NCBI GenBank assembly: GCA_964016885.1 | Contig: OZ024742.1 | Location: 127,844,001-127,908,000, forward strand | DNA: 64,000 nucleotides | Reading direction: 5' to 3' | Origin: Eledone cirrhosa | Taxonomy: Eukaryota | Shown here: positions 1 through 64,000 of the stretch, piece after piece | Layout: every line of letters starts with the position of its first letter | Numbering within the stretch: the first letter of the stretch is position 1 | The notes under the pieces: model-generated | The model's input: only the letters and a program-made list of their open reading frames with translations | What the model was told of the DNA's origin: nothing | Databases searched by the model: none | Position numbers and translations under genes: made by a program

Positions 1-28
1 ATTATAACCAACATGTATGGAAAATAGT

Positions 29-366
29 GAAGGCTCGTGGCTTAGTGGTTAGAAAGTTGGGCTTATAATCGTGAGATTGTGGGTTCGATTCCTTGACTGG
101 GCTGAAATTTTGTCCTTGACCAAGACTATTTATTTCACATTGTTCACTCAGCTCCAGAAATGAGCTGCAACATCACTGGTGCTAAGCTGTATCAGCCTTT
201 GCCATTCCCTTGGACAACACCCGTATTGTGGAGAGGGGAGAATGGTATGCATGGGCGATTGCTGGTCTTCCACAAACAACCTTGCACAGACTTGTGCCTC
301 GGAGGAGAACTTTCTAGGTGCAAATCATGTGGTAGTTTGTGACTGAAGCAGGGCTTTACGTTTACC
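29..366 (+). mobile_element. tRNA-derived SINE
   Basis: A box TGGCTTAGTGG and B box GGTTCGATTCC followed by a ~250-bp non-tRNA body and a short (TTTAC) tail. Confidence 0.75.
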
Positions 367-1390
367 TACGGGAAATAGAAAAGATACCAGTGTCAGATCT
401 ACCATTGTGCTTAAGCACAGGGTCCCGTTGGCCAGGGGCGGATGGTGGGGGCATCTTCCTGCCAAAATAATTTTTTACTTCCTTCAGGGCCCAAGTAAGG
501 GGCCTCATAACTTAACTACCACAGGGCCCCATTTGTCCTAAATCCGGCACTGATTGGACTATATGTGGATAACATCGATATATATATAAAAATATCGAAG
601 TGCAAAAATTCGATAACAGCAACCCTCAACAATATGAAAAGTAAAGTCGAAGAAGTGATAGGAAAATTAATTTTGTTTTAGACTGAGTAGAGGCACAGTT
701 GATGCCATTTTTATAAATAAAATAATTGAAAAAAAAAAGAAAAAGAACGTATATGTATGTGTGTATTATTGTATGTATATATGTTATGTATGCATGTGTG
801 TATTTATGTATGTATTTGTGTATGTATGTAAAAACTCGGGTAGATGTATGAACGTTTAAATGCATGAACATATAAAATTCAGAATTTTCTTTAGTTGGAC
901 GTATTTGCGGTTTGTATGAGTGCGTGTGATTGTTGTTTATATACTTTCTGGTTCTCACACCCCTGAAATTTATTTCTCAATTTCTCAAATAAACTCGCCT
1001 AGGCGAGGGAAAGCTGAAAACTTGTTTAATGTGGGCGAATACACAACATAACATCCTGTTAAGGAGATACACACTTCACTTGGCCGACAACCAAGCGCTG
1101 GATCAACACTTGTCACCGTTTCCCTCCATCTCTATCATAATTTCTCTCTCTCCTAGTCAATGTATAGTATTAGTATTTCTAATATTTACGTTTATGAATG
1201 AAAATAATATATATGTAAATGAGATTGTCTAATACTTGCTTGTATCGTTTATACTGGAATACTTTCCTATTTAAAACTCAGCAACACAATTCTTCTCGTT
1301 AAGAGAAACTCTGCATTATATTATAGCTTTTTGAAAATTAAACAAAACTTTTATTCAAATTTATCTTAGTGAAGGAGAGAAATATTTAGA

Positions 1391-1607
1391 ATGGTTCGGA
1401 ATCAATCAGAGTCTTTTGAAGTGCCATCAGGCAATGAGAAACTTCAAAGAGGTTTCGTGACGAATGGTAGTCAAAGAAAGACCCGACAAAGTACACAATC
1501 AGCTCTTGTTGCCATGTCAGCATCTGTCTGGAGTGGATCCACCGCATATGATGCTTTCGGCCGAAACCGTGATGACACTGTTTTAACTCTTGATGGATTC
1601 AATTCTG
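1391..1607 (+). CDS. Formin coding exon 1 (MVRNQSESF...LDGFNS), phase-1 donor
   Basis: ATG at 1391 with in-frame upstream TGA at 1370 just after a ttatcttag acceptor; donor G|GTATGT at 1608; G+AT restores GAT (Asp) with exon 2. Linkage across a 38.9-kb intron is inferred from phase only. Confidence 0.65.
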
Positions 1608-4600
1608 GTATGTGCATATTATTTTTTTTATGTTTTGTTTTTATTAAATGCATACGATTAAACAGAATTTATTTAAAAATTATATTTTTTTAAAAATGGG
1701 AGAAGGGACATATTCTCAATTACATGCCACAAGGGGCGTCGGAGTTTCCCTCTTATCATTTTTAAGCAAGCCAACACAACATTGCCAAGAGTGACACCGA
1801 GACTAAAGTGCTGGAATAGCCAAACACAATCGCGTGTATCACCTGATATCACGAAATCTTTGCACTTGCAGAAAGTAAACGGCACCTAGAAAATTGATCA
1901 GAATGACCGGGTATATTTTGTTTATTAAAATGTCAGCTTGTATTATTTTTAACGTTTTGTACTTTTGATCTGTATATCTCTTTGACAGAGGTGGTTCATA
2001 TTGACTGATGTGTTCATATTGACTGATGTGTTCACATTGACTGATGTGTTCATATTGACTGATGTGTTCACATTGACTGATGTGTTCACATTGACTGATG
2101 TGTTCACATTGACTGATGTGTTTATATTGACTATTGACTGATGTGTTCACATTGACTGATGTGTTCACATTGACTGATGTGTTCACATTGACAGAGGTGT
2201 TTCACATTGACTGATGTGTTCACATTGACAGAGGTGTTTCACATTGACTGATGTGTTCACATTGACTGATGTGTTCACATTGACTGATGTGTTCACATTG
2301 ACTGATGTGTTTATATTGACTGATGTGTTCACATTGACTGATGTGTTCACATTGACTGATGTGTTCATATTGACAGAGGTGTTTCACATTGACTGATGTG
2401 TTCACATTGACAGAGGTGTTTCACATTGACTGATGTGTTCATATTGACTGATGTGTTCACATTTACTGATGTGTTCACATTGACTGATGTGTTCACATTG
2501 ACAGAGGTGTTTCACATTGACTGATGTGTTCACATTGACAGAGGTGTTTCACATTGACTGATGTGTTCACATTGACAGAGGTGTTTCACATTGACTGATG
2601 TGTTCATATTGACTGATGTGTTCACATTGACTGATGTGTTCACATTGACTGATGTGTTTATATTGACTGATGTGTTCACATTGACTGATGTGTTCACATT
2701 GACTGATGTGTTCATATTGGCTGATGTGTTCACATTGGCTGATGTGTTCACATTGACTGATGTGTTCACATTGACTGATGTGTTTATATTGACTGATGTG
2801 TTCATATTGACTGATGTGTTCACATTGACTGATGTGTTCACATTGACTGATGTGTTCACATTGACTGATGTGTTCACATTGACTGATGTGTTCATATTGA
2901 CTGATGTGTTCATATTGACTGATGTGTTCACATTGACTGATGTGTTCACATTGACAGAGGTGTTTCACATTGACTGATGTGTTTATATTGACTGATGTGT
3001 TCATATTGGCTGATGTGTTCATATTGGCTGATGTGTTCACATTGACAGATGTGTTCACATTGACTGATGTGTTCACATTGACTGATGTGTTCATATTGAC
3101 AGATGTGTTCATATTGAAAGATATACATTACATATTTGGCATGGTTTCTATGGCTGGATGCCCTTCCTAACATAGCCACTTCAGTGTGTTTACTGGGTGC
3201 ATTGCGATACCAGCACAACCACTTTACACAGTTGACTAGGTATATTCTATCAAAGCACCAACACTAACAATTTACAGGATGTACTGAGTGCATTTTATCG
3301 TGGGACTAGTACTAACGAGGTCATCACATGCTCGTTGTCAAAGTGATAAATTAAAAAGTTCAGCAGAGGGCATAAATAAATTGATACGGCCATCGCTGTC
3401 ATCCCACTGCGGGGCACCCGATGCAGTTGCCACATTTGTCCCCCCCCCCTCCTATTAAATCCAGCCCTCGTTAAGGGACGGCATGGTTACTATAGTTTTT
3501 TTTCTTTTTTTGCCTTTGTATGTCAGTATTGTTATTCACAGTTATATAGATAACATTGTGAATTGTTCACAATTCTTTCAGAATGAAAATCTAAACGCAT
3601 AATGAATATATTAACTACTAGCATTAAAGCCCGGCGTTGCTCGGGGTCATTAAGTTACCAAAGTTAGGTTGCAGCACTTTTTTGTCTGCCAGGCACTGGG
3701 TGAATGAATTGCAGACCTGGAAGCAGGAGCTGTGCCAGCAGTGACAATTGTAGTTTCGCCTATGGATATTATCTCTGTGCAAAAAAGTGTTGAAATTTAT
3801 TGTTTCACAGTACTTGCGCAACACGCGCGTAGACGATGCCAGCCGAACAACAGAGCTGCGATGGAGTTGTTCTGCATGGTTGTCTGCGTGTTTTCTAAAT
3901 TTAAGACAGTAGGGAGGGTTGTGATATGAGGGAGAGTTAGCTGTTGTTTCTAGCAGGTTTAGTGACCTCATAGAGGATATGTGTTTTCTAAATTTAAGAC
4001 AGTAGGGAGTGGTGTGATATGGGGGAGAGTTAGCTGCTGTTTCTAGCAGGTTTAGTGACCTCATAGAGGATATGTTTTCTAAATTTAAGACAGTAGGGAG
4101 GGGTGTGATATGAGGGAGAGTTAGCTGCTGTTTCTAGCAGGTTTAGTGACCTCATAGAGGATATTATTGTTTATCATCTATATATATAAAACTGACTGCA
4201 CGCCTAACGAAATTTACAGATACATATATTTTAAATAAACTTATATAATTTTTGCTTTTTTTTACGAAATATTTGCTTGTTTTACGTAGTCTTTAAATAG
4301 ACTTGTTTTCAAGTAAAAATTATTGTGTTAATGTCATTTTAAACGCTGAGAAAGCCAGCGTAATTTTTTTAATTTTTGCACGCAGACGCTCAATGTAAAC
4401 AGAACAAAGGGAAATAACTGATCACTTACGCTCAAAAATCGATACATTATATTCGATTTCGTCAGATAGGGCGGGTCAATTTGAAATATTTTTTTTCCGA
4501 TGTCTTCGCTAGGGCTCAATGTACAAGTATAGCAATTTCGGTGCAATTCCGTGAGAGATTCTAAGAGGAGATGTGTGCCAAAAATCGATAGACAGACAGA

Positions 4601-7600
4601 CAACCACAGTTTTATATATATAGATTGCTATGAATCTCACAAACACAATGGACTAAAATATACGAGAAAGAAAAAAACGAGGGGTGAAAGACAAAAACAA
4701 CCATCAATTCACCACCAAGTGCGACAATCGGTCGCACATCACAAGGGTGAACGGAAGTTTTAGAGGCAAGCCAATACGCTCGCAGCATTACCCCGGGTGA
4801 TAACGAGGCGAAGGCGCTAAAACAACCAAGTACCCTCACACTTCAATAAGGCGACCCGCCAACAATGACAAGAACTTTGCTGTCAACGGCCCAATTCCAC
4901 CAAACGTCTCGTATGCTACAGACCATTCTGAAAGAATTGGGAACAATTTGTAAAGCTACTATAGTTGTGTTGAAATTTCTTTGTGCGTAACTTATGTTCA
5001 AAAACCAAAATTAATCGGCTTGTGTACTGTTTGTTTCGAAAAATTAGTAAATTTTTAGTCACCTCCATATCATTGGAAGTGAAAGTTGTTTTTCCTGTGC
5101 TTTTTTTAAAGTGTTTTGAACGAATCTGACCTTCAAAATCGTCAAAAATTATTCTATTTTAGTTAACGGAAGGTGACCCTCAGATATTTATTTACAATTA
5201 CATCCGTCTCGCCTTAATTGGTAAAAGTTATATTTTCTTCTAGTTTCTGGTGTTTTGAAATAATCTGGTCTTCAAAACCGTCGGAAAGTATACGCTTTTT
5301 TTAGTTATTGAGTTGGAAGGGTACTTTCGTAGTTCTCGTGTTTAAAAATGAATAATACCTGGATTTATCCAGTAATTATTTTTTCCAGCCTGTGTCGTTC
5401 AAGACTTTCGTGGAGTTGGGCTGCTGACAGCGAAGTTCTTGTCATTACTGGCGGCTCGCCTTACTGAGGTGTCAGGTGATGACCATGAGGGTGCTTGGTT
5501 GTTTCAGCGCCTTAGGCTCGCCATCACCCGTGGTAATGCTGCGAGCATATTGGTTGCCTGAAAGTTATGTTTAGTTAACCTTTATGATGTGATGTACGGC
5601 CGATTGTAGCACTTGGTGGTGAATTGATGGTCGTTTCCCCCCCCCCCCCTCTTTTTTTTCTTCTTCTTCTTCTCTCTCTCTCTCTTTTATGCGTTCATAT
5701 TTGTGGTTATCAACGACATTATATTTGTAATGTTCTTCTGAACGAATTGCAAGCAATTTGATATCACACCTGTCTCGCTTTTGTGGTGAAATACATGTTT
5801 TTTCCCCTATTGTTTTCGATGTGTTGAACGAATATGACCTTCAAAACTACCGGAAATTATTTAGTTTTGAAGGCCGTATTCATTCAAACGCATTAAAATA
5901 ATTTTAAAAAATCACTGGAAAAGTAACAAATTTTACCTCTGAAGCTACACGTGACTAAAGAAAACCCCGAGGCTGACCTTCCTTTAACTAAAAAACAATA
6001 ATTTCCGTCGGGTTTGATGGCCAGATTCGTTAAAAAAAAAAAAAAATCATAGGTAGAACATAAATGTGCTGCTTCCTTATTTAATACTTTAATATGTTTA
6101 CTTCAGGGTTTGAATCATTATTGTTTACTAGCAGAAAAACCACCCCTCGGGTGGTTTTCTGCTAGCATGTATAGTATGTATATTGATATTATACGCAAGT
6201 ATATATGCATGTAGATATGATCAAAATAAAATCGTAATTGACAATATACACAGAAATTGAACAAAAACTGTGTTATACTGTCCTATGTAAACCAGTAACG
6301 TAATCCATGATACATTAAAAAAAGACGATATTATATATAAACTGCATTAGGAGAAAATTAGTGACAGAAATATATGAATATTTATTTAAACGATCGCTAA
6401 CCGGAAGTGTTGATATTTGAAAATTTTAAAGAAGTGAATCTTTAAATAAGTAATAAAATATATTTAATGAACAGCCACGAAATTTAGTAGATAAATTATG
6501 TAATAATCATTCATTATTTATTCAAAGTAATCCAACTTATTTTAATAAGGGGATAAAAAATTATAAACCGTTTGCAGTCCCGCACTTCTTGCTTTATTAT
6601 AGTTTAGATTTCTTTAGAAAATTTAACGATATTCATGTTTATAATTTCATGTAAGCTCTAATAAATTCTCCACAGCTTCGCTCAAACAAACACCGTGTAC
6701 TCAATGACACACAAAAAGTTTCTTAGTGAAATTTCTCTTTTAGTTGGCAAAAGAAATCCCTAGAGGAAATTGTGAGCGGATCTCAAAGAATATAATGATG
6801 TGATTTCAAAAAATTAATAGTTAATTTCGCAAACGTAACTTACAAGCTGAGGGGAAAATTTGATCTTAGCTGACAAAAGGACAGCTTTGAACATCTTTCA
6901 GTTCCATTGGACCACATTAATGTACCATACTCTGTTCAGGCCTTACTTTGATCAATCGACAATTATATGTGTATGGATATATATTTGTCTGCATACATTT
7001 ATATTTCGAGTTTGATCTCAAAGCACGGCACCTTGAACTTCTTCTAGGTCAACCTAAGAAGGCCCATCCCTAGGCTGTGATTGTCTGGTGTGAGGGCGAC
7101 TTCAGAACATCTTGGTTAGGGATCTTTTGCAAGGGACCTATTTCAGGACATTTTTTAAAACATTTTATTTCCTAAATCTGAGGGTATACCATTGAAAAGT
7201 AGGGCGTGGGGGAGGGGTGCAATACCATTTGACCCCCCCCCCCCCCCTCCACACTGGGAACTGCCTGAACCCAGGTAATATGAGTGAAATTACCTCGACA
7301 GAAACTGGAATCCTGTTAGGTAGATTGTTGTATAATTTGAAGGAGAATTTGTGTCGCACACCGTATCATACTGAGTCTGTTTGAATAGTACGTTCATAGC
7401 AAGTGTAGAATGTTCAGGCACTTACAATACAATGCAATAATTGAACAACTGGAGCCATCTATTCATTTATCTACATATAGTTATGTATGTGTGCCTGTAC
7501 GCTGCTTTTTGTCCTTTGTCACAATCACTTCTTGCACCTCACCTTGTTACAAGTATATCTCCCCAATTTGTACTAATTACAAGTACATCTCCCCAATTTG

Positions 7601-10600
7601 TACCTTGTATTACACCGGTACAAAATACATTATACATGACTGCTTGAAGATGTAAGGTAGTTAGATATAGAGCTGTTTAAGGTATAAGGATTGCGAAAGT
7701 AAAATAAAACTTGTATTAATTAAAGACTATTAGTAGGTGTTTCTTCTTCTTCTTCTTCTTCTTGCGATATTCCAGATTTGCTCCCTTCTGGACCCTCTTT
7801 GGGATCTCGAGATATGCAATCTTTGTGTGTCCATCCCACGCCTCCCAGGACAGGTCACAGGTCTCTCACCAGTTTTTTCAGCATGAAACGTAGACTGCAA
7901 TATATTTTTCCAGCTGGCCCCATTGTTTAAGGCCTGAATGTGTCCTTTGTTAACCCGCGCAAAGGACGGTGTGGTATGGTTCTTCTTTGTTTTCCTCATC
8001 ATATTGCAGTTTCAGTTTCTGTGGTCTTATTCGTGCCACTCACCAATCTGGTACTTTGTCAAACCCACAAAGACTAGGAATTTTTAGAGGTGGCCTTTAC
8101 TCACCTCTTCCTAGCAGGTGTCACCCATTGCTCCATTTTCCCTAGTAGTTTACCACTGTTGGTCAGGGGTTTCTTATTCGTCCGGCAGTTGCCTGCTTAT
8201 ATCACAACTAGCCATCATATCTGGTGGCCGTATCACTATCCACCATCTGTGACCCATTCTCTAGTAGAACAGCTCTGCCAAGGAAAACATATGTATGAAT
8301 ATATAAAATATAACACAATCTCTTTCTTTCTTTCCTTCTTTCTTGTACCTGTCTCTTTCTCACATACACATATAAACAAACTGCCTTTGTCTATGACTCG
8401 CTCTCTCACTCTTTCTCCACACTCTCATACTAACACTCATACAAGTATACACATATTGACTCTCTCTTTCTCGCCCCCTCTCTCTCCCTTCTTACACTCC
8501 ACAAAGGCACGTGTGTTGCGAAGTTTACAAAAAGTTTGGAATACCTCACTGCTTTGCTTTATTTACTATTGTATTAGCAATTACTTGAAGCAAACATTCA
8601 AGTTCAAAAAACACAATTATCACCATCATGGTTAGCATCTAAGTTTCAGCAGTATTTATTTTTACTTATTTTTTCCTTAGATTTTTTTAGTGCAGTCAGT
8701 TCAATTGAATAGACACTTTCATTGCACTGAACACCCAAAGCTCTGTTTAAAATTATATTTGAGTGTATTAAGGGATTAGAAATGTATAAAAATTATATTT
8801 GAGTGTATTAAGGGATTAGAAATGTATAATAAAATGTAAACTTTGTCACTATCAGTAATGTATTTAACATAAGAGAGGGAGACTTCATTACAAAATGAAG
8901 GTTTAATTTGTGATTCATTAAAATTATTTTGGTATTTTGATAACAGTGTAACTGACAGATTTATTAGGCATTGGACAAAATGCTTTGCAGTATTTAGTTG
9001 CAAACCTTTATGTTCTGAAATCAAATCCCATCTACTTTATCTTTACATTTTGTTATTCTGGGATTAATATAGATTTGGCTCCATAGAGTGAGGGTAGGAT
9101 GGTAAGAGTGTTTATACTAAAAATATGCAGATCAAATTACGTTGACTGAGAATAAGAAATAAACATATTTTCTTCAAATTATAAAACTACAAATACCTGA
9201 AGCTGTATGATGAAAATATGATAAAGAGTACTCAAACATCGCTACACCAATGATATAGGCCCAGGGGGGTATGGAGGAATGCTCTTTGGCATGTAGAACC
9301 TCAAGTATAAGCTGCCTCGTGGCCCCAGTGAACAGAATGGAGAAAATGTTGCCCCAGATGATGACGAGGGAGACACATTGAAATAGCCATTCTGACTCAT
9401 GGAGCTCATTCCTGTGGGTAGTTAATTCTGCCCCGATAGTAGTGAGTATGGAGGTGGTCTGGGAGCCAAGAACACTGGATGTCTCTACCACTATTGGTTC
9501 AATGACAAACCTATCGGAGAGTGACTGATACTTCGACAGTTTGTCAGGCAACGAAGTGTGGATTTGACACCAAATGCACCAGGTTGCATAAGAAGGTGTT
9601 ACTTCATGTTGCATCTCAGATGAGGGTTTTTTTTCTACACAATGGGAAGATTGTTATGCCATCTGGCTTTCTGTCGACCCTTTAGCCCAACCCCACTACG
9701 AAGGGAAGTTTGTGGTGTCTAAGCCTTGTTGTGCATGACATGGCATAGGAAGCACCCGGCACTGTAATGGCATGACAGTGGGTGAGCATCTTCTGTGGAT
9801 CTACAGAGACATTTGTGTGACACAGATCTGGAGGTTGAGTCTCTGGGAAACACTAATGTGCAGACAGTCACTGTCCAGCTGATCACTAGTTGATACCAAA
9901 AGTACCACTATGGAGTTGGGAGGCAGAGGAAAAACAGGCTAAACGGTGCTGGTCAAGCAGGTCCACAAGGTTGTCCAAAGCCTTGTTGCAGTGAATTGCA
10001 TCTCATTTGCTTTGGAAGGACTGGATGTCTTCAGAGAGAAGTGGTGTTAGACATCCACAGAACAGAGGCTGAGCTTGTTCCAGGTCACATGTGATGCCCC
10101 ATGTTTCCTGATCACAGTATGTTCTGATATGCTGCAGAGAATCTTGTTGATGAAGACACAACAGATCCTTTTTTATTTGGTGAAACCTGATAAAATGCTT
10201 AGATTTGAGATCAGAGAGTCACTCCAGGTAGAGCCACTACTTCTCCAAATTGAGAGATCACAGCTCCGATACTCTGGGCATGTGGTTAGAATGTCTCAGA
10301 AAAGGATCGCTGGACAGATTTTATGGGCAAAACCAATCAGCAGGAGACCCAGGGGTAGACTCCGAGCAAGATGGTTGGATAACATCCATGAGTTTGGCTG
10401 GTTTCACTTGGGAATCCAGCCAGATCAGCTGGAGATAGTTGCTTCTGACAGGACCCACTGGAAGGAGTGTTTGAGGATTCTGCCCCCAACAACCCTCTTA
10501 GGAATAAGTGGGTGAAGAAGAAGAAGAAGAAGAAGAACCCTTAACCCAAGACTTGATCTGATGGCAAGTGGGAGGATCTGCAAACTGAGGATGACAACAT

Positions 10601-11967
10601 CTTCCATTGGGGTCACTTGCACCTGGTGGAGTATTAATCACACATTTGAGATGGAGGCTACAAAGCCCTCTGTATCATAATTAATGACCTCTGACATGGA
10701 TGAGTTGATCTCAAGGCCGATCTTAATCAGAGGGAAGACTGCCAAGGGGAGATTATGGCAGACAGTCTCCACGGGTCCACATATCATCGCATCATTCAGG
10801 TGTCACACGTTGAATGGAGCCATGATGGTTTAAGCAGCATTGTCTGCCCTGTGAGTGAACAAGTGAAAACCTTATAGATCACTTCATTGAACACCAGTGT
10901 AGGATGATATAACTTGATCCACAATGAGGAGCTTGGAAACCTGTACGACAATAGGACCAATAGGGGAACTCAGTGGATTATGAAAACAATACTACTGGGT
11001 TAATTTCTCTAAGTAACCTCCATTTATTGTTGACTGCTTTTAACAATAACCTTTTGTTTAAGTTATGCTAACTTTGTGGATAAATACCAGTCCAAACAAC
11101 TTCTTGTATGAACACATAAGGTCCTTAGGGTATATACTCCTAATCTTCTTTGTTGCTAATTACATCGTTACCTCCTCTTTTCTCTTTTTGTGTTCATTAT
11201 TTGTTGTGGATTAATAAGCCTATTATTATTCTGTCTTTTTCTCTTTATCTATCATAAAATAATTACATTATGAACATCATTTCAGCTTTTGTTTTGTCTG
11301 CCGAATTTTACCCACCATCTTGATTTTTCCATCATTGTTCAGGTTTTAACCTTTCAGTTTAATGTATAGCTGCACAGGTACATTTACACACATACATAAA
11401 AATACACATACGGTTACATACATAAACTAACAGAGACATACATACACAAACACACATACATAAACAAGAGCATACATACACATATACACACACAGACATA
11501 TATAATCTGATTTGTATTTAAATGAACCATCAGTTGTCACATCATATACGAAAACCCTAAATTAAAGGTTATAGTTAGAAAACAACCCCTTTATTTTATT
11601 ATTATTATTATAAGTGTCTAGTTTGCTTTTGAAATACTGGTTCAACTTAGTTATTGTAAATCACAAAACTTATAGATTAGTTTTCAAATAGTTCCTGTAA
11701 ACTAGCAAATCCTTCTTCATTCTAACTTTCATTTGTCAACGTTTGTGTTTCACATAATTCAATGGAGCAGGAATTGTTTAGTAGCTTTCCCAGCATATTG
11801 CATAATGCTTCCATGATAGGATACGAAATACAAGGCACGCCAAGTAAAAGCTTGACACCATAACAGAGCAATGATTCTCCATTCAAAAGGTTATTTACTT
11901 GTTTCATTTTTGTTTTGTTTTTTCTTTACATTTTATCTTTTAAAAAAATGTCATATTGTTTTCTTTT

Positions 11968-12065
<98 letters not shown>

Positions 12066-14224
12066 ACACTCACACACTCACACACTCACACACTCACTCA
12101 CACACAGACACTCACTCACACACACACACTCACACACACACACACACTCACACACACACACACACACAAAGCCCTATATATGTTTCTATATTCCATATCT
12201 ATTGCATATCTATTTCATTTAACCAACAACAAATATTCTAACTATATAAAGAAAAAATATGAATATCTTGAATAATAATGAGGTAATGCTTTTTACCTCA
12301 TGAATATTAATGAAGTAATGCTTCTTACCTTAACCTATAATAATTAGGTAATGCTTTTTACCTCAACCTATAATAATGAAGTAATGCTTTTTACCTCAAC
12401 CTATAATAATGAAGTAATGCTTTTTACCTCAACCTATAATAATGAAGTAATGCTTTTTACCTCAACCTATAATAATGAAGTAATGCTTTTTACCTCAACC
12501 TATAATAATGAAGTAATGCTTTTTACCTCAACCTATAATAATGAAGTAATGCTTTTTTACCTCAACCTATAATAATGAAGTAATGCTTTTTACCTCAACC
12601 TATAATAATGAAGTAATGCTTTTTACCTCAACCTATAATAATGAAGTAATGCTTTTTACCTCAACCTATAATAATGAAGTAATGCTTTTTTACCTCAACC
12701 TATAATAATGAAGTAATGCTTTTTACCTCAACCTATAATAATGAAGTAATGCTTTTTACATCAACCTATAATAATGAAGTAATGCTTTTTACCTCAACCT
12801 ATAATAATGAAGTAATGCTTTTTACCTCAACCTATAATAATGAAGTAATGCTTCTTACCTCAACCTATAATAATGAAGTAATGCTTTTTTACCTCAACCT
12901 ATAATAATGAAGTAATGCTTTTTACCTCAACCTATAATAATGAAGTAATGCTTTTTACCTCAACCTATAATAATGAAGTAATGCTTTTTACCTCAACCTA
13001 TAATAATGAAGTAATGCTTTTTACCTCAACCTATAATAATGAAGTAATGCTTTTTACCTCAACCTATAATAATGAAGTAATGCTTTTTACCTCAACCTAT
13101 AATAATGAAGTAATGCTTTTTACCTCAACCTATAATAATGAAGTAATGCTTTTTACCTCAACCTATAATAATGAAGTAATGCTTTTTACCTCAACCTATA
13201 ATAATGAAGTAATGCTTTTTACCTCAACCTATAATAATGAAGTAATGCTTTTTACCTCAACCTATAATAATGAAGTAATGCTTTTTACCTCAACCTATAA
13301 TAATGAAGTAATGCTTTTTACCTCAACCTATAATAATGAAGTAATGCTTTTTACCTCAACCTATAATAATGAAGTAATGCTTTTTACCTCAACCTATAAT
13401 AATTAGGTAATGCTTTTTTACCTCAACCTATAATAATGAAGTAATGCTTTTTACCTCAACCTATAATAATGAAGTAATGCTTTTTACCTCAACCTATAAT
13501 AATGAAGTAATGCTTTTTACCTCAACCTATAATAATGAAGTAATGCTTTTTACCTCAACCTATAATAATGAAGTAATGCTTTTTACCTCAACCTATAATA
13601 ATGAAGTAATGCTTTTTACCTCAACCTATAATAATGAAGTAATGCTTTTTACCTCAACCTATAATAATGAAGTAATGCTTTTTACCTCAACCTATAATAA
13701 TGAAGTAATGCTTTTTACCTCAACCTATAATAATGAAGTAATGCTTTTTACCTCAACCTATAATAATGAAGTAATGCTTTTTACCTCAACCTATAATAAT
13801 GAAGTAATGCTTTTTACCTCAACCTATAATAATGAAGTAATGCTTTTTACCTCAACCTATAATAATGAAGTAATGCTTTTTACCTCAACCTATAATAATG
13901 AAGTAATGCTTTTTACCTCAACCTATAATCACAATTTTGCACATTACAACAATTCCATGAACACTGTCTTTCTTAAATGTTTGCTTTATGCCCAATATTT
14001 GATATGTGATCTATTCTTATTATTTTTTGTATTTGGTAAACTTTATTCCTTCTCACATTTCCTGAAGAAATGCAGGTGTATGTATCATGTACTGTGTTAA
14101 TAATTGCTAATTAATTATTTCAGATTGTTTTCATATGCATGTACTATTGTAACTTGCATTGAAACAAACACAGAAATGAAATGGATTTAAGTGGTTAACC
14201 TGGGTCTTTCTTCATTTTAAATGT

Positions 14225-14259
<35 letters not shown>

Positions 14260-14940
14260 TTTACGTCCGCTCTTCCCTGCTTGCAAGGGTGGGACGATAT
14301 ATATATATATGTATATATATGTATATTTATATGTATGTAAAAGGTAAACAGAAATAACAACACAATCGGTACAGTATATGGAAGGGATATATTAGGTTAA
14401 TGGTTGATATAGCAGGAAGAGGGTCTTAACGTTTTGGACGCTAGTCCTTCACCAGAAGAAAGAATGAGAAATAAGATAGATTGAGGGGACGGGCGGGATA
14501 GAATTGGAAAAAATGTCTTTAGATAAAAATAACAAGTCCATTCATGTTGACATCTCTTGCAAAACTGTTGGTGCTGGTGTTTGGTGTATGATTTATTTTT
14601 TAGAAAAGTGGATGATGGAGAGCGTCTACCTGAAATGGAAAAAAAAACGTTTTGTAAAAAGAGCTATACTTGTGTATGCGTGTATGTGTGTGTGTGTGTG
14701 TTATTATACGTCCGTACGATATATATATATCATCATCATCGTTTAATGTCCAATCTTCTATGCTACCTTTGTGAGGGATCAGGTCGGGGGACCGTGATTC
14801 GCTCACTCAGAACTGATTTGGCTGGGTGCCCTTCCTAACACCAACCACTTTTCAGCGTGGACTGAGTGCTATATTTGATATAGAAATGCCTTTTACAGGA
14901 CTAGAACTGTTTCATTCAAAGGAAATCATCATCATATATA

Positions 14941-14976
<36 letters not shown>

Positions 14977-17900
14977 GGTTTAATCGATATAATTATATAT
15001 ATATATATATAATTCTGACGTCACCAGCCCTGTCTCCACATGTGCGTTTTATTTTCATAATTATGCATGATGTCGAACTAGCCTGCTTTTAAATTCCCTT
15101 TTTGGCATATTATAATCAGTGAGATTTTGGTTATCGTGTTGAGCTCTGCTGATGATCGAATCCAACCGTGACCATCCCCACTGAAAGTTTCGTGAAATAG
15201 TCTTTTCAAAACTATACAGAGCATTTGTAGTTTTTACAAATTGAAGGATGAGTATTTTAAACTTTATTTTATCATGAGTTAAGGCTCTATTGATTTTTCC
15301 CTGAATTTCACTAAATTCTGTTGGATGAATCTATATCCTGATTCTTTTTGAATTGAGTTTGAATTATTTTTCCCACATCTTACGTTAACTATTTTCCTAT
15401 TTTGACGCTATAGTCACTTATATATATTATGAAATACTGTGTGCTTCTTGCTCATAATAATTTCTATACTTTTCATTTATATATATATATAGTGAAGCAT
15501 ATAAACAATATGCCCCCCCCCCCCACCGCAAGGTGGTCGTGGAGGTGCCACGGCAAAAAAGCACCCAGCCCACACTGTAAAGTGGACGTGTAGGCGCCAC
15601 GAAAAAGCACCCAGCACTCACTGTAAATGAGGTTGGTGTTAGGAAGGGCATCCAGCTGTAGAAATCAAGCCAGATCAGTTCCTGTATGAGCAAGGCATGG
15701 TCAGCCGACCAGACACTGCCCACAACAGGACAACCCGTCTAACCCATGCTAGCGTGGAAGAACGGACGTAAAACGGTGATGATGATGATGATGATAGTAT
15801 ATTTAGGTTTAATCGATACATAAAAAGTATATCTCAATTATGTTTCTCAATAAAAAAAAAAATCTCCATGAACATTCGTTCAGGGCATCATTTATACAAG
15901 TTTGAACAATATATAAAAAGGGGTTTATATCAGTTGAGAAACTATTAGTATTTTGTACAGAGCAAATAATATGTAAGTAAATATACTTACTTCAAATAAT
16001 TGTTTCTACTTTTGGCACAAGGCCAGCAATTAAATCAGTACATTACTGGTACTTTATTTTATCGACCCCGTAAGGATGAAAGGCAAAGTGAACCTCGGTG
16101 GGATTTGGACTCAGATCATAAAGGGGCATAACACTATGCTGCAAAGCATGGCATCCAACCTTCTACCGATACTGCCAATTCCCCCAAATAATATACTTAC
16201 TTCAAATAATATAATTACTTCAAGATGGTAACAAGCTTAGAATTCCTAAAGAATTCTAGGCTTGTTACCATCTTGAAGTATATTTACTTATATATCAATT
16301 GCTCTGTGTATATATATACAAAATACTAATAGTTTCTCAATTGATATATACATACACACATTATTTATTTTTTAAAGTTTGTTTTGCAATTAATTTCTAG
16401 CTAATCTCTTGTCTTCTAAAAAGGTCAATTTTCTCTCTCTCTCCCTCTCTCTCCCTCTCTCTCTCCACACCCACACACATCCATACATACATTCACAAGA
16501 AAAATAAACTCTACAAGTTTGGCGTGGGACTTCACCAAGTTGTCTCACACTTAATGAGAGAATTACTTGTTTATTGGGAAACTGGGAGACTACACTAATT
16601 AATAACACACTCTATATTAATTAACAACTCACTTTACACTAATTTATATTACACCCGACACTAATTAATGACACATCATCATCACCTTTTAACATCCATT
16701 TTTCCATGCTAGCATGGGTTAAGTCATACAGAACTGTTTCTGGTTTGGTTTCTACAGCTGAATGCCCTTCTTAATGCCAACCACATTTACAGTATGGACT
16801 GGGTGCCTTTTATAATGGCACCGACATAACTACTTTACAGTATGGACTGGACAGTTTTTGTTATGTCACCTACACAACCACTTTACAATGTGGATTGGGT
16901 GCTTTTTATCATATCACCAGCAGCAAAACCACTTTACATTGTGGACTGGGCACCTTTTGCTGTGGTCCCAAAGTAACAACTTTGCAGTGTGGATTGGATG
17001 CTTGGCACCAAAATGGCCACTTTTTGTCCATCATGACCCCCTTATAGGTTGGACTAGATGCTTTTATCATGACTGCATCACAACCACTTTACTAGGTTGG
17101 CTGAGCACTTTTGTCATATTACCAACCCACCCACTAATTAATAACACACCCTACACTAATTAATAACACACCCTACACTAATTAATAACATACCCTACAT
17201 GTAGGATGTTGGAATTGATCCCAAGACCAGTTAGTGTATTGTGTTCTTCAGCATATCACTACATTTCACATTATTCCAAACCATTCAGCTGAAAAAATAA
17301 CATCAAAAAGTTGGGGGTTGAACCTTGGGGTGGGGTTGATGGTGCTTAATGTGTGATGGAACTGGGATATGCTATGGGCTGCTAAGCCTCTAGGTGTAAA
17401 ACAATGCTTTCTTATAGATAGGTGGGTATAAAATATTTTATATATGTAATGAAGGAATGAAAGAAGATTATCAGATTATGCTGCAAAGAACCATGGAGAA
17501 GTGGACATAAAATGATGATGATGATAAGGGAAGGGAAAGCAAAGACAATCCATACCTGTAAAGATATCAGAACAATGAAGTAAATTAAATAAATATATAG
17601 CTGAGATATCTATTAGAGCTGCTAGCTTCAACTCTCAACAAATAAAAATGGAAAGTATTTTTGGTGACAGTAGGCAGGATTTGAACTCAGACTACACAGA
17701 GCCAGAACAAATACCACAAGGCATCCCATCCAGCACTTTAACAATTCCTCTAACCCACTGCCTCTGACTGGAACTTTATTTGATGCAGGTTAATCTCTGT
17801 AGGATTTGATTTCAGTGCACAGAACCAGAACAAATATTGTGAAGCTGATGCTCTAATGACTGCAAAATGTGTAATAGAAATTAAAAAATTACACTAAATG

Positions 17901-20900
17901 AATGTTCCTCCTTCATTATGAAAGAGGAGCCTCACTTCATGCACATACAATGAAATGAAGAGCAATGAAAATAATTCAGTTTTATGTCTGTGTGCATGAA
18001 GAAGGCTTGTTAAGGCAATTTTCACTTTGAATAGCCTAGGGTAATGAAGGCAGGAAATGCTGGACTGTGGGCCAATTTGAAGGTTTGAAGTTACGGCTTT
18101 TCTCTTTTCCTTTTTCCTTTTCTGTTGCTCTATGCACCCTGCTTCATAGCTGTTGACCATGGAGCAAACAAGAGACCTCCATAGAGATCTGTCCTGAACT
18201 GGAATTTCTCAAGCATGATGCTGGCTTTTGCAGCTTTTCAGACTTTCTTTCACAGAGTCCTTGTAGAGTTTTTGCAGTCTTTCCTGAGAATGCCTTCCCT
18301 TTTGGAGTTTGCAATGATAAAGTTTCTTTCAAGGAGCAATAATTTAAAAAATAATTCTACTATTTATTATATACTAATTGAAAATCACATGCTATGAATA
18401 CATACGCACTGACACAATTAGAGTGATATTTCAAGATATTTACTGCCTTGCATTACCTTTATTATAGAAATAATTTGTAACATGAGGACTTAATGAATTA
18501 TGAAATAAAACTTCCTTATTTACTGTTTTGACTGCTTCCTTTATGATGAGATAAATATATTTTTTAATTAGTAGATATCACCTTGGAAAATTTATTTTCA
18601 AGTTTGTATTTCTGATATTTTCACACCAATTAAATGAATTCACATGCATTGGAAAAAAAAAAACACTGTAATACCAGCTGTCAGTCCTGATTTTTTGCAT
18701 GTATTTGCAACATAAATAATGTATGCCTAATAATTTTTTTAATATGGGATTGCAAATAAACATTTTAGATATAATCTAATTTAATTAGATGGCAAGTATT
18801 TATTCCAGTTGCTTGCTTTCTGAGTTCAAGTCCTGCTGTAGTCAATCTTGCTTTTCATCATTGATAAATAAAGTACCAGTTTAGAGAAGTAGACTGGGAT
18901 AATTATTAGAGCATCAGTATTTGTTCTTTAAGTTATGAGTTCTAATCCCTCCCTGGCTTAATTCCATACTAGGTTACAAGCATTTCGGAAAGGTTTCTGA
19001 TTTGCATACACCTTCCTTCCTGCAGATTCTTGATGTAAATCCTAACAAAGCATTATTTGTATCCTTTCTAAATATTGCAGTCATGAGAAAAATAAGCTAA
19101 ACGTTTAAAAGTTAGATAAGAGTTTGAAAAATTACTTTCCTCAATGTGAAAATATTTAATGTTGTTTAATTCAAGAATTAATATTTTAGAATTATATTCT
19201 ATAATTAAAAGTTGTAGTTTTAGAATTCTTACTAGATCAGGAATAAGTCTCAAAGTTTCATAGGATTGAATAATTATGATTGTTATTGAAACAGGTGTGT
19301 GTGAAAGTAGTGAACTTGAAGAGTATTGTTTGAGAGTACCTTAAGGTACACTTGGATAGTATGATGGGGTACATTCGTATTCGATGGGTAATAAATAAAA
19401 AATAAACCAAATTGAAATGAAATTCTTTCTTTTTTATATCTAGAATAATAATGGGTTAAATATCACATAAATGGTTTTTCAACTTGATTTATAATGATGT
19501 TTTGATTCATTAATTAATTTAATCTAACATTATTTCTGATATAATGGCATCAATAAAACAGTCAAGTACTTAACATTATAGTGGCAAATAGTGTAGAAAC
19601 AGTTATTTTAGTGCTGTAGAAACAGTTATTTTAGTAGTGTAGAAACAGTTATTTTAGTGGTGTAGAAACAGTTATTTTAGTGCCGTAGTAACAGTTATTT
19701 TAGTAGCATAGAAACAGTTATTTTAATGGTGTAGAAACAGTTATTTTAGTGGTTAGAACCAGTTATTTTAGTAGTGTAAAAACAGTTATTTTAGTGGTGT
19801 AGAAACAGTTATTTTAGTGATGTAGTAACAGTTATTTTAGTGCTGTAGAAACAGTTATTTTAGTGCTGTAGAAACAGTTATTTTAATAGTTTAGAAATAT
19901 AGTTCTTTTAGTGTTGTAGAAACAATTATTTTAGTAGTGTAGAAACAGTTATATTAGTGCTGTAGAAACAGTTATTTAAGTAGTGTAGAAACAGTTATTT
20001 TAATGGTTAGAAACAGTTATTTTAGTGGTGTAGAAACAGTTATATTAGTGGTGTAGAAACAGTTCTTTTAGTGGTATAGAAACAGTTATTTTAGTGCTGG
20101 AGAAACAGTTATTTTAGTAGTGTAGAAACAGTTATTTTAGTGGTTAGAAGCAGTTATTTTAGTGGTTAGAACCAGTTATTTTAGTAGTGTAGAAACAGTT
20201 ATTTTAGTGGTGTAGAAACAGGTATTTTAGTAGTGTAGAAACAGTTATATTAGTGGTGTTGAAACAGTTCTTTTTAGTGGTATAGAAACAGTTATTTTAG
20301 TGCCGTAGTAACAGATTTTTACTGGTGCAGAAACAGTTATTTTAGTGCCGGAGTAACAGTTATTTTAGTAGTGTAGAAACAGTTCTTTTTATGGTATAGA
20401 AACAGTTATTTTAGTGCTGTAGAAACAGTTATTTTAGTAGTGTAGAAACAGTTATTTTAGTAGTGTAGAAACAGTTATTTTAGTGCTGTAGTAACAGGTA
20501 TATTAGTAATGTAGAAACAGTTATTTTAGTGCTGTAGAAACAGTTATTTAAGTAGTGTAGAAACAGTTATTTTAATGGTTAGAAACAGTTATTTTAGTGG
20601 TGTAGAAACAGTTATATTAGTGGTGTAGAAACAGTTATTTTAGTAGTGTAGAAACAGTTATTTTAGTGCCATAGTAACAGTTATTTTAGTAGTGTAGAAA
20701 CAGTTATTTCAGTGCTGTAGAAACAGTTATTTTAGTGCCGTAGTAACAGTTATTTTACTGGTGTAGAAACAGTTATTTTAGTAGTGTAGAAACAGTTATT
20801 TCAGGGGTGTAGAAAGAGTTAATTTAGTGGTGTTGAAACAGTTATTTTAGTAGTGTAGAAACAGTTATTTTAGTGGTGTAGAAACAGTTATTTTAGTGGT

Positions 20901-23900
20901 GTAGAAACAGTTGTTAATGTGCTGTAGTAACAGTTATTTTAGTGCTGTAGAAACAATTATTTTAATAGTTTAGAAATATAGTTATTTTAGTGTTCTAGAA
21001 ACAATTATTTTAGTAGTGTAGAAACAGTTATATTAGTGGTGTAGAAACAGTTCTTTTTAGTGGTATAGTAACAGTTATTTTAGTGTTGAAGAAATAATTA
21101 TTTTAGTAGTGTAGAAACAGTTATATTAGTGGTGTTGAAACAGTTCTTTTTAGTGGTATAGAAACAGTTATTTTAGTGCCGTAGTAACAGATTTTTACTG
21201 GTGCAGAAACAGTTATTTTAGTGCCGGAGTAACATTTATTTTAGTAGTGTAGAAACAGTTCTTTTTATGGTATAGAAACAGTTATTTTAGTGCTGTAGAA
21301 ACAGTTATTTTAGTAGTGTAGAAACAGTTATTTTAGTAGTGTAGAAACAGTTATTTTAGTGCTGTAGTAACAGGTATATTAGTAGTGTAGAAACAGTTAT
21401 TTTAGTGATGTAGAAACAGTTATTTAAGTAGTGTAGAAACAGTTATTTTAATGGTTAGAAACAGTTATTTTAGTGGTGTAGAAACAGTTATATTAGTGGT
21501 GTAGAAACAGTTATTTTAGTAGTGTAGAAACAGTTATTTTAGTGCCGTAGTAACAGTTATTTTAGTAGTGTAGAAACAGTTATTTCAGTGCTGTAGAAAC
21601 AGTTATTTCAGTGCCGTAGTAACAGTTATTTTACTGGTGTAGAAACAGTTATTTTAGTAGTGTAGAAACAGTTATTTCAGGGGTGTAGAAACAGTTAATT
21701 TAGTGGTGTTGAAACAGTTATTTTAGTAGTGTAGAAACAGTTATTTTAGTGGTGTAGAAACAGTTATTTTAGTGGTGTAGAAACAGTTGTTAATGTGCTG
21801 TAGTAACAGTTATTTTAGTGCTGTAGAAACAATTATTTTAATAGTTTAGAAATATAGTTATTTTAGTGTTGTAGAAACAATTATGTTAGTAGTGTAGAAA
21901 CAGTTATATTAGTGGTGTATAAATAGTTATTTTAGTGGTATAGAAACAGTTATATTAGTGGTGTAGAAACAGTTCTTTTTAGTGGTATAGAAACAGTTAT
22001 TTTACTGCCGTAGTAACAGCTTTTTTACTGGTGTAGAAACACTTATTTTAATAGTGCAGAAAGAGTTATTTTAATGGTGTAGAAACAGTTAATTTAGTGG
22101 TGTTGAAACAATTATTTTAGTAGTGTAGAAACAGTTATTTTAGTGGTGTAGAAATAGTTATTTTAGTGATGTAGTAACAGTTATTTTAGTGGTGTAGAAA
22201 CAGTTATATTAGTGGTGTAGAAACAGTTATTTTAGTAGTGTAGAAACAGTTATTTTAGTGCCGTAGTAACAGTTATTTTAGTAGTGTAGAAACAGTTATT
22301 TCAGTGCTGTAGAAACAGTTATTTTAGTGCCGTAGTAACAGTTATTTTACTGGTGTAAAAACAGTTATTTTAGTAGTGTAGAAACAGTTACTTCAGGGGT
22401 GTAGAAACAGTTAATTTAGTGGTGTTGAAACAGTTATTTTAGTATTGTAGAAACAGTTATTTTAGTGGTGTAGAAACAGTTATTTTAGTGGTGTAGAAAC
22501 AGTTGTTAATGTGCTGTAGTAACAGTTATTTTAGTGCTGTAGAAACATTTATTTTAATAGTTTAGAAATATAGTTATTTTAGTGTTGTAGAAACAATTAT
22601 TTTAGTAGTGTAGAAACAGTTATATTAGTGGTGTATAAATAGTTATTTTAGTGGTATAGAAACAGTTATATTAGTGGTGTAGAAACAGTTCTTTTTAGTG
22701 GTATAGAAACAGTTATTTTACTGCCGTAGTAACAGCTTTTTTACTGGTGTAGAAACAGTTATTTTAATAGTGCAGAAACAGTTATTTTAATGGTGTAGAA
22801 ACAGTTAATTTAGTGGTGTTGAAACAATTATTTTAGTAGTGTAGAAACAGTTATTTTAGTGGTGTAGAAATAGTTATTTTAGTGATGTAGTAACAGTTAT
22901 TTTAGTGCTGTAGAAACAGTTATTTTAGTGCTGTAGAAACAGTTATTTTAATAGTTTAGAAATATAGTTCTTTTAGTGTTGTAGAAACAATTATTTTAGT
23001 AGTGTAGAAACAGTTATATTAGTGGTGTAGAAACAGTTCTTTTAGTGGTATAGAAACAGTTATTTTAGTGCTGTAGAAACAGTTATTTAAGTAGTGTAGA
23101 AACAGTTATTTTAGTGCTGTAGTAACAGGTATTCTAGTAGTGTAGAAACAGTTATTTTAGTGCTGTAGAAACAGTTATTTTAGTAGTGTGTAGAAACAGT
23201 TATTTTAGTGGTTAGAAACAGTTATTTTAGTGGTTAGAACCAGTTATTTTAGTAGTGTATAAACATTTATTTTAGTAGTGTAGAAACAGTTATTTTAGTG
23301 CCATAGTAACAGTTATTTTAGTGTTGAAGAAATAATTATTTTAGTAGTGTAGAAACAGTTATTTTAGTAGTGTAGAAACAGTTATTTTAGTAGTGTAGAA
23401 ACAGTTATTTTAGTGCTGTAGTAACAGGTATATTAGTAGTGTAGAAACAGTTATTTTAGTGCTGTAGAAACAGTTATTTAAGTAGTGTAGAAACAGTTAT
23501 TTTAATGGTTAGAAACAGTTATTTTAGTGGTGTAGAAACAGTTATATTAGTGGTGTAGAAACAGTTATTTTAGTAGTGTACAAACAGTTATTTTAGTGCC
23601 GTAGTAACAGTTATTTTACTGGTGTAGAAACAGTTATTTTAGTAGTGTAGAAACAGTTATTTCAGGGGTGTAGAAACAGTTAATTTAGTGGTGTTGAAAC
23701 AGTTATTTTAGTAGTGTAGAAACAGTTATTTTAGTGGTGTAGAAACAGTTGTTAATGTGCTGTAGTAACAGTTATTTTAGTGCTGTAGAAACAATTATTT
23801 TAATAGTTTAGAAATATAGTTATTTTAGTGTTGTAGAAACAATTATTTTAGTAGTGTAGAAACAGTTATATTAGTGGTGTATAAATAGTTATTTTAGTGG

Positions 23901-26900
23901 TATAGAAACAGTTATTTTAGTGTTGTAGAAACAGTTATTTTAGTAGTTTAGAAACAGTTATAACGTGATTTATAATGATGCTGTTTTCAAGTTTTACCTA
24001 ATGCAATACAAAGATTCAAGACATTTTATTACATCATCATCATCATCATCATTTCATTTTACGTCCGCTTTTTCCCTGCTTGCAAGGGTGGGACGGGAAC
24101 TGATTCTGACTTGATTTCTACAGCTGGATGCCCTTCCTAACACCAACCTCATTTACAGTAAGTGCTGGGTGCTTTTTGCTGTGGCACCTCCACGACCACT
24201 TTGCAGTGGAATGATATGGACCCTAGTCCCTATCATCTCATTTCTACAGCTGAGTAAACTGGAGCAATGTGAAATAAAATGTCTTGCTCAAGGAAACAAC
24301 ACATCACCAGGTCTGAGAATTGAACTCACAACCTTTCGATTGCAAGGCCAATGCTCTAACCACTAAGCCATGTGCCTCCATATAAATACATTTTCTTTTT
24401 ATTCACTATGATAAAGTTTATGGCAGAGTTAGCATTTTTGTTGTTTTTGCTGGTGGTGTTGTTCCTAGTGGTGGTATTGTTGATGCTGTTGTTATCAAGA
24501 TTGTTGCTGTTGTTTAACTCCAGAGCAGTCTTGTTTGAGTAGTTTTATCATCAAAGGCATTCCAGCCATATCTTGTTATTTTCTGAAGGTGGAATTGTGT
24601 AACGTGATGAGATAAACACTTCCCTCAGAAATATTTATCTCCTATTTCATTCCTTATTAAAAGCCTACACACCATCTCATGTATGGTGTAGAAACATGTT
24701 TCATGGCCAAGGTGTTCTGTCCTACGTAATCTATATTAATATGTAAATAATCTGTGACGTGAGAATTTAAGAACAATAACCAAACCAAATAGTGGTTTAA
24801 CTGCAGTATTACTCTGGTCTTCAGCCATTCTGATCACATAAATATATATTTATTTTCTAATTAATTATAAGACTTTTGGGAGTTAGTTTTTTTACTTAAC
24901 GGAATAAATTATTTTGGTGATTCATTTAGTTTATTGTGAACATTGTGTATCTAGAACCACATTACAAAATATTTCCTTTAACCCTTTAGTATTTGCATTG
25001 TATTTTCGTGGTAAAGGCTTTATCTTACATAATTATCTCAAATATTATCAAATTTATGAGATTTTGATATTATTTATTTTGAGAACAATACTTTAACATT
25101 GGTATGAGCGACCGGTTATGGCCGGTTTAAACAGAAGAGGTGAGAGAATTCTGGCTGGATATAGCTGGTTTGAATGTAAAGGATTAAAAAAATACTAGGG
25201 TGTGATTTGGGTGAGATTTTGCTAATTTTTTTTTAAAGCCTTTACAAAACACTAAAAAAAAAAACTGTCTTTGGATTTTGCTTTGAACATCAAATTCAGA
25301 ATCTACAAAAAAAAAAAAAAAAATTAAATAATTTGTTTTATGTCGGGAACTGATTAAGGATAGGGAATAACTTGTATAGTTGCAGTATTTTTCGTTTTTC
25401 ATATATATTAATATATTTCATTCATATTCGAAGTGTATTATTTTGTTGCATTGGCAGTATCGGTAGAGGGCCGGACGCCATGCAAAGAGTTACGGCCCTT
25501 TATGGTCTAAGTTCAAATCCTGCCAAGGTTAACTTTGCCTTTCATCCTTACGGGGTCGATAAAATAAAGTACTACACTGGAATAATTGCTGGCCTTGTAC
25601 CAAAAGAAGAAACAATTATTTTGTTTGCATTAGAAAGCATTAGTTGTTTAAGTTTATGAAAATTAAATATGATGTTATTTCAGTTTTTATTTCAAGAATT
25701 AAAATATACTTTGAACTGCAAACAAGATCATCATCATCATCATCATCATCGTCGTCGTCGTCATCGTCGCCGTCATCATCATCATCATTATCATCATCAT
25801 TTTAACATCCACTTTCCCTGCTAGCAAGGATTGGATGGTTCTACATAGACCAAATCAATACTGAAGCAGTGGCTACTGATCTCCCAGACAGGCCAGGGAT
25901 CTGTCATCTCGCTTATGTATGGTTGTGCACAGGGGAGGTTGCCATGTCTTTGACACAACTGAGGCTCCTCATGACTCTTTGTTTGGCAAGATTTCTATCA
26001 CCAACCACTTCACAGGGGAACAGCAGCTAAGAGCATGTGTGGGGAGGGTCATGGGGTGTTTGAGAGGTTTAAATAAATCTGTGCTAGAACAAATAAGTCC
26101 CCATCTATGTTGAGTCTTCTATATTTGTGACATCATAAAGTGTGAATCATTGATTAGAAACATAATCTGAATATCAGAATGTTTTAGTTTAATTGGTAAT
26201 ATTTTCTGAAGGTGGAATTGTGTAACGTGATGAGATAAACACTTCCCTCAGTAATATTTATCTTCTATTTCATTCCTTATTAGAAGCCTACACACCATCT
26301 CATGTGTGGTGTAGAAACATGTTTCATGGCCAAGGCCTGCTGTCCTACTTAATCTATATTAATATGTAAATAATCTGTGACGTGAGAATTTAAGAACAAT
26401 AACCAAAACAAATACTGGTTTAACTGCACTATTACTCTGGTCTTCAGCCATTCTGATAACACACATACACGTATATATATATATATATTTATTTATTTAA
26501 TTAATTAATTAGTACATCACTCTAATTTATTTATACAAAAACAGGTTTTGCAATCTTTATAAAACAAAACAAAAATCAACATAAAACCTCTTATAATTAC
26601 CCTCCCCCACAGGCCATCTCACGTGTGGCGTAGATACACGTTTCATGGCCAAGGTCGACTAATTAATTAAATAAATATATATGTATATATATGTGTGTAT
26701 GTGTGATCAGAATGGCTGAAGACCAGAGTAATACTGCAGTTAAACCAGTATTTGTTTCTGTCATTGTTCTTAAATTCTCACGTCACAGATTATTTACATA
26801 TTAATATAGATTATGTAAGACAGCAGACCTTGGCCATGAAACATGTTTCTACACCACACGTGAGATGGTCCATGGGATTTTGATAAGTAGCAAGATCGCA

Positions 26901-29900
26901 AGAAATTGAACTTGCAAATTTAAATAGAATTTTTTAAAACAATAGATGAGGAATAATGAAAGAGGTTTTATGTTGGTTTTTGTTTTGTTTTATAATGACT
27001 GTAAAACCTGTTTTTGTATAAATAAATTAAAGAGTGATGTACTGAAAGTTATATGTATAAAACTTTTAATCTCTTTTAATTGAAGAAAAATAAATTCAAA
27101 GACCCCAAGACAATTGTTAGTGATGCATAAAGAAAAGGGGGATATCATCCCAAGAAATTAAAAATTAATTTCCCAGAGTTCCTTTATACACTTAGAGGAA
27201 CGCCTGATGTTTATTTGCAGGCAAGGGATAAAATATGGGATAGTCATCATCATCAGCAGTAGTAGTAGCAGCAGCATACTTTTATGTTTCTATGCCATCA
27301 TTCCCAGCCCACACTTAAAGTGGTTGTGTAGGTGTCACAACAAAAAGCATCCAGTCCACACTGTAAAGTGGCATGTAGGTGGCATTATAAAAAGCACCCA
27401 GTACACTGTAGCCCTTAACCTAACCCTAACCCAACTACCAAGTAATTAAACAAGGGATTAAGGAATATTTTGAAATATAATTTGTCTAATTAATTTTACT
27501 GTTCAACTCAACACATTTTAAAACATAAAACAACAGATCTTGTAGGATAATTATTTGTCCATTTCTGTTTATATTGATAACCAGTCATTATCATTCAGTT
27601 TACCATTTTGTTTTTGTTTAATATTGTTATATTGAAAAAGGAAAAGAGAAAAGTGTATTAGAAAAACTAGCTCTCTGAGATCAGGGGATAATTTGTTGTT
27701 AGAATAATACAAAAAAGAAAAACATGTGAGAGGCAAGGAGGTCTCTGAGTGATAATTTGTGGAAATTAAGAACTTTATGTAATCTTTGGTATGGAGTTTT
27801 TAGAGGAAGAATGGTGAGTATGAGTGATGAGCAGTTGAACAATGAGTATAAGCTTTCAATTTAAGGTATGACAGTTTGCATTCACCAAGTTTTTAAGAGC
27901 AGAATTGATTATAATAAAGATATAAATAGAGTGAAGATGCAATGAGACAGATGAAAAAAATGTCAAAGATTTTACAAAAGATAAGTAAGATATATTGAAG
28001 AGGTGAGTGGCTTAAAGATTACAAAGACCGCATTATTTCTAATATGGGAGCATTAATTTATTGTCACATAAAGATGATATATTTCTTGGTTTCTTATGAG
28101 AGATTTTTGAAAATATATATTTTAGTTAGCATGAGTAGGGAGGGACACTTTTTGGCTGGAAGTTCTTTATGAGAATTGGTTGTGTAGTATGATTCTCTAA
28201 TTGTAATATATACACAACTGGAAATTACTTGGGACTGCTCAGGAGGCATGAGGTAAAAGGGTGTCAAAGTAGAAGAGATACCCTCCTAAACCCCCATCCC
28301 CCTGATAAAAGGAATAAATTTTAAAATTATATAGATTCCAATTACATGTCTATTTAAATGTATTCAAACATTTACCAGTAATAATAATTACTGTTACTGA
28401 AACTTACTCAAACAAAAAATAAAATTTAATAATCAAATTTAAGAACTCATTAATTAAAATGAAGAAACATAAAAGTTTCTCTATTTTCAGAACATAAGCC
28501 CATTTCTTGCAGGCTTCTATATGTTATATAGTAAAATCAACCTTATTTTGTCATCACATGCTCTCAAGTAGTAGCTCCATAATTGTGATTAATTATATGC
28601 ACTTTCAGTTCACAATATGAAATTACATTATAGATAATTGGTATTGACTGATTAGGCATGGCTTATTAATTAGTAATCAGCAAATTTTCTTATCAGTGCA
28701 TCCCTACTGAATACATACAACATTTTAAAACAATGGTATAACCCCTTTGAAATCAGCTGTGTGTTCTATAAATAATTATAAGGCATATTAAAAGTAGACC
28801 AAAATAAAGAAAATTCATTTAGCCCTCAATTTCTAAAACAAAGCACCTCCTATACAAGTAACGTGATTCTATGGACATATGACCTTTAGCTATATTTAAG
28901 ACACAAGTCACGAGTCAAAATTCACGAGATACAAGTCACACTGGTTTCTTATATTCAAGACCTAAAAGTTTGTATGCAAGTAAGAAAATATATTTGCACT
29001 ATATTACCCTACAATTGTTTTGATCTCTTAATTGGTTTCAAAATCCTGTATATATTTAATTGTTAAGTATCTGTGTGGGAAAATAAATTTTCAGGGTCAC
29101 TGCTGTAGTTACTAAAATGATGTGTGAATTTCTCACTCATAAGTACAAGACAATAGGGTTGTGTATACTTTTTCAGGTTTTTAGTTTTATTTATATTTTT
29201 AGGCTTATAATTATTCCTATATTCATTTCTTCGTAAGAAATTAATTATACTAATTTTTTTCTTTTGTTTTCTTTTTTAATTACCATAATTAATTCCTCTA
29301 CATATATATGGTATTCAACTTTGATTTTATCTTCATTCAGACCTTTGCAATCTGATGAATTTGACATAGCCAAGCTTTTTCTCCAACCTTACAGGATATT
29401 TTTTCCAACATTCTCCTAGTCATCATGGAAGCAGTATCTGTGTTCTTAGCCAAACGTGGTAAATCCTGAATTTGTTGCAATCTTGTTTCATTTGTTTTAA
29501 TCTGTTTTGTTAGTAATAACATATTAATAATTAGTTATTATTTTATTATTTAATCATATTATATATTTTCTCTTTTTGATTTTCTTTGGAGTTCAAAATG
29601 ATATTATGCAGAAACTTCCAGATACCAAAGACTGTAATAATGCAATTGTTCTAACACACATTCTCTGATAAAATCAATTGTTAAATAAATACAATCCAAT
29701 TTACAATCTGACTGATACCTATATTACATTGATATACCACAGTAACAAATCCTTGACCAAACTTCAGATTTATTATCTGAAACTGAATGCCCAATATCTA
29801 TTGTAACATAAATATTTAAAACAAGAATTTAACCAACTAATAATGTTGAATATATAAGGAGCAACATAAACTTGAAAATTAATTTTCTAGTTTGACATCT

Positions 29901-32900
29901 TCTAATCATCACAAACGATGTAGTTAAGATTGTTACATGAATATTTAAAACAAGAATTTAGCATTTACATTACTCTATATTTACTATTGTATTTTCATGG
30001 TAAAGGCTTTATCTTACATAATTATCTCAATCATAGTATCGAATATTTTAATATTATTTATTTTGAGAAGAATACCTTAACATCAGCCGGGTTGAAAATA
30101 AAGAGGTGAGAGAATTCTGGCCATATATAGCCGGTTTAAATACTAAAGAGTTGAAGGGCAACAGAGAATGGCTTGAAAGGGATAGTAGGAAATAGATTTC
30201 ATGTTATATATATAAGAAACTGTTATCTATTGATAGTTCATAGTAGTATCACCAACTGTTTTAACTGGATTTTTACACCACTAAAATAACTGTTACTACA
30301 CCACTAAAATATCTGTGTTTCTACACCACTAAAATAACTGTTACTACACCACTAAAATAACTGTTTCTACACCACTAAAATAACTGTTACTACATCACTA
30401 AAATATCTATGTTTCTACACCACTAAAATAACTATATTTCTACACTATTAAAATAACTGTTTCTACACCACTAAAATAACTATATTTCTACACCACTAAA
30501 ATAACTGTTTCTACAGCACTAAAATAACTGTTACTACACTACTAAAATAACTATATTTCTACACCACTAAAATAACTGTTTCTACACCACTAATATAACT
30601 GTTTCTACAGCACTAAAATAACTGTTTCTACACTATTTGCCACTATAATGTTAAGTACTTGACTGTTTTATTGATGCCATTATATCAGAAATATGTTAGA
30701 TTAAATTAACTAATGAATCAAAACATCATTATAAATCAAGTTGAAAAACCATTTATGTGATATTTAACCCATTATTATTCTAGATATAAAAAAAAAGAAT
30801 TTCATTTCAATTTGGTTTATTTTTTATTTATTACCCATCGAATACGAATGTACCCCATCATACTATCCAAGTGTACCTTAAGGTACTCTCAAACAATACT
30901 CTTCAAGTTCACTACTTTCACACACACCTGTTTCAATAACAATCATAATTATTCAATCCTATGAAACTTTGAGACTTATTCCTGATCTAGTAAGAATTCT
31001 AAAACTACAACTTTTAATTATAGAATATAATTCTAAAATATTAATTCTTGAGTTAAACAACATTAAATATTTTCACATTGAGGAAAGTAATTTTTCAAAC
31101 TCTTATCTAACTTTTAAACGTTTAGCTTATTTTTCTCATGACTGCAATATTTAGAAAGGATACAAATAATGTTTTGTTTTGATTTATATCAAGAATCTGC
31201 AGGAAGGAAGGTGTATGCAAATCAGAAACCTTTCCGAAATGCTTGTAACCTAGTATGGCATTAAACCAGGGAGGGATTAGAACTCATAACTTAAAGAACA
31301 AATACTGATGCTCTAATAATTACCCCAGTCTACTTCTCTAAACTGGTACTTTATTTATCAATGATGAAAAGCAAGATTGACTATAGCAGGACTTGAACTC
31401 AGAAAGTAGATATAAGATATAATTCTAAAATATCAATTCTTGTGTTAAACAACATTAAATATTTTCACATTGAAGAAAGTAATTTTTCTATGAATCTTGC
31501 ACAAACTCAAACCCTTATCTAACAATTTTTAAAATGTTTAGCTTCTTTGTCTCTTAAATGCAAAGATTAGTTTGTCAGAGTTTATATCAAGAAATTATAC
31601 ATTTGTGTGAAAAAAATATATTTCACTATCTTGCTAGAAGCATACCATCCATTACCATGAACTCTTACAGATTTTATTTTGGCACAAAAATTAGCATGTT
31701 GGACAAAATGTCTTCAATCATTTCAGTTCAAATCCTGCTGAGGTCAACTTTACCTTTCATCCTTCTGGGGGTCGATAAAATAAAGTACCAATTAAGTAGT
31801 GGGTTTATTTAATTAGCTTTACCATTCCTTCAAAATTGTTAGTTTTGTGTCTATGTTAGAAACCATTAACCCTTTAGCATTTACATTACTCTATATTTTC
31901 TATTGTATTTTCACGTAAAGACTCTATCTCACATAATTATCTCACTTAATATCGAATCTATGCGATTTTGATATTATTTATTTTAAGAACAATACCTTAA
32001 CATCAATATGAGTGGCCAGTTATGGCTAGTTTGAACAGAGGTGAGAGAATTCTGGCCAGATTCAGCCAGTTTAAATGTAAAAGGGTTAAATATAACAGAT
32101 TATCTAAAACGCTTCTTTGAAACAAACATATAAGTCTTACACAATGTGATTATAAATAGGTGCAAAAAACAATAGAAAGTAAGACATGATATTAAAATGT
32201 TTTTCTTTTCTTTCAGATACATAATAAATGTAAATTAGTTCTTTTGAAAATAGAAATATTATAAATTTAGAAATTATTTTTCTAACGTGACATTTTCTCT
32301 CTCTCACACACACACACACACACTAAATATAGTTGTTAACTTTTGTTATATAGATGACATAAATAGCAGTGGGTGTACTGAGAGCATTGTAGCCAAATTA
32401 AAATCAGGATGGAAATAGTTCAGGGTGATATTATACTCTGTTAGTAACAAAGGCTTTCTCTTTGAGATTGATGTTTGTGTATGAACTCTGATGTTGAATG
32501 GCAGTGAGACGTGGGCCTTCAATATAAAGGATTTGCAAAGACTAGAAACAAATGAATTGAGCATGCTTTGCTGGATGTGTAATGTTAGAGTACACAAACA
32601 ACAATACAAAAAGTGGACATAAGAGAAGTTTGATTTAATATGCAAGAGAGAAGACTATTCTATTATAGGTAAGTGATGTGCATGGAGGATGAGAGCTGTA
32701 TAAAGATGTGCAGGACACTGAAAGTGAATAGAAGCCTGAGGAAGACATGGGATGAAGTGGTGAAGGTCAGCCTCAAGATTAAGGGTCTCGTGAAGGAGGT
32801 GACAAAGGAACATGATGATTGGTGACATGCAGTGCTGGAGAAGATCTCCTCACATGTGCAAACATACATACACAGAAACATACATACATATATACATACA

Positions 32901-35900
32901 AGCATGCATACATACATACATACATACATATATACATACAATCATGCATGCATACATGATGGCTGCCCCCTCGTTATCGAGTATGGCCATTGCACGAGGA
33001 AAAAATATATATATATATATATAAATTTCAATAATAATAATAATTGTTTCTACTTTAGGCACAAGGCCAGCAATTACCCAGTGCATTACTGGTACTTTAT
33101 TTTATCGACCCCGTAAGGATGAAAGGCAAAGTCAACAATAATAATAATAATAACAACAATAATAATAACGACAACAACAACAATAATAATATACATATAT
33201 ATACACACACACGCACACACATAAACATATCTATACACACACACACACACATGATAGCAACTAACAGCGCTGCGATCGAATGTGGCTTTTTAGCCCAGCC
33301 AATGATCTAAAATGTCTTGCACAGAGTCGGCAACCAAAACATTCACTGGGAATAGCCGGTTGGAGTTCGTGTACTTTTGCATGTCGTTTGAGCCCTCCTG
33401 CTGATTTACATTCTCTACCACAAGCTTGGCAAGCATGATGAGTAACATGCATACATACATACATGGTGGCTGCCAACTCGTTTTCGAGTACGGCCACTAC
33501 TTTATATCCACGTAGGAGAACCCCTACCGATGCGCTGAACGAGTATGATTTTTAGTCCAGCCAGCGACTTGAAAACTCTGGTACAAACACTACACTTGTG
33601 ACAATTATTGACACATAGTGCTGAGCCCATGGTACCATACATACATACATACATGCATGCATACATACATAAATACATACGTACATGACTTGTATCTAAT
33701 GTTTTTGAGGCAGTAATCTATGGCCAGATACCCTTCTTGATACCAATCCTTACTTATTTTTAAATATGCTACTTATGTATCTTCCCCCATTGCTGACCTG
33801 TGGAGCATACACTGATCACTGATACAAATAACTTCCCATTTAAGTTGACATTGTATTGTTTTTGTTGTGGAGATTTTATTGGTAGAATGTCAGTACTAAT
33901 TGATACTAATTGTTACAGAAGACATTTCATAATTTGACATTGATGTTGCTTGTTGTGCTGATGTTTAGAAGGTGTAGTAGTTTTATTTTTGATAGTTAAA
34001 AGTTCAAGAAATAACCTTGAAACAATTCCTTCCTTTCTTCTTCCCCAAGTTTGTTATTGAAAATATTGACTTGATCTCTCTGTATATGTCTGTTAATGCT
34101 GTGTTTAATCTTGGAGACGATAAAGTTGAATGGAAATGTCATAAATAGACCAGAAGGCCAAATCTCCTTCAGTTATGTCGCACCTTTGTTATTGTGAAGG
34201 CCTGAGGTAAAAAGAAGCACACACAAACATACATATAAACTATCACAAATCTAACCTAAACTAAAGCTTGTTGCTACAGAAATAATCTTCTTGTAACCCC
34301 TATCTGGCACACTAACAAAAGATTCCTTTCCCAAAGAGCCATGTTTACTGCTTACTTTAGTAATATCTCTTTGTCAACATTAACAGCATATGATGACAAG
34401 GTTCCGAAAATCGAAATAGCCTCGGCTTGATCAGGTTTATTTGTATTTTACAAGAATAATTTTTCTTTTTTAATATTCCCTCTAACTTCAGTTGCATTTC
34501 CTGAGCAAAACTGTTTGCAACCTTGAACAGAAATAAGTTAAATAAATAGAACACTTTTTTAAATTCCTTTTTCTTTCCCCCTAGTCCCTCTCGCTCTTTC
34601 ACTATTTTTTTAACACATACTTGGTGATGTAAAACATTGCCTCATTCAGTTCCTGATTCGGACAAGTAGCAGACATGAAACCAATTGGCTTTTGTCTCAG
34701 TAAGTTCACAACTACTTACGAAACTCATTTATTAGTGTTTCTTATTCCCTATTGTAATAATTACTGCAAGGATTATTTCCTTCTTTGTCAATTACTGTTT
34801 AGTTTTCACCTTAATCACATATATCAATTAATATTTGAATGTTTTAAACAAGTTATTTTAAACACATATTTTAATATATATATATGCATGCATGTGTGTA
34901 TATATGTAAGTGTGTATTTTTGGATGCATGCATGCATATATGCATGTATGTATATATGTAGGTATGTATTTTTGGATGTATATATGCATGCATATATGCA
35001 TGTATGTATATATGTATGTATGTATTTTTGGATGTATGTATGTTTGTTTATATTTTTGGATGTATGTATGTTTCTATGTATGCATTTTTGTATGTATATA
35101 TGTTTCTATGTATATATGTATGTATTTATGTATGTATTTATGTATGTATGTTTGTATTTATGTATGTATTTTTGTATGTATGTGTATGTATGTATGTGTG
35201 TATGTATGTATTTTGGGATGTATATATATATTTATGTATGTGTATATGTATGTATGTTTTTATGTATGTATGTACTTATTTATGTATGTATTTTTATGTA
35301 TGTATGTTTGTACATATGTATGTATCTTCTATTTAGAGAAGAGTTTATAAAAAAGTATAATTAATATATTAATCATATTATTGCATAGCACTCTCTTGGG
35401 ATTTTATCAGCAATATACTATATTGTTGTAGTAATATACTATACTGTTGTAGTAATATACTATAGTGTTGTAGTAATATACTATACTGTTTAGTAATATA
35501 CTATACTGTTGTAGTAATATACTATAGTGTTGTAGTAATATACTATACTGTTGTAGTAATAAACTAAAGTGTTATAGTGTTGTAGTAATATACTATACTG
35601 TTGTAGTAATATACTATAGTGTTGTAGTGTTGTAGTAATATACTATACTGTTGTAGTGTTGTAGTAATATACTATACTGTTGTAGTGTTGTAGTAATATA
35701 CTATACTGTTGTAGTGTTGTAGTAATATACTATACTGTTGTAGTAATTTCATATTAAAAATCTGACATAAACATATTTTTTCTTTCTTTAATATTCATGC
35801 TTCTTCTTCTTGTATATGACACTGTTGTTGTCTCAAGTTGTTGTCATTTGTCTGATCAAGATCAGAGATCAGTTTCTAGGGTCTTCCATTTGGAGGTCGA

Positions 35901-38900
35901 CAATTTGGGCCCCAATTTCCAAGCTGATTTTAAGTGTTAGTAATTTCTTTGTGGGACACAGCATGGCTGATTGGTTAAGAAGTTCACTTCCCAACCATTA
36001 GGTTCTGGGTTCAATCCCACTTCATGGCTTCTTGGGCAAGTGTCGTTTACCATAGCCTCAGGTCAACCAAAGCCATGTGAGTTAAATTCGGTAGTTGGAA
36101 AATATTTAAAATCCATGAGATGGACTGTACCCATAATTCAAAGGGCAAACATTGTCATACACTGTGTAATGCTGAATCTCCCTGAGAATTACATTAAGGG
36201 TATATATGTATGTGGACTGTACTTGTAATTCAATTGGCCAGCCTTCTTACATATTGTGTAATGCTGAATCTCCCTGAGAATTACATTAAGCGTATATATA
36301 TGTATGTGGACTGTACTTGTAATTCAATTGGCCAGTCTTCTCACATATTGTGTAATGCTGGATCTCCCTGAGAATTACATTAAGAGTATACATGTCTGCA
36401 GGGTCGGATTTAGACCTTAGGAGACCCTCATACACAAAAATTAGAATACACAGCAAACCTCCAATTTTACATCTCAAAGTCAGCTTGGAACAAGTAATTG
36501 GAATTGAAAAGTTATACATACAGGTATTTAATTTTTAAAATCTAGCCATCCTCATTTTATATCCACTTTCCATTGTGGCATGTGTTGCATGGGTTGTCAC
36601 AGTCCGAGACCAGACCTATTGGAGTGACATCATCTTGTACATACATTATGTATTTGGTGTGATTTCTATGGCTGGATGCCCTTCCTAACATAACCACTTG
36701 AGCATGTTTACTGGGCGCATGGTTTTTGTGATACCAGCATAACCACTTTACACAGTTGACTGGGTATATTCTACCAAGTCACCAACAATATACAGGATGT
36801 ACTGAGCACATTTTATCAGTAAAATTGTGAACACTGCTGAAAAGATGATCACTAAGTTAGATTTTGCAATAATTAAAACGTTGACAATAATAAATTACCA
36901 TAAAATTTGCTAACATTTCATTGTTAGTTTAGAATGATATTACCCCAATAGAAAAATCTAGTTTAATTCTTTTTAAGAACAAGCCGCTTGAAACTGCCAC
37001 AGTAGTTTATTTTAAAGCATTTATATTTATCTAAAAACCTTTCATCATAATTCTATGAAAGAACTTTAAGTTATGTTCCAAATACAGAACAAGCTGGTTA
37101 TTTTACTAAATTTTTCCAAATTATTATTTTCAAAAGAGTTTAAAAATCATTGACATAGAAATCATCATCATCATCGTTGTTACGTCTGTTTTTCCAGCTT
37201 CTTACAAAACAGTTAATAGCTTGTAATTTTATTGAAAATTTCCTAAAGTTAAAATGCAAGGATCCTGTCTTATAAGATTTGTATTTTACAGTCAGGCAAA
37301 TCAGTTTAATTTGGTCTACCTAGTTAAAAGAAAGGTAATTCATTTCATTTTTTCCCATAAGTCCTAAGAGGGTTGTAGGACTACTATCTTGATATACAGC
37401 ATTTCTAGGACATTTTAATGAAATGAAATTATTGTGTAAAGTGCTCGGGTGCACTACAACTCGTCAAAGGTGCATGTATAGTACATAGAATAATATACAA
37501 ATGTCAGGGAAGGGAATAGTGTATGAGTCATGATATAATGTAATGCTAAATGTTAGTAAAAGCATCAATTTGTAAAGTAAAGGCTTATACTGTTGTTTAT
37601 ATTTACATACATACATACATATATACATACATACATATATACATATATACATACATACATATATACATATATACATGGTGGCTGCCAACTCGTTTTCGAG
37701 TACGGCCACTACTTTATATCCATGTAGGAGAACCCCTACTGATGCGCTGAACGAGTGTGGCTTTTTAGTCCAGCCAGCGACTTGAAAACTCTGGTACAAA
37801 CACTACACTTGTGACAATTATTGACACATAGTGCTGGGCCCATGGTACCATGTGACGGCAAGTGCAGAGCAATCTCCAGATATAAAGCAATACCTGTGGA
37901 TTGGATACCATCAGGGTTGCAGGTGTTATATCAGAGTTTTCCTTCTCCTAGAATTCTGCCTTGACAAAGGCTAAGGGGTCATCTCTCCCTGTGATTTTGG
38001 ATGGCCATTGACTCTTAAGAGCTCCAAACCCATGCAAGCGTGGAACACGGACGTTAAACGATGATGATGATGATGATGATGATGATGACACATACATACA
38101 TACATAATATATACATCCATACATACATAATATATACCTCCATATATACATACATACATAATATATACATCCATACATACATAATATATACCTCCATATA
38201 TACATACATACATAATATATACATCCATATATACATACATACATACATAATATATACATCCATACATACATACATACATAATATATACATCCATATATGT
38301 CTACATACATAATATACCAATACATACATACATACACACATACATACATACACACATACATACATACATACATACATACACACACATTCATACATATGCC
38401 AGCATGGAAAAACATTTATTAAATGTAAAACTAAATAAAAACAAGATATAATGAAATTTTCTTAAGATATAATTTTTGTATTAAATAAATTGTAAAAAAA
38501 TTCAAGTGTCTTTTGGGGTTATGAAAACGGAAAAGGAAGAGAAAGGCAAGGGTTGTAGTGTCACAGAAGGGGAGGGGGAGGGTGGTGGTCTCTGGGCCTA
38601 GGGTGCAGCGGTATTGTAGTAAAGTGCTTTCTCTTCCCTGCATTTTTATCTTTTGACTTCTTTATTAATCTTTATGTTAGAAACAAGGTTTAGGAAAAAA
38701 CCTATATAACATTCTTATTTGTATTAAACCTGTTTTGTTATCCATGTTATCAGGACTAATTGCTTCAAGATTAGTGTAGCTTATTCCTGATCCTAACTAA
38801 CATATTATAAAAACCAGAGTTGCTGAATCATGGACTACTATGGAATGGTGTTTTAGTTGCTCAAATATTATAATATTTTCAGAAATAGAAATATATGAAA

Positions 38901-41900
38901 CAGAAATTTTCCACCACTCCATATCTCTTCACCCACCTTAAATGATAACTCTGGAAGATGTATTAGTTGGTGAAGTTAATGATAGAGTAACATTACTTGA
39001 TAGAGTGTGTAGCTTGGAGATCAGAGAGTCACTCCAGGTAGAGTCGTACTTCTCCAAATTGAGAGATCACAGCTCCGATACTATGGGTATATGGTTAGAA
39101 TGTCTCAGGAAAGGATCGCTGGACAGATTTTATGGGCAAAACCAACCGGCAAGAGACCCAGGGGTAGACGCCGAGCAAGATGGTTGGATAACATTCATTT
39201 ATATGGTTATAAATTATACAAACATATATATCAGCTGGAGACAGTTGCTTCTAACAGGATCTGCTCGAAGGGATGTTTCAGGACTCTGCCCCATGACTCT
39301 CTTAGGATTATGTGGGTGAAGAAGAAAAAGAAGTTAATGATGGTCAGGGTATTGGGACATTGATATCATGATGCTGCTTTGATTCTTTGAGTTGATTTAT
39401 TAACCCTTTAGCATTTACATTACTCTATATATACTATTGTATTTTTATCTCACATGTTTTCGAATCTACAAGATTTTGATATTATTTATTTTGAGAACAA
39501 TACTTTAATGTCTGTATGAGTAGCCAGTTATGGTTGGTTTGAAAAGAAAGAGGTAAGAGAATTCTGGTCAGATACAGCCGGTTTAAATGCTAAAGGGTTA
39601 AATCATTCTCTTTTCTGTTTTGTTGTAATATGACTTTTTTTCTTGTTGTATACATACATTTGCAATCTTTGAAGTGTTATTGAAAATGAAATAATTTCAG
39701 TAACTTGTTCTTAAATACAAATGAACACCATTTCATTTGTTGTTTGTTTTTTTTTATCTATCCTGGGAGGATTATATTGTCCATTGGTTTAGCTTGAAGC
39801 AACAAATGAAAGCAAACATTAAATCTGGCATTATGCCTGAGCTTTTGTTGAATATGTTTGTTTCGAGACTAGCTGAAAGTGTTGAAAGAATAGACTAAAT
39901 CCACTAGAAAGATCTTAGAAACAAGTTGTTGAATGTACACAACACTAAACTCTGTTTTTTGAAATGTTAATACAAGATTCAAGTTGAATCACTGTATGGA
40001 AGGAAGCTATTTTGGTATTAGGGCTTAGTGTAATTCTATTTCAAACAATCAGCTTTTGAAATAAATCTTCCTTTTGAATATTTGAATATTTTAGCAAATG
40101 GTTTAACATTATTTCTTTTACATTTATACATAACTTAACTTTTATTGTTTTATTTAATTGAATTTTTTTTTATGGATTAAACTTAATAAATTGAACATTT
40201 ATTTATGTCCAAATTATAGTTTCAAAAATTAAGAATCCTATATACATTTAGAGATACTATGGTAAATTTCATCTTCAAATTAGATATCTAAATTTTAAGA
40301 AACTGATTCTTTAGAATGTTTTAGAATTTAGCATGAGTTGATAATTTCTCATATAAATGGTAGGTAAGACAAAATACCTGTCACTAACTTAAACTAAATG
40401 AGTTTTTCATATTTAAATTATGTTCCATTGAATCTGTTGATTTTTTAATGTTTTCAGTTTAAATTATTGGTGTTATTTTATATTTTAGATCTTCAAGAAA
40501 CTGAGACTGATGTTGACTTTATTGAGACAAGTCCATCTTCTTCAACTAATTCGTCCAACAGGTTTTTCAATTCATTATTATCTTCATCACATGATGGTGG
40601 CCAATCATCTGATCTGGACTCTTCTGGAGTACATAGTGGCAGTTTCTCGACCAGTAGTTCACCAAAAGATAAAAATGGAAAAGATTCTGATAGAGATTCA
40701 GGACGCCTTTCCATACCAGATTCTATCAGTCAATATTCTTTAACTGAAACAATATCAGCTTGGGATATTTCTATGCCTTCAGTTTCTCCTGCCACTTCAC
40801 ATCTGAATTTACATTATTCAGAAGATGACTTGACTGATTTGAAATTTTATGGCAAAACAGCTAAGAAAGATAGAATTCTTTCAAGGAAAAACAAAATAAT
40901 GATGTCTATTAAAACCTTCAAGAAGAAGATTATGAAATTGTCCAAAAACAGTCGAGATGTGGAAGATGAATCAGATCTTTCAAAGCCTTCTGAGGAATCA
41001 TTATTTCAGTGGGTGGTGGTAAGTAAAATATTGATATTTCCATGGAAAATAAATTTGATGTCATTTTGGTTAAATATAAAATGTAGCTTAAAAGTTTCTG
41101 AAATACTTGGAAATATTTTAATGAACTTCTTAATATTTTGTATTATATAAACTGTTTAATACAGTATGTTAGGACATCATTCTAGGAGAAGGGAAACTCT
41201 GATTTAAAACCTACGACTCAATGGCAGAAAATGATGTTGACTTGTTTCTTCTTTTTGGATACCTGTCACCATTGTTCACAGAGTGGGATTAATCCAGTGC
41301 AAGGGCTTTCTTCACTTAAAAACACTACAAGTACAGGCATCACTTGATCTAAATGACTTTCATATGTGCTATGTGAACACAATATGTTTTTTTAGTGTGT
41401 GTGTGAGTTTGTTTGAGTGTGAGTGTCTTTACATTGACATTACCTGAGCAGCCGATGGGTGTTTGTTTCATGGCTCAGCAGTTGGACACGAGAAATTTAG
41501 TGGTTCAAGTATTTGAAAAACTAAGGAAGCTTGCTATAAAATACTGCCCCAAAAGTCACATAAACCCATGCCGGCATGGAAAAACAAATGTAGGAATGAT
41601 GATGATAATGATATTTTATTAGAACTTAGGAATTTAAGATAGATGTCAGGCATGTAGTTTAAATATGTGCCTTTTGTACTGTCTACATTTACATAATAGT
41701 AGAATAGTCTTACAGAAACTTTACTTTGCTGGGATTTGAACTCAGAATGTAAAGAGATGTAACTAAATATTTCAAAGCCTTTTGTATGCCACCAAGCCAG
41801 TTTCTGCTACTCCATTACGTTAATAGTATTAATATTTACACTTTCGTTACCATATTTCTAAGAAAAGGCACATTGGGGGAAATTCAATAAAATAATAAAC

Positions 41901-43961
41901 TTTGAACTTTGCCTTTCATCCTTACGGGGTCGATAAAATAAAGTACCAGTAATGTACTGGGATAATTACTGGCCTTGTGCCAAAAGTAGAAACAATTATT
42001 AATATGGGTGTCTGGAACTGGATTTTATATATAAACAGTTTTTTATTTATAGGATCAGGGATAATTTCAGGTGATTTGGTATCAAAAGTGTTAATAAAAA
42101 TGAAATCCTGTTTGAATAATTGTATATATAATTTTTGGTTTCTTTTTTATCTTATTTCAGGATACTCTGTCACAACTAGATAATGAAGATCAAGAGGTAA
42201 TTAAAGAATTTGTCTCATTATACTTTATCTTGTTATCCTACAGAACCAGTATCGTTTCTTTCTGCAGTTGTTACTGTTTAAATTCTTTTCTTTTTGAGTT
42301 TTTACTCTTTTACTAGTTTGCTAGAGAACCTCTTTCAAGAGTTTTAGTTGATTACAGCAGTCCCAGTACTTTACCTTGTATATTAGATGGACTTTGTTGG
42401 TATCAATGATTAATATTCAATTTTTCAATCAACTGGACCACCCACATATTGAATTAGTGTATAAGTGGCTGAGTATCCCACTGACATGTGAAGCCTTAAT
42501 GTAATTCTCAGGCAGAATCAGTGTGATAAGGTCACCATCATCATCATCGTTTAACGTCTATTTTCCACACTAGCATAGGTTAGACAGGAATTGTCCCACT
42601 TGAGGCAAGATTGGTCAGGTGACCGTGTCTTGCTCGTATAGGACTATCTGGCAGGTTTTCTACGGCTGGATGCCCTTCCTAACACCAACCATGTTTACAG
42701 TTGGGACTGGGAGCCTTTTTACCGTGCCTCCTACACGACCACTTTACAGTGTGGACTGGGTGCTTTTTGTCATGACACCTACACAACCTCTTTAGTTTGG
42801 ACTGGGTGTTCTGTGGTACCAACATAACTTTACAGAGAAAGAGTGGTGTAGGTGGAAGTGGGAGGATGGAGTAGGGGTAGTGGGTTGGGGTGTATATTTG
42901 ATTAAGAGGTGCCTACTAACTGTAGGTTTAACTTCAAATTATGAATATAGTTCATCCGATAGGCTTCCAGAGAGATTTTGTCTGCTCTTCATCTTCCTAA
43001 CTAAATTGTAAAAAGAAGAAAAGAAAAAATTTTGTTAAACCACATTTCATAGTTTTCACATCAACTGAAGTAAAGAATCCTTTCTGCTCTTATTTAGTAT
43101 ATAAATCAATGATATTTCTATCAAACCTTTTCTGCTGTTATATAGTATATAATACAATATTTCTATCAAACCATTTCTGCTGTTATATAGTATATAAAAC
43201 AATACTTCTATCAAACCATTTCTGCTGTTATATAGTATATAATACAATATTTCTATCAAACCATTTCTACTGTTATATAGTATATAAAACAATACTTCTA
43301 TCAATCCATTTCACTTTTTCATTGTTTCTCAACTAGAAGAATTTTTTTCTTTTTAGACATTTCATCGCTCTACTGTTCCATTATATATTGAGTGCTTGAA
43401 GAAGTGTATTGAGAAGAATTTACTTTCTTATTCCACAAGTGACTTATTATCAGCTCCTCAGCTTGAGAAGAACAAGAATGAAACAAATCCAATTTCTTAT
43501 GTACTTCAAAAACTTAAAAATGAATTACGTATGGCAGATGAAGAGTAAGTAGAAATTTACATATCAAGATTTATTGTGTTACTATGTCTCCCTTTTAACA
43601 ATTGACCAACACTGTTTTGTTTCTTTCTTAATATATTCCTAAAACATGTTTAATATATAACCAACTCATCTTCATTGTTTTTACATCAGCCTTTCCATGC
43701 TGGATTGGGATGGGTTGAAATTATTGAGACTGTTTTACAGCCTGGTGCCTTTTCTGATGCTAACCTTTTTAGTCATTTCTTACATCATACAGGGATACAC
43801 TGTGGCTCTTCTAAAAACAGAATATATATGTTACATATAATATTTAACCACAAAGGGAGGACCTTTCAGTCATGTCAAAGCTATGACAACCTCTCCTTTG
43901 AGAGGAAATAATAATATCCGTTTATGTAGGATTTTGCCTAGTTATTTTGCTTGCACCTTTT

Positions 43962-44017
<56 letters not shown>

Positions 44018-47000
44018 TACCCTCAATCATACATATATAGTAAAATATTTGTTTTTGGTTCTGTTGCAGTTTTGTAATTGAATACATTGATAAGCCTAAC
44101 AGAGGAATGATTTTGATGGTTCATTTGTTACAAGACATCCAAGTGACTGGAGCAGCTTTAGCTGAAGCAGCCTCTATGATGACAAACCAAGGCCTTAAGT
44201 ATGATATATATCAACAACAACTGGTATGTAACAACTTTCAGCACTTTCACATCACATTATCTCACTTTCACTGAAGATATCTTTAGGGTGTTGTTGTTGT
44301 TGTCATGTGTGTCAATTATTTTTGGTCAGTATTTTTAGATATTTTATCAAATCCCTTCAAATTCCAGCATAGTTATGTCCCTTTACGGTCTGAGTTCAAA
44401 TCCCGTCGAGGTTAACTTTGCCTTTCATCCTTACGGGGGTCGATAAAATAAAGTACCAGTAATGTACTGGGTATTGCTGGCCTTGTGCCAAAAGTAGAAA
44501 CAATTATTCTGTGTACTATACATGCACTTTTGATGAGTTGTAGTGCACCTGAGCACTGTACACAATAATTTCATTATTATTATTATTATATTTCTCATTA
44601 GAAGGGCAGTGGATTGGCAGTATCGGTAGAGGGTCGGACGCCATGCTTTGTAGCATAGAGTTACAGCCTTTTATGATCTGAGTTCAAATCCCACCGAAGT
44701 TAACTTTGTTTTTCCTCCTTACGGGGTCGATAGAATAAAGTATCAGTCACGCACTGGGGTCGATTTAATCGACTTCCCCCTCCCCCAACATTGTTGGCCT
44801 CGTGCCTATATAAGAAACCATTATATTTCTCATTAGAAATAAAGTACCAGTAATACACTGGGTAATTGCTGGCCTTGTGCCTAAAGTAGAAACAATTATA
44901 TTTCTCATTAGAAATATGGTAATAAAAAGGTTAATACAAGTGTAAAAAATATATGGGCATTGCGATTTTAGTAGAATTGATGAATATGAAGATTTAACAT
45001 AACTTAAATAACCATATAATCTAGAAAATATATGTTTTAAACGTTAATTATTTCTGATCAACTCTACTGCTTAAGTGGAGGTGTGTAGAAAGGAGCTTCT
45101 TTTTAATGTATTGTAAACGGTACTCTCTACCTCACCCTGTCGTCCTTCTCCCCACTCTACCCTGCTGCAGTAAACACAGCTGGGGTTAGTTCATGTCAAC
45201 ATGATCGTAATTGTTTCTACCTCCTGTTAAAGGTTTTGATGTTAGTTTTACTTCCGAAGAGGTGAGGACATAGATAAATAAATAGACGTAAGAGAAAAGA
45301 AAGGAGACAATAGAGGCGAGAGCTGAAAACAAAAGAAAAAAAAAAGAAAAGAGAAAGGATCAATATGATTTTCTTACACACTTTATTTACATTTTTCTTG
45401 TTTTTGTTAGTTTCGATTTCTTTTTGTTTGTTTTTCATTTAAACTTCCTTTTCTTTTCTTCCCACTTTCTCTTTTATCCCTATTTCGCTCCATCACATTC
45501 CCCCCCCCCCTCTCTCTCTATCTATCTATCTATCTATCTATCTTATATCTATCTTCTTTATAATCCTCCAAATATAATTACTTCATGATCTTATATGCTG
45601 GCCTTTCCCCCTTTTTCTCTGCTGTCCTCGTCGGAGGTGTTAGATATACTTCAAATGTTTGCTTAGTTTTCTGTAACAATGACGTCAATCTTTTTCATAG
45701 TTTGACTTATTTGTGTGTTTTCCGTGTGAACTATTCAACACAAACGTTTGTTTCATTTTTGTTTTAGTGTCACTTCCCTACATCACTCTTTAAACTGTAA
45801 TTATTTCTATTGCTCACAAGGTGGTAGAATGACAGTATCGGTAGCGTATCTGAAAACATTCTTTTTGGCATATAGTTACATCCCTCTACGTTCTGAGTTC
45901 TAATCCCTCCAAGGTTAGGTGTGCCTTTCATCCTTAGTGGGTTGATAAAACAAAGTACCAGTAATACACTGGGGTCGGTTTAATCAACTTCATCTCTACC
46001 GAAATTGTTGGCCTTGTGCCTATGCCAGAGACCATTATTTCTATTGATCTTTTTGCTGTTTAATTAATTGTTCTTTTGACCATTAGATAAGCCAATCTTA
46101 TTTGATATTAAATTTGTAAATGTTGAAGGAGGACAAAGCCACCATGTAGTATCATTAACTGACCATAGTTTACAGATTCAGTTAATTCATTGTTTTTTAG
46201 CATTACCGTAGTAAGAAACTCTTCGGAGAACTGGACAGAAGGTCTTCAAAGAATAGACCTCACTCATGCTTTGGCCCTTTAGTGTTACACTGTGATTTAC
46301 AGACTGTAATGTTATATGTCTGTGTTTTACATACATGTTAAGCCAGGATATTGGCAGATGTGTTAGTGTCAGATGAAGTGCCTTGTGGTATTTATTTTAG
46401 CTCCTTGTGTTTAGAATTCAAATCCTGCCAAAGTCAAATGTATCTTTCATACTTTCAGGGTTGATAGATAAGTATGAGAGGAGAGTAGTGGATTGGCTGA
46501 ATTGTTACAGCATCAGATGGGATGTCCTGTGATATTTCATTTAGCTCTTTCGGTTTTCTGTTCAAATCCCATCATTGTCTACTTGAGTCTTCTCTTCTTC
46601 ATCTGCTCCCACTTATTCACGAGGAGGTCTTGGGGGCAGAGTCCTCAAACACTCCTTCAAGTGGGTACTGTCAGAAGCAACCATCTCCAGCTGATCTGGC
46701 TGGATTCCCAAGCGAGACCAGCCAAGCTCATCGATGTTATCCAAACATCTTGCTTGGGGTCTACCCCTGGGTCTCCTGCCAGTTGGTTTTGCTCGTAAAA
46801 TCTGTCCAGCGATTCTTTCCTGAGACATTCTAACCACATGCCCATAATTTGGAGAAGTAGTGGCTCTACCTGGAGTAACTCTCTGGTCTACTTGGGTGAA
46901 AGACTTAATTAGTTGCCCAATCTAATAGCACCACCTGGTCATTGGGTATCTTTAGCAGAATTCACTCTGTTGCAAGCATTCAGGCCAGGTCTCCAGCAGG

Positions 47001-50000
47001 CTGTTCCATTGATCAAACAACTGGAACACTCATTGAAACCAATAGAGGTCCATTCCATTCCATTTGTTTATTTATTAATGATAACTTGTGGAGAATTTGT
47101 CAACCAAAATATTTTCAGAAAAGATTAAAAAAAGAAGAGAAAGTGTATACCAAATTATACACAACTTCTAATCGTCTTTCTTTGATGATGGTAGTGAGAT
47201 TTGTAAGGATATGTTACTGCTGGAAGGGTTCATTCAGTTTCTTTACCCTTTTTCTCTGTTCAAATGTAAGTCTGTATGGGAAATATTTTACTATACAAAC
47301 AACAGTGTAATGTTAATCTTTTTCTCAATTACAAAACAAGAGTTGAAATCAATAACAGAATATATAGAGTTGATAATAACCATAAAGTGTTATGAAATTA
47401 TATTAAGTTGAGAAATGATAAGATATTCTAATATAGGAAATTTTGTGAATGTCCTGAAATAATTTTAATTAATTTTTGGAACCATTGATCCAAGTAATAA
47501 TTTTTTTTTCCTACAATTAATTTTGTTTCATTTTTGTTGAATCTCAAACACAAAGAAATTGTTGAATGGTGGCAGAGGATAGGGGGTGGTGGGTGTGGTA
47601 ACATTCCTTTGCTGCACCTAATTGACAATCTAATCCACAACATGCATGTGCACAACAAACATTTTATGCATGTTGCTTCAATCTAGTGTTGATACAAACG
47701 CAATTGTACCCAAAGTAAAATGGTGGAACTTGCTCTAAATATGGTAACAGTTGTCCCCACTAAACATATTTTAAACGTCCTTTCAATCTATTTCAATATA
47801 TTTGGCTATTTTCACTTGCTTTATCTCTGTTTCTCTTTAATGTTTGCCCCTTTATATTTATTTACCCTCTCTATATTTATATCTATATTTCATCTCTTTA
47901 TCAGTCTTTATTCTCATTCATTTTCATTTTCCCTTTTCTTACTTCTCTATCTTTCTCATTGTGTAGTTTTCTTATAGTCTTTCTCTTCCCCTTTCTCAGA
48001 AATCCATAAATGAAGGTGTAACTACATGTGTGTGTGTGAGTGAATATGTGTGTGTGTGTGTCTCTATGTGTATGTCTATGTGTAATGCATGCATACATAT
48101 GTTTGTATATTTGGATAGTTGAGTGTGCATTGCTTACATATGCTTTTAGGGGAGTGCATGTGTGTGCATGTATGTGCGTGTGTGTGTGTGTGTGCATGTG
48201 GGTGCAAACAAGCAATAGTAATTTCTATGCTGAGAATATGACTGGTTGTTAGATTTAAACTCTTCTTCTGTTTGGATGTTATGAACCCTGAGTATATAAA
48301 ATAACCTTTGTCACACAATAAAACATAAATGTTAATGTAACAAATAACAAACAACCTTTGCCAGCCAAAACTGGGTTGAAATAATTTCCCCTCATTAAAT
48401 ATATATTTTAACTTAAGGCCTAAGTTCAAATCCTGCCATAGTTAGCTTTGCCTTTCATCCTTACAGGGTCAAATAAATAAGTACTGGGGTAAATTTAAAC
48501 CACTTTCCCCTCCCCTTCAAATTGCTGGCCTTATGCCTAAAGTAGAAACAATTAATTAATTGTTTCTATTTTAGGCACAAGGCCAGCAATTACCCAGTAC
48601 ATTACTGGTACTTTATTTTATCGACTCCGTAAGGATGAAAGGCAAAGTTAACCTCGGCGGGATTTGAACTCAGATCATAAAGGGACGTAACTCTATGCTT
48701 CAAAGCATGGTGTCCGACTCTCTACCGATACTGCCAATCCACCGCGAAACAATTAATTAATGAATTTATTATATTAATTTTATTAACTATTTTTAGGATG
48801 ATGAACATGATTGTCTGCTTTGTATTAAATACATGTTGAGGTTCAAGGTGAGTTACTCTTTTACTTTTTTTTACTGGTTTCAGTCTTTAGGGTTTTAGTC
48901 AATACCACTACTTATTTTTTTAAAGTCTGTTACATATTTCATTGATCTCTATTTGTTGAACTGCTAAATTATTGAACAAACAGTAACATAAATACACACT
49001 TGAACACAGACATCCACGCACACACACACATCCACGCACACACACACATCCGCGCACACACACACACACACACACATCCATGCACATACACACATGATGG
49101 GTTTCTTTACCATTTCCATCTACCAAATTTCATTCACAAGACATTGGCCACAATGAAACTAATACAATGAAACTAATATAAAACCACATAAACAGCAAAG
49201 CAAACTTCTTAACACACAACCATATCTGTGCAGTTTTTTTGTATTATGTTATAATGAAATTTCTTCTAATTCCATTATTTAAAAACACATAATATTTGTT
49301 CAGTAGATGTTTCTAACATCTAATTCCACTGAGGTTAATTTTTGTCTTCCCTCTAAGATTAATATAATATGTAAAAATTTTTTTATTTTTAGCCAGCTAA
49401 ATATTTTATAATTCTTTCTTGCAAAATTTACTCATCTTAAGTAAAAAGAAATAATTATTTATTAATTTATGAAATTGTATTGTCATTTTCATGAAATAAT
49501 GAATAATCTATATTTTTATACTCTACAGGCCGCCATTCATAAGTTTTTGGACATCCGTCACAGCCTTGAAACAGTGGCACACACTTTAGTTAATGGAATT
49601 AGCAAAACCAAGTTGGCAGCTCTGCAGGTAAATCCTTGTTGCAAAACATCAATTTTGTCTTACATTAGATATGAGAACATTTAGGATAATAGTATTATTA
49701 TGTCCAACCTTTGCTAGCAGGGAAAATGGATGTTAAACGATGGACTGTGTTGTGTATGTGTGTGTATTTGTCTTTATCTATATGTATGAATGTTAGTGTA
49801 AATGCCATTTAACCCTTTAGCATTTAAACTGGCCAGAATTCTCTCACCTCTTACTGTTCAAACCGGCTATAACTGGTGTTGTTCTTAAAATAAATAATAT
49901 CAAAATCTCATAGATTCGATACTATGTGAGATAATTATGTGAAATAAAATGTTTACCGTGAAAATACAATAGTAAATAAGGGGTAAGGTAAATGCTAAAG

Positions 50001-53000
50001 GGTTAAGATGTGTTATTAAACTTTTCTCTGACTTATTTGATCATAATTTACTAACATTCTCACTAACATTATCCTCTTATCCTGAAATATTAGGACAACA
50101 ATTAACAGGCTGACACTAACATTTTTGTTGCCTTCAATTTTTTCCCAAAATCTACTGTCCATTTTGTATTGTCATAGCCTTCAAATAACATGCTACTCTA
50201 AATTGTTTTTTTTTTACAGATCTTTACTGCTTGCTTAAGTGAAGTAGAGGGCCTCAATCGTGTTTTGGATGCATTTTCCTACATTTGCTTCAAGTTTGGG
50301 GAGCCGATGCGTTACAAATTACTGATGAACATGATAAAGAATACAACTTCTCAGCAACTTACCTTCCAGGTCTGTTGTCAAACAAATTTCTTTTTGATTA
50401 TTATTTTTATTTGTTAATGGTAAAGTAGAAGAAATAACTAAAGTATATTTTAATAAATGGATAAGATGGCACAGACATAGCTCTGTGTGTAAGAAGTTCA
50501 CTTTACAACTACGTGCTTTCAGGTTCAATTTCACTACATGACACCTTGAATAAGTGCCTTCCATTATAGATTTGGGCTAACTATTGCTTTGTGAGGGAAA
50601 TTGATAGCGGGTGAAACTCTGTGGAAGACCATCATATATGTATGCATGTGTGTGTGTTTGTCTCTGTGTGAATCTTCACTTCAGATTGATACCAATTGGG
50701 TTGGCAATGATGCTTATGTATGTCCAGCATAAACAATATATTCCACAATTCGATGTGTGAAGATCAGAACCTTACTTAAAAGGAGTAAGAGTTGAAATCA
50801 GGAAGGATGTCTGGCAGTGGAATAATGGTTTCTTATATAGACACAAGGCCAACAATTTTGGCGGAGGGAAAAGTTGATTAAATCGACCCCAGTGCGGGAC
50901 TGGTACTTTATTTTATCGGCCCCGTAAGGATGAAAGTCAAAGTTAACCTCAGCGGGATTGGAACACAGATCATAAAGGGCCGTAACTCTATGCTGCAAAG
51001 CATGTTGTCCAATGCCCTACCAATATTGCCAATCCGCTGCCCTTGTGGCCATGTCACCATGGAAAAGCAGACACAAAAAGATGATGACATATCTGAGAAT
51101 AATAAGTATAAATTATATATTCTGAAATGTTTCTTTACAGGGTTATTTTAGCAAATAATATGTTTGATAAAGACATTTTGAATTGAAATTTAATTTTAGA
51201 AAATATTGTTGGTTATTAGTATAGATTCTGTTATTCTGAAATTACTGGTATTCCTATCCCTGGCTTCAATAGTAACTGCTATATCTTTATATTCTAACAC
51301 TTATCTGTGTGTTTCTTGAAGGAAGATGTATGCGTAATGAGGTGTCTTTATTTAGAATTCATACCTGTGCATAATGCAGTTTACTGATAAGTTTGTTTCA
51401 TTTTTTTTCCTCTACAGGTGGCATGTATGAGATTTATTAATAACATGTTGAATGCAACAACAACCCTTAATCATCGTGTTTTTCTACAACATCAGTTGCT
51501 ATCGGCTGGTTTGGACATTGATTTCTTAGAAAAAGTACGTAAATTTAATACCTGTATGAAATATGTTCTAACATGTATCATTTTGTATTTTATGTATATA
51601 ATCCCTAATAAACAAAGAGTTATTTCATAGTAGCAAATTTTTGTATCTAATCTATCATGTACATCATCATCATTTTTACATCCACTTTTCCATTTTTATG
51701 TGCGTTGGGTGGGTCTTCATCTAAACAACATTTCACAACTTTATCATCTGATTTGTGGGTCCGGATATGTAGGAATTCATTTTAAATATCATCATTTTAT
51801 ATCCATTTTCCAAGTCAGTTCTTATTTAGAGTTACTCCTCTCCTAGAGGAGACAGAGACAATGTCTTGCTTATACATTTCATTTTTGTTATGATTTCTAT
51901 GACTGGATGTCCTCCCTAACACCAGTCACTTTACAGAATGTGCTAGATGCATTTTATCATGACACCAGCACTAGAGATGCCTTGTCCTCACCAATATTAT
52001 AAAGACTCCTCTGCCCTACTATATTTCTGTTTGTTTGCCAATCACTTTACAGGGACTAATTAATAATGATATGCCAATTAAGAAGCAAGGTTGGCTGGTT
52101 GTCAGGTAGGTTTGATTTTCAGAGGGCTTCAACATTGTAAACACCAGGTCCGAACACAAAAGAACCAAACTCCGACTGTCACCACCTCTGTCTCCCCTGC
52201 TCTCCCCATCTCTCACTAATACAGGGTGTACTGGGTGCATTTTATTGGGGCATCAACACTAGAAATGTCAAGTCTCCTGTAAAACTAAAACGATCTCTCT
52301 ACTGTATGTTGTCTTCTTTTGTTTAAGGTGAATAAAAGTGCATTTAGTTAGATTTCAGTGAATATAAATATCTACAATTGAATTTATTTTATTTTCCATT
52401 TTATAGCAAGAAACTGATGGAAATGGTTGTGAGTTAGCTGAGCTTCATCATGAAATTGCTAATTGGAAAACCAATTACGTCAATGTAGAAAACATTCAAG
52501 AGGAACAAATAATGGCTGAAAGCAGAAATTCAATTCTTCGACGAGAGGTAAAAAGAATTGAACTTACAAATTTTAAACTCACATTTCTATTTATATTATT
52601 ACATTTGAACTGTTCAGACTTACCTTCTTATAGTTGTGATTCATCATCATCATCATAATCATAATCGCCATTTTACATCTTTTATATCTGCTTTCCATAC
52701 TGGCATGTGCTAGATAGGTCACTACAATCCAAGTTACTGCCTTCCTGGATGGGTCGTGACCATCTCATATTTATACATTTTAATTTTGGCCTGATTTTTC
52801 ATGATGCCCTTCCTAATACCAACCACTTTACAGAGTGTACCAGGTGCATTTTATCATGTTACCAGCACTAGAGAGGTTGTCATGTACCCGACAAAACTAA
52901 AGAGTCCCTTCTATCCTGTTATCTCAATTCAATCATCAACTACTTTACAGAATGTATTAGTGCATTTTATCATGGCATCAGCACTAGAGAGGTTGTTTAG

Positions 53001-56000
53001 TTCACTGCAAGGTGAGAGAGACCTCCCCATTTTACCATGGCACCAGCGCTAGAGTGGTTGTTTATCATGGCATCAGCAATAGTGAGGTTGTTTATTATAA
53101 CATTAGCACTAGAGAGGTTATTTAGTTCACTGCAAGGTAAAAGAGGACACTCCATTCCATGCAGCCATTGTTTCTGAAGACAAATTTCAATCATCATCAT
53201 CATCATTTAATGACCATTTTCTTTGCTAACAAAGCTTGGATGTGTTATCACAAACTAAGTTGGTTCTAATCAGAGCCACTGATCTCTCAGAAGGACTGAA
53301 GCTACATCTTGTTTACATATGTTCCTGCTCTCTACAAAGTGCATTGTGTATTTTATCATGGCACCAACACTAAGGAAAGTGTCATGGCTTTCCCACAACT
53401 GAAGAGTCCTCTCTACACATCTTTTATTTAGTATGTTTTCTATAGCTGGATGCAACCAGCTTTCATTGTTGTAAATTATTTATGTAAAATACAGACCATA
53501 TAGACAATGATTTTGTGATTCTGCTGCCATTTGACATTTGCTTCTGTTTTCTTTTCTTTGACTATCTTGTTTGTGTGACAGCAAATACATGCACATTGCT
53601 AATTATATGTGGTTGTTTGTAGCCAAGTGAAACAGTGCCTACATTTAAGATATTCAGATATTTGCAAGATTATAAGATATTTTTCCTTTCATCATCATCA
53701 TCATCATCATTTTAGGTCCACTTTTCCCTGCTTGCAAGGGTGGGACGGGAACTGATCTGGCTTGATTTCTACAGCTGGATGCCCTTCTTAACACCAACCT
53801 CATTTACAGTGAGTGCTGGGTGCTTTTTTGCCGTGGCACCTCCACGACCACTTTGCAGTGGAATGATAGGGACCCCAGTCCCTATCATCTCATTTCTACA
53901 GCTGAGCAAACTGGAGCAATGTGAAATAAAGTGTCTTGCTCAAGGAAACAACACATCACCCGGTCTGAGAATTGAACTCACAACCTTTCGATTGCAAGCC
54001 CAATGCTCTAGCCACTAAGCCATGTGCCTCCTTCCTTTATTTATTAATATGCCACATCAATACTATTTCTATATTTACTTCTTGAATGTATCTTTACAAA
54101 AATTAAAACTATAAAGTATAAATTTCCTCAAAATCTATGTGTATTTTATCATTTATTTATTTATTTATTTATTTTACAGGTGGATATTCTTCAGGCCAAA
54201 ATGAAAGTAAGTATTTGAAATTCATTCACTCAAAAATACTCTTCCTGGTCATACTTCCAAAAACTTCCAAAAACAATATCCTATACTTTTGAGATTTTAT
54301 AATTTCTTCAGTCTATTTCATAATCAACTGGTTGACTTTAAGAGAAAATCCAAATGAAACCATTTTCTAATGCTTTATGCAAATGTCCAAAGATATTGTT
54401 CAGATGTTTCAGAGATATTTTAATAGATGTAAAATAGTAAAGCAGCTCCCAGCTTCTGATACGGCACAGCATTTTTTTGTCATGATTACAAATAATTTTT
54501 CTGTAGTTCATATTAACCACTTAATAAAATTTCTATTTTAACCCTTTAGCATTTACATTACTCTATATTTGCTATTGTAATTCCACAGCAAAGGCTTTAT
54601 CTTAAATAATTATCTCACATAATATCGAATCTATGAAATTTTGATATTATTTATTTTGAGAACAATACCTTAACATCAGTATGAGTAACATTGCAGCTGG
54701 TTTGAACAGAAAGAGGTGAGAGAATTCTGGCCAGATATGGCCGATTTAAATGCTCAAGGGTTAATAAAGAAGATGATAGTCTTATCTTTAATAAACAATG
54801 TCTTATAATACTATGCTGCTTAGATGTCTGGCATTTGTCAGTAACAATAATTGTTTCTACTTTTGGCACAAGGCCAGCAATTCTCAGTGCACTACTGGTA
54901 CTTTATTTTATCGACCCCGGAAGGATGAAAGGCAAGGTTAATTTTGCCGAGGTTAACATTTGTCAGTAACAATAATGAAAGCATTGTTAACCAAATATTT
55001 TTTAATGAACCAATTAAATCAATATTTCTTAAGTCAATTATAATTAAACCTATTTACTCCACCCAATGTTATTTGCTATGCTGGACAAAATATTTTTATG
55101 TCTATTCATATTTTGCTTACTTACAGGATATTCAAAAGGCCTTTGACTCTTCAAAGAATAATCTTTCTCAGGTAAACATTAATATTTCATTTACAATATT
55201 TTATATAAAAAATTATTTTATGCAATAAAATGTTGTTTCACAATGGTTTTATGAAAACAAATATGAATAGTGAGTACCAGGTGGATTATCACCTTTGGAA
55301 ATCTTTTTCAGCTATACTTTGTTTAAAATATGTATTTTCTGTTCAATCTTAGATTAGTTGGCAAATTAAAACTTTGACAGACATTACCTTCTGATGCACC
55401 TGATCATTGGTGTTATCTGGGTCAGTGAGTGCTTCTGGTCTTTCAATAATTAGACATCATCACCCAGGTGACTCCAGGTGGGGTGATAAAGCTTGGCTTG
55501 TATCTAGCTAGCACCTTTTCATAGCATTACTCCACTTATGCTCTTCTCTTTGGATCCACAGCCACCCTGATGTAATTTTTATTACTTTGTTGGCCAACTT
55601 GATGACCTTTCATATACAAACTTTTTTGTTGCTCAGAATGATGTAGGCCTTTCAGAGGAACTTACCTGTGAACATACTGCCCATTTCAATGGGTTCATAT
55701 CTTGCATGCCACCAGTTGTTTCACCATTCTTCCACCAATTCTGCGTACTTTGCACTCTTCCCCTCAATGCAGTTTCTGAAAGCCTCAACTTTCAGCTCCA
55801 GGTTTTGTGCCATTGCTAGTAGATCAAATATGTTAGTCATGGCAGTTGGTATTAGATCTTTCCCAGTCTTGATGAAAACACTGGTCTTCACTTAGCAGAG
55901 AGGCTTGTGGCTAATCCTAAACCAGGTAGTGTCTTTCTGGACTTGGTTGTGTTGCTAGCGGTAACATCCCTCACTAACAGTTTTTGAGCAGTTATAGAAG

Positions 56001-56334
56001 TCGTCCTGAGTCCAACTACTCAAGCATAGATTTGGATATAAGATATTGATACATTTAATTTAATTTAAATGTGTTTTTATATGAAATAATATCATTTTCA
56101 ATATTTAGTGTGATATTATCAAATATACATCCTTTTGATATTTTGTTTTTATATTATTATTTTTTTAAATATTCTAATTTGCTGATGGCAGCTGAAGTAA
56201 CTGAAAGTTCAAGTCATCTACTCTGGCTTGGCTCACATTTGAACAGCTCATCTAACCCATGCTAGTGTGGAAAATAGTGATGATGGTGTTGATGATGGTG
56301 GTGGGGGTGGTAGTGGTGGTGGTGGTGGTGGTGG

Positions 56335-56369
<35 letters not shown>

Positions 56370-59300
56370 CTCCTTTTTTTTCCAGGCCAGCAAAAAAACA
56401 GAAGATTATCAAGAAAGAGTATTTGAACTACAAGAAAAAATGGAAGAGTTAATGGTGAGTACCAGACAAATATTTGATAACTTCTTATGTTAGAAGGAAT
56501 GTGAATTACTCTATCCTTCTTCAACAACTAAACCCCTAGTAGATATTCCAAAAGAAATTTATAAGGAGCTAATATTGAGTGAATTCTGAGAAGAAATTTA
56601 AATTATTTGAGAATCAGTTAATCTGTTGACTGGCTTAACACTATTTCAAGGGTCTTGGGTGCCTGTAATGGAGTTCACTCTGTTGTAAGCCTTTGAGTCA
56701 GGTCTCCAGTGTCAGGAAATCTTCTTCCTTTCATCACAATAGTCTTGGAGGCCTTGAAAAAAATCATCAAAATTGACAGACAAACTACTTTCTTTTTGTG
56801 CTGGTCATCAGCAAAACGTTTGGTGTCCTTGGTCTCAAAACTGTCATTTTCCTCTGCAGGGAGTGCATCCCACCCAAAGAAAGAGCCCCAGGAGGAATTT
56901 AATATTCCAGATACTGCATAGCATGATATCTGAAAATATGTTATCATTATGGCAGTGGGTAGAGGGTTGAATGAAATGTCATTGCAGCATTTGTTCTGAT
57001 TGTTGACATTCTGAGTTCAAATCCAGCCAAAGTCTTTCATCCTTTTGGGGTTGATAAAAGAAAGTACCAATCAACTGAAGTTGATTTAATCACCATTGCC
57101 TTTCCTCTAGATTTGCTGGCCTTGTGCCTAAATTAGAGAAACCATTATATATCATATATACAACTTTTAAATTAAATGATTAGACATGAACGTTTTTTTA
57201 AAGAAGTTGTTTTGTTGCATTCCAAACTCAGTTCATTAACACATTAACATTTTAGTTATCAGCACAAAGTACTAGTACATAAGTTATAGTTATTAGTGCA
57301 CAAGTTATAGTTACTAGTACATAAGTTATAGTTACTAGTACAGAAATTATAGTTACTAGTACATAAGTTATAGTTATTAGTGCACAAGTTATAGCTACTA
57401 GTACATAAGATATAGTTACTAGTACATAAGTTATAGCTACTAGTACATAAGATATAGCTACTAGTACATAAGATATAGTTACTAGTACATAAGTTATAGA
57501 TACTAGTACATAAGTTATAGCTACTAGTACATAAGTTATAGTTACTAGTACATAAGTTATAGTTACTAGTACACAAGTTATAGCTACTAGTACATAAGAT
57601 ATAGTTACTAGTACATAAGATATAGTTAGTAATGCATAAGATATAGTTACTAATACATAAGATATAGCTACTAGTACATAAGTTATAGTTACTAGTACAT
57701 AAGTTATAGTTACTAGTACATAAGTTATAGTTACTAGTACATAAGTTATAGTTACTAGTACACAAGTTATAGTTACTAGTACATAAGTTATAGTTACTAG
57801 TACACAAGTTATAGTTACTAGTACATAAGTTATAGTTACTAGTACATAAGTTATAGTTATTAATACATAAGATATAGTTACTAGTACATAAGTTATAGTT
57901 ACTAGTACATAAGTTATAGCTACTAGTACATAAGTTATAGCTACTAGTACATAAGATATAGTTACTAGTACATAACTTATAGTTACTAATACATAAGTTA
58001 TAGCTACTAGTACATAAGTTATAGCTACTAGTACATAAGTTATAGCTACTAGTACATAAGTTATAGTTACTAGTACATAAGATATAGTTACTAGTACATA
58101 AGTTATAGTTATTAATACATAAGATATAGTTACTAGTACATAAGTTATAGTTACTAGTACATAAGATATAGCTACTAGTACATAAGTTATAGTTACTAGT
58201 ACATAAGTTATAGTTATTAATACATAAGATATAGTTACTAGTACATAAGTTATAGTTACTAGTACATAAGATATAGCTACTAGTACATAAGTTATAGTTA
58301 CTAGTACATAAGTTATAGTTATTAATACATAAGATATAGTTATTAGTACATAAGTTATAGTTACTAGTACATAAGTTATAGTTATTAATACATAAGATAT
58401 AGTTACTAGTACATAAGTTATAGTTATTAATACATAAGATATAGTTACTAGTACATAAGTTATAGTTACTAGTACATAAGATATAGTTACTAGTACATAA
58501 GTTAAAGTTACTAATACATAAGATATAGCTACTAGTACATAAGTTATAGTTACTAGTACATAAGCCATCATTATAGTTACTAATACATAAGTTATAGCTA
58601 CTAGTACATAAGTTAAAGTTACTAATACATAAGATATAGCTACTAGTACATAAGTTATAGCTACTAGTACATAAGCCATCATTATAGTTACTAATACATA
58701 AGTTATAGCTACTAGTACATAAGTTATAGTTACTAATACATAAGATATAGTTACTAGTACATAACTTATAGTTACTAATACATAAGTTATAGTTACTAAT
58801 ACATAAGATATAGTTACTAGTACATAACTTATAGTTACTAATACATAAGTTATAGTTACTAGTACATAAGTTATAGTTACTAGTACATAAGTTATAGTTA
58901 CTAATACATAAGATATAGTTACTAGTACATAAGATATAGTTACTAGTACATAAGATATAGTTACTAGTACATAAGTTATAGCTACTAGTACATAAGTTAT
59001 AGCTACTAGTACATAAGTTATAGTTACTAGTACATAAGCCATTGTTATAGAGATGGAATAAGTAATAGTTGATTTCTTCATCAAACTTTAGCAAATCTAT
59101 GGGAATTGACAAAATTGGTTGGGGAGTTAGATTAAAAATGCCTTGGCATTTGTTCTAGTTCATTGTGGTCTGAGTTCAAATCCCACTGAGGTCAAATTTG
59201 CCTTTCATCCTTTCAAGGTCAATAAATAAAGTACCAATCCAGTACTTTCTTGCTCTAGAAGAAGTTGGTTATGTTATGACCTGGAGGGGATGGGCTTCAC

Positions 59301-60167
59301 CAGGTTTAAAATGCCCAAGATATGTCAGGATAGTACCCCCATGAATCCATAAGAATTTAAGGATGCAAAAATGTTTGTGCATTTTATATATATGTATATA
59401 TATACAGTTGTCCCCTGGTATTCACAGGGGTTATGTTCCTAGAACACCTGCGAAGAGTGAAAAACCGCAAATATTGGATGTGGTCCATAAAAATGCCTAT
59501 AAACTTCAAAATATAATGTAAAATATAATAACAAAAAGTCTTATGCGAAGGGATGTCCATTAGGCTGGCAAATATGGTGTATTGTTATTAATAATTTAGT
59601 TTAAAAAAAATATATTTTGTCACAAAAAAAGGCATTAAAAAATTGTGGAAGATATTTACAATTCCACGAATATGCAGTGGTTTCCACAAAAAATTATTAG
59701 TTAGGTTCTAAAAAATTCCACAAATGCCAGGGGTACACTGTATATATATATATATATATATGGAGTGTCTGTGGTGCTAAGCCTGGAAAGACCACTAATC
59801 AAAGTAGTACTCGGTGCATAATGGGATTCAGAGTTGGTATACTTAGGAAGAAAGTATTTTGCTATGAGCTCCTATGGTTTTCTAATTTTCTTACCTGTTC
59901 TAATCTTATATTAATTTTCACTGAAATCCTAGCAACTCTATGAAGAAAAAACTGGACAGCTAGCTGGAAAAAACATAGTTGCAAATGTATTGCGCCCTGT
60001 GGAAGCAGCAGAGTTTTCAACAGGCCGTCGTGATAGTTCTGTTTCAGTTACATCAGCAGTCTCAAACTTTGTTCCTGGTAATTATATATTCTATGTATTC
60101 TTTTAAATCATATGCTTATCTTCTGATATGTCCTTCTCTCTCTCTTTCTCTCTCTATTGCACCTCCA

Positions 60168-60262
<95 letters not shown>

Positions 60263-63200
60263 TGGTTTTCTAGTAGTTTTTCAAAAGTATGTTTCATCAT
60301 CCTTTAATATCCATTTTCCCTGCTAGCAAGGGTTGGATGGGTCTTCATAGCCAAGTCAATATTGAAGTGGGTCTACTGACATCCCAGACAGTCCAAGAAC
60401 CTGCATTCTCGCTTACATACAGTCCCACACACTTTCTAGTGTATTTTATTATGGTACAAGCACTAAGGGGTTTTCATAATTTGACATAACTGAAAGGGTC
60501 TCCCAAACCTTTGTTTGGCAAGCTTTCTACAGCTAGATGCCCTTCATATCACCACCCACTTTACAGCATGTACTGGGTGCATTTATTGTGTAGATAACCA
60601 AAACAAAGGACTGCCATGCCCTTGAGTCAAATTAATGATCCTCCTAACCCTTTTTCTATGGCAAACTTTGGCTGGCTGGATGCTCTTCCTTTCACCAACC
60701 ACTCTAAAGCATGTACTAGGTGCATTTCAACTAGACAGATATTGGCAGTCTTTAAGTGTAGGACAAATTACTTTGTGGTATTTGTTCTGACTTTCTATGT
60801 TCTAACTTTAAATCCAACCAAGGTCAATCCACCCTTTTACCCTTCTGGGGTTGATAAACTCCAGTATAGATAAAATACCAGTATAGATAAAATACCAGTA
60901 TAGACAATAAAGTAACAGGATTGTTAGAGTGTAGATAGCTCATTGCATTAGTGTATTTGTTCTGGTTGTTTGAATGGTAGACATAATCTATCACCTGGTT
61001 TACCACCATCACATGGTTCTTGGGTGTCATTAGCAGAGTTCACTTTGTTGCAAGTATTCCTCTTTTCTTCCCACCAGTCTTGGAGGCCCTCAACAAATAA
61101 AGATCATAAGCAACACTAATGATCTTTTTGACTAAGTAGTAAGAAAAAAAATAGATGCTGAATCTGAGTGCAATCATCTCTCTTCCCCCCATATAAAATC
61201 TCTTCTTATTCTTTTATGCTACATTTTACTATTCTATCTGATATCTTTGTTTCAGCTCCACCACCAGCACCACCAATTAAGGATAATAACTCCAATTATT
61301 CATCCAAAAGGAAATTTGAACCTAAAGTAAATTTACCAGTTCTGAATTGGCTTCCATTGAACAATGTTCAAAAAACAATCTTTGAAGTAAGTCAGTTATT
61401 AGATTAACTTGTTACTACAGAAATCCAATAATGTAAAATATTCATTATGATTAAATGTTTTAGTTAGATGTAGTTAATTTAGTTGGGTATGGTTTATTGT
61501 TGGCAGTCATATCTTTCTGGGAAGGGGGGGGGGGTCAATAAAATAATGTACCAGTAAAATACTGGGGCTGATATCATTATAGGCTCCTACGAGTCCATCA
61601 GCAATTACAGGTCTACACATACATACAATAACATATACATGGGAAGAGTTTATGTAAAAATAAGACAAATCTCCATATAATAAATTCTGCCTATAAATCT
61701 TTATTTTTAGAAATCTTGAAATGTTTAGCAAAAAACAATTTGCATATTTTAAATAAGAAAAGACATTTTACATGACTGCTTGAAGATATAAGGAAGTTAG
61801 ATATGGAGCTGCTTTTTTTCTTCTTCACCTACTTATTCCTGAGAAAGTCATGGGGAAGAGACCTCAAGCACACCTTCCAGCAGGCCCTGTCAGAAGCAAC
61901 CATCTCTAATTGATCCAGCTGGATTCCCAAGCAAGACCAGCCAAGCTCATCGATGTTATCCAACCATCTTGCTTGGAGTCTATCCCTGGATCTTCTGCCA
62001 GTTGGTTTTGCCCATAAAATCTGTCCAGGGATTCTTTCCTTAGACATTCTGACCACATATCTGTAATATGGAAACTATGATCTCTTGATTCAGAGAAGTA
62101 GCAGCTCTACTTGGAGCAACTCTCTGATCTCCACTCTATCAAATAACATTACTCCAAAGACTCTTTGGAGAAATCCTATTTCAGCTGCTTTTATTCTCAT
62201 GTATTTGCATCAACATGTTATTGTTAAACATATTCAAGAGAGGAAACAGATGATAAAAGGAATGATAGAGGAAAGAGAAGACAGTGGAAATTTTGTTTGG
62301 TGACAGTTGAGAAATGTTTTATTTATTATTTTAGGAACTCAACGATGATGCTATATACCAAGAAATTGATTTCTCAGATTTTGAAAACAAATTCCAGCTT
62401 TCTAATGAAAACACCAATGTGCCATTCACCCGATCTTTTAAACGTAAGTATTACAATTGATAATTATCATTCCCTTATTACAATTAATATATGTTACATT
62501 ATATATATCTAAGATAATATACAGGGTGTCCCAAAAATACATACACACTTTGATTACCTGTACAGGCAATATTTATTACAATGCTGTTGAAGTGTGTATA
62601 CATTTTAGAAGGATACCCTGTATATAACTATTGGTATGGTCCCGTAACTGCTGGTAGAGTCGTAGGGGTGCCATATTGACATACAGCGTTTCTTGGGCAC
62701 TTTAAGCCTGGCGGAGCCTATAACCATTACTGATATGTAAAATTTTCTCCGTTTATTTTAGTTTGGAAGGATAGTTAAACCTTAATTTGTCACCTTTCCC
62801 TTTCAACCTTCTTGGGGTCATTAAAATATACAATAGTCAACTACTGGGATCGAATTAATATTCTTATAAATCATCTTATATGTAAATGGAATTATTAATA
62901 GAAAGCGAAGATCCTATTTGTGATTGATGTACATATAAATATAAGCAAAACACTGACGCATGTATGTATCTATGTTATATTATGAAGGGGAAATGATTAG
63001 AATTTAGTCACTAGCATGTGAACAATTGGCAGTATCAATAGGGAGTTGGACGCCATGCTTTGCAGCATAGAGTTATGGCCCTTTACGGTCTGAGTTCAAA
63101 TCCCGCTTGGGTTAGCTTTACCTTTCATTCTTACAGGGTCGATAAAATAAAGTACCAGTAATGCACTAGGGTAGAAACTATATATGTGCCAAGAGAAATA

Positions 63201-63533
63201 AATCTAGTGAACTTGTGATTAGTGACCATAAAACCAGAGTTATTAAATAACCCTATATTACTGTTATATTAAATTAATATATTTCTATGTTTTAATAGCT
63301 TGGTATAGTTTTATTCTGATTATGGGACTCCTCTTTCCTTTTTTTCATCATTTTTTTCTTCATTTTTTAATTGTATTCTTTTACCTTTTTCTTATGCTAG
63401 TTTCAGCCATTGGGCTGAAGAAATACTGCGTTATTTTATTACTTTATAATAATATTTTAATTTGTTTTAACAGCTATTCGCAAATGTAAAAATAGATTGA
63501 AAGTTTTGGATAATAACCGTGCAAGAAATTTAG
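1391..63533 (+). CDS. Multi-exon formin gene (GBD/DID-DD, coiled coil, short FH1, FH2 start), FMNL-related, probably MWHF (multiple-wing-hairs-like) subtype; 3' end lies outside the window
   Basis: 17 exons joined with canonical GT-AG sites and matching phases: 1391-1607, 40489-41018, 42161-42196, 43357-43544, 44070-44223, 48797-48847, 49529-49627, 50220-50369, 51418-51534, 52407-52547, 54180-54206, 55127-55171, 56386-56454, 59933-60077, 61256-61386, 62335-62443, 63474-63533 (2269 nt, open frame). FH3 motifs DDEHDCLLCIK, GEPMRYKLL, VACMRFINNML..NHRVFLQ; FH2 motifs LPVLNWLPL, TIFEELNDD..IDFSDFENKF, VLDNNRARNL. Confidence 0.9.
1995..3116. repeat. 18-bp minisatellite (CACATTGACTGATGTGTT)n with interspersed 19-bp variants
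   Basis: About 60 tandem units; source of the NTSVNV/CEHISQ/TDVFTL ORFs. Confidence 0.97.
3618..4624 (-). mobile_element. Non-autonomous Helitron
   Basis: Minus strand 5' A|TCTATATATATAAAACTG at 4624; 3' hairpin CCCG-AGCAACGC-CGGG then CTAG|T at 3618; inserted in an AT dinucleotide, no TSD; internal ~93-bp x3 tandem repeat (3890-4165). Confidence 0.8.
4697..4935 (-). mobile_element. CRE-clade (RLE-type) non-LTR retrotransposon 3' fragment
   Basis: Minus strand translates VAYETFGGIGPLTAKFLSLLAGRL..WLF.RLRL.ITRGNAASVL, the CRE C-terminal signature. Confidence 0.75.
5380..5636 (+). mobile_element. CRE-clade retrotransposon 3' fragment (inverted partner of 4697-4935)
   Basis: FQPV..LTAKFLSLLAARLTEVSGDDHEGAWLFQRLRLAITRGNAASILVA* plus a 3' UTR shared with the left copy. 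Confidence 0.78.
6128..6608 (-). mobile_element. Non-autonomous Helitron (second family)
   Basis: Minus strand 5' A|TCTAAACTATAATAAAGC at 6608; 3' hairpin ACCACCC-GAG-GGGTGGT and CTAG|T at 6128. Confidence 0.7.
7741..8285 (-). mobile_element. Probable non-autonomous retroposon ending in a (GAA)n tail
   Basis: GC-richer island bounded by (TTC)n at 7741-7762; family not recognised with certainty. Confidence 0.4.
9280..10960 (-). mobile_element. Degenerate CRE-clade LINE (RT plus restriction-like endonuclease), interrupted by an RTE insertion
   Basis: Minus strand: RT-like 'FNV*HLNDAMICGP..IGLEIN' (~10700-10830); RLE 'RKPDGITIFP..LI*DAT' (~9610-9675); C-terminus 'KLSKYQSL..EPIVVET..WLFQCVSLVIIWGN..SIL'. 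Confidence 0.75.
10196..10540 (+). mobile_element. RTE-clade LINE 3' fragment with (GAA)n tail
   Basis: EIRESLQVEPLLLQIERSQLRYSGHVVRM...RRPRGR..RWLD; same family at 38985-39330, 46590-46890, 61815-62190. Confidence 0.85.
11969..12168. repeat. (CA)n microsatellite
   Basis: Direct observation. Confidence 0.97.
12275..13930. repeat. 33-bp minisatellite (AATAATGAAGTAATGCTTTTTACCTCAACCTAT)n, about 50 near-identical copies
   Basis: Direct observation; source of the MLFTSTYNNEV ORFs. Confidence 0.98.
15525..15795 (+). mobile_element. SINE 3' part with (GAT)n tail
   Basis: Shares the GGAAGGGCATCCAGCTGTAGAAATCAAGCCAG core with the full-length copies at 24030-24380 and 53690-54031. Confidence 0.75.
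15925..16348. mobile_element. Fold-back/MITE-like palindrome interrupted by a SINE (16001-16190, minus strand, ~20-bp TSD)
   Basis: Arms 15925-15995 and 16272-16348 are inverted; central hairpin TACTTCAAGATGGTAACAAGC..GCTTGTTACCATCTTGAAGTA; TSD ATATACTTACTTCAAATAAT at 15981-16000 and 16191-16210. Confidence 0.7.
17985..18330 (-). mobile_element. RTE-type LINE 3' fragment (degenerate)
   Basis: LQKGRHSQERLQKLYKDSVKESLK..QDRSLWRSLV..KRKKEKRK..CLHYPRLFKVKIALTSLLHAH, an RTE C-terminus with a degenerate zinc finger. Confidence 0.75.
18816..19590. repeat. Left arm (unique part) of a long inverted repeat
   Basis: Reverse complement of 30633-31406; identical 61-aa ORFs at 19068-19253(-) and 30969-31154(+). 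Confidence 0.95.
19589..23961. repeat. 21-bp satellite (GTGTAGAAACAGTTATTTTAG-type)n, about 4.4 kb, with higher-order block duplications
   Basis: Direct observation; diagnostic variants recur at ~0.7-1.3-kb spacing. Confidence 0.98.
24030..24380 (-). mobile_element. Full-length tRNA-derived SINE with (GAT)n tail
   Basis: Minus strand head GGAGGCACATGGCTTAGTGG...GAGTTCAATTC; near-identical copy at 53690-54031. Confidence 0.85.
24577..24868 (+). repeat. ~290-bp module, direct copy of 26200-26512
   Basis: TTTTCTGAAGGTGGAATTGTGTAACGTG...CTTCAGCCATTCTGAT shared. Confidence 0.92.
24982..25183 (+). mobile_element. piggyBac-type MITE (TTAA TSD), degenerate
   Basis: TTAA|CCCTTTAG...TAAAGGA|TTAA; same family as 31870-32085. 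Confidence 0.7.
26200..27044. repeat. Nested fold-back module (two interleaved inverted repeats)
   Basis: 26295-26512 is inverted at 26658-26869; 26511-26597 is inverted at 26952-27043. Confidence 0.92.
29425..29458 (+). CDS. Candidate alternative first coding exon (MEAVSVFLAKR + phase 1)
   Basis: catcATGG start, upstream in-frame stop, acceptor ttcattcag at 29340, donor G|GTAAAT at 29459; phase matches exon 2. Confidence 0.35.
30275..31406. repeat. Right arm of the long inverted repeat (short inverted 21-bp array 30275-30633 plus unique 30633-31406)
   Basis: Reverse complement of the left arm starting at 18816. Confidence 0.95.
31870..32085 (+). mobile_element. piggyBac-type MITE
   Basis: TTAA TSD, TIR CCCTTTAGCATTTA; a partial copy lies at ~29957-30150. 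Confidence 0.8.
32370..32850 (+). mobile_element. Degenerate RTE-type LINE fragment
   Basis: ..MLNGSETWAFNIKDLQRLETNELSMLCWMCNV.. motif. Confidence 0.7.
33262..33445 (-). mobile_element. 5'-truncated LINE (RTE-like) terminus encoding two C2H2 zinc fingers
   Basis: CQACGRECKSAGGLKRHAKVH..CRLCARHFRSLAGLKSHIRS*; no flanking splice context, embedded in microsatellite. Confidence 0.65.
33460..33637 (-). mobile_element. 5'-truncated retroposon with (ATGT)n tail
   Basis: Near-identical to 37670-37852. Confidence 0.75.
34675..34699 (+). CDS. Candidate alternative first coding exon (MKPIGFCL + phase 1)
   Basis: agacATGA start, consensus donor A|GTAAGT at 34700, phase matches exon 2; TCAGT initiator-like motifs upstream (~34487, ~34646). 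Confidence 0.4.
34880..35330. repeat. Degenerate (TATG)n microsatellite
   Basis: Direct observation. Confidence 0.9.
35415..35747. repeat. 21-bp minisatellite (TACTATACTGTTGTAGTAATA)n with 8-bp expansions
   Basis: Direct observation. Confidence 0.93.
35957..36390 (+). mobile_element. tRNA-derived SINE followed by a ~90-bp x3 tandem of body sequence
   Basis: TGGCTGATTGG and GGTTCAATCCC boxes; TGTAATGCTGAATCTCCCTGAGAATTACATTAAG repeated three times. Confidence 0.65.
37670..38030 (-). mobile_element. Non-autonomous RTE-derived (bipartite) retroposon with (ATGT)n tail
   Basis: Minus strand carries an RTE-5'-like TCTAGGAGAAGGAAAACTCTGA motif joined to the 3' end shared with 33460-33637. Confidence 0.6.
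38985..39330 (+). mobile_element. RTE LINE 3' fragment
   Basis: MVRMSQERIAGQILWAKPTGKRPRGRRRARWLD, (GAA) tail. Confidence 0.82.
39404..39597 (+). mobile_element. piggyBac-type MITE
   Basis: TTAA|CCCTTTAGCATTTA...TAAATGCTAAAGGG|TTAA. Confidence 0.85.
40489..41018 (+). CDS. Formin exon 2 (Ser-rich region, DLQETETD...SLFQWVV)
   Basis: tattttag acceptor, long open frame (ORF 40467-41150), GTG|GTAAGT donor. Confidence 0.88.
42161..42196 (+). CDS. Formin exon 3 (DTLSQLDNEDQE), 36-nt microexon
   Basis: cttatttcag acceptor, GAG|GTAATT donor, phase 0-0. Confidence 0.8.
43075..43310. repeat. ~42-bp minisatellite, about 5 copies
   Basis: TTCTATCAAACCATTTCTGCTGTTATATAGTATA.. repeated just upstream of exon 4. 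Confidence 0.9.
43357..43544 (+). CDS. Formin exon 4 (TFHRSTVPLYIECLKK...KLKNELRMADE)
   Basis: tcttttttag acceptor, GA|GTAAGT donor, phase 0-2. Confidence 0.9.
44070..44223 (+). CDS. Formin exon 5 (FVIEYIDKPNRGMILMVHLLQDIQ...YQQQL)
   Basis: ctgttgcag acceptor, CTG|GTATGT donor; corresponds to the FMNL 'WVxEFLxxxNxGLxxL' DID segment. Confidence 0.92.
44360..44912 (+). mobile_element. Cluster of tRNA-derived SINEs (GAGTTCAAATC...GCCTTTCATCCTTACGGGGTCGATAAAATAAAGTACCAG family)
   Basis: B box plus a conserved central domain; more than a dozen copies across the window (e.g. 25450, 41905, 45825, 48415, 50820, 54848, 57010, 63025). Confidence 0.85.
46590..46890 (-). mobile_element. RTE LINE 3' fragment
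   Basis: ORF 46613-46837 RRPRGRPQARCLD.. with (GAA) tail. Confidence 0.82.
48415..48761. mobile_element. Tail-to-tail inverted SINE pair
   Basis: + copy 48415-48550, - copy 48561-48745 with 16-bp TSD GAAACAATTAATTAAT (48545-48560, 48746-48761). Confidence 0.85.
48797..48847 (+). CDS. Formin exon 6 (DDEHDCLLCIKYMLRFK)
   Basis: tttttag acceptor, AAG|GTGAGT donor; DID helix. Confidence 0.92.
49529..49627 (+). CDS. Formin exon 7 (AAIHKFLDIRHSLETVAHTLVNGISKTKLAALQ)
   Basis: ctctacag acceptor, CAG|GTAAAT donor. Confidence 0.92.
49813..50002 (-). mobile_element. piggyBac-type MITE
   Basis: TTAA TSD and CCCTTTAGCATTTA TIRs. Confidence 0.85.
50220..50369 (+). CDS. Formin exon 8 (IFTACLSEVEGLNRVLDAF...GEPMRYKLL...LTFQ)
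   Basis: tttttacag acceptor, CAG|GTCTGT donor; FH3 start. Confidence 0.92.
51418..51534 (+). CDS. Formin exon 9 (VACMRFINNMLNATTTLNHRVFLQHQLLSAGLDIDFLEK)
   Basis: cctctacag acceptor, AAA|GTACGT donor; FH3 hallmark motif. Confidence 0.93.
52407..52547 (+). CDS. Formin exon 10 (QETDGNGCE...ESRNSILRRE), dimerization domain
   Basis: ttttatag acceptor, GAG|GTAAAA donor, open frame. Confidence 0.88.
53690..54031 (-). mobile_element. Full-length tRNA-derived SINE with (GAT)n tail
   Basis: Near-identical to 24030-24380. Confidence 0.85.
54180..54206 (+). CDS. Formin exon 11 (VDILQAKMK), 27-nt microexon
   Basis: attttacag acceptor, AAA|GTAAGT donor, phase 0-0, continues the coiled coil. Confidence 0.82.
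54542..54760 (+). mobile_element. piggyBac-type MITE
   Basis: TTAA TSD and TIRs. Confidence 0.82.
55127..55171 (+). CDS. Formin exon 12 (DIQKAFDSSKNNLSQ)
   Basis: cttacag acceptor, CAG|GTAAAC donor. Confidence 0.82.
55400..55990 (-). mobile_element. Hero/NeSL-type (RLE) non-LTR retrotransposon 3' fragment
   Basis: Minus strand GKSAKYAELVEEW*NNWWHARYEPIEMG..F.G..L and ..WIQRE.., resembling the 'KxxKYxxL..GW....PIEVG.RGF' RLE C-terminus. Confidence 0.65.
56386..56454 (+). CDS. Formin exon 13 (ASKKTEDYQERVFELQEKMEELM), coiled coil
   Basis: ttttttccag acceptor, ATG|GTGAGT donor. Confidence 0.87.
57255..59040. repeat. 21-bp minisatellite (TAGTTACTAGTACATAAGTTA)n, about 85 copies
   Basis: Direct observation; source of the 610- and 617-aa repeat ORFs. 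Confidence 0.98.
59405..59740. mobile_element. Tc1/mariner (Tigger-like) MITE in a (TA)n tract
   Basis: TA|CAGTTGTCCCCTGG ... CCAGGGGTACACTG|TA. Confidence 0.72.
59933..60077 (+). CDS. Formin exon 14 (QLYEEKTG...SAVSNFVP)
   Basis: aatcctag acceptor, G|GTAATT donor, phase 0-1. Confidence 0.85.
61256..61386 (+). CDS. Formin exon 15: short FH1 (APPPAPP) and FH2 lasso (LPVLNWLPL...TIFE)
   Basis: tgtttcag acceptor, GAA|GTAAGT donor; FH2 N-terminal Trp motif. Confidence 0.93.
61815..62190 (-). mobile_element. RTE LINE 3' fragment
   Basis: ORF 61829-62056, same family as 10196-10540. Confidence 0.82.
62335..62443 (+). CDS. Formin exon 16 (ELNDDAIYQEIDFSDFENKF...RSFK), FH2
   Basis: attttag acceptor, C|GTAAGT donor. 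Confidence 0.92.
62522..62620. mobile_element. ~100-bp Tc1/mariner MITE (hairpin)
   Basis: TA|CAGGGTGTCC...ACACACTT / AAGTGTGT...GGATACCCTG|TA. Confidence 0.75.
63474..63533 (+). CDS. Formin exon 17 (IRKCKNRLKVLDNNRARNL), FH2
   Basis: ttttaacag acceptor, G|GTATGT donor; matches the formin 'LLDxxRAxNLxI' motif. Confidence 0.92.
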
Positions 63534-64000
63534 GTATGTTATTTCTATATTTTTATGTCAATTTTACAATTTCAGTCTTTTTAAGTTACAATTTATTAGA
63601 AAGTTTATTAGAAAGATAGATATTTTGTTTGATAGCTGCCAAATCTTACTAAAATAACAACACACTGTCTTAAAAAAAAATAGAAAACACATCATCAGTA
63701 TTACTTTATGTCTTCTTTCCATGCCGGTATTGATTAAGTGACCCATCACACTCCACATCAGTTCATGTTTAGAGTTACTGCCCTCCTATAGAGGTCAGAA
63801 GACCACATCTTGCTTGTACATTTCATTTGGAGTGGTTTTGACAGTTGGAAGCCCTATATAACACTAACTGCTTTATAGAATGTACTAGCTACATTTTATC
63901 TTAGCACCAACACTAGAGAGGTTGTCATAACTTTGGCAGAATTAGTTCTAGATACATTAATTATGTAGTTCTAGATACATAATATCTGCAAATAAGATGA

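What the first reader, a model, noticed from the sequence alone, without database searches (positions are those of the whole stretch)
18816..31406. 12.6-kb intronic inverted-repeat structure with asymmetric satellite-bearing arms
Seen: two ~775-bp unique arms (18816-19590 and 30633-31406) are near-perfect reverse complements, with only scattered substitutions and 1-nt indels. Each runs inward into the same 21-bp satellite, about 4.4 kb on the left and about 0.36 kb on the right, around a ~6.3-kb spacer. This layout resembles Foldback-type elements. However, the outer ends start inside a degraded SINE, and I see no TSD or transposase, so a recent local inverted duplication is at least as likely. 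Inference: formin pre-mRNA could form over 1 kb of dsRNA here (ADAR or endo-siRNA substrate), and the spacer could invert by recombination between the arms.
Basis: partly seen in the sequence, partly recalled or inferred. Interest (0 to 1): 0.75.

Follow-up and report, generated by a model that had tools for sequence, protein, structure and literature searches.

The report
Inverted repeat bracketing formin's alternative start
Two 775-base mirror-image copies, found only at this spot of an octopod genome, bracket the conserved start-codon exon of a short formin isoform; they are likely an old local duplication refreshed by copying between the arms rather than a Foldback transposon, and a flip between them would likely silence that one isoform.

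Summary
The inverted repeat is real: arms 18816-19590 and 30634-31406 differ at 12 of 775 columns. Short-read contigs, possibly from the assembly's own sample, collapse the arms at 1.5-1.9x depth. The satellite unit is 23 bp, not 21. It is not a Foldback element: no TSD, and arm, satellite and inner repeats are private to this locus in the 3.0-Gb genome. The main correction is that the spacer is not plain intron. It holds the ATG exon (29425-29458, MEAVSVFLAKR) that begins annotated formin isoforms in three Octopus species; only the long isoform reads both arms as intron 1. An 87%-identical remnant outside the right arm and satellite arrays far more diverged than the arms point to an older inverted duplication re-homogenised by gene conversion. 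A related species already has the satellite beside the exon. Predicted, untested: a ~775-bp pre-mRNA duplex (ADAR substrate), and rare inversion that would remove the short isoform. Known kind (human RHOH exon inversion, F8 intron 1). The scan noted a similar layout at FLNA in another genome. No RNA run was on record.

The parts
1391..1612 (+). First coding exon of the long formin isoform (MVRNQSES...); opens the ~38.9-kb intron 1 that contains both arms
   Evidence: tblastn of O. bimaculoides and O. sinensis X1 N-termini, 82-87% identity
18816..19590 (+). Left unique arm (775 bp); outer ~100 bp is a degraded SINE fragment
   Evidence: locus-private in G000
19591..23961 (+). Left satellite array, 23-bp unit, ~190 copies, 65 unit types, internal duplications at offsets such as 876 and 716 bp
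   Evidence: no other array in G000
24577..27043 (.). Older nested rearrangement in the spacer: 24577-24868 direct with 26200-26496 (273 identities, 19 mismatches); 26276-26470 inverted with 26695-26887 (178/15); 26511-26592 inverted with 26960-27043 (78/4); three copies carry the satellite's 12-nt core
   Evidence: 4 of 4 genome hits lie in the spacer
28980..28985 (+). Strong splice-donor-like site; candidate end of an upstream non-coding exon of the short isoform (inferred)
   Evidence: donor matrix score above 99.8% of intron-1 GT sites; no RNA evidence
29425..29458 (+). Alternative start-codon exon of the formin: ATG, MEAVSVFLAKR, phase-1 donor; in frame with the exon at 40488
   Evidence: matches N-termini MEAVSDFLSRH / MEVVTDFLSRH of 4 of 8 members of the Octopus cluster; frame; donor above 99.3% of intron-1 GTs
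30262..30633 (-). Right satellite array, ~16 units, own unit order, degenerate inner edge
   Evidence: satellite lies next to the exon-bearing segment in run X4 of organism B
30634..31406 (-). Right unique arm (773 bp), reverse complement of the left arm
   Evidence: collapsed contig 30606-31383 at raised depth in X1, X2, X3; outer junction bridged without differences
31411..31594 (-). Older remnant copy of arm interior (left 19027-19204), abutting the right arm's outer end
   Evidence: 138 identities, 21 mismatches, 44 gap positions; local score 201 against a shuffle maximum of 100 in 200 shuffles; third hit
40488..41018 (+). First exon shared by all isoforms (DLQETETD...)
   Evidence: 80% identity to O. 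bimaculoides formin-like 3

Best explanation
This is a locus-private inverted duplication inside intron 1 of a formin gene that brackets the start-codon exon of a conserved short isoform; it likely arose long ago by local repair or replication error and was likely overwritten more recently by arm-to-arm gene conversion, with no selected function. Steps: (1, shown) two 98.5% identical arms face each other across two unequal satellite arrays and a 6.3-kb spacer. (2, inferred) An older inverted copy existed, of which the 87% remnant at 31411-31594 and the separately evolved right array survive. (3, inferred) A break in the right copy was repaired from the left arm; synthesis ran from 39 nt inside the satellite out to 18816 and was joined back without homology at 31406/31407, leaving the remnant outside. 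(4, shown for structure, inferred for timing) The left array grew by block duplications of hundreds of bases. (5, predicted) The long-isoform pre-mRNA can fold the arms into a ~775-bp duplex that ADAR would edit, as it does repeat-derived intronic duplexes. (6, predicted) A crossover between arms would invert the spacer and remove the short isoform while leaving the long isoform's coding exons intact; a mutational liability rather than a switch.
For: Private to the locus: inner arm 3 of 3 hits, outer arm 2 of 2, satellite 35-mer 18 of 18, 19-mer 65 of 71 with 6 isolated single hits elsewhere and 2 control hits. Two real copies: arm contig depth 21.5 against a mean 14.2 for the 7 other listed X1 contigs, 14.7 against 7.8 for the 7 in X2, 12 against 6.6 for the junction contig in X3; X2's collapsed contig carries the left-arm letters at 31259 and 31265. 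Older layer: remnant at 87%; 9 of 14 right units are of types absent from 188 left units; longest exact right-in-left match is 49 nt against 86-178 nt for 11 of 11 left pieces within the left array; left units differ by 1.6 changes per unit from the nearest right unit. One 1237-nt contig of X4 (organism B, about 90% alike) joins the ortholog of 28708-29790 directly to satellite units in the right array's orientation (record 22, record 9). Exon conserved and in sense orientation. Ordinary process: 2 other locus-private inverted pairs (459 and 260 bp) among 15 inverted pairs in 984 kb. Duplex energy -1251 kcal/mol against -240 for one SINE pair in the same intron.
Against: The direction of copying is not established. 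SINE continuity past the left arm end was seen with 1 of 6 window copies, but larger tests did not separate left from right: 26 of 104 against 15 of 90 hits; two searches were not significant and leaned to the right flank. The substitution gradient (9 outer, 1 inner; Fisher p=0.02) vanishes when clustered changes are merged and indels counted (p=0.5), so only one overwrite is needed. Only 3 variant features are private to the right array, which fast minisatellite turnover after one recent duplication could also give. Whether organism B has two arms is unknown: an arm-like contig was laid (30933-31249) but not.
Confidence: 0.55

Rival explanations
1. One recent inverted duplication (for example right to left, by template switching) made the whole second arm and seeded the second array. 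The remnant is an unrelated older tandem duplication and the arrays diverged by fast minisatellite turnover. Neutral.
For: Arm divergence is compatible with uniform once clustered changes are merged. The right-side satellite is old (X4) and has a degenerate edge, so it could be the source. Few private variant features on the right. SINE-direction tests inconclusive.
Against: 16 variant features common on the left (5 or more units each) are absent from the 14 right units, and left units lie about 7% from the nearest right unit against 1.3% for the arms; this needs a much larger right array that later collapsed. Homogeneity stops 39 nt into the satellite.
Confidence: 0.28
2. A functional isoform regulator. 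The arms are kept alike by selection because pairing in the long pre-mRNA loops out the short isoform's exon and donor, or because the spacer flips as a polymorphic or somatic switch that turns the short isoform off.
For: The repeat brackets exactly the conserved start exon and its strong donors. It is the longest locus-private inverted pair in 984 kb. The layout seems to have persisted while sequence turned over, as described for nematode inverted repeats (PMC1803023, abstract) and the yeast flip/flop region (PMC9731477, abstract).
Against: No recombinase site or gene was seen. The exon is in sense orientation and the same isoform exists in three Octopus species, whose introns could not be examined. 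Gene conversion maintains identity without selection. The arms lie 1.2 kb and 9.8 kb from the exon. Inverted SINE pairs that could also pair are common (12 of 15 pairs).
Confidence: 0.08
3. A Foldback-type non-autonomous DNA transposon (unique flanking domain, tandem-repeat domain, middle domain).
For: The architecture matches Tetris: flanking domain up to 866 bp, tandem outer domain of variable copy number, non-coding middle (PMC4079207, passages). Unequal repeat numbers in the two arms.
Against: No TSD; single locus; ends lie in a SINE fragment; the middle holds a host exon conserved across Octopus; no transposase-like ORF stood out in six-frame listings (output was cut).
Confidence: 0.03
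4. Assembly artefact (false inverted duplication next to a satellite).
For: It lies beside a 4.4-kb satellite; no listed contig spans the structure; left junctions and array lengths unverified.
Against: Raised depth on the arm in 3 of 3 libraries of sample S1, both arms' letters seen, right outer junction bridged by 53 nt on the arm side with 0 differences in X1, X2 and X3.
Confidence: 0.04

Closest known systems
Human polymorphic inversions that hit alternative or first exons: HsInv0102 (RHOH alternative exon), HsInv0030 (CTRB1/CTRB2 first exon and promoter exchange); PMC4576756, passages seen
   Same: An intragenic segment holding an isoform-specific exon; inversion removes that exon from the transcript, as stated for RHOH. 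HsInv0030 is generated between inverted repeats.
   Different: No inverted allele is shown here. The exon is coding (start codon), whereas the RHOH exon is non-coding. The arms are non-coding and satellite-bearing, not gene paralogues.
F8 int1h-1/int1h-2 and the haemophilia A intron 1 inversion; PMC7507428, passages seen
   Same: Near-identical inverted copies tied to intron 1; crossover between them separates a 5' exon from the gene body. A liability, not a switch.
   Different: In F8 one copy lies about 126 kb outside the gene and the whole gene is broken. Here both arms lie in one intron 11 kb apart and only the short isoform would be lost.
Inverted repeats homogenised by gene conversion: recurrent human inversions (PMC3961182, passages), yeast chromosome XIV flip/flop (PMC9731477, abstract), Caenorhabditis repeats (PMC1803023, abstract), Y palindrome P6 (PMC3723533, search listing only)
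   Same: Arm identity higher than the apparent age of the structure; conversion and occasional spacer inversion expected.
   Different: Arms here are short (0.8 kb) and contain no genes; persistence across species and inversion polymorphism are not shown.
Foldback-structured transposons (Tetris, PMC4079207, passages; Galileo, search listing only)
   Same: Outer unique domain, inner tandem repeats of unequal number, non-coding-looking middle.
   Different: No TSD, single locus, ends in a SINE fragment, host exon in the middle: looks like one, is not one.
Repeat-derived intronic ADAR substrates in coleoids; PMC9068888, passages seen
   Same: Ubiquitously edited sites lie mostly in introns and 3' UTRs overlapping repeats; a long intronic duplex is the expected substrate.
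   Different: This duplex would be made of unique sequence and is longer and more perfect than local SINE pairs; editing was not observed.

Membership tests
Foldback-type DNA transposon (FB/Tetris/Galileo-like) | Long terminal inverted repeats with a unique outer domain and internal tandem repeats | tested here: met
   775-bp arms plus 23-bp arrays; definition from PMC4079207 passages
Foldback-type DNA transposon (FB/Tetris/Galileo-like) | Target-site duplication (8-10 bp in Tetris) | tested here: not met
   longest shared word in the 20-nt outer flanks is 4 nt
Foldback-type DNA transposon (FB/Tetris/Galileo-like) | Dispersed copies or related termini elsewhere in the genome | tested here: not met
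   all hits in the window; 18 of 18; 65 of 71, the other 6 isolated. The DNA search skips very common words, so this is a lower bound.
Foldback-type DNA transposon (FB/Tetris/Galileo-like) | Transposase in the middle domain or a cognate autonomous element | tested here: inconclusive
   no long coding-like ORF in the spacer; only one spacer ORF was scanned with Pfam, nothing at cut-off; non-autonomous copies lack one anyway
Inverted repeat homogenised by gene conversion | Arm identity higher than the age of the layout | tested here: inconclusive
   arms 98.5% against remnant 87% and arrays about 7% apart; satellite beside the exon in organism B; two arms in B not shown
Inverted repeat homogenised by gene conversion | Conversion tracts: paralogous variants exchanged between arms among individuals | not testable with these tools
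   RAD runs X6 and X7 gave 0 and 4 reads at 95% identity or more, too few
Inverted-repeat-mediated polymorphic inversion | High-identity inverted repeats flanking the segment | tested here: met
   perfect runs of 258, 119, 99 and 83 bp
Inverted-repeat-mediated polymorphic inversion | Both orientations observed in individuals or species | not testable with these tools
   no record spans arm plus both flanks; the exon is in sense orientation in this assembly
ADAR / endo-siRNA substrate hairpin | Both arms on one transcript and able to pair | tested here: met
   both in intron 1 of the conserved long isoform; 767 pairs, -1251 kcal/mol. Transcription itself is inferred from homology.
ADAR / endo-siRNA substrate hairpin | Clustered A-to-G edits or small RNAs on the arms | not testable with these tools
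   no RNA holder listed

The most novel reading that the evidence does not exclude
A long-lived, self-repairing inverted repeat makes the short formin isoform's start exon an invertible cassette: both orientations segregate in the population or arise somatically, giving a natural on/off allele for one isoform, and the long isoform's pre-mRNA uses the same arms as a 0.8-kb ADAR-edited clamp that hides the internal start exon.
Probability: 0.07. Interest if true: 0.7.

Novelty: new member of a known kind. Interest (0 to 1): 0.3.

Why it matters
As it most likely stands, it is a clean cephalopod example of an intragenic inverted repeat of the RHOH/F8 type. Its twelve arm-distinguishing sites make three things cheap to test: arm-to-arm conversion, spacer inversion, and long-range intronic editing in an animal group known for heavy ADAR activity. 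It would matter more if both orientations segregate, since that would be a natural isoform-specific knockout of an actin nucleator. It also shows that a Foldback-like outline can arise at one locus without a transposon.

Tried and rejected
Foldback family search: no dispersed copies. Exon-like reading frames on the minus strand of the spacer (29340-29534) gave no Pfam family at cut-off and turned out to be the antisense of the formin start exon. A candidate exon at 17579-17764 did not match any isoform N-terminus and contains SINE-like sequence; dropped. Pfam FH2 search of G000 listed 20 matches, none at this locus; the formin call rests. SINE continuity as a marker of the source arm: inconclusive (the BLAST failed on a parameter error and was rerun). 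A second, later conversion of the inner arm: not established. Expression and editing: no RNA holder listed. Run X5 (kind not on record) has a contig of depth 3.7 over 29387-29400, but its splice junction was not visible among repeat noise; not used as evidence. Arm status in organism B differed. Rfam: 0 matches at gathering score in 17500-33000. Literature: searches for octopus intronic inverted repeats with editing, repeat-flanked alternative first exons and cephalopod formin isoforms listed nothing on this locus; only listings were seen. No supplements were read. Introns of other octopods could not be fetched.
Full report
Observation. Self-BLAST finds one long inverted match, 18816-19951 against 31406-30262. 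The unique arms 18816-19590 and 30634-31406 differ at 12 of 775 columns: 10 substitutions and 2 one-base indels. The satellite has a 23-bp unit, with 189.7 copies at 19591-23961 and 15.4 at 30270-30633; 165 of 190 left units are 23 bp. The arrays are identical for only the first 39 nt and then align with 32 mismatches and 25 gap positions, no better than out of register. There is no TSD.

Is it real? Contigs of three libraries of sample S1, which may be the assembly's source, collapse both arms into one 778-nt contig (30606-31383). Its depth is 21.5 against a mean of 14.2 for the other 7 listed X1 contigs, 14.7 against 7.8 for the 7 in X2, and 12 against 6.6 for the junction contig in X3. X2's contig carries the left-arm letters at 31259 and 31265. 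The right outer junction is bridged with no differences in all three.

Is it a mobile family? No. In G000 (3.0 Gb) the inner arm has 3 hits, the outer arm 2 and the inner spacer repeat 4, all in the window. A satellite 35-mer has 18 of 18 exact hits here. A 19-mer has 65 of 71 here; the other 6 are isolated single hits, against 2 for the control. The architecture resembles Tetris (PMC4079207, passages), but TSD and dispersal both fail.

Host gene. The exon at 40488 retrieves formin-like 3 of Octopus bimaculoides (80%) and Argonauta (69%). tblastn maps the gene on the + strand from 1391 to about 75200, so the host is an octopod. The repeat lies in intron 1 of the long isoform. Four of the 8 members of the Octopus cluster start instead with MEAVSDFLSRH or MEVVTDFLSRH. 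The window encodes MEAVSVFLAKR at 29425-29458, inside the spacer, in sense orientation and in frame with the next exon. Its donor scores above 99.3% of intron-1 GT sites; another at 28980 scores above 99.8%. Where this isoform's transcription starts is not known; a promoter in the spacer is inferred.

History. Three levels of divergence lie side by side. (a) Arms: 1.3% substitutions. (b) A remnant at 31411-31594, touching the right arm's outer end, is an inverted copy of 19027-19204 with 138 identities, 21 mismatches and 44 gap positions. (c) Arrays: 9 of 14 right units are of types absent from the 188 left units, 16 common left variants are absent on the right, and the longest exact right-in-left match is 49 nt against 86-178 nt within the left array. 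In run X4 (organism B, 90 differences and 26 gap positions over about 1080 nt) one 1237-nt contig joins the ortholog of 28708-29790 to satellite units oriented like the right array, so the satellite beside the exon predates that split. The simplest reading is an old inverted duplication whose right unique arm was overwritten and extended from the left arm. Against this: tests of which arm is the source were inconclusive, the outer/inner substitution gradient (9 against 1, p=0.02) does not survive merging of clustered changes (p=0.5), only 3 variant features are private to the right array, and two arms in organism B are not shown. A single recent duplication with fast array turnover stays a serious rival. 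The spacer holds further nested duplications at 92-95% aligned identity, three of which carry the satellite's core, so the region has rearranged locally more than once.

How unusual? In 984 kb (the window with 120 kb of flank, and four 200-kb blocks: three at round coordinates, one around another formin-domain hit) there are 15 inverted pairs of at least 250 bp and 90% identity within 30 kb. Twelve are dispersed repeats; three are locus-private, and this one is the longest of the three (775 against 459 and 260 bp). The process is ordinary; the length and the exon inside are less so.

Consequences, all predicted. The arms can form a 767-pair duplex of -1251 kcal/mol, with perfect runs up to 258 bp. 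In squid, ubiquitous editing falls mostly in introns and 3' UTRs over repeats (PMC9068888, passages), so editing here is plausible and would be unremarkable. A crossover between arms would invert the start exon, as HsInv0102 does for a RHOH exon (PMC4576756, passages) and much as int1h recombination breaks F8 (PMC7507428, passages). Such inversions recur often in humans (11 of 16 analysed, PMC3961182, passages), though those repeats are mostly larger (recalled). No RNA run was on record and no second orientation could be tested.

Earlier notes of the scan list a palindrome-prone family and an arm-to-arm patch in this genome, and a repeat around the FLNA promoter in another genome. No look-alike of this sequence was listed. 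These are unchecked AI notes; my reading was set before I saw them.

Verdict. Real, not a Foldback element, not purely intronic. It is a new member of a known kind: an intragenic inverted repeat around an isoform-specific exon, likely neutral and refreshed by conversion. Interest 0.3. The switch reading has about 7% probability.

Noticed in passing
window 24577-27043: Four copies of a locus-private segment in direct and inverted orientation inside the spacer; three carry the 12-nt core of the satellite unit, a possible source of the satellite or a shared relic.
   Followed up: partly
window 23963-23980 and 19482-19499: The 18 nt just after the left array's sharp inner end nearly repeat a stretch of the inner arm; possible templated junction, significance not tested.
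   Followed up: no
G000:C2:117748282-117753256 (L072-L073): A 1967-bp inverted pair at 96.6% with a 1049-bp spacer, made of sequence repeated in other blocks; no obvious TSD in a quick look. A better Foldback-like candidate than this finding.
   Followed up: partly
G000:C2:117789677-117791085 and 117743347-117747400: Two further locus-private inverted pairs (459 bp at 94%, 260 bp at 98%).
   Followed up: no
window 12272-13929, 57270-59038, 1982-3117: Other intronic minisatellites in the same formin gene: 33-bp unit x50 at 98%, 21-bp x84, 18-bp x62.
   Followed up: no
window 29790-30261: About 470 bp between the exon-bearing segment and the right array, including a dispersed repeat, appear absent in organism B, whose contig joins 29790 directly to satellite.
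   Followed up: partly
window 29394-29458 and 29420-29458: Pyrimidine-rich AG sites just upstream of the alternative ATG; the one before 29420 would give a 39-nt in-frame cassette for the long isoform. None of the 8 Octopus cluster members shows it.
   Followed up: partly
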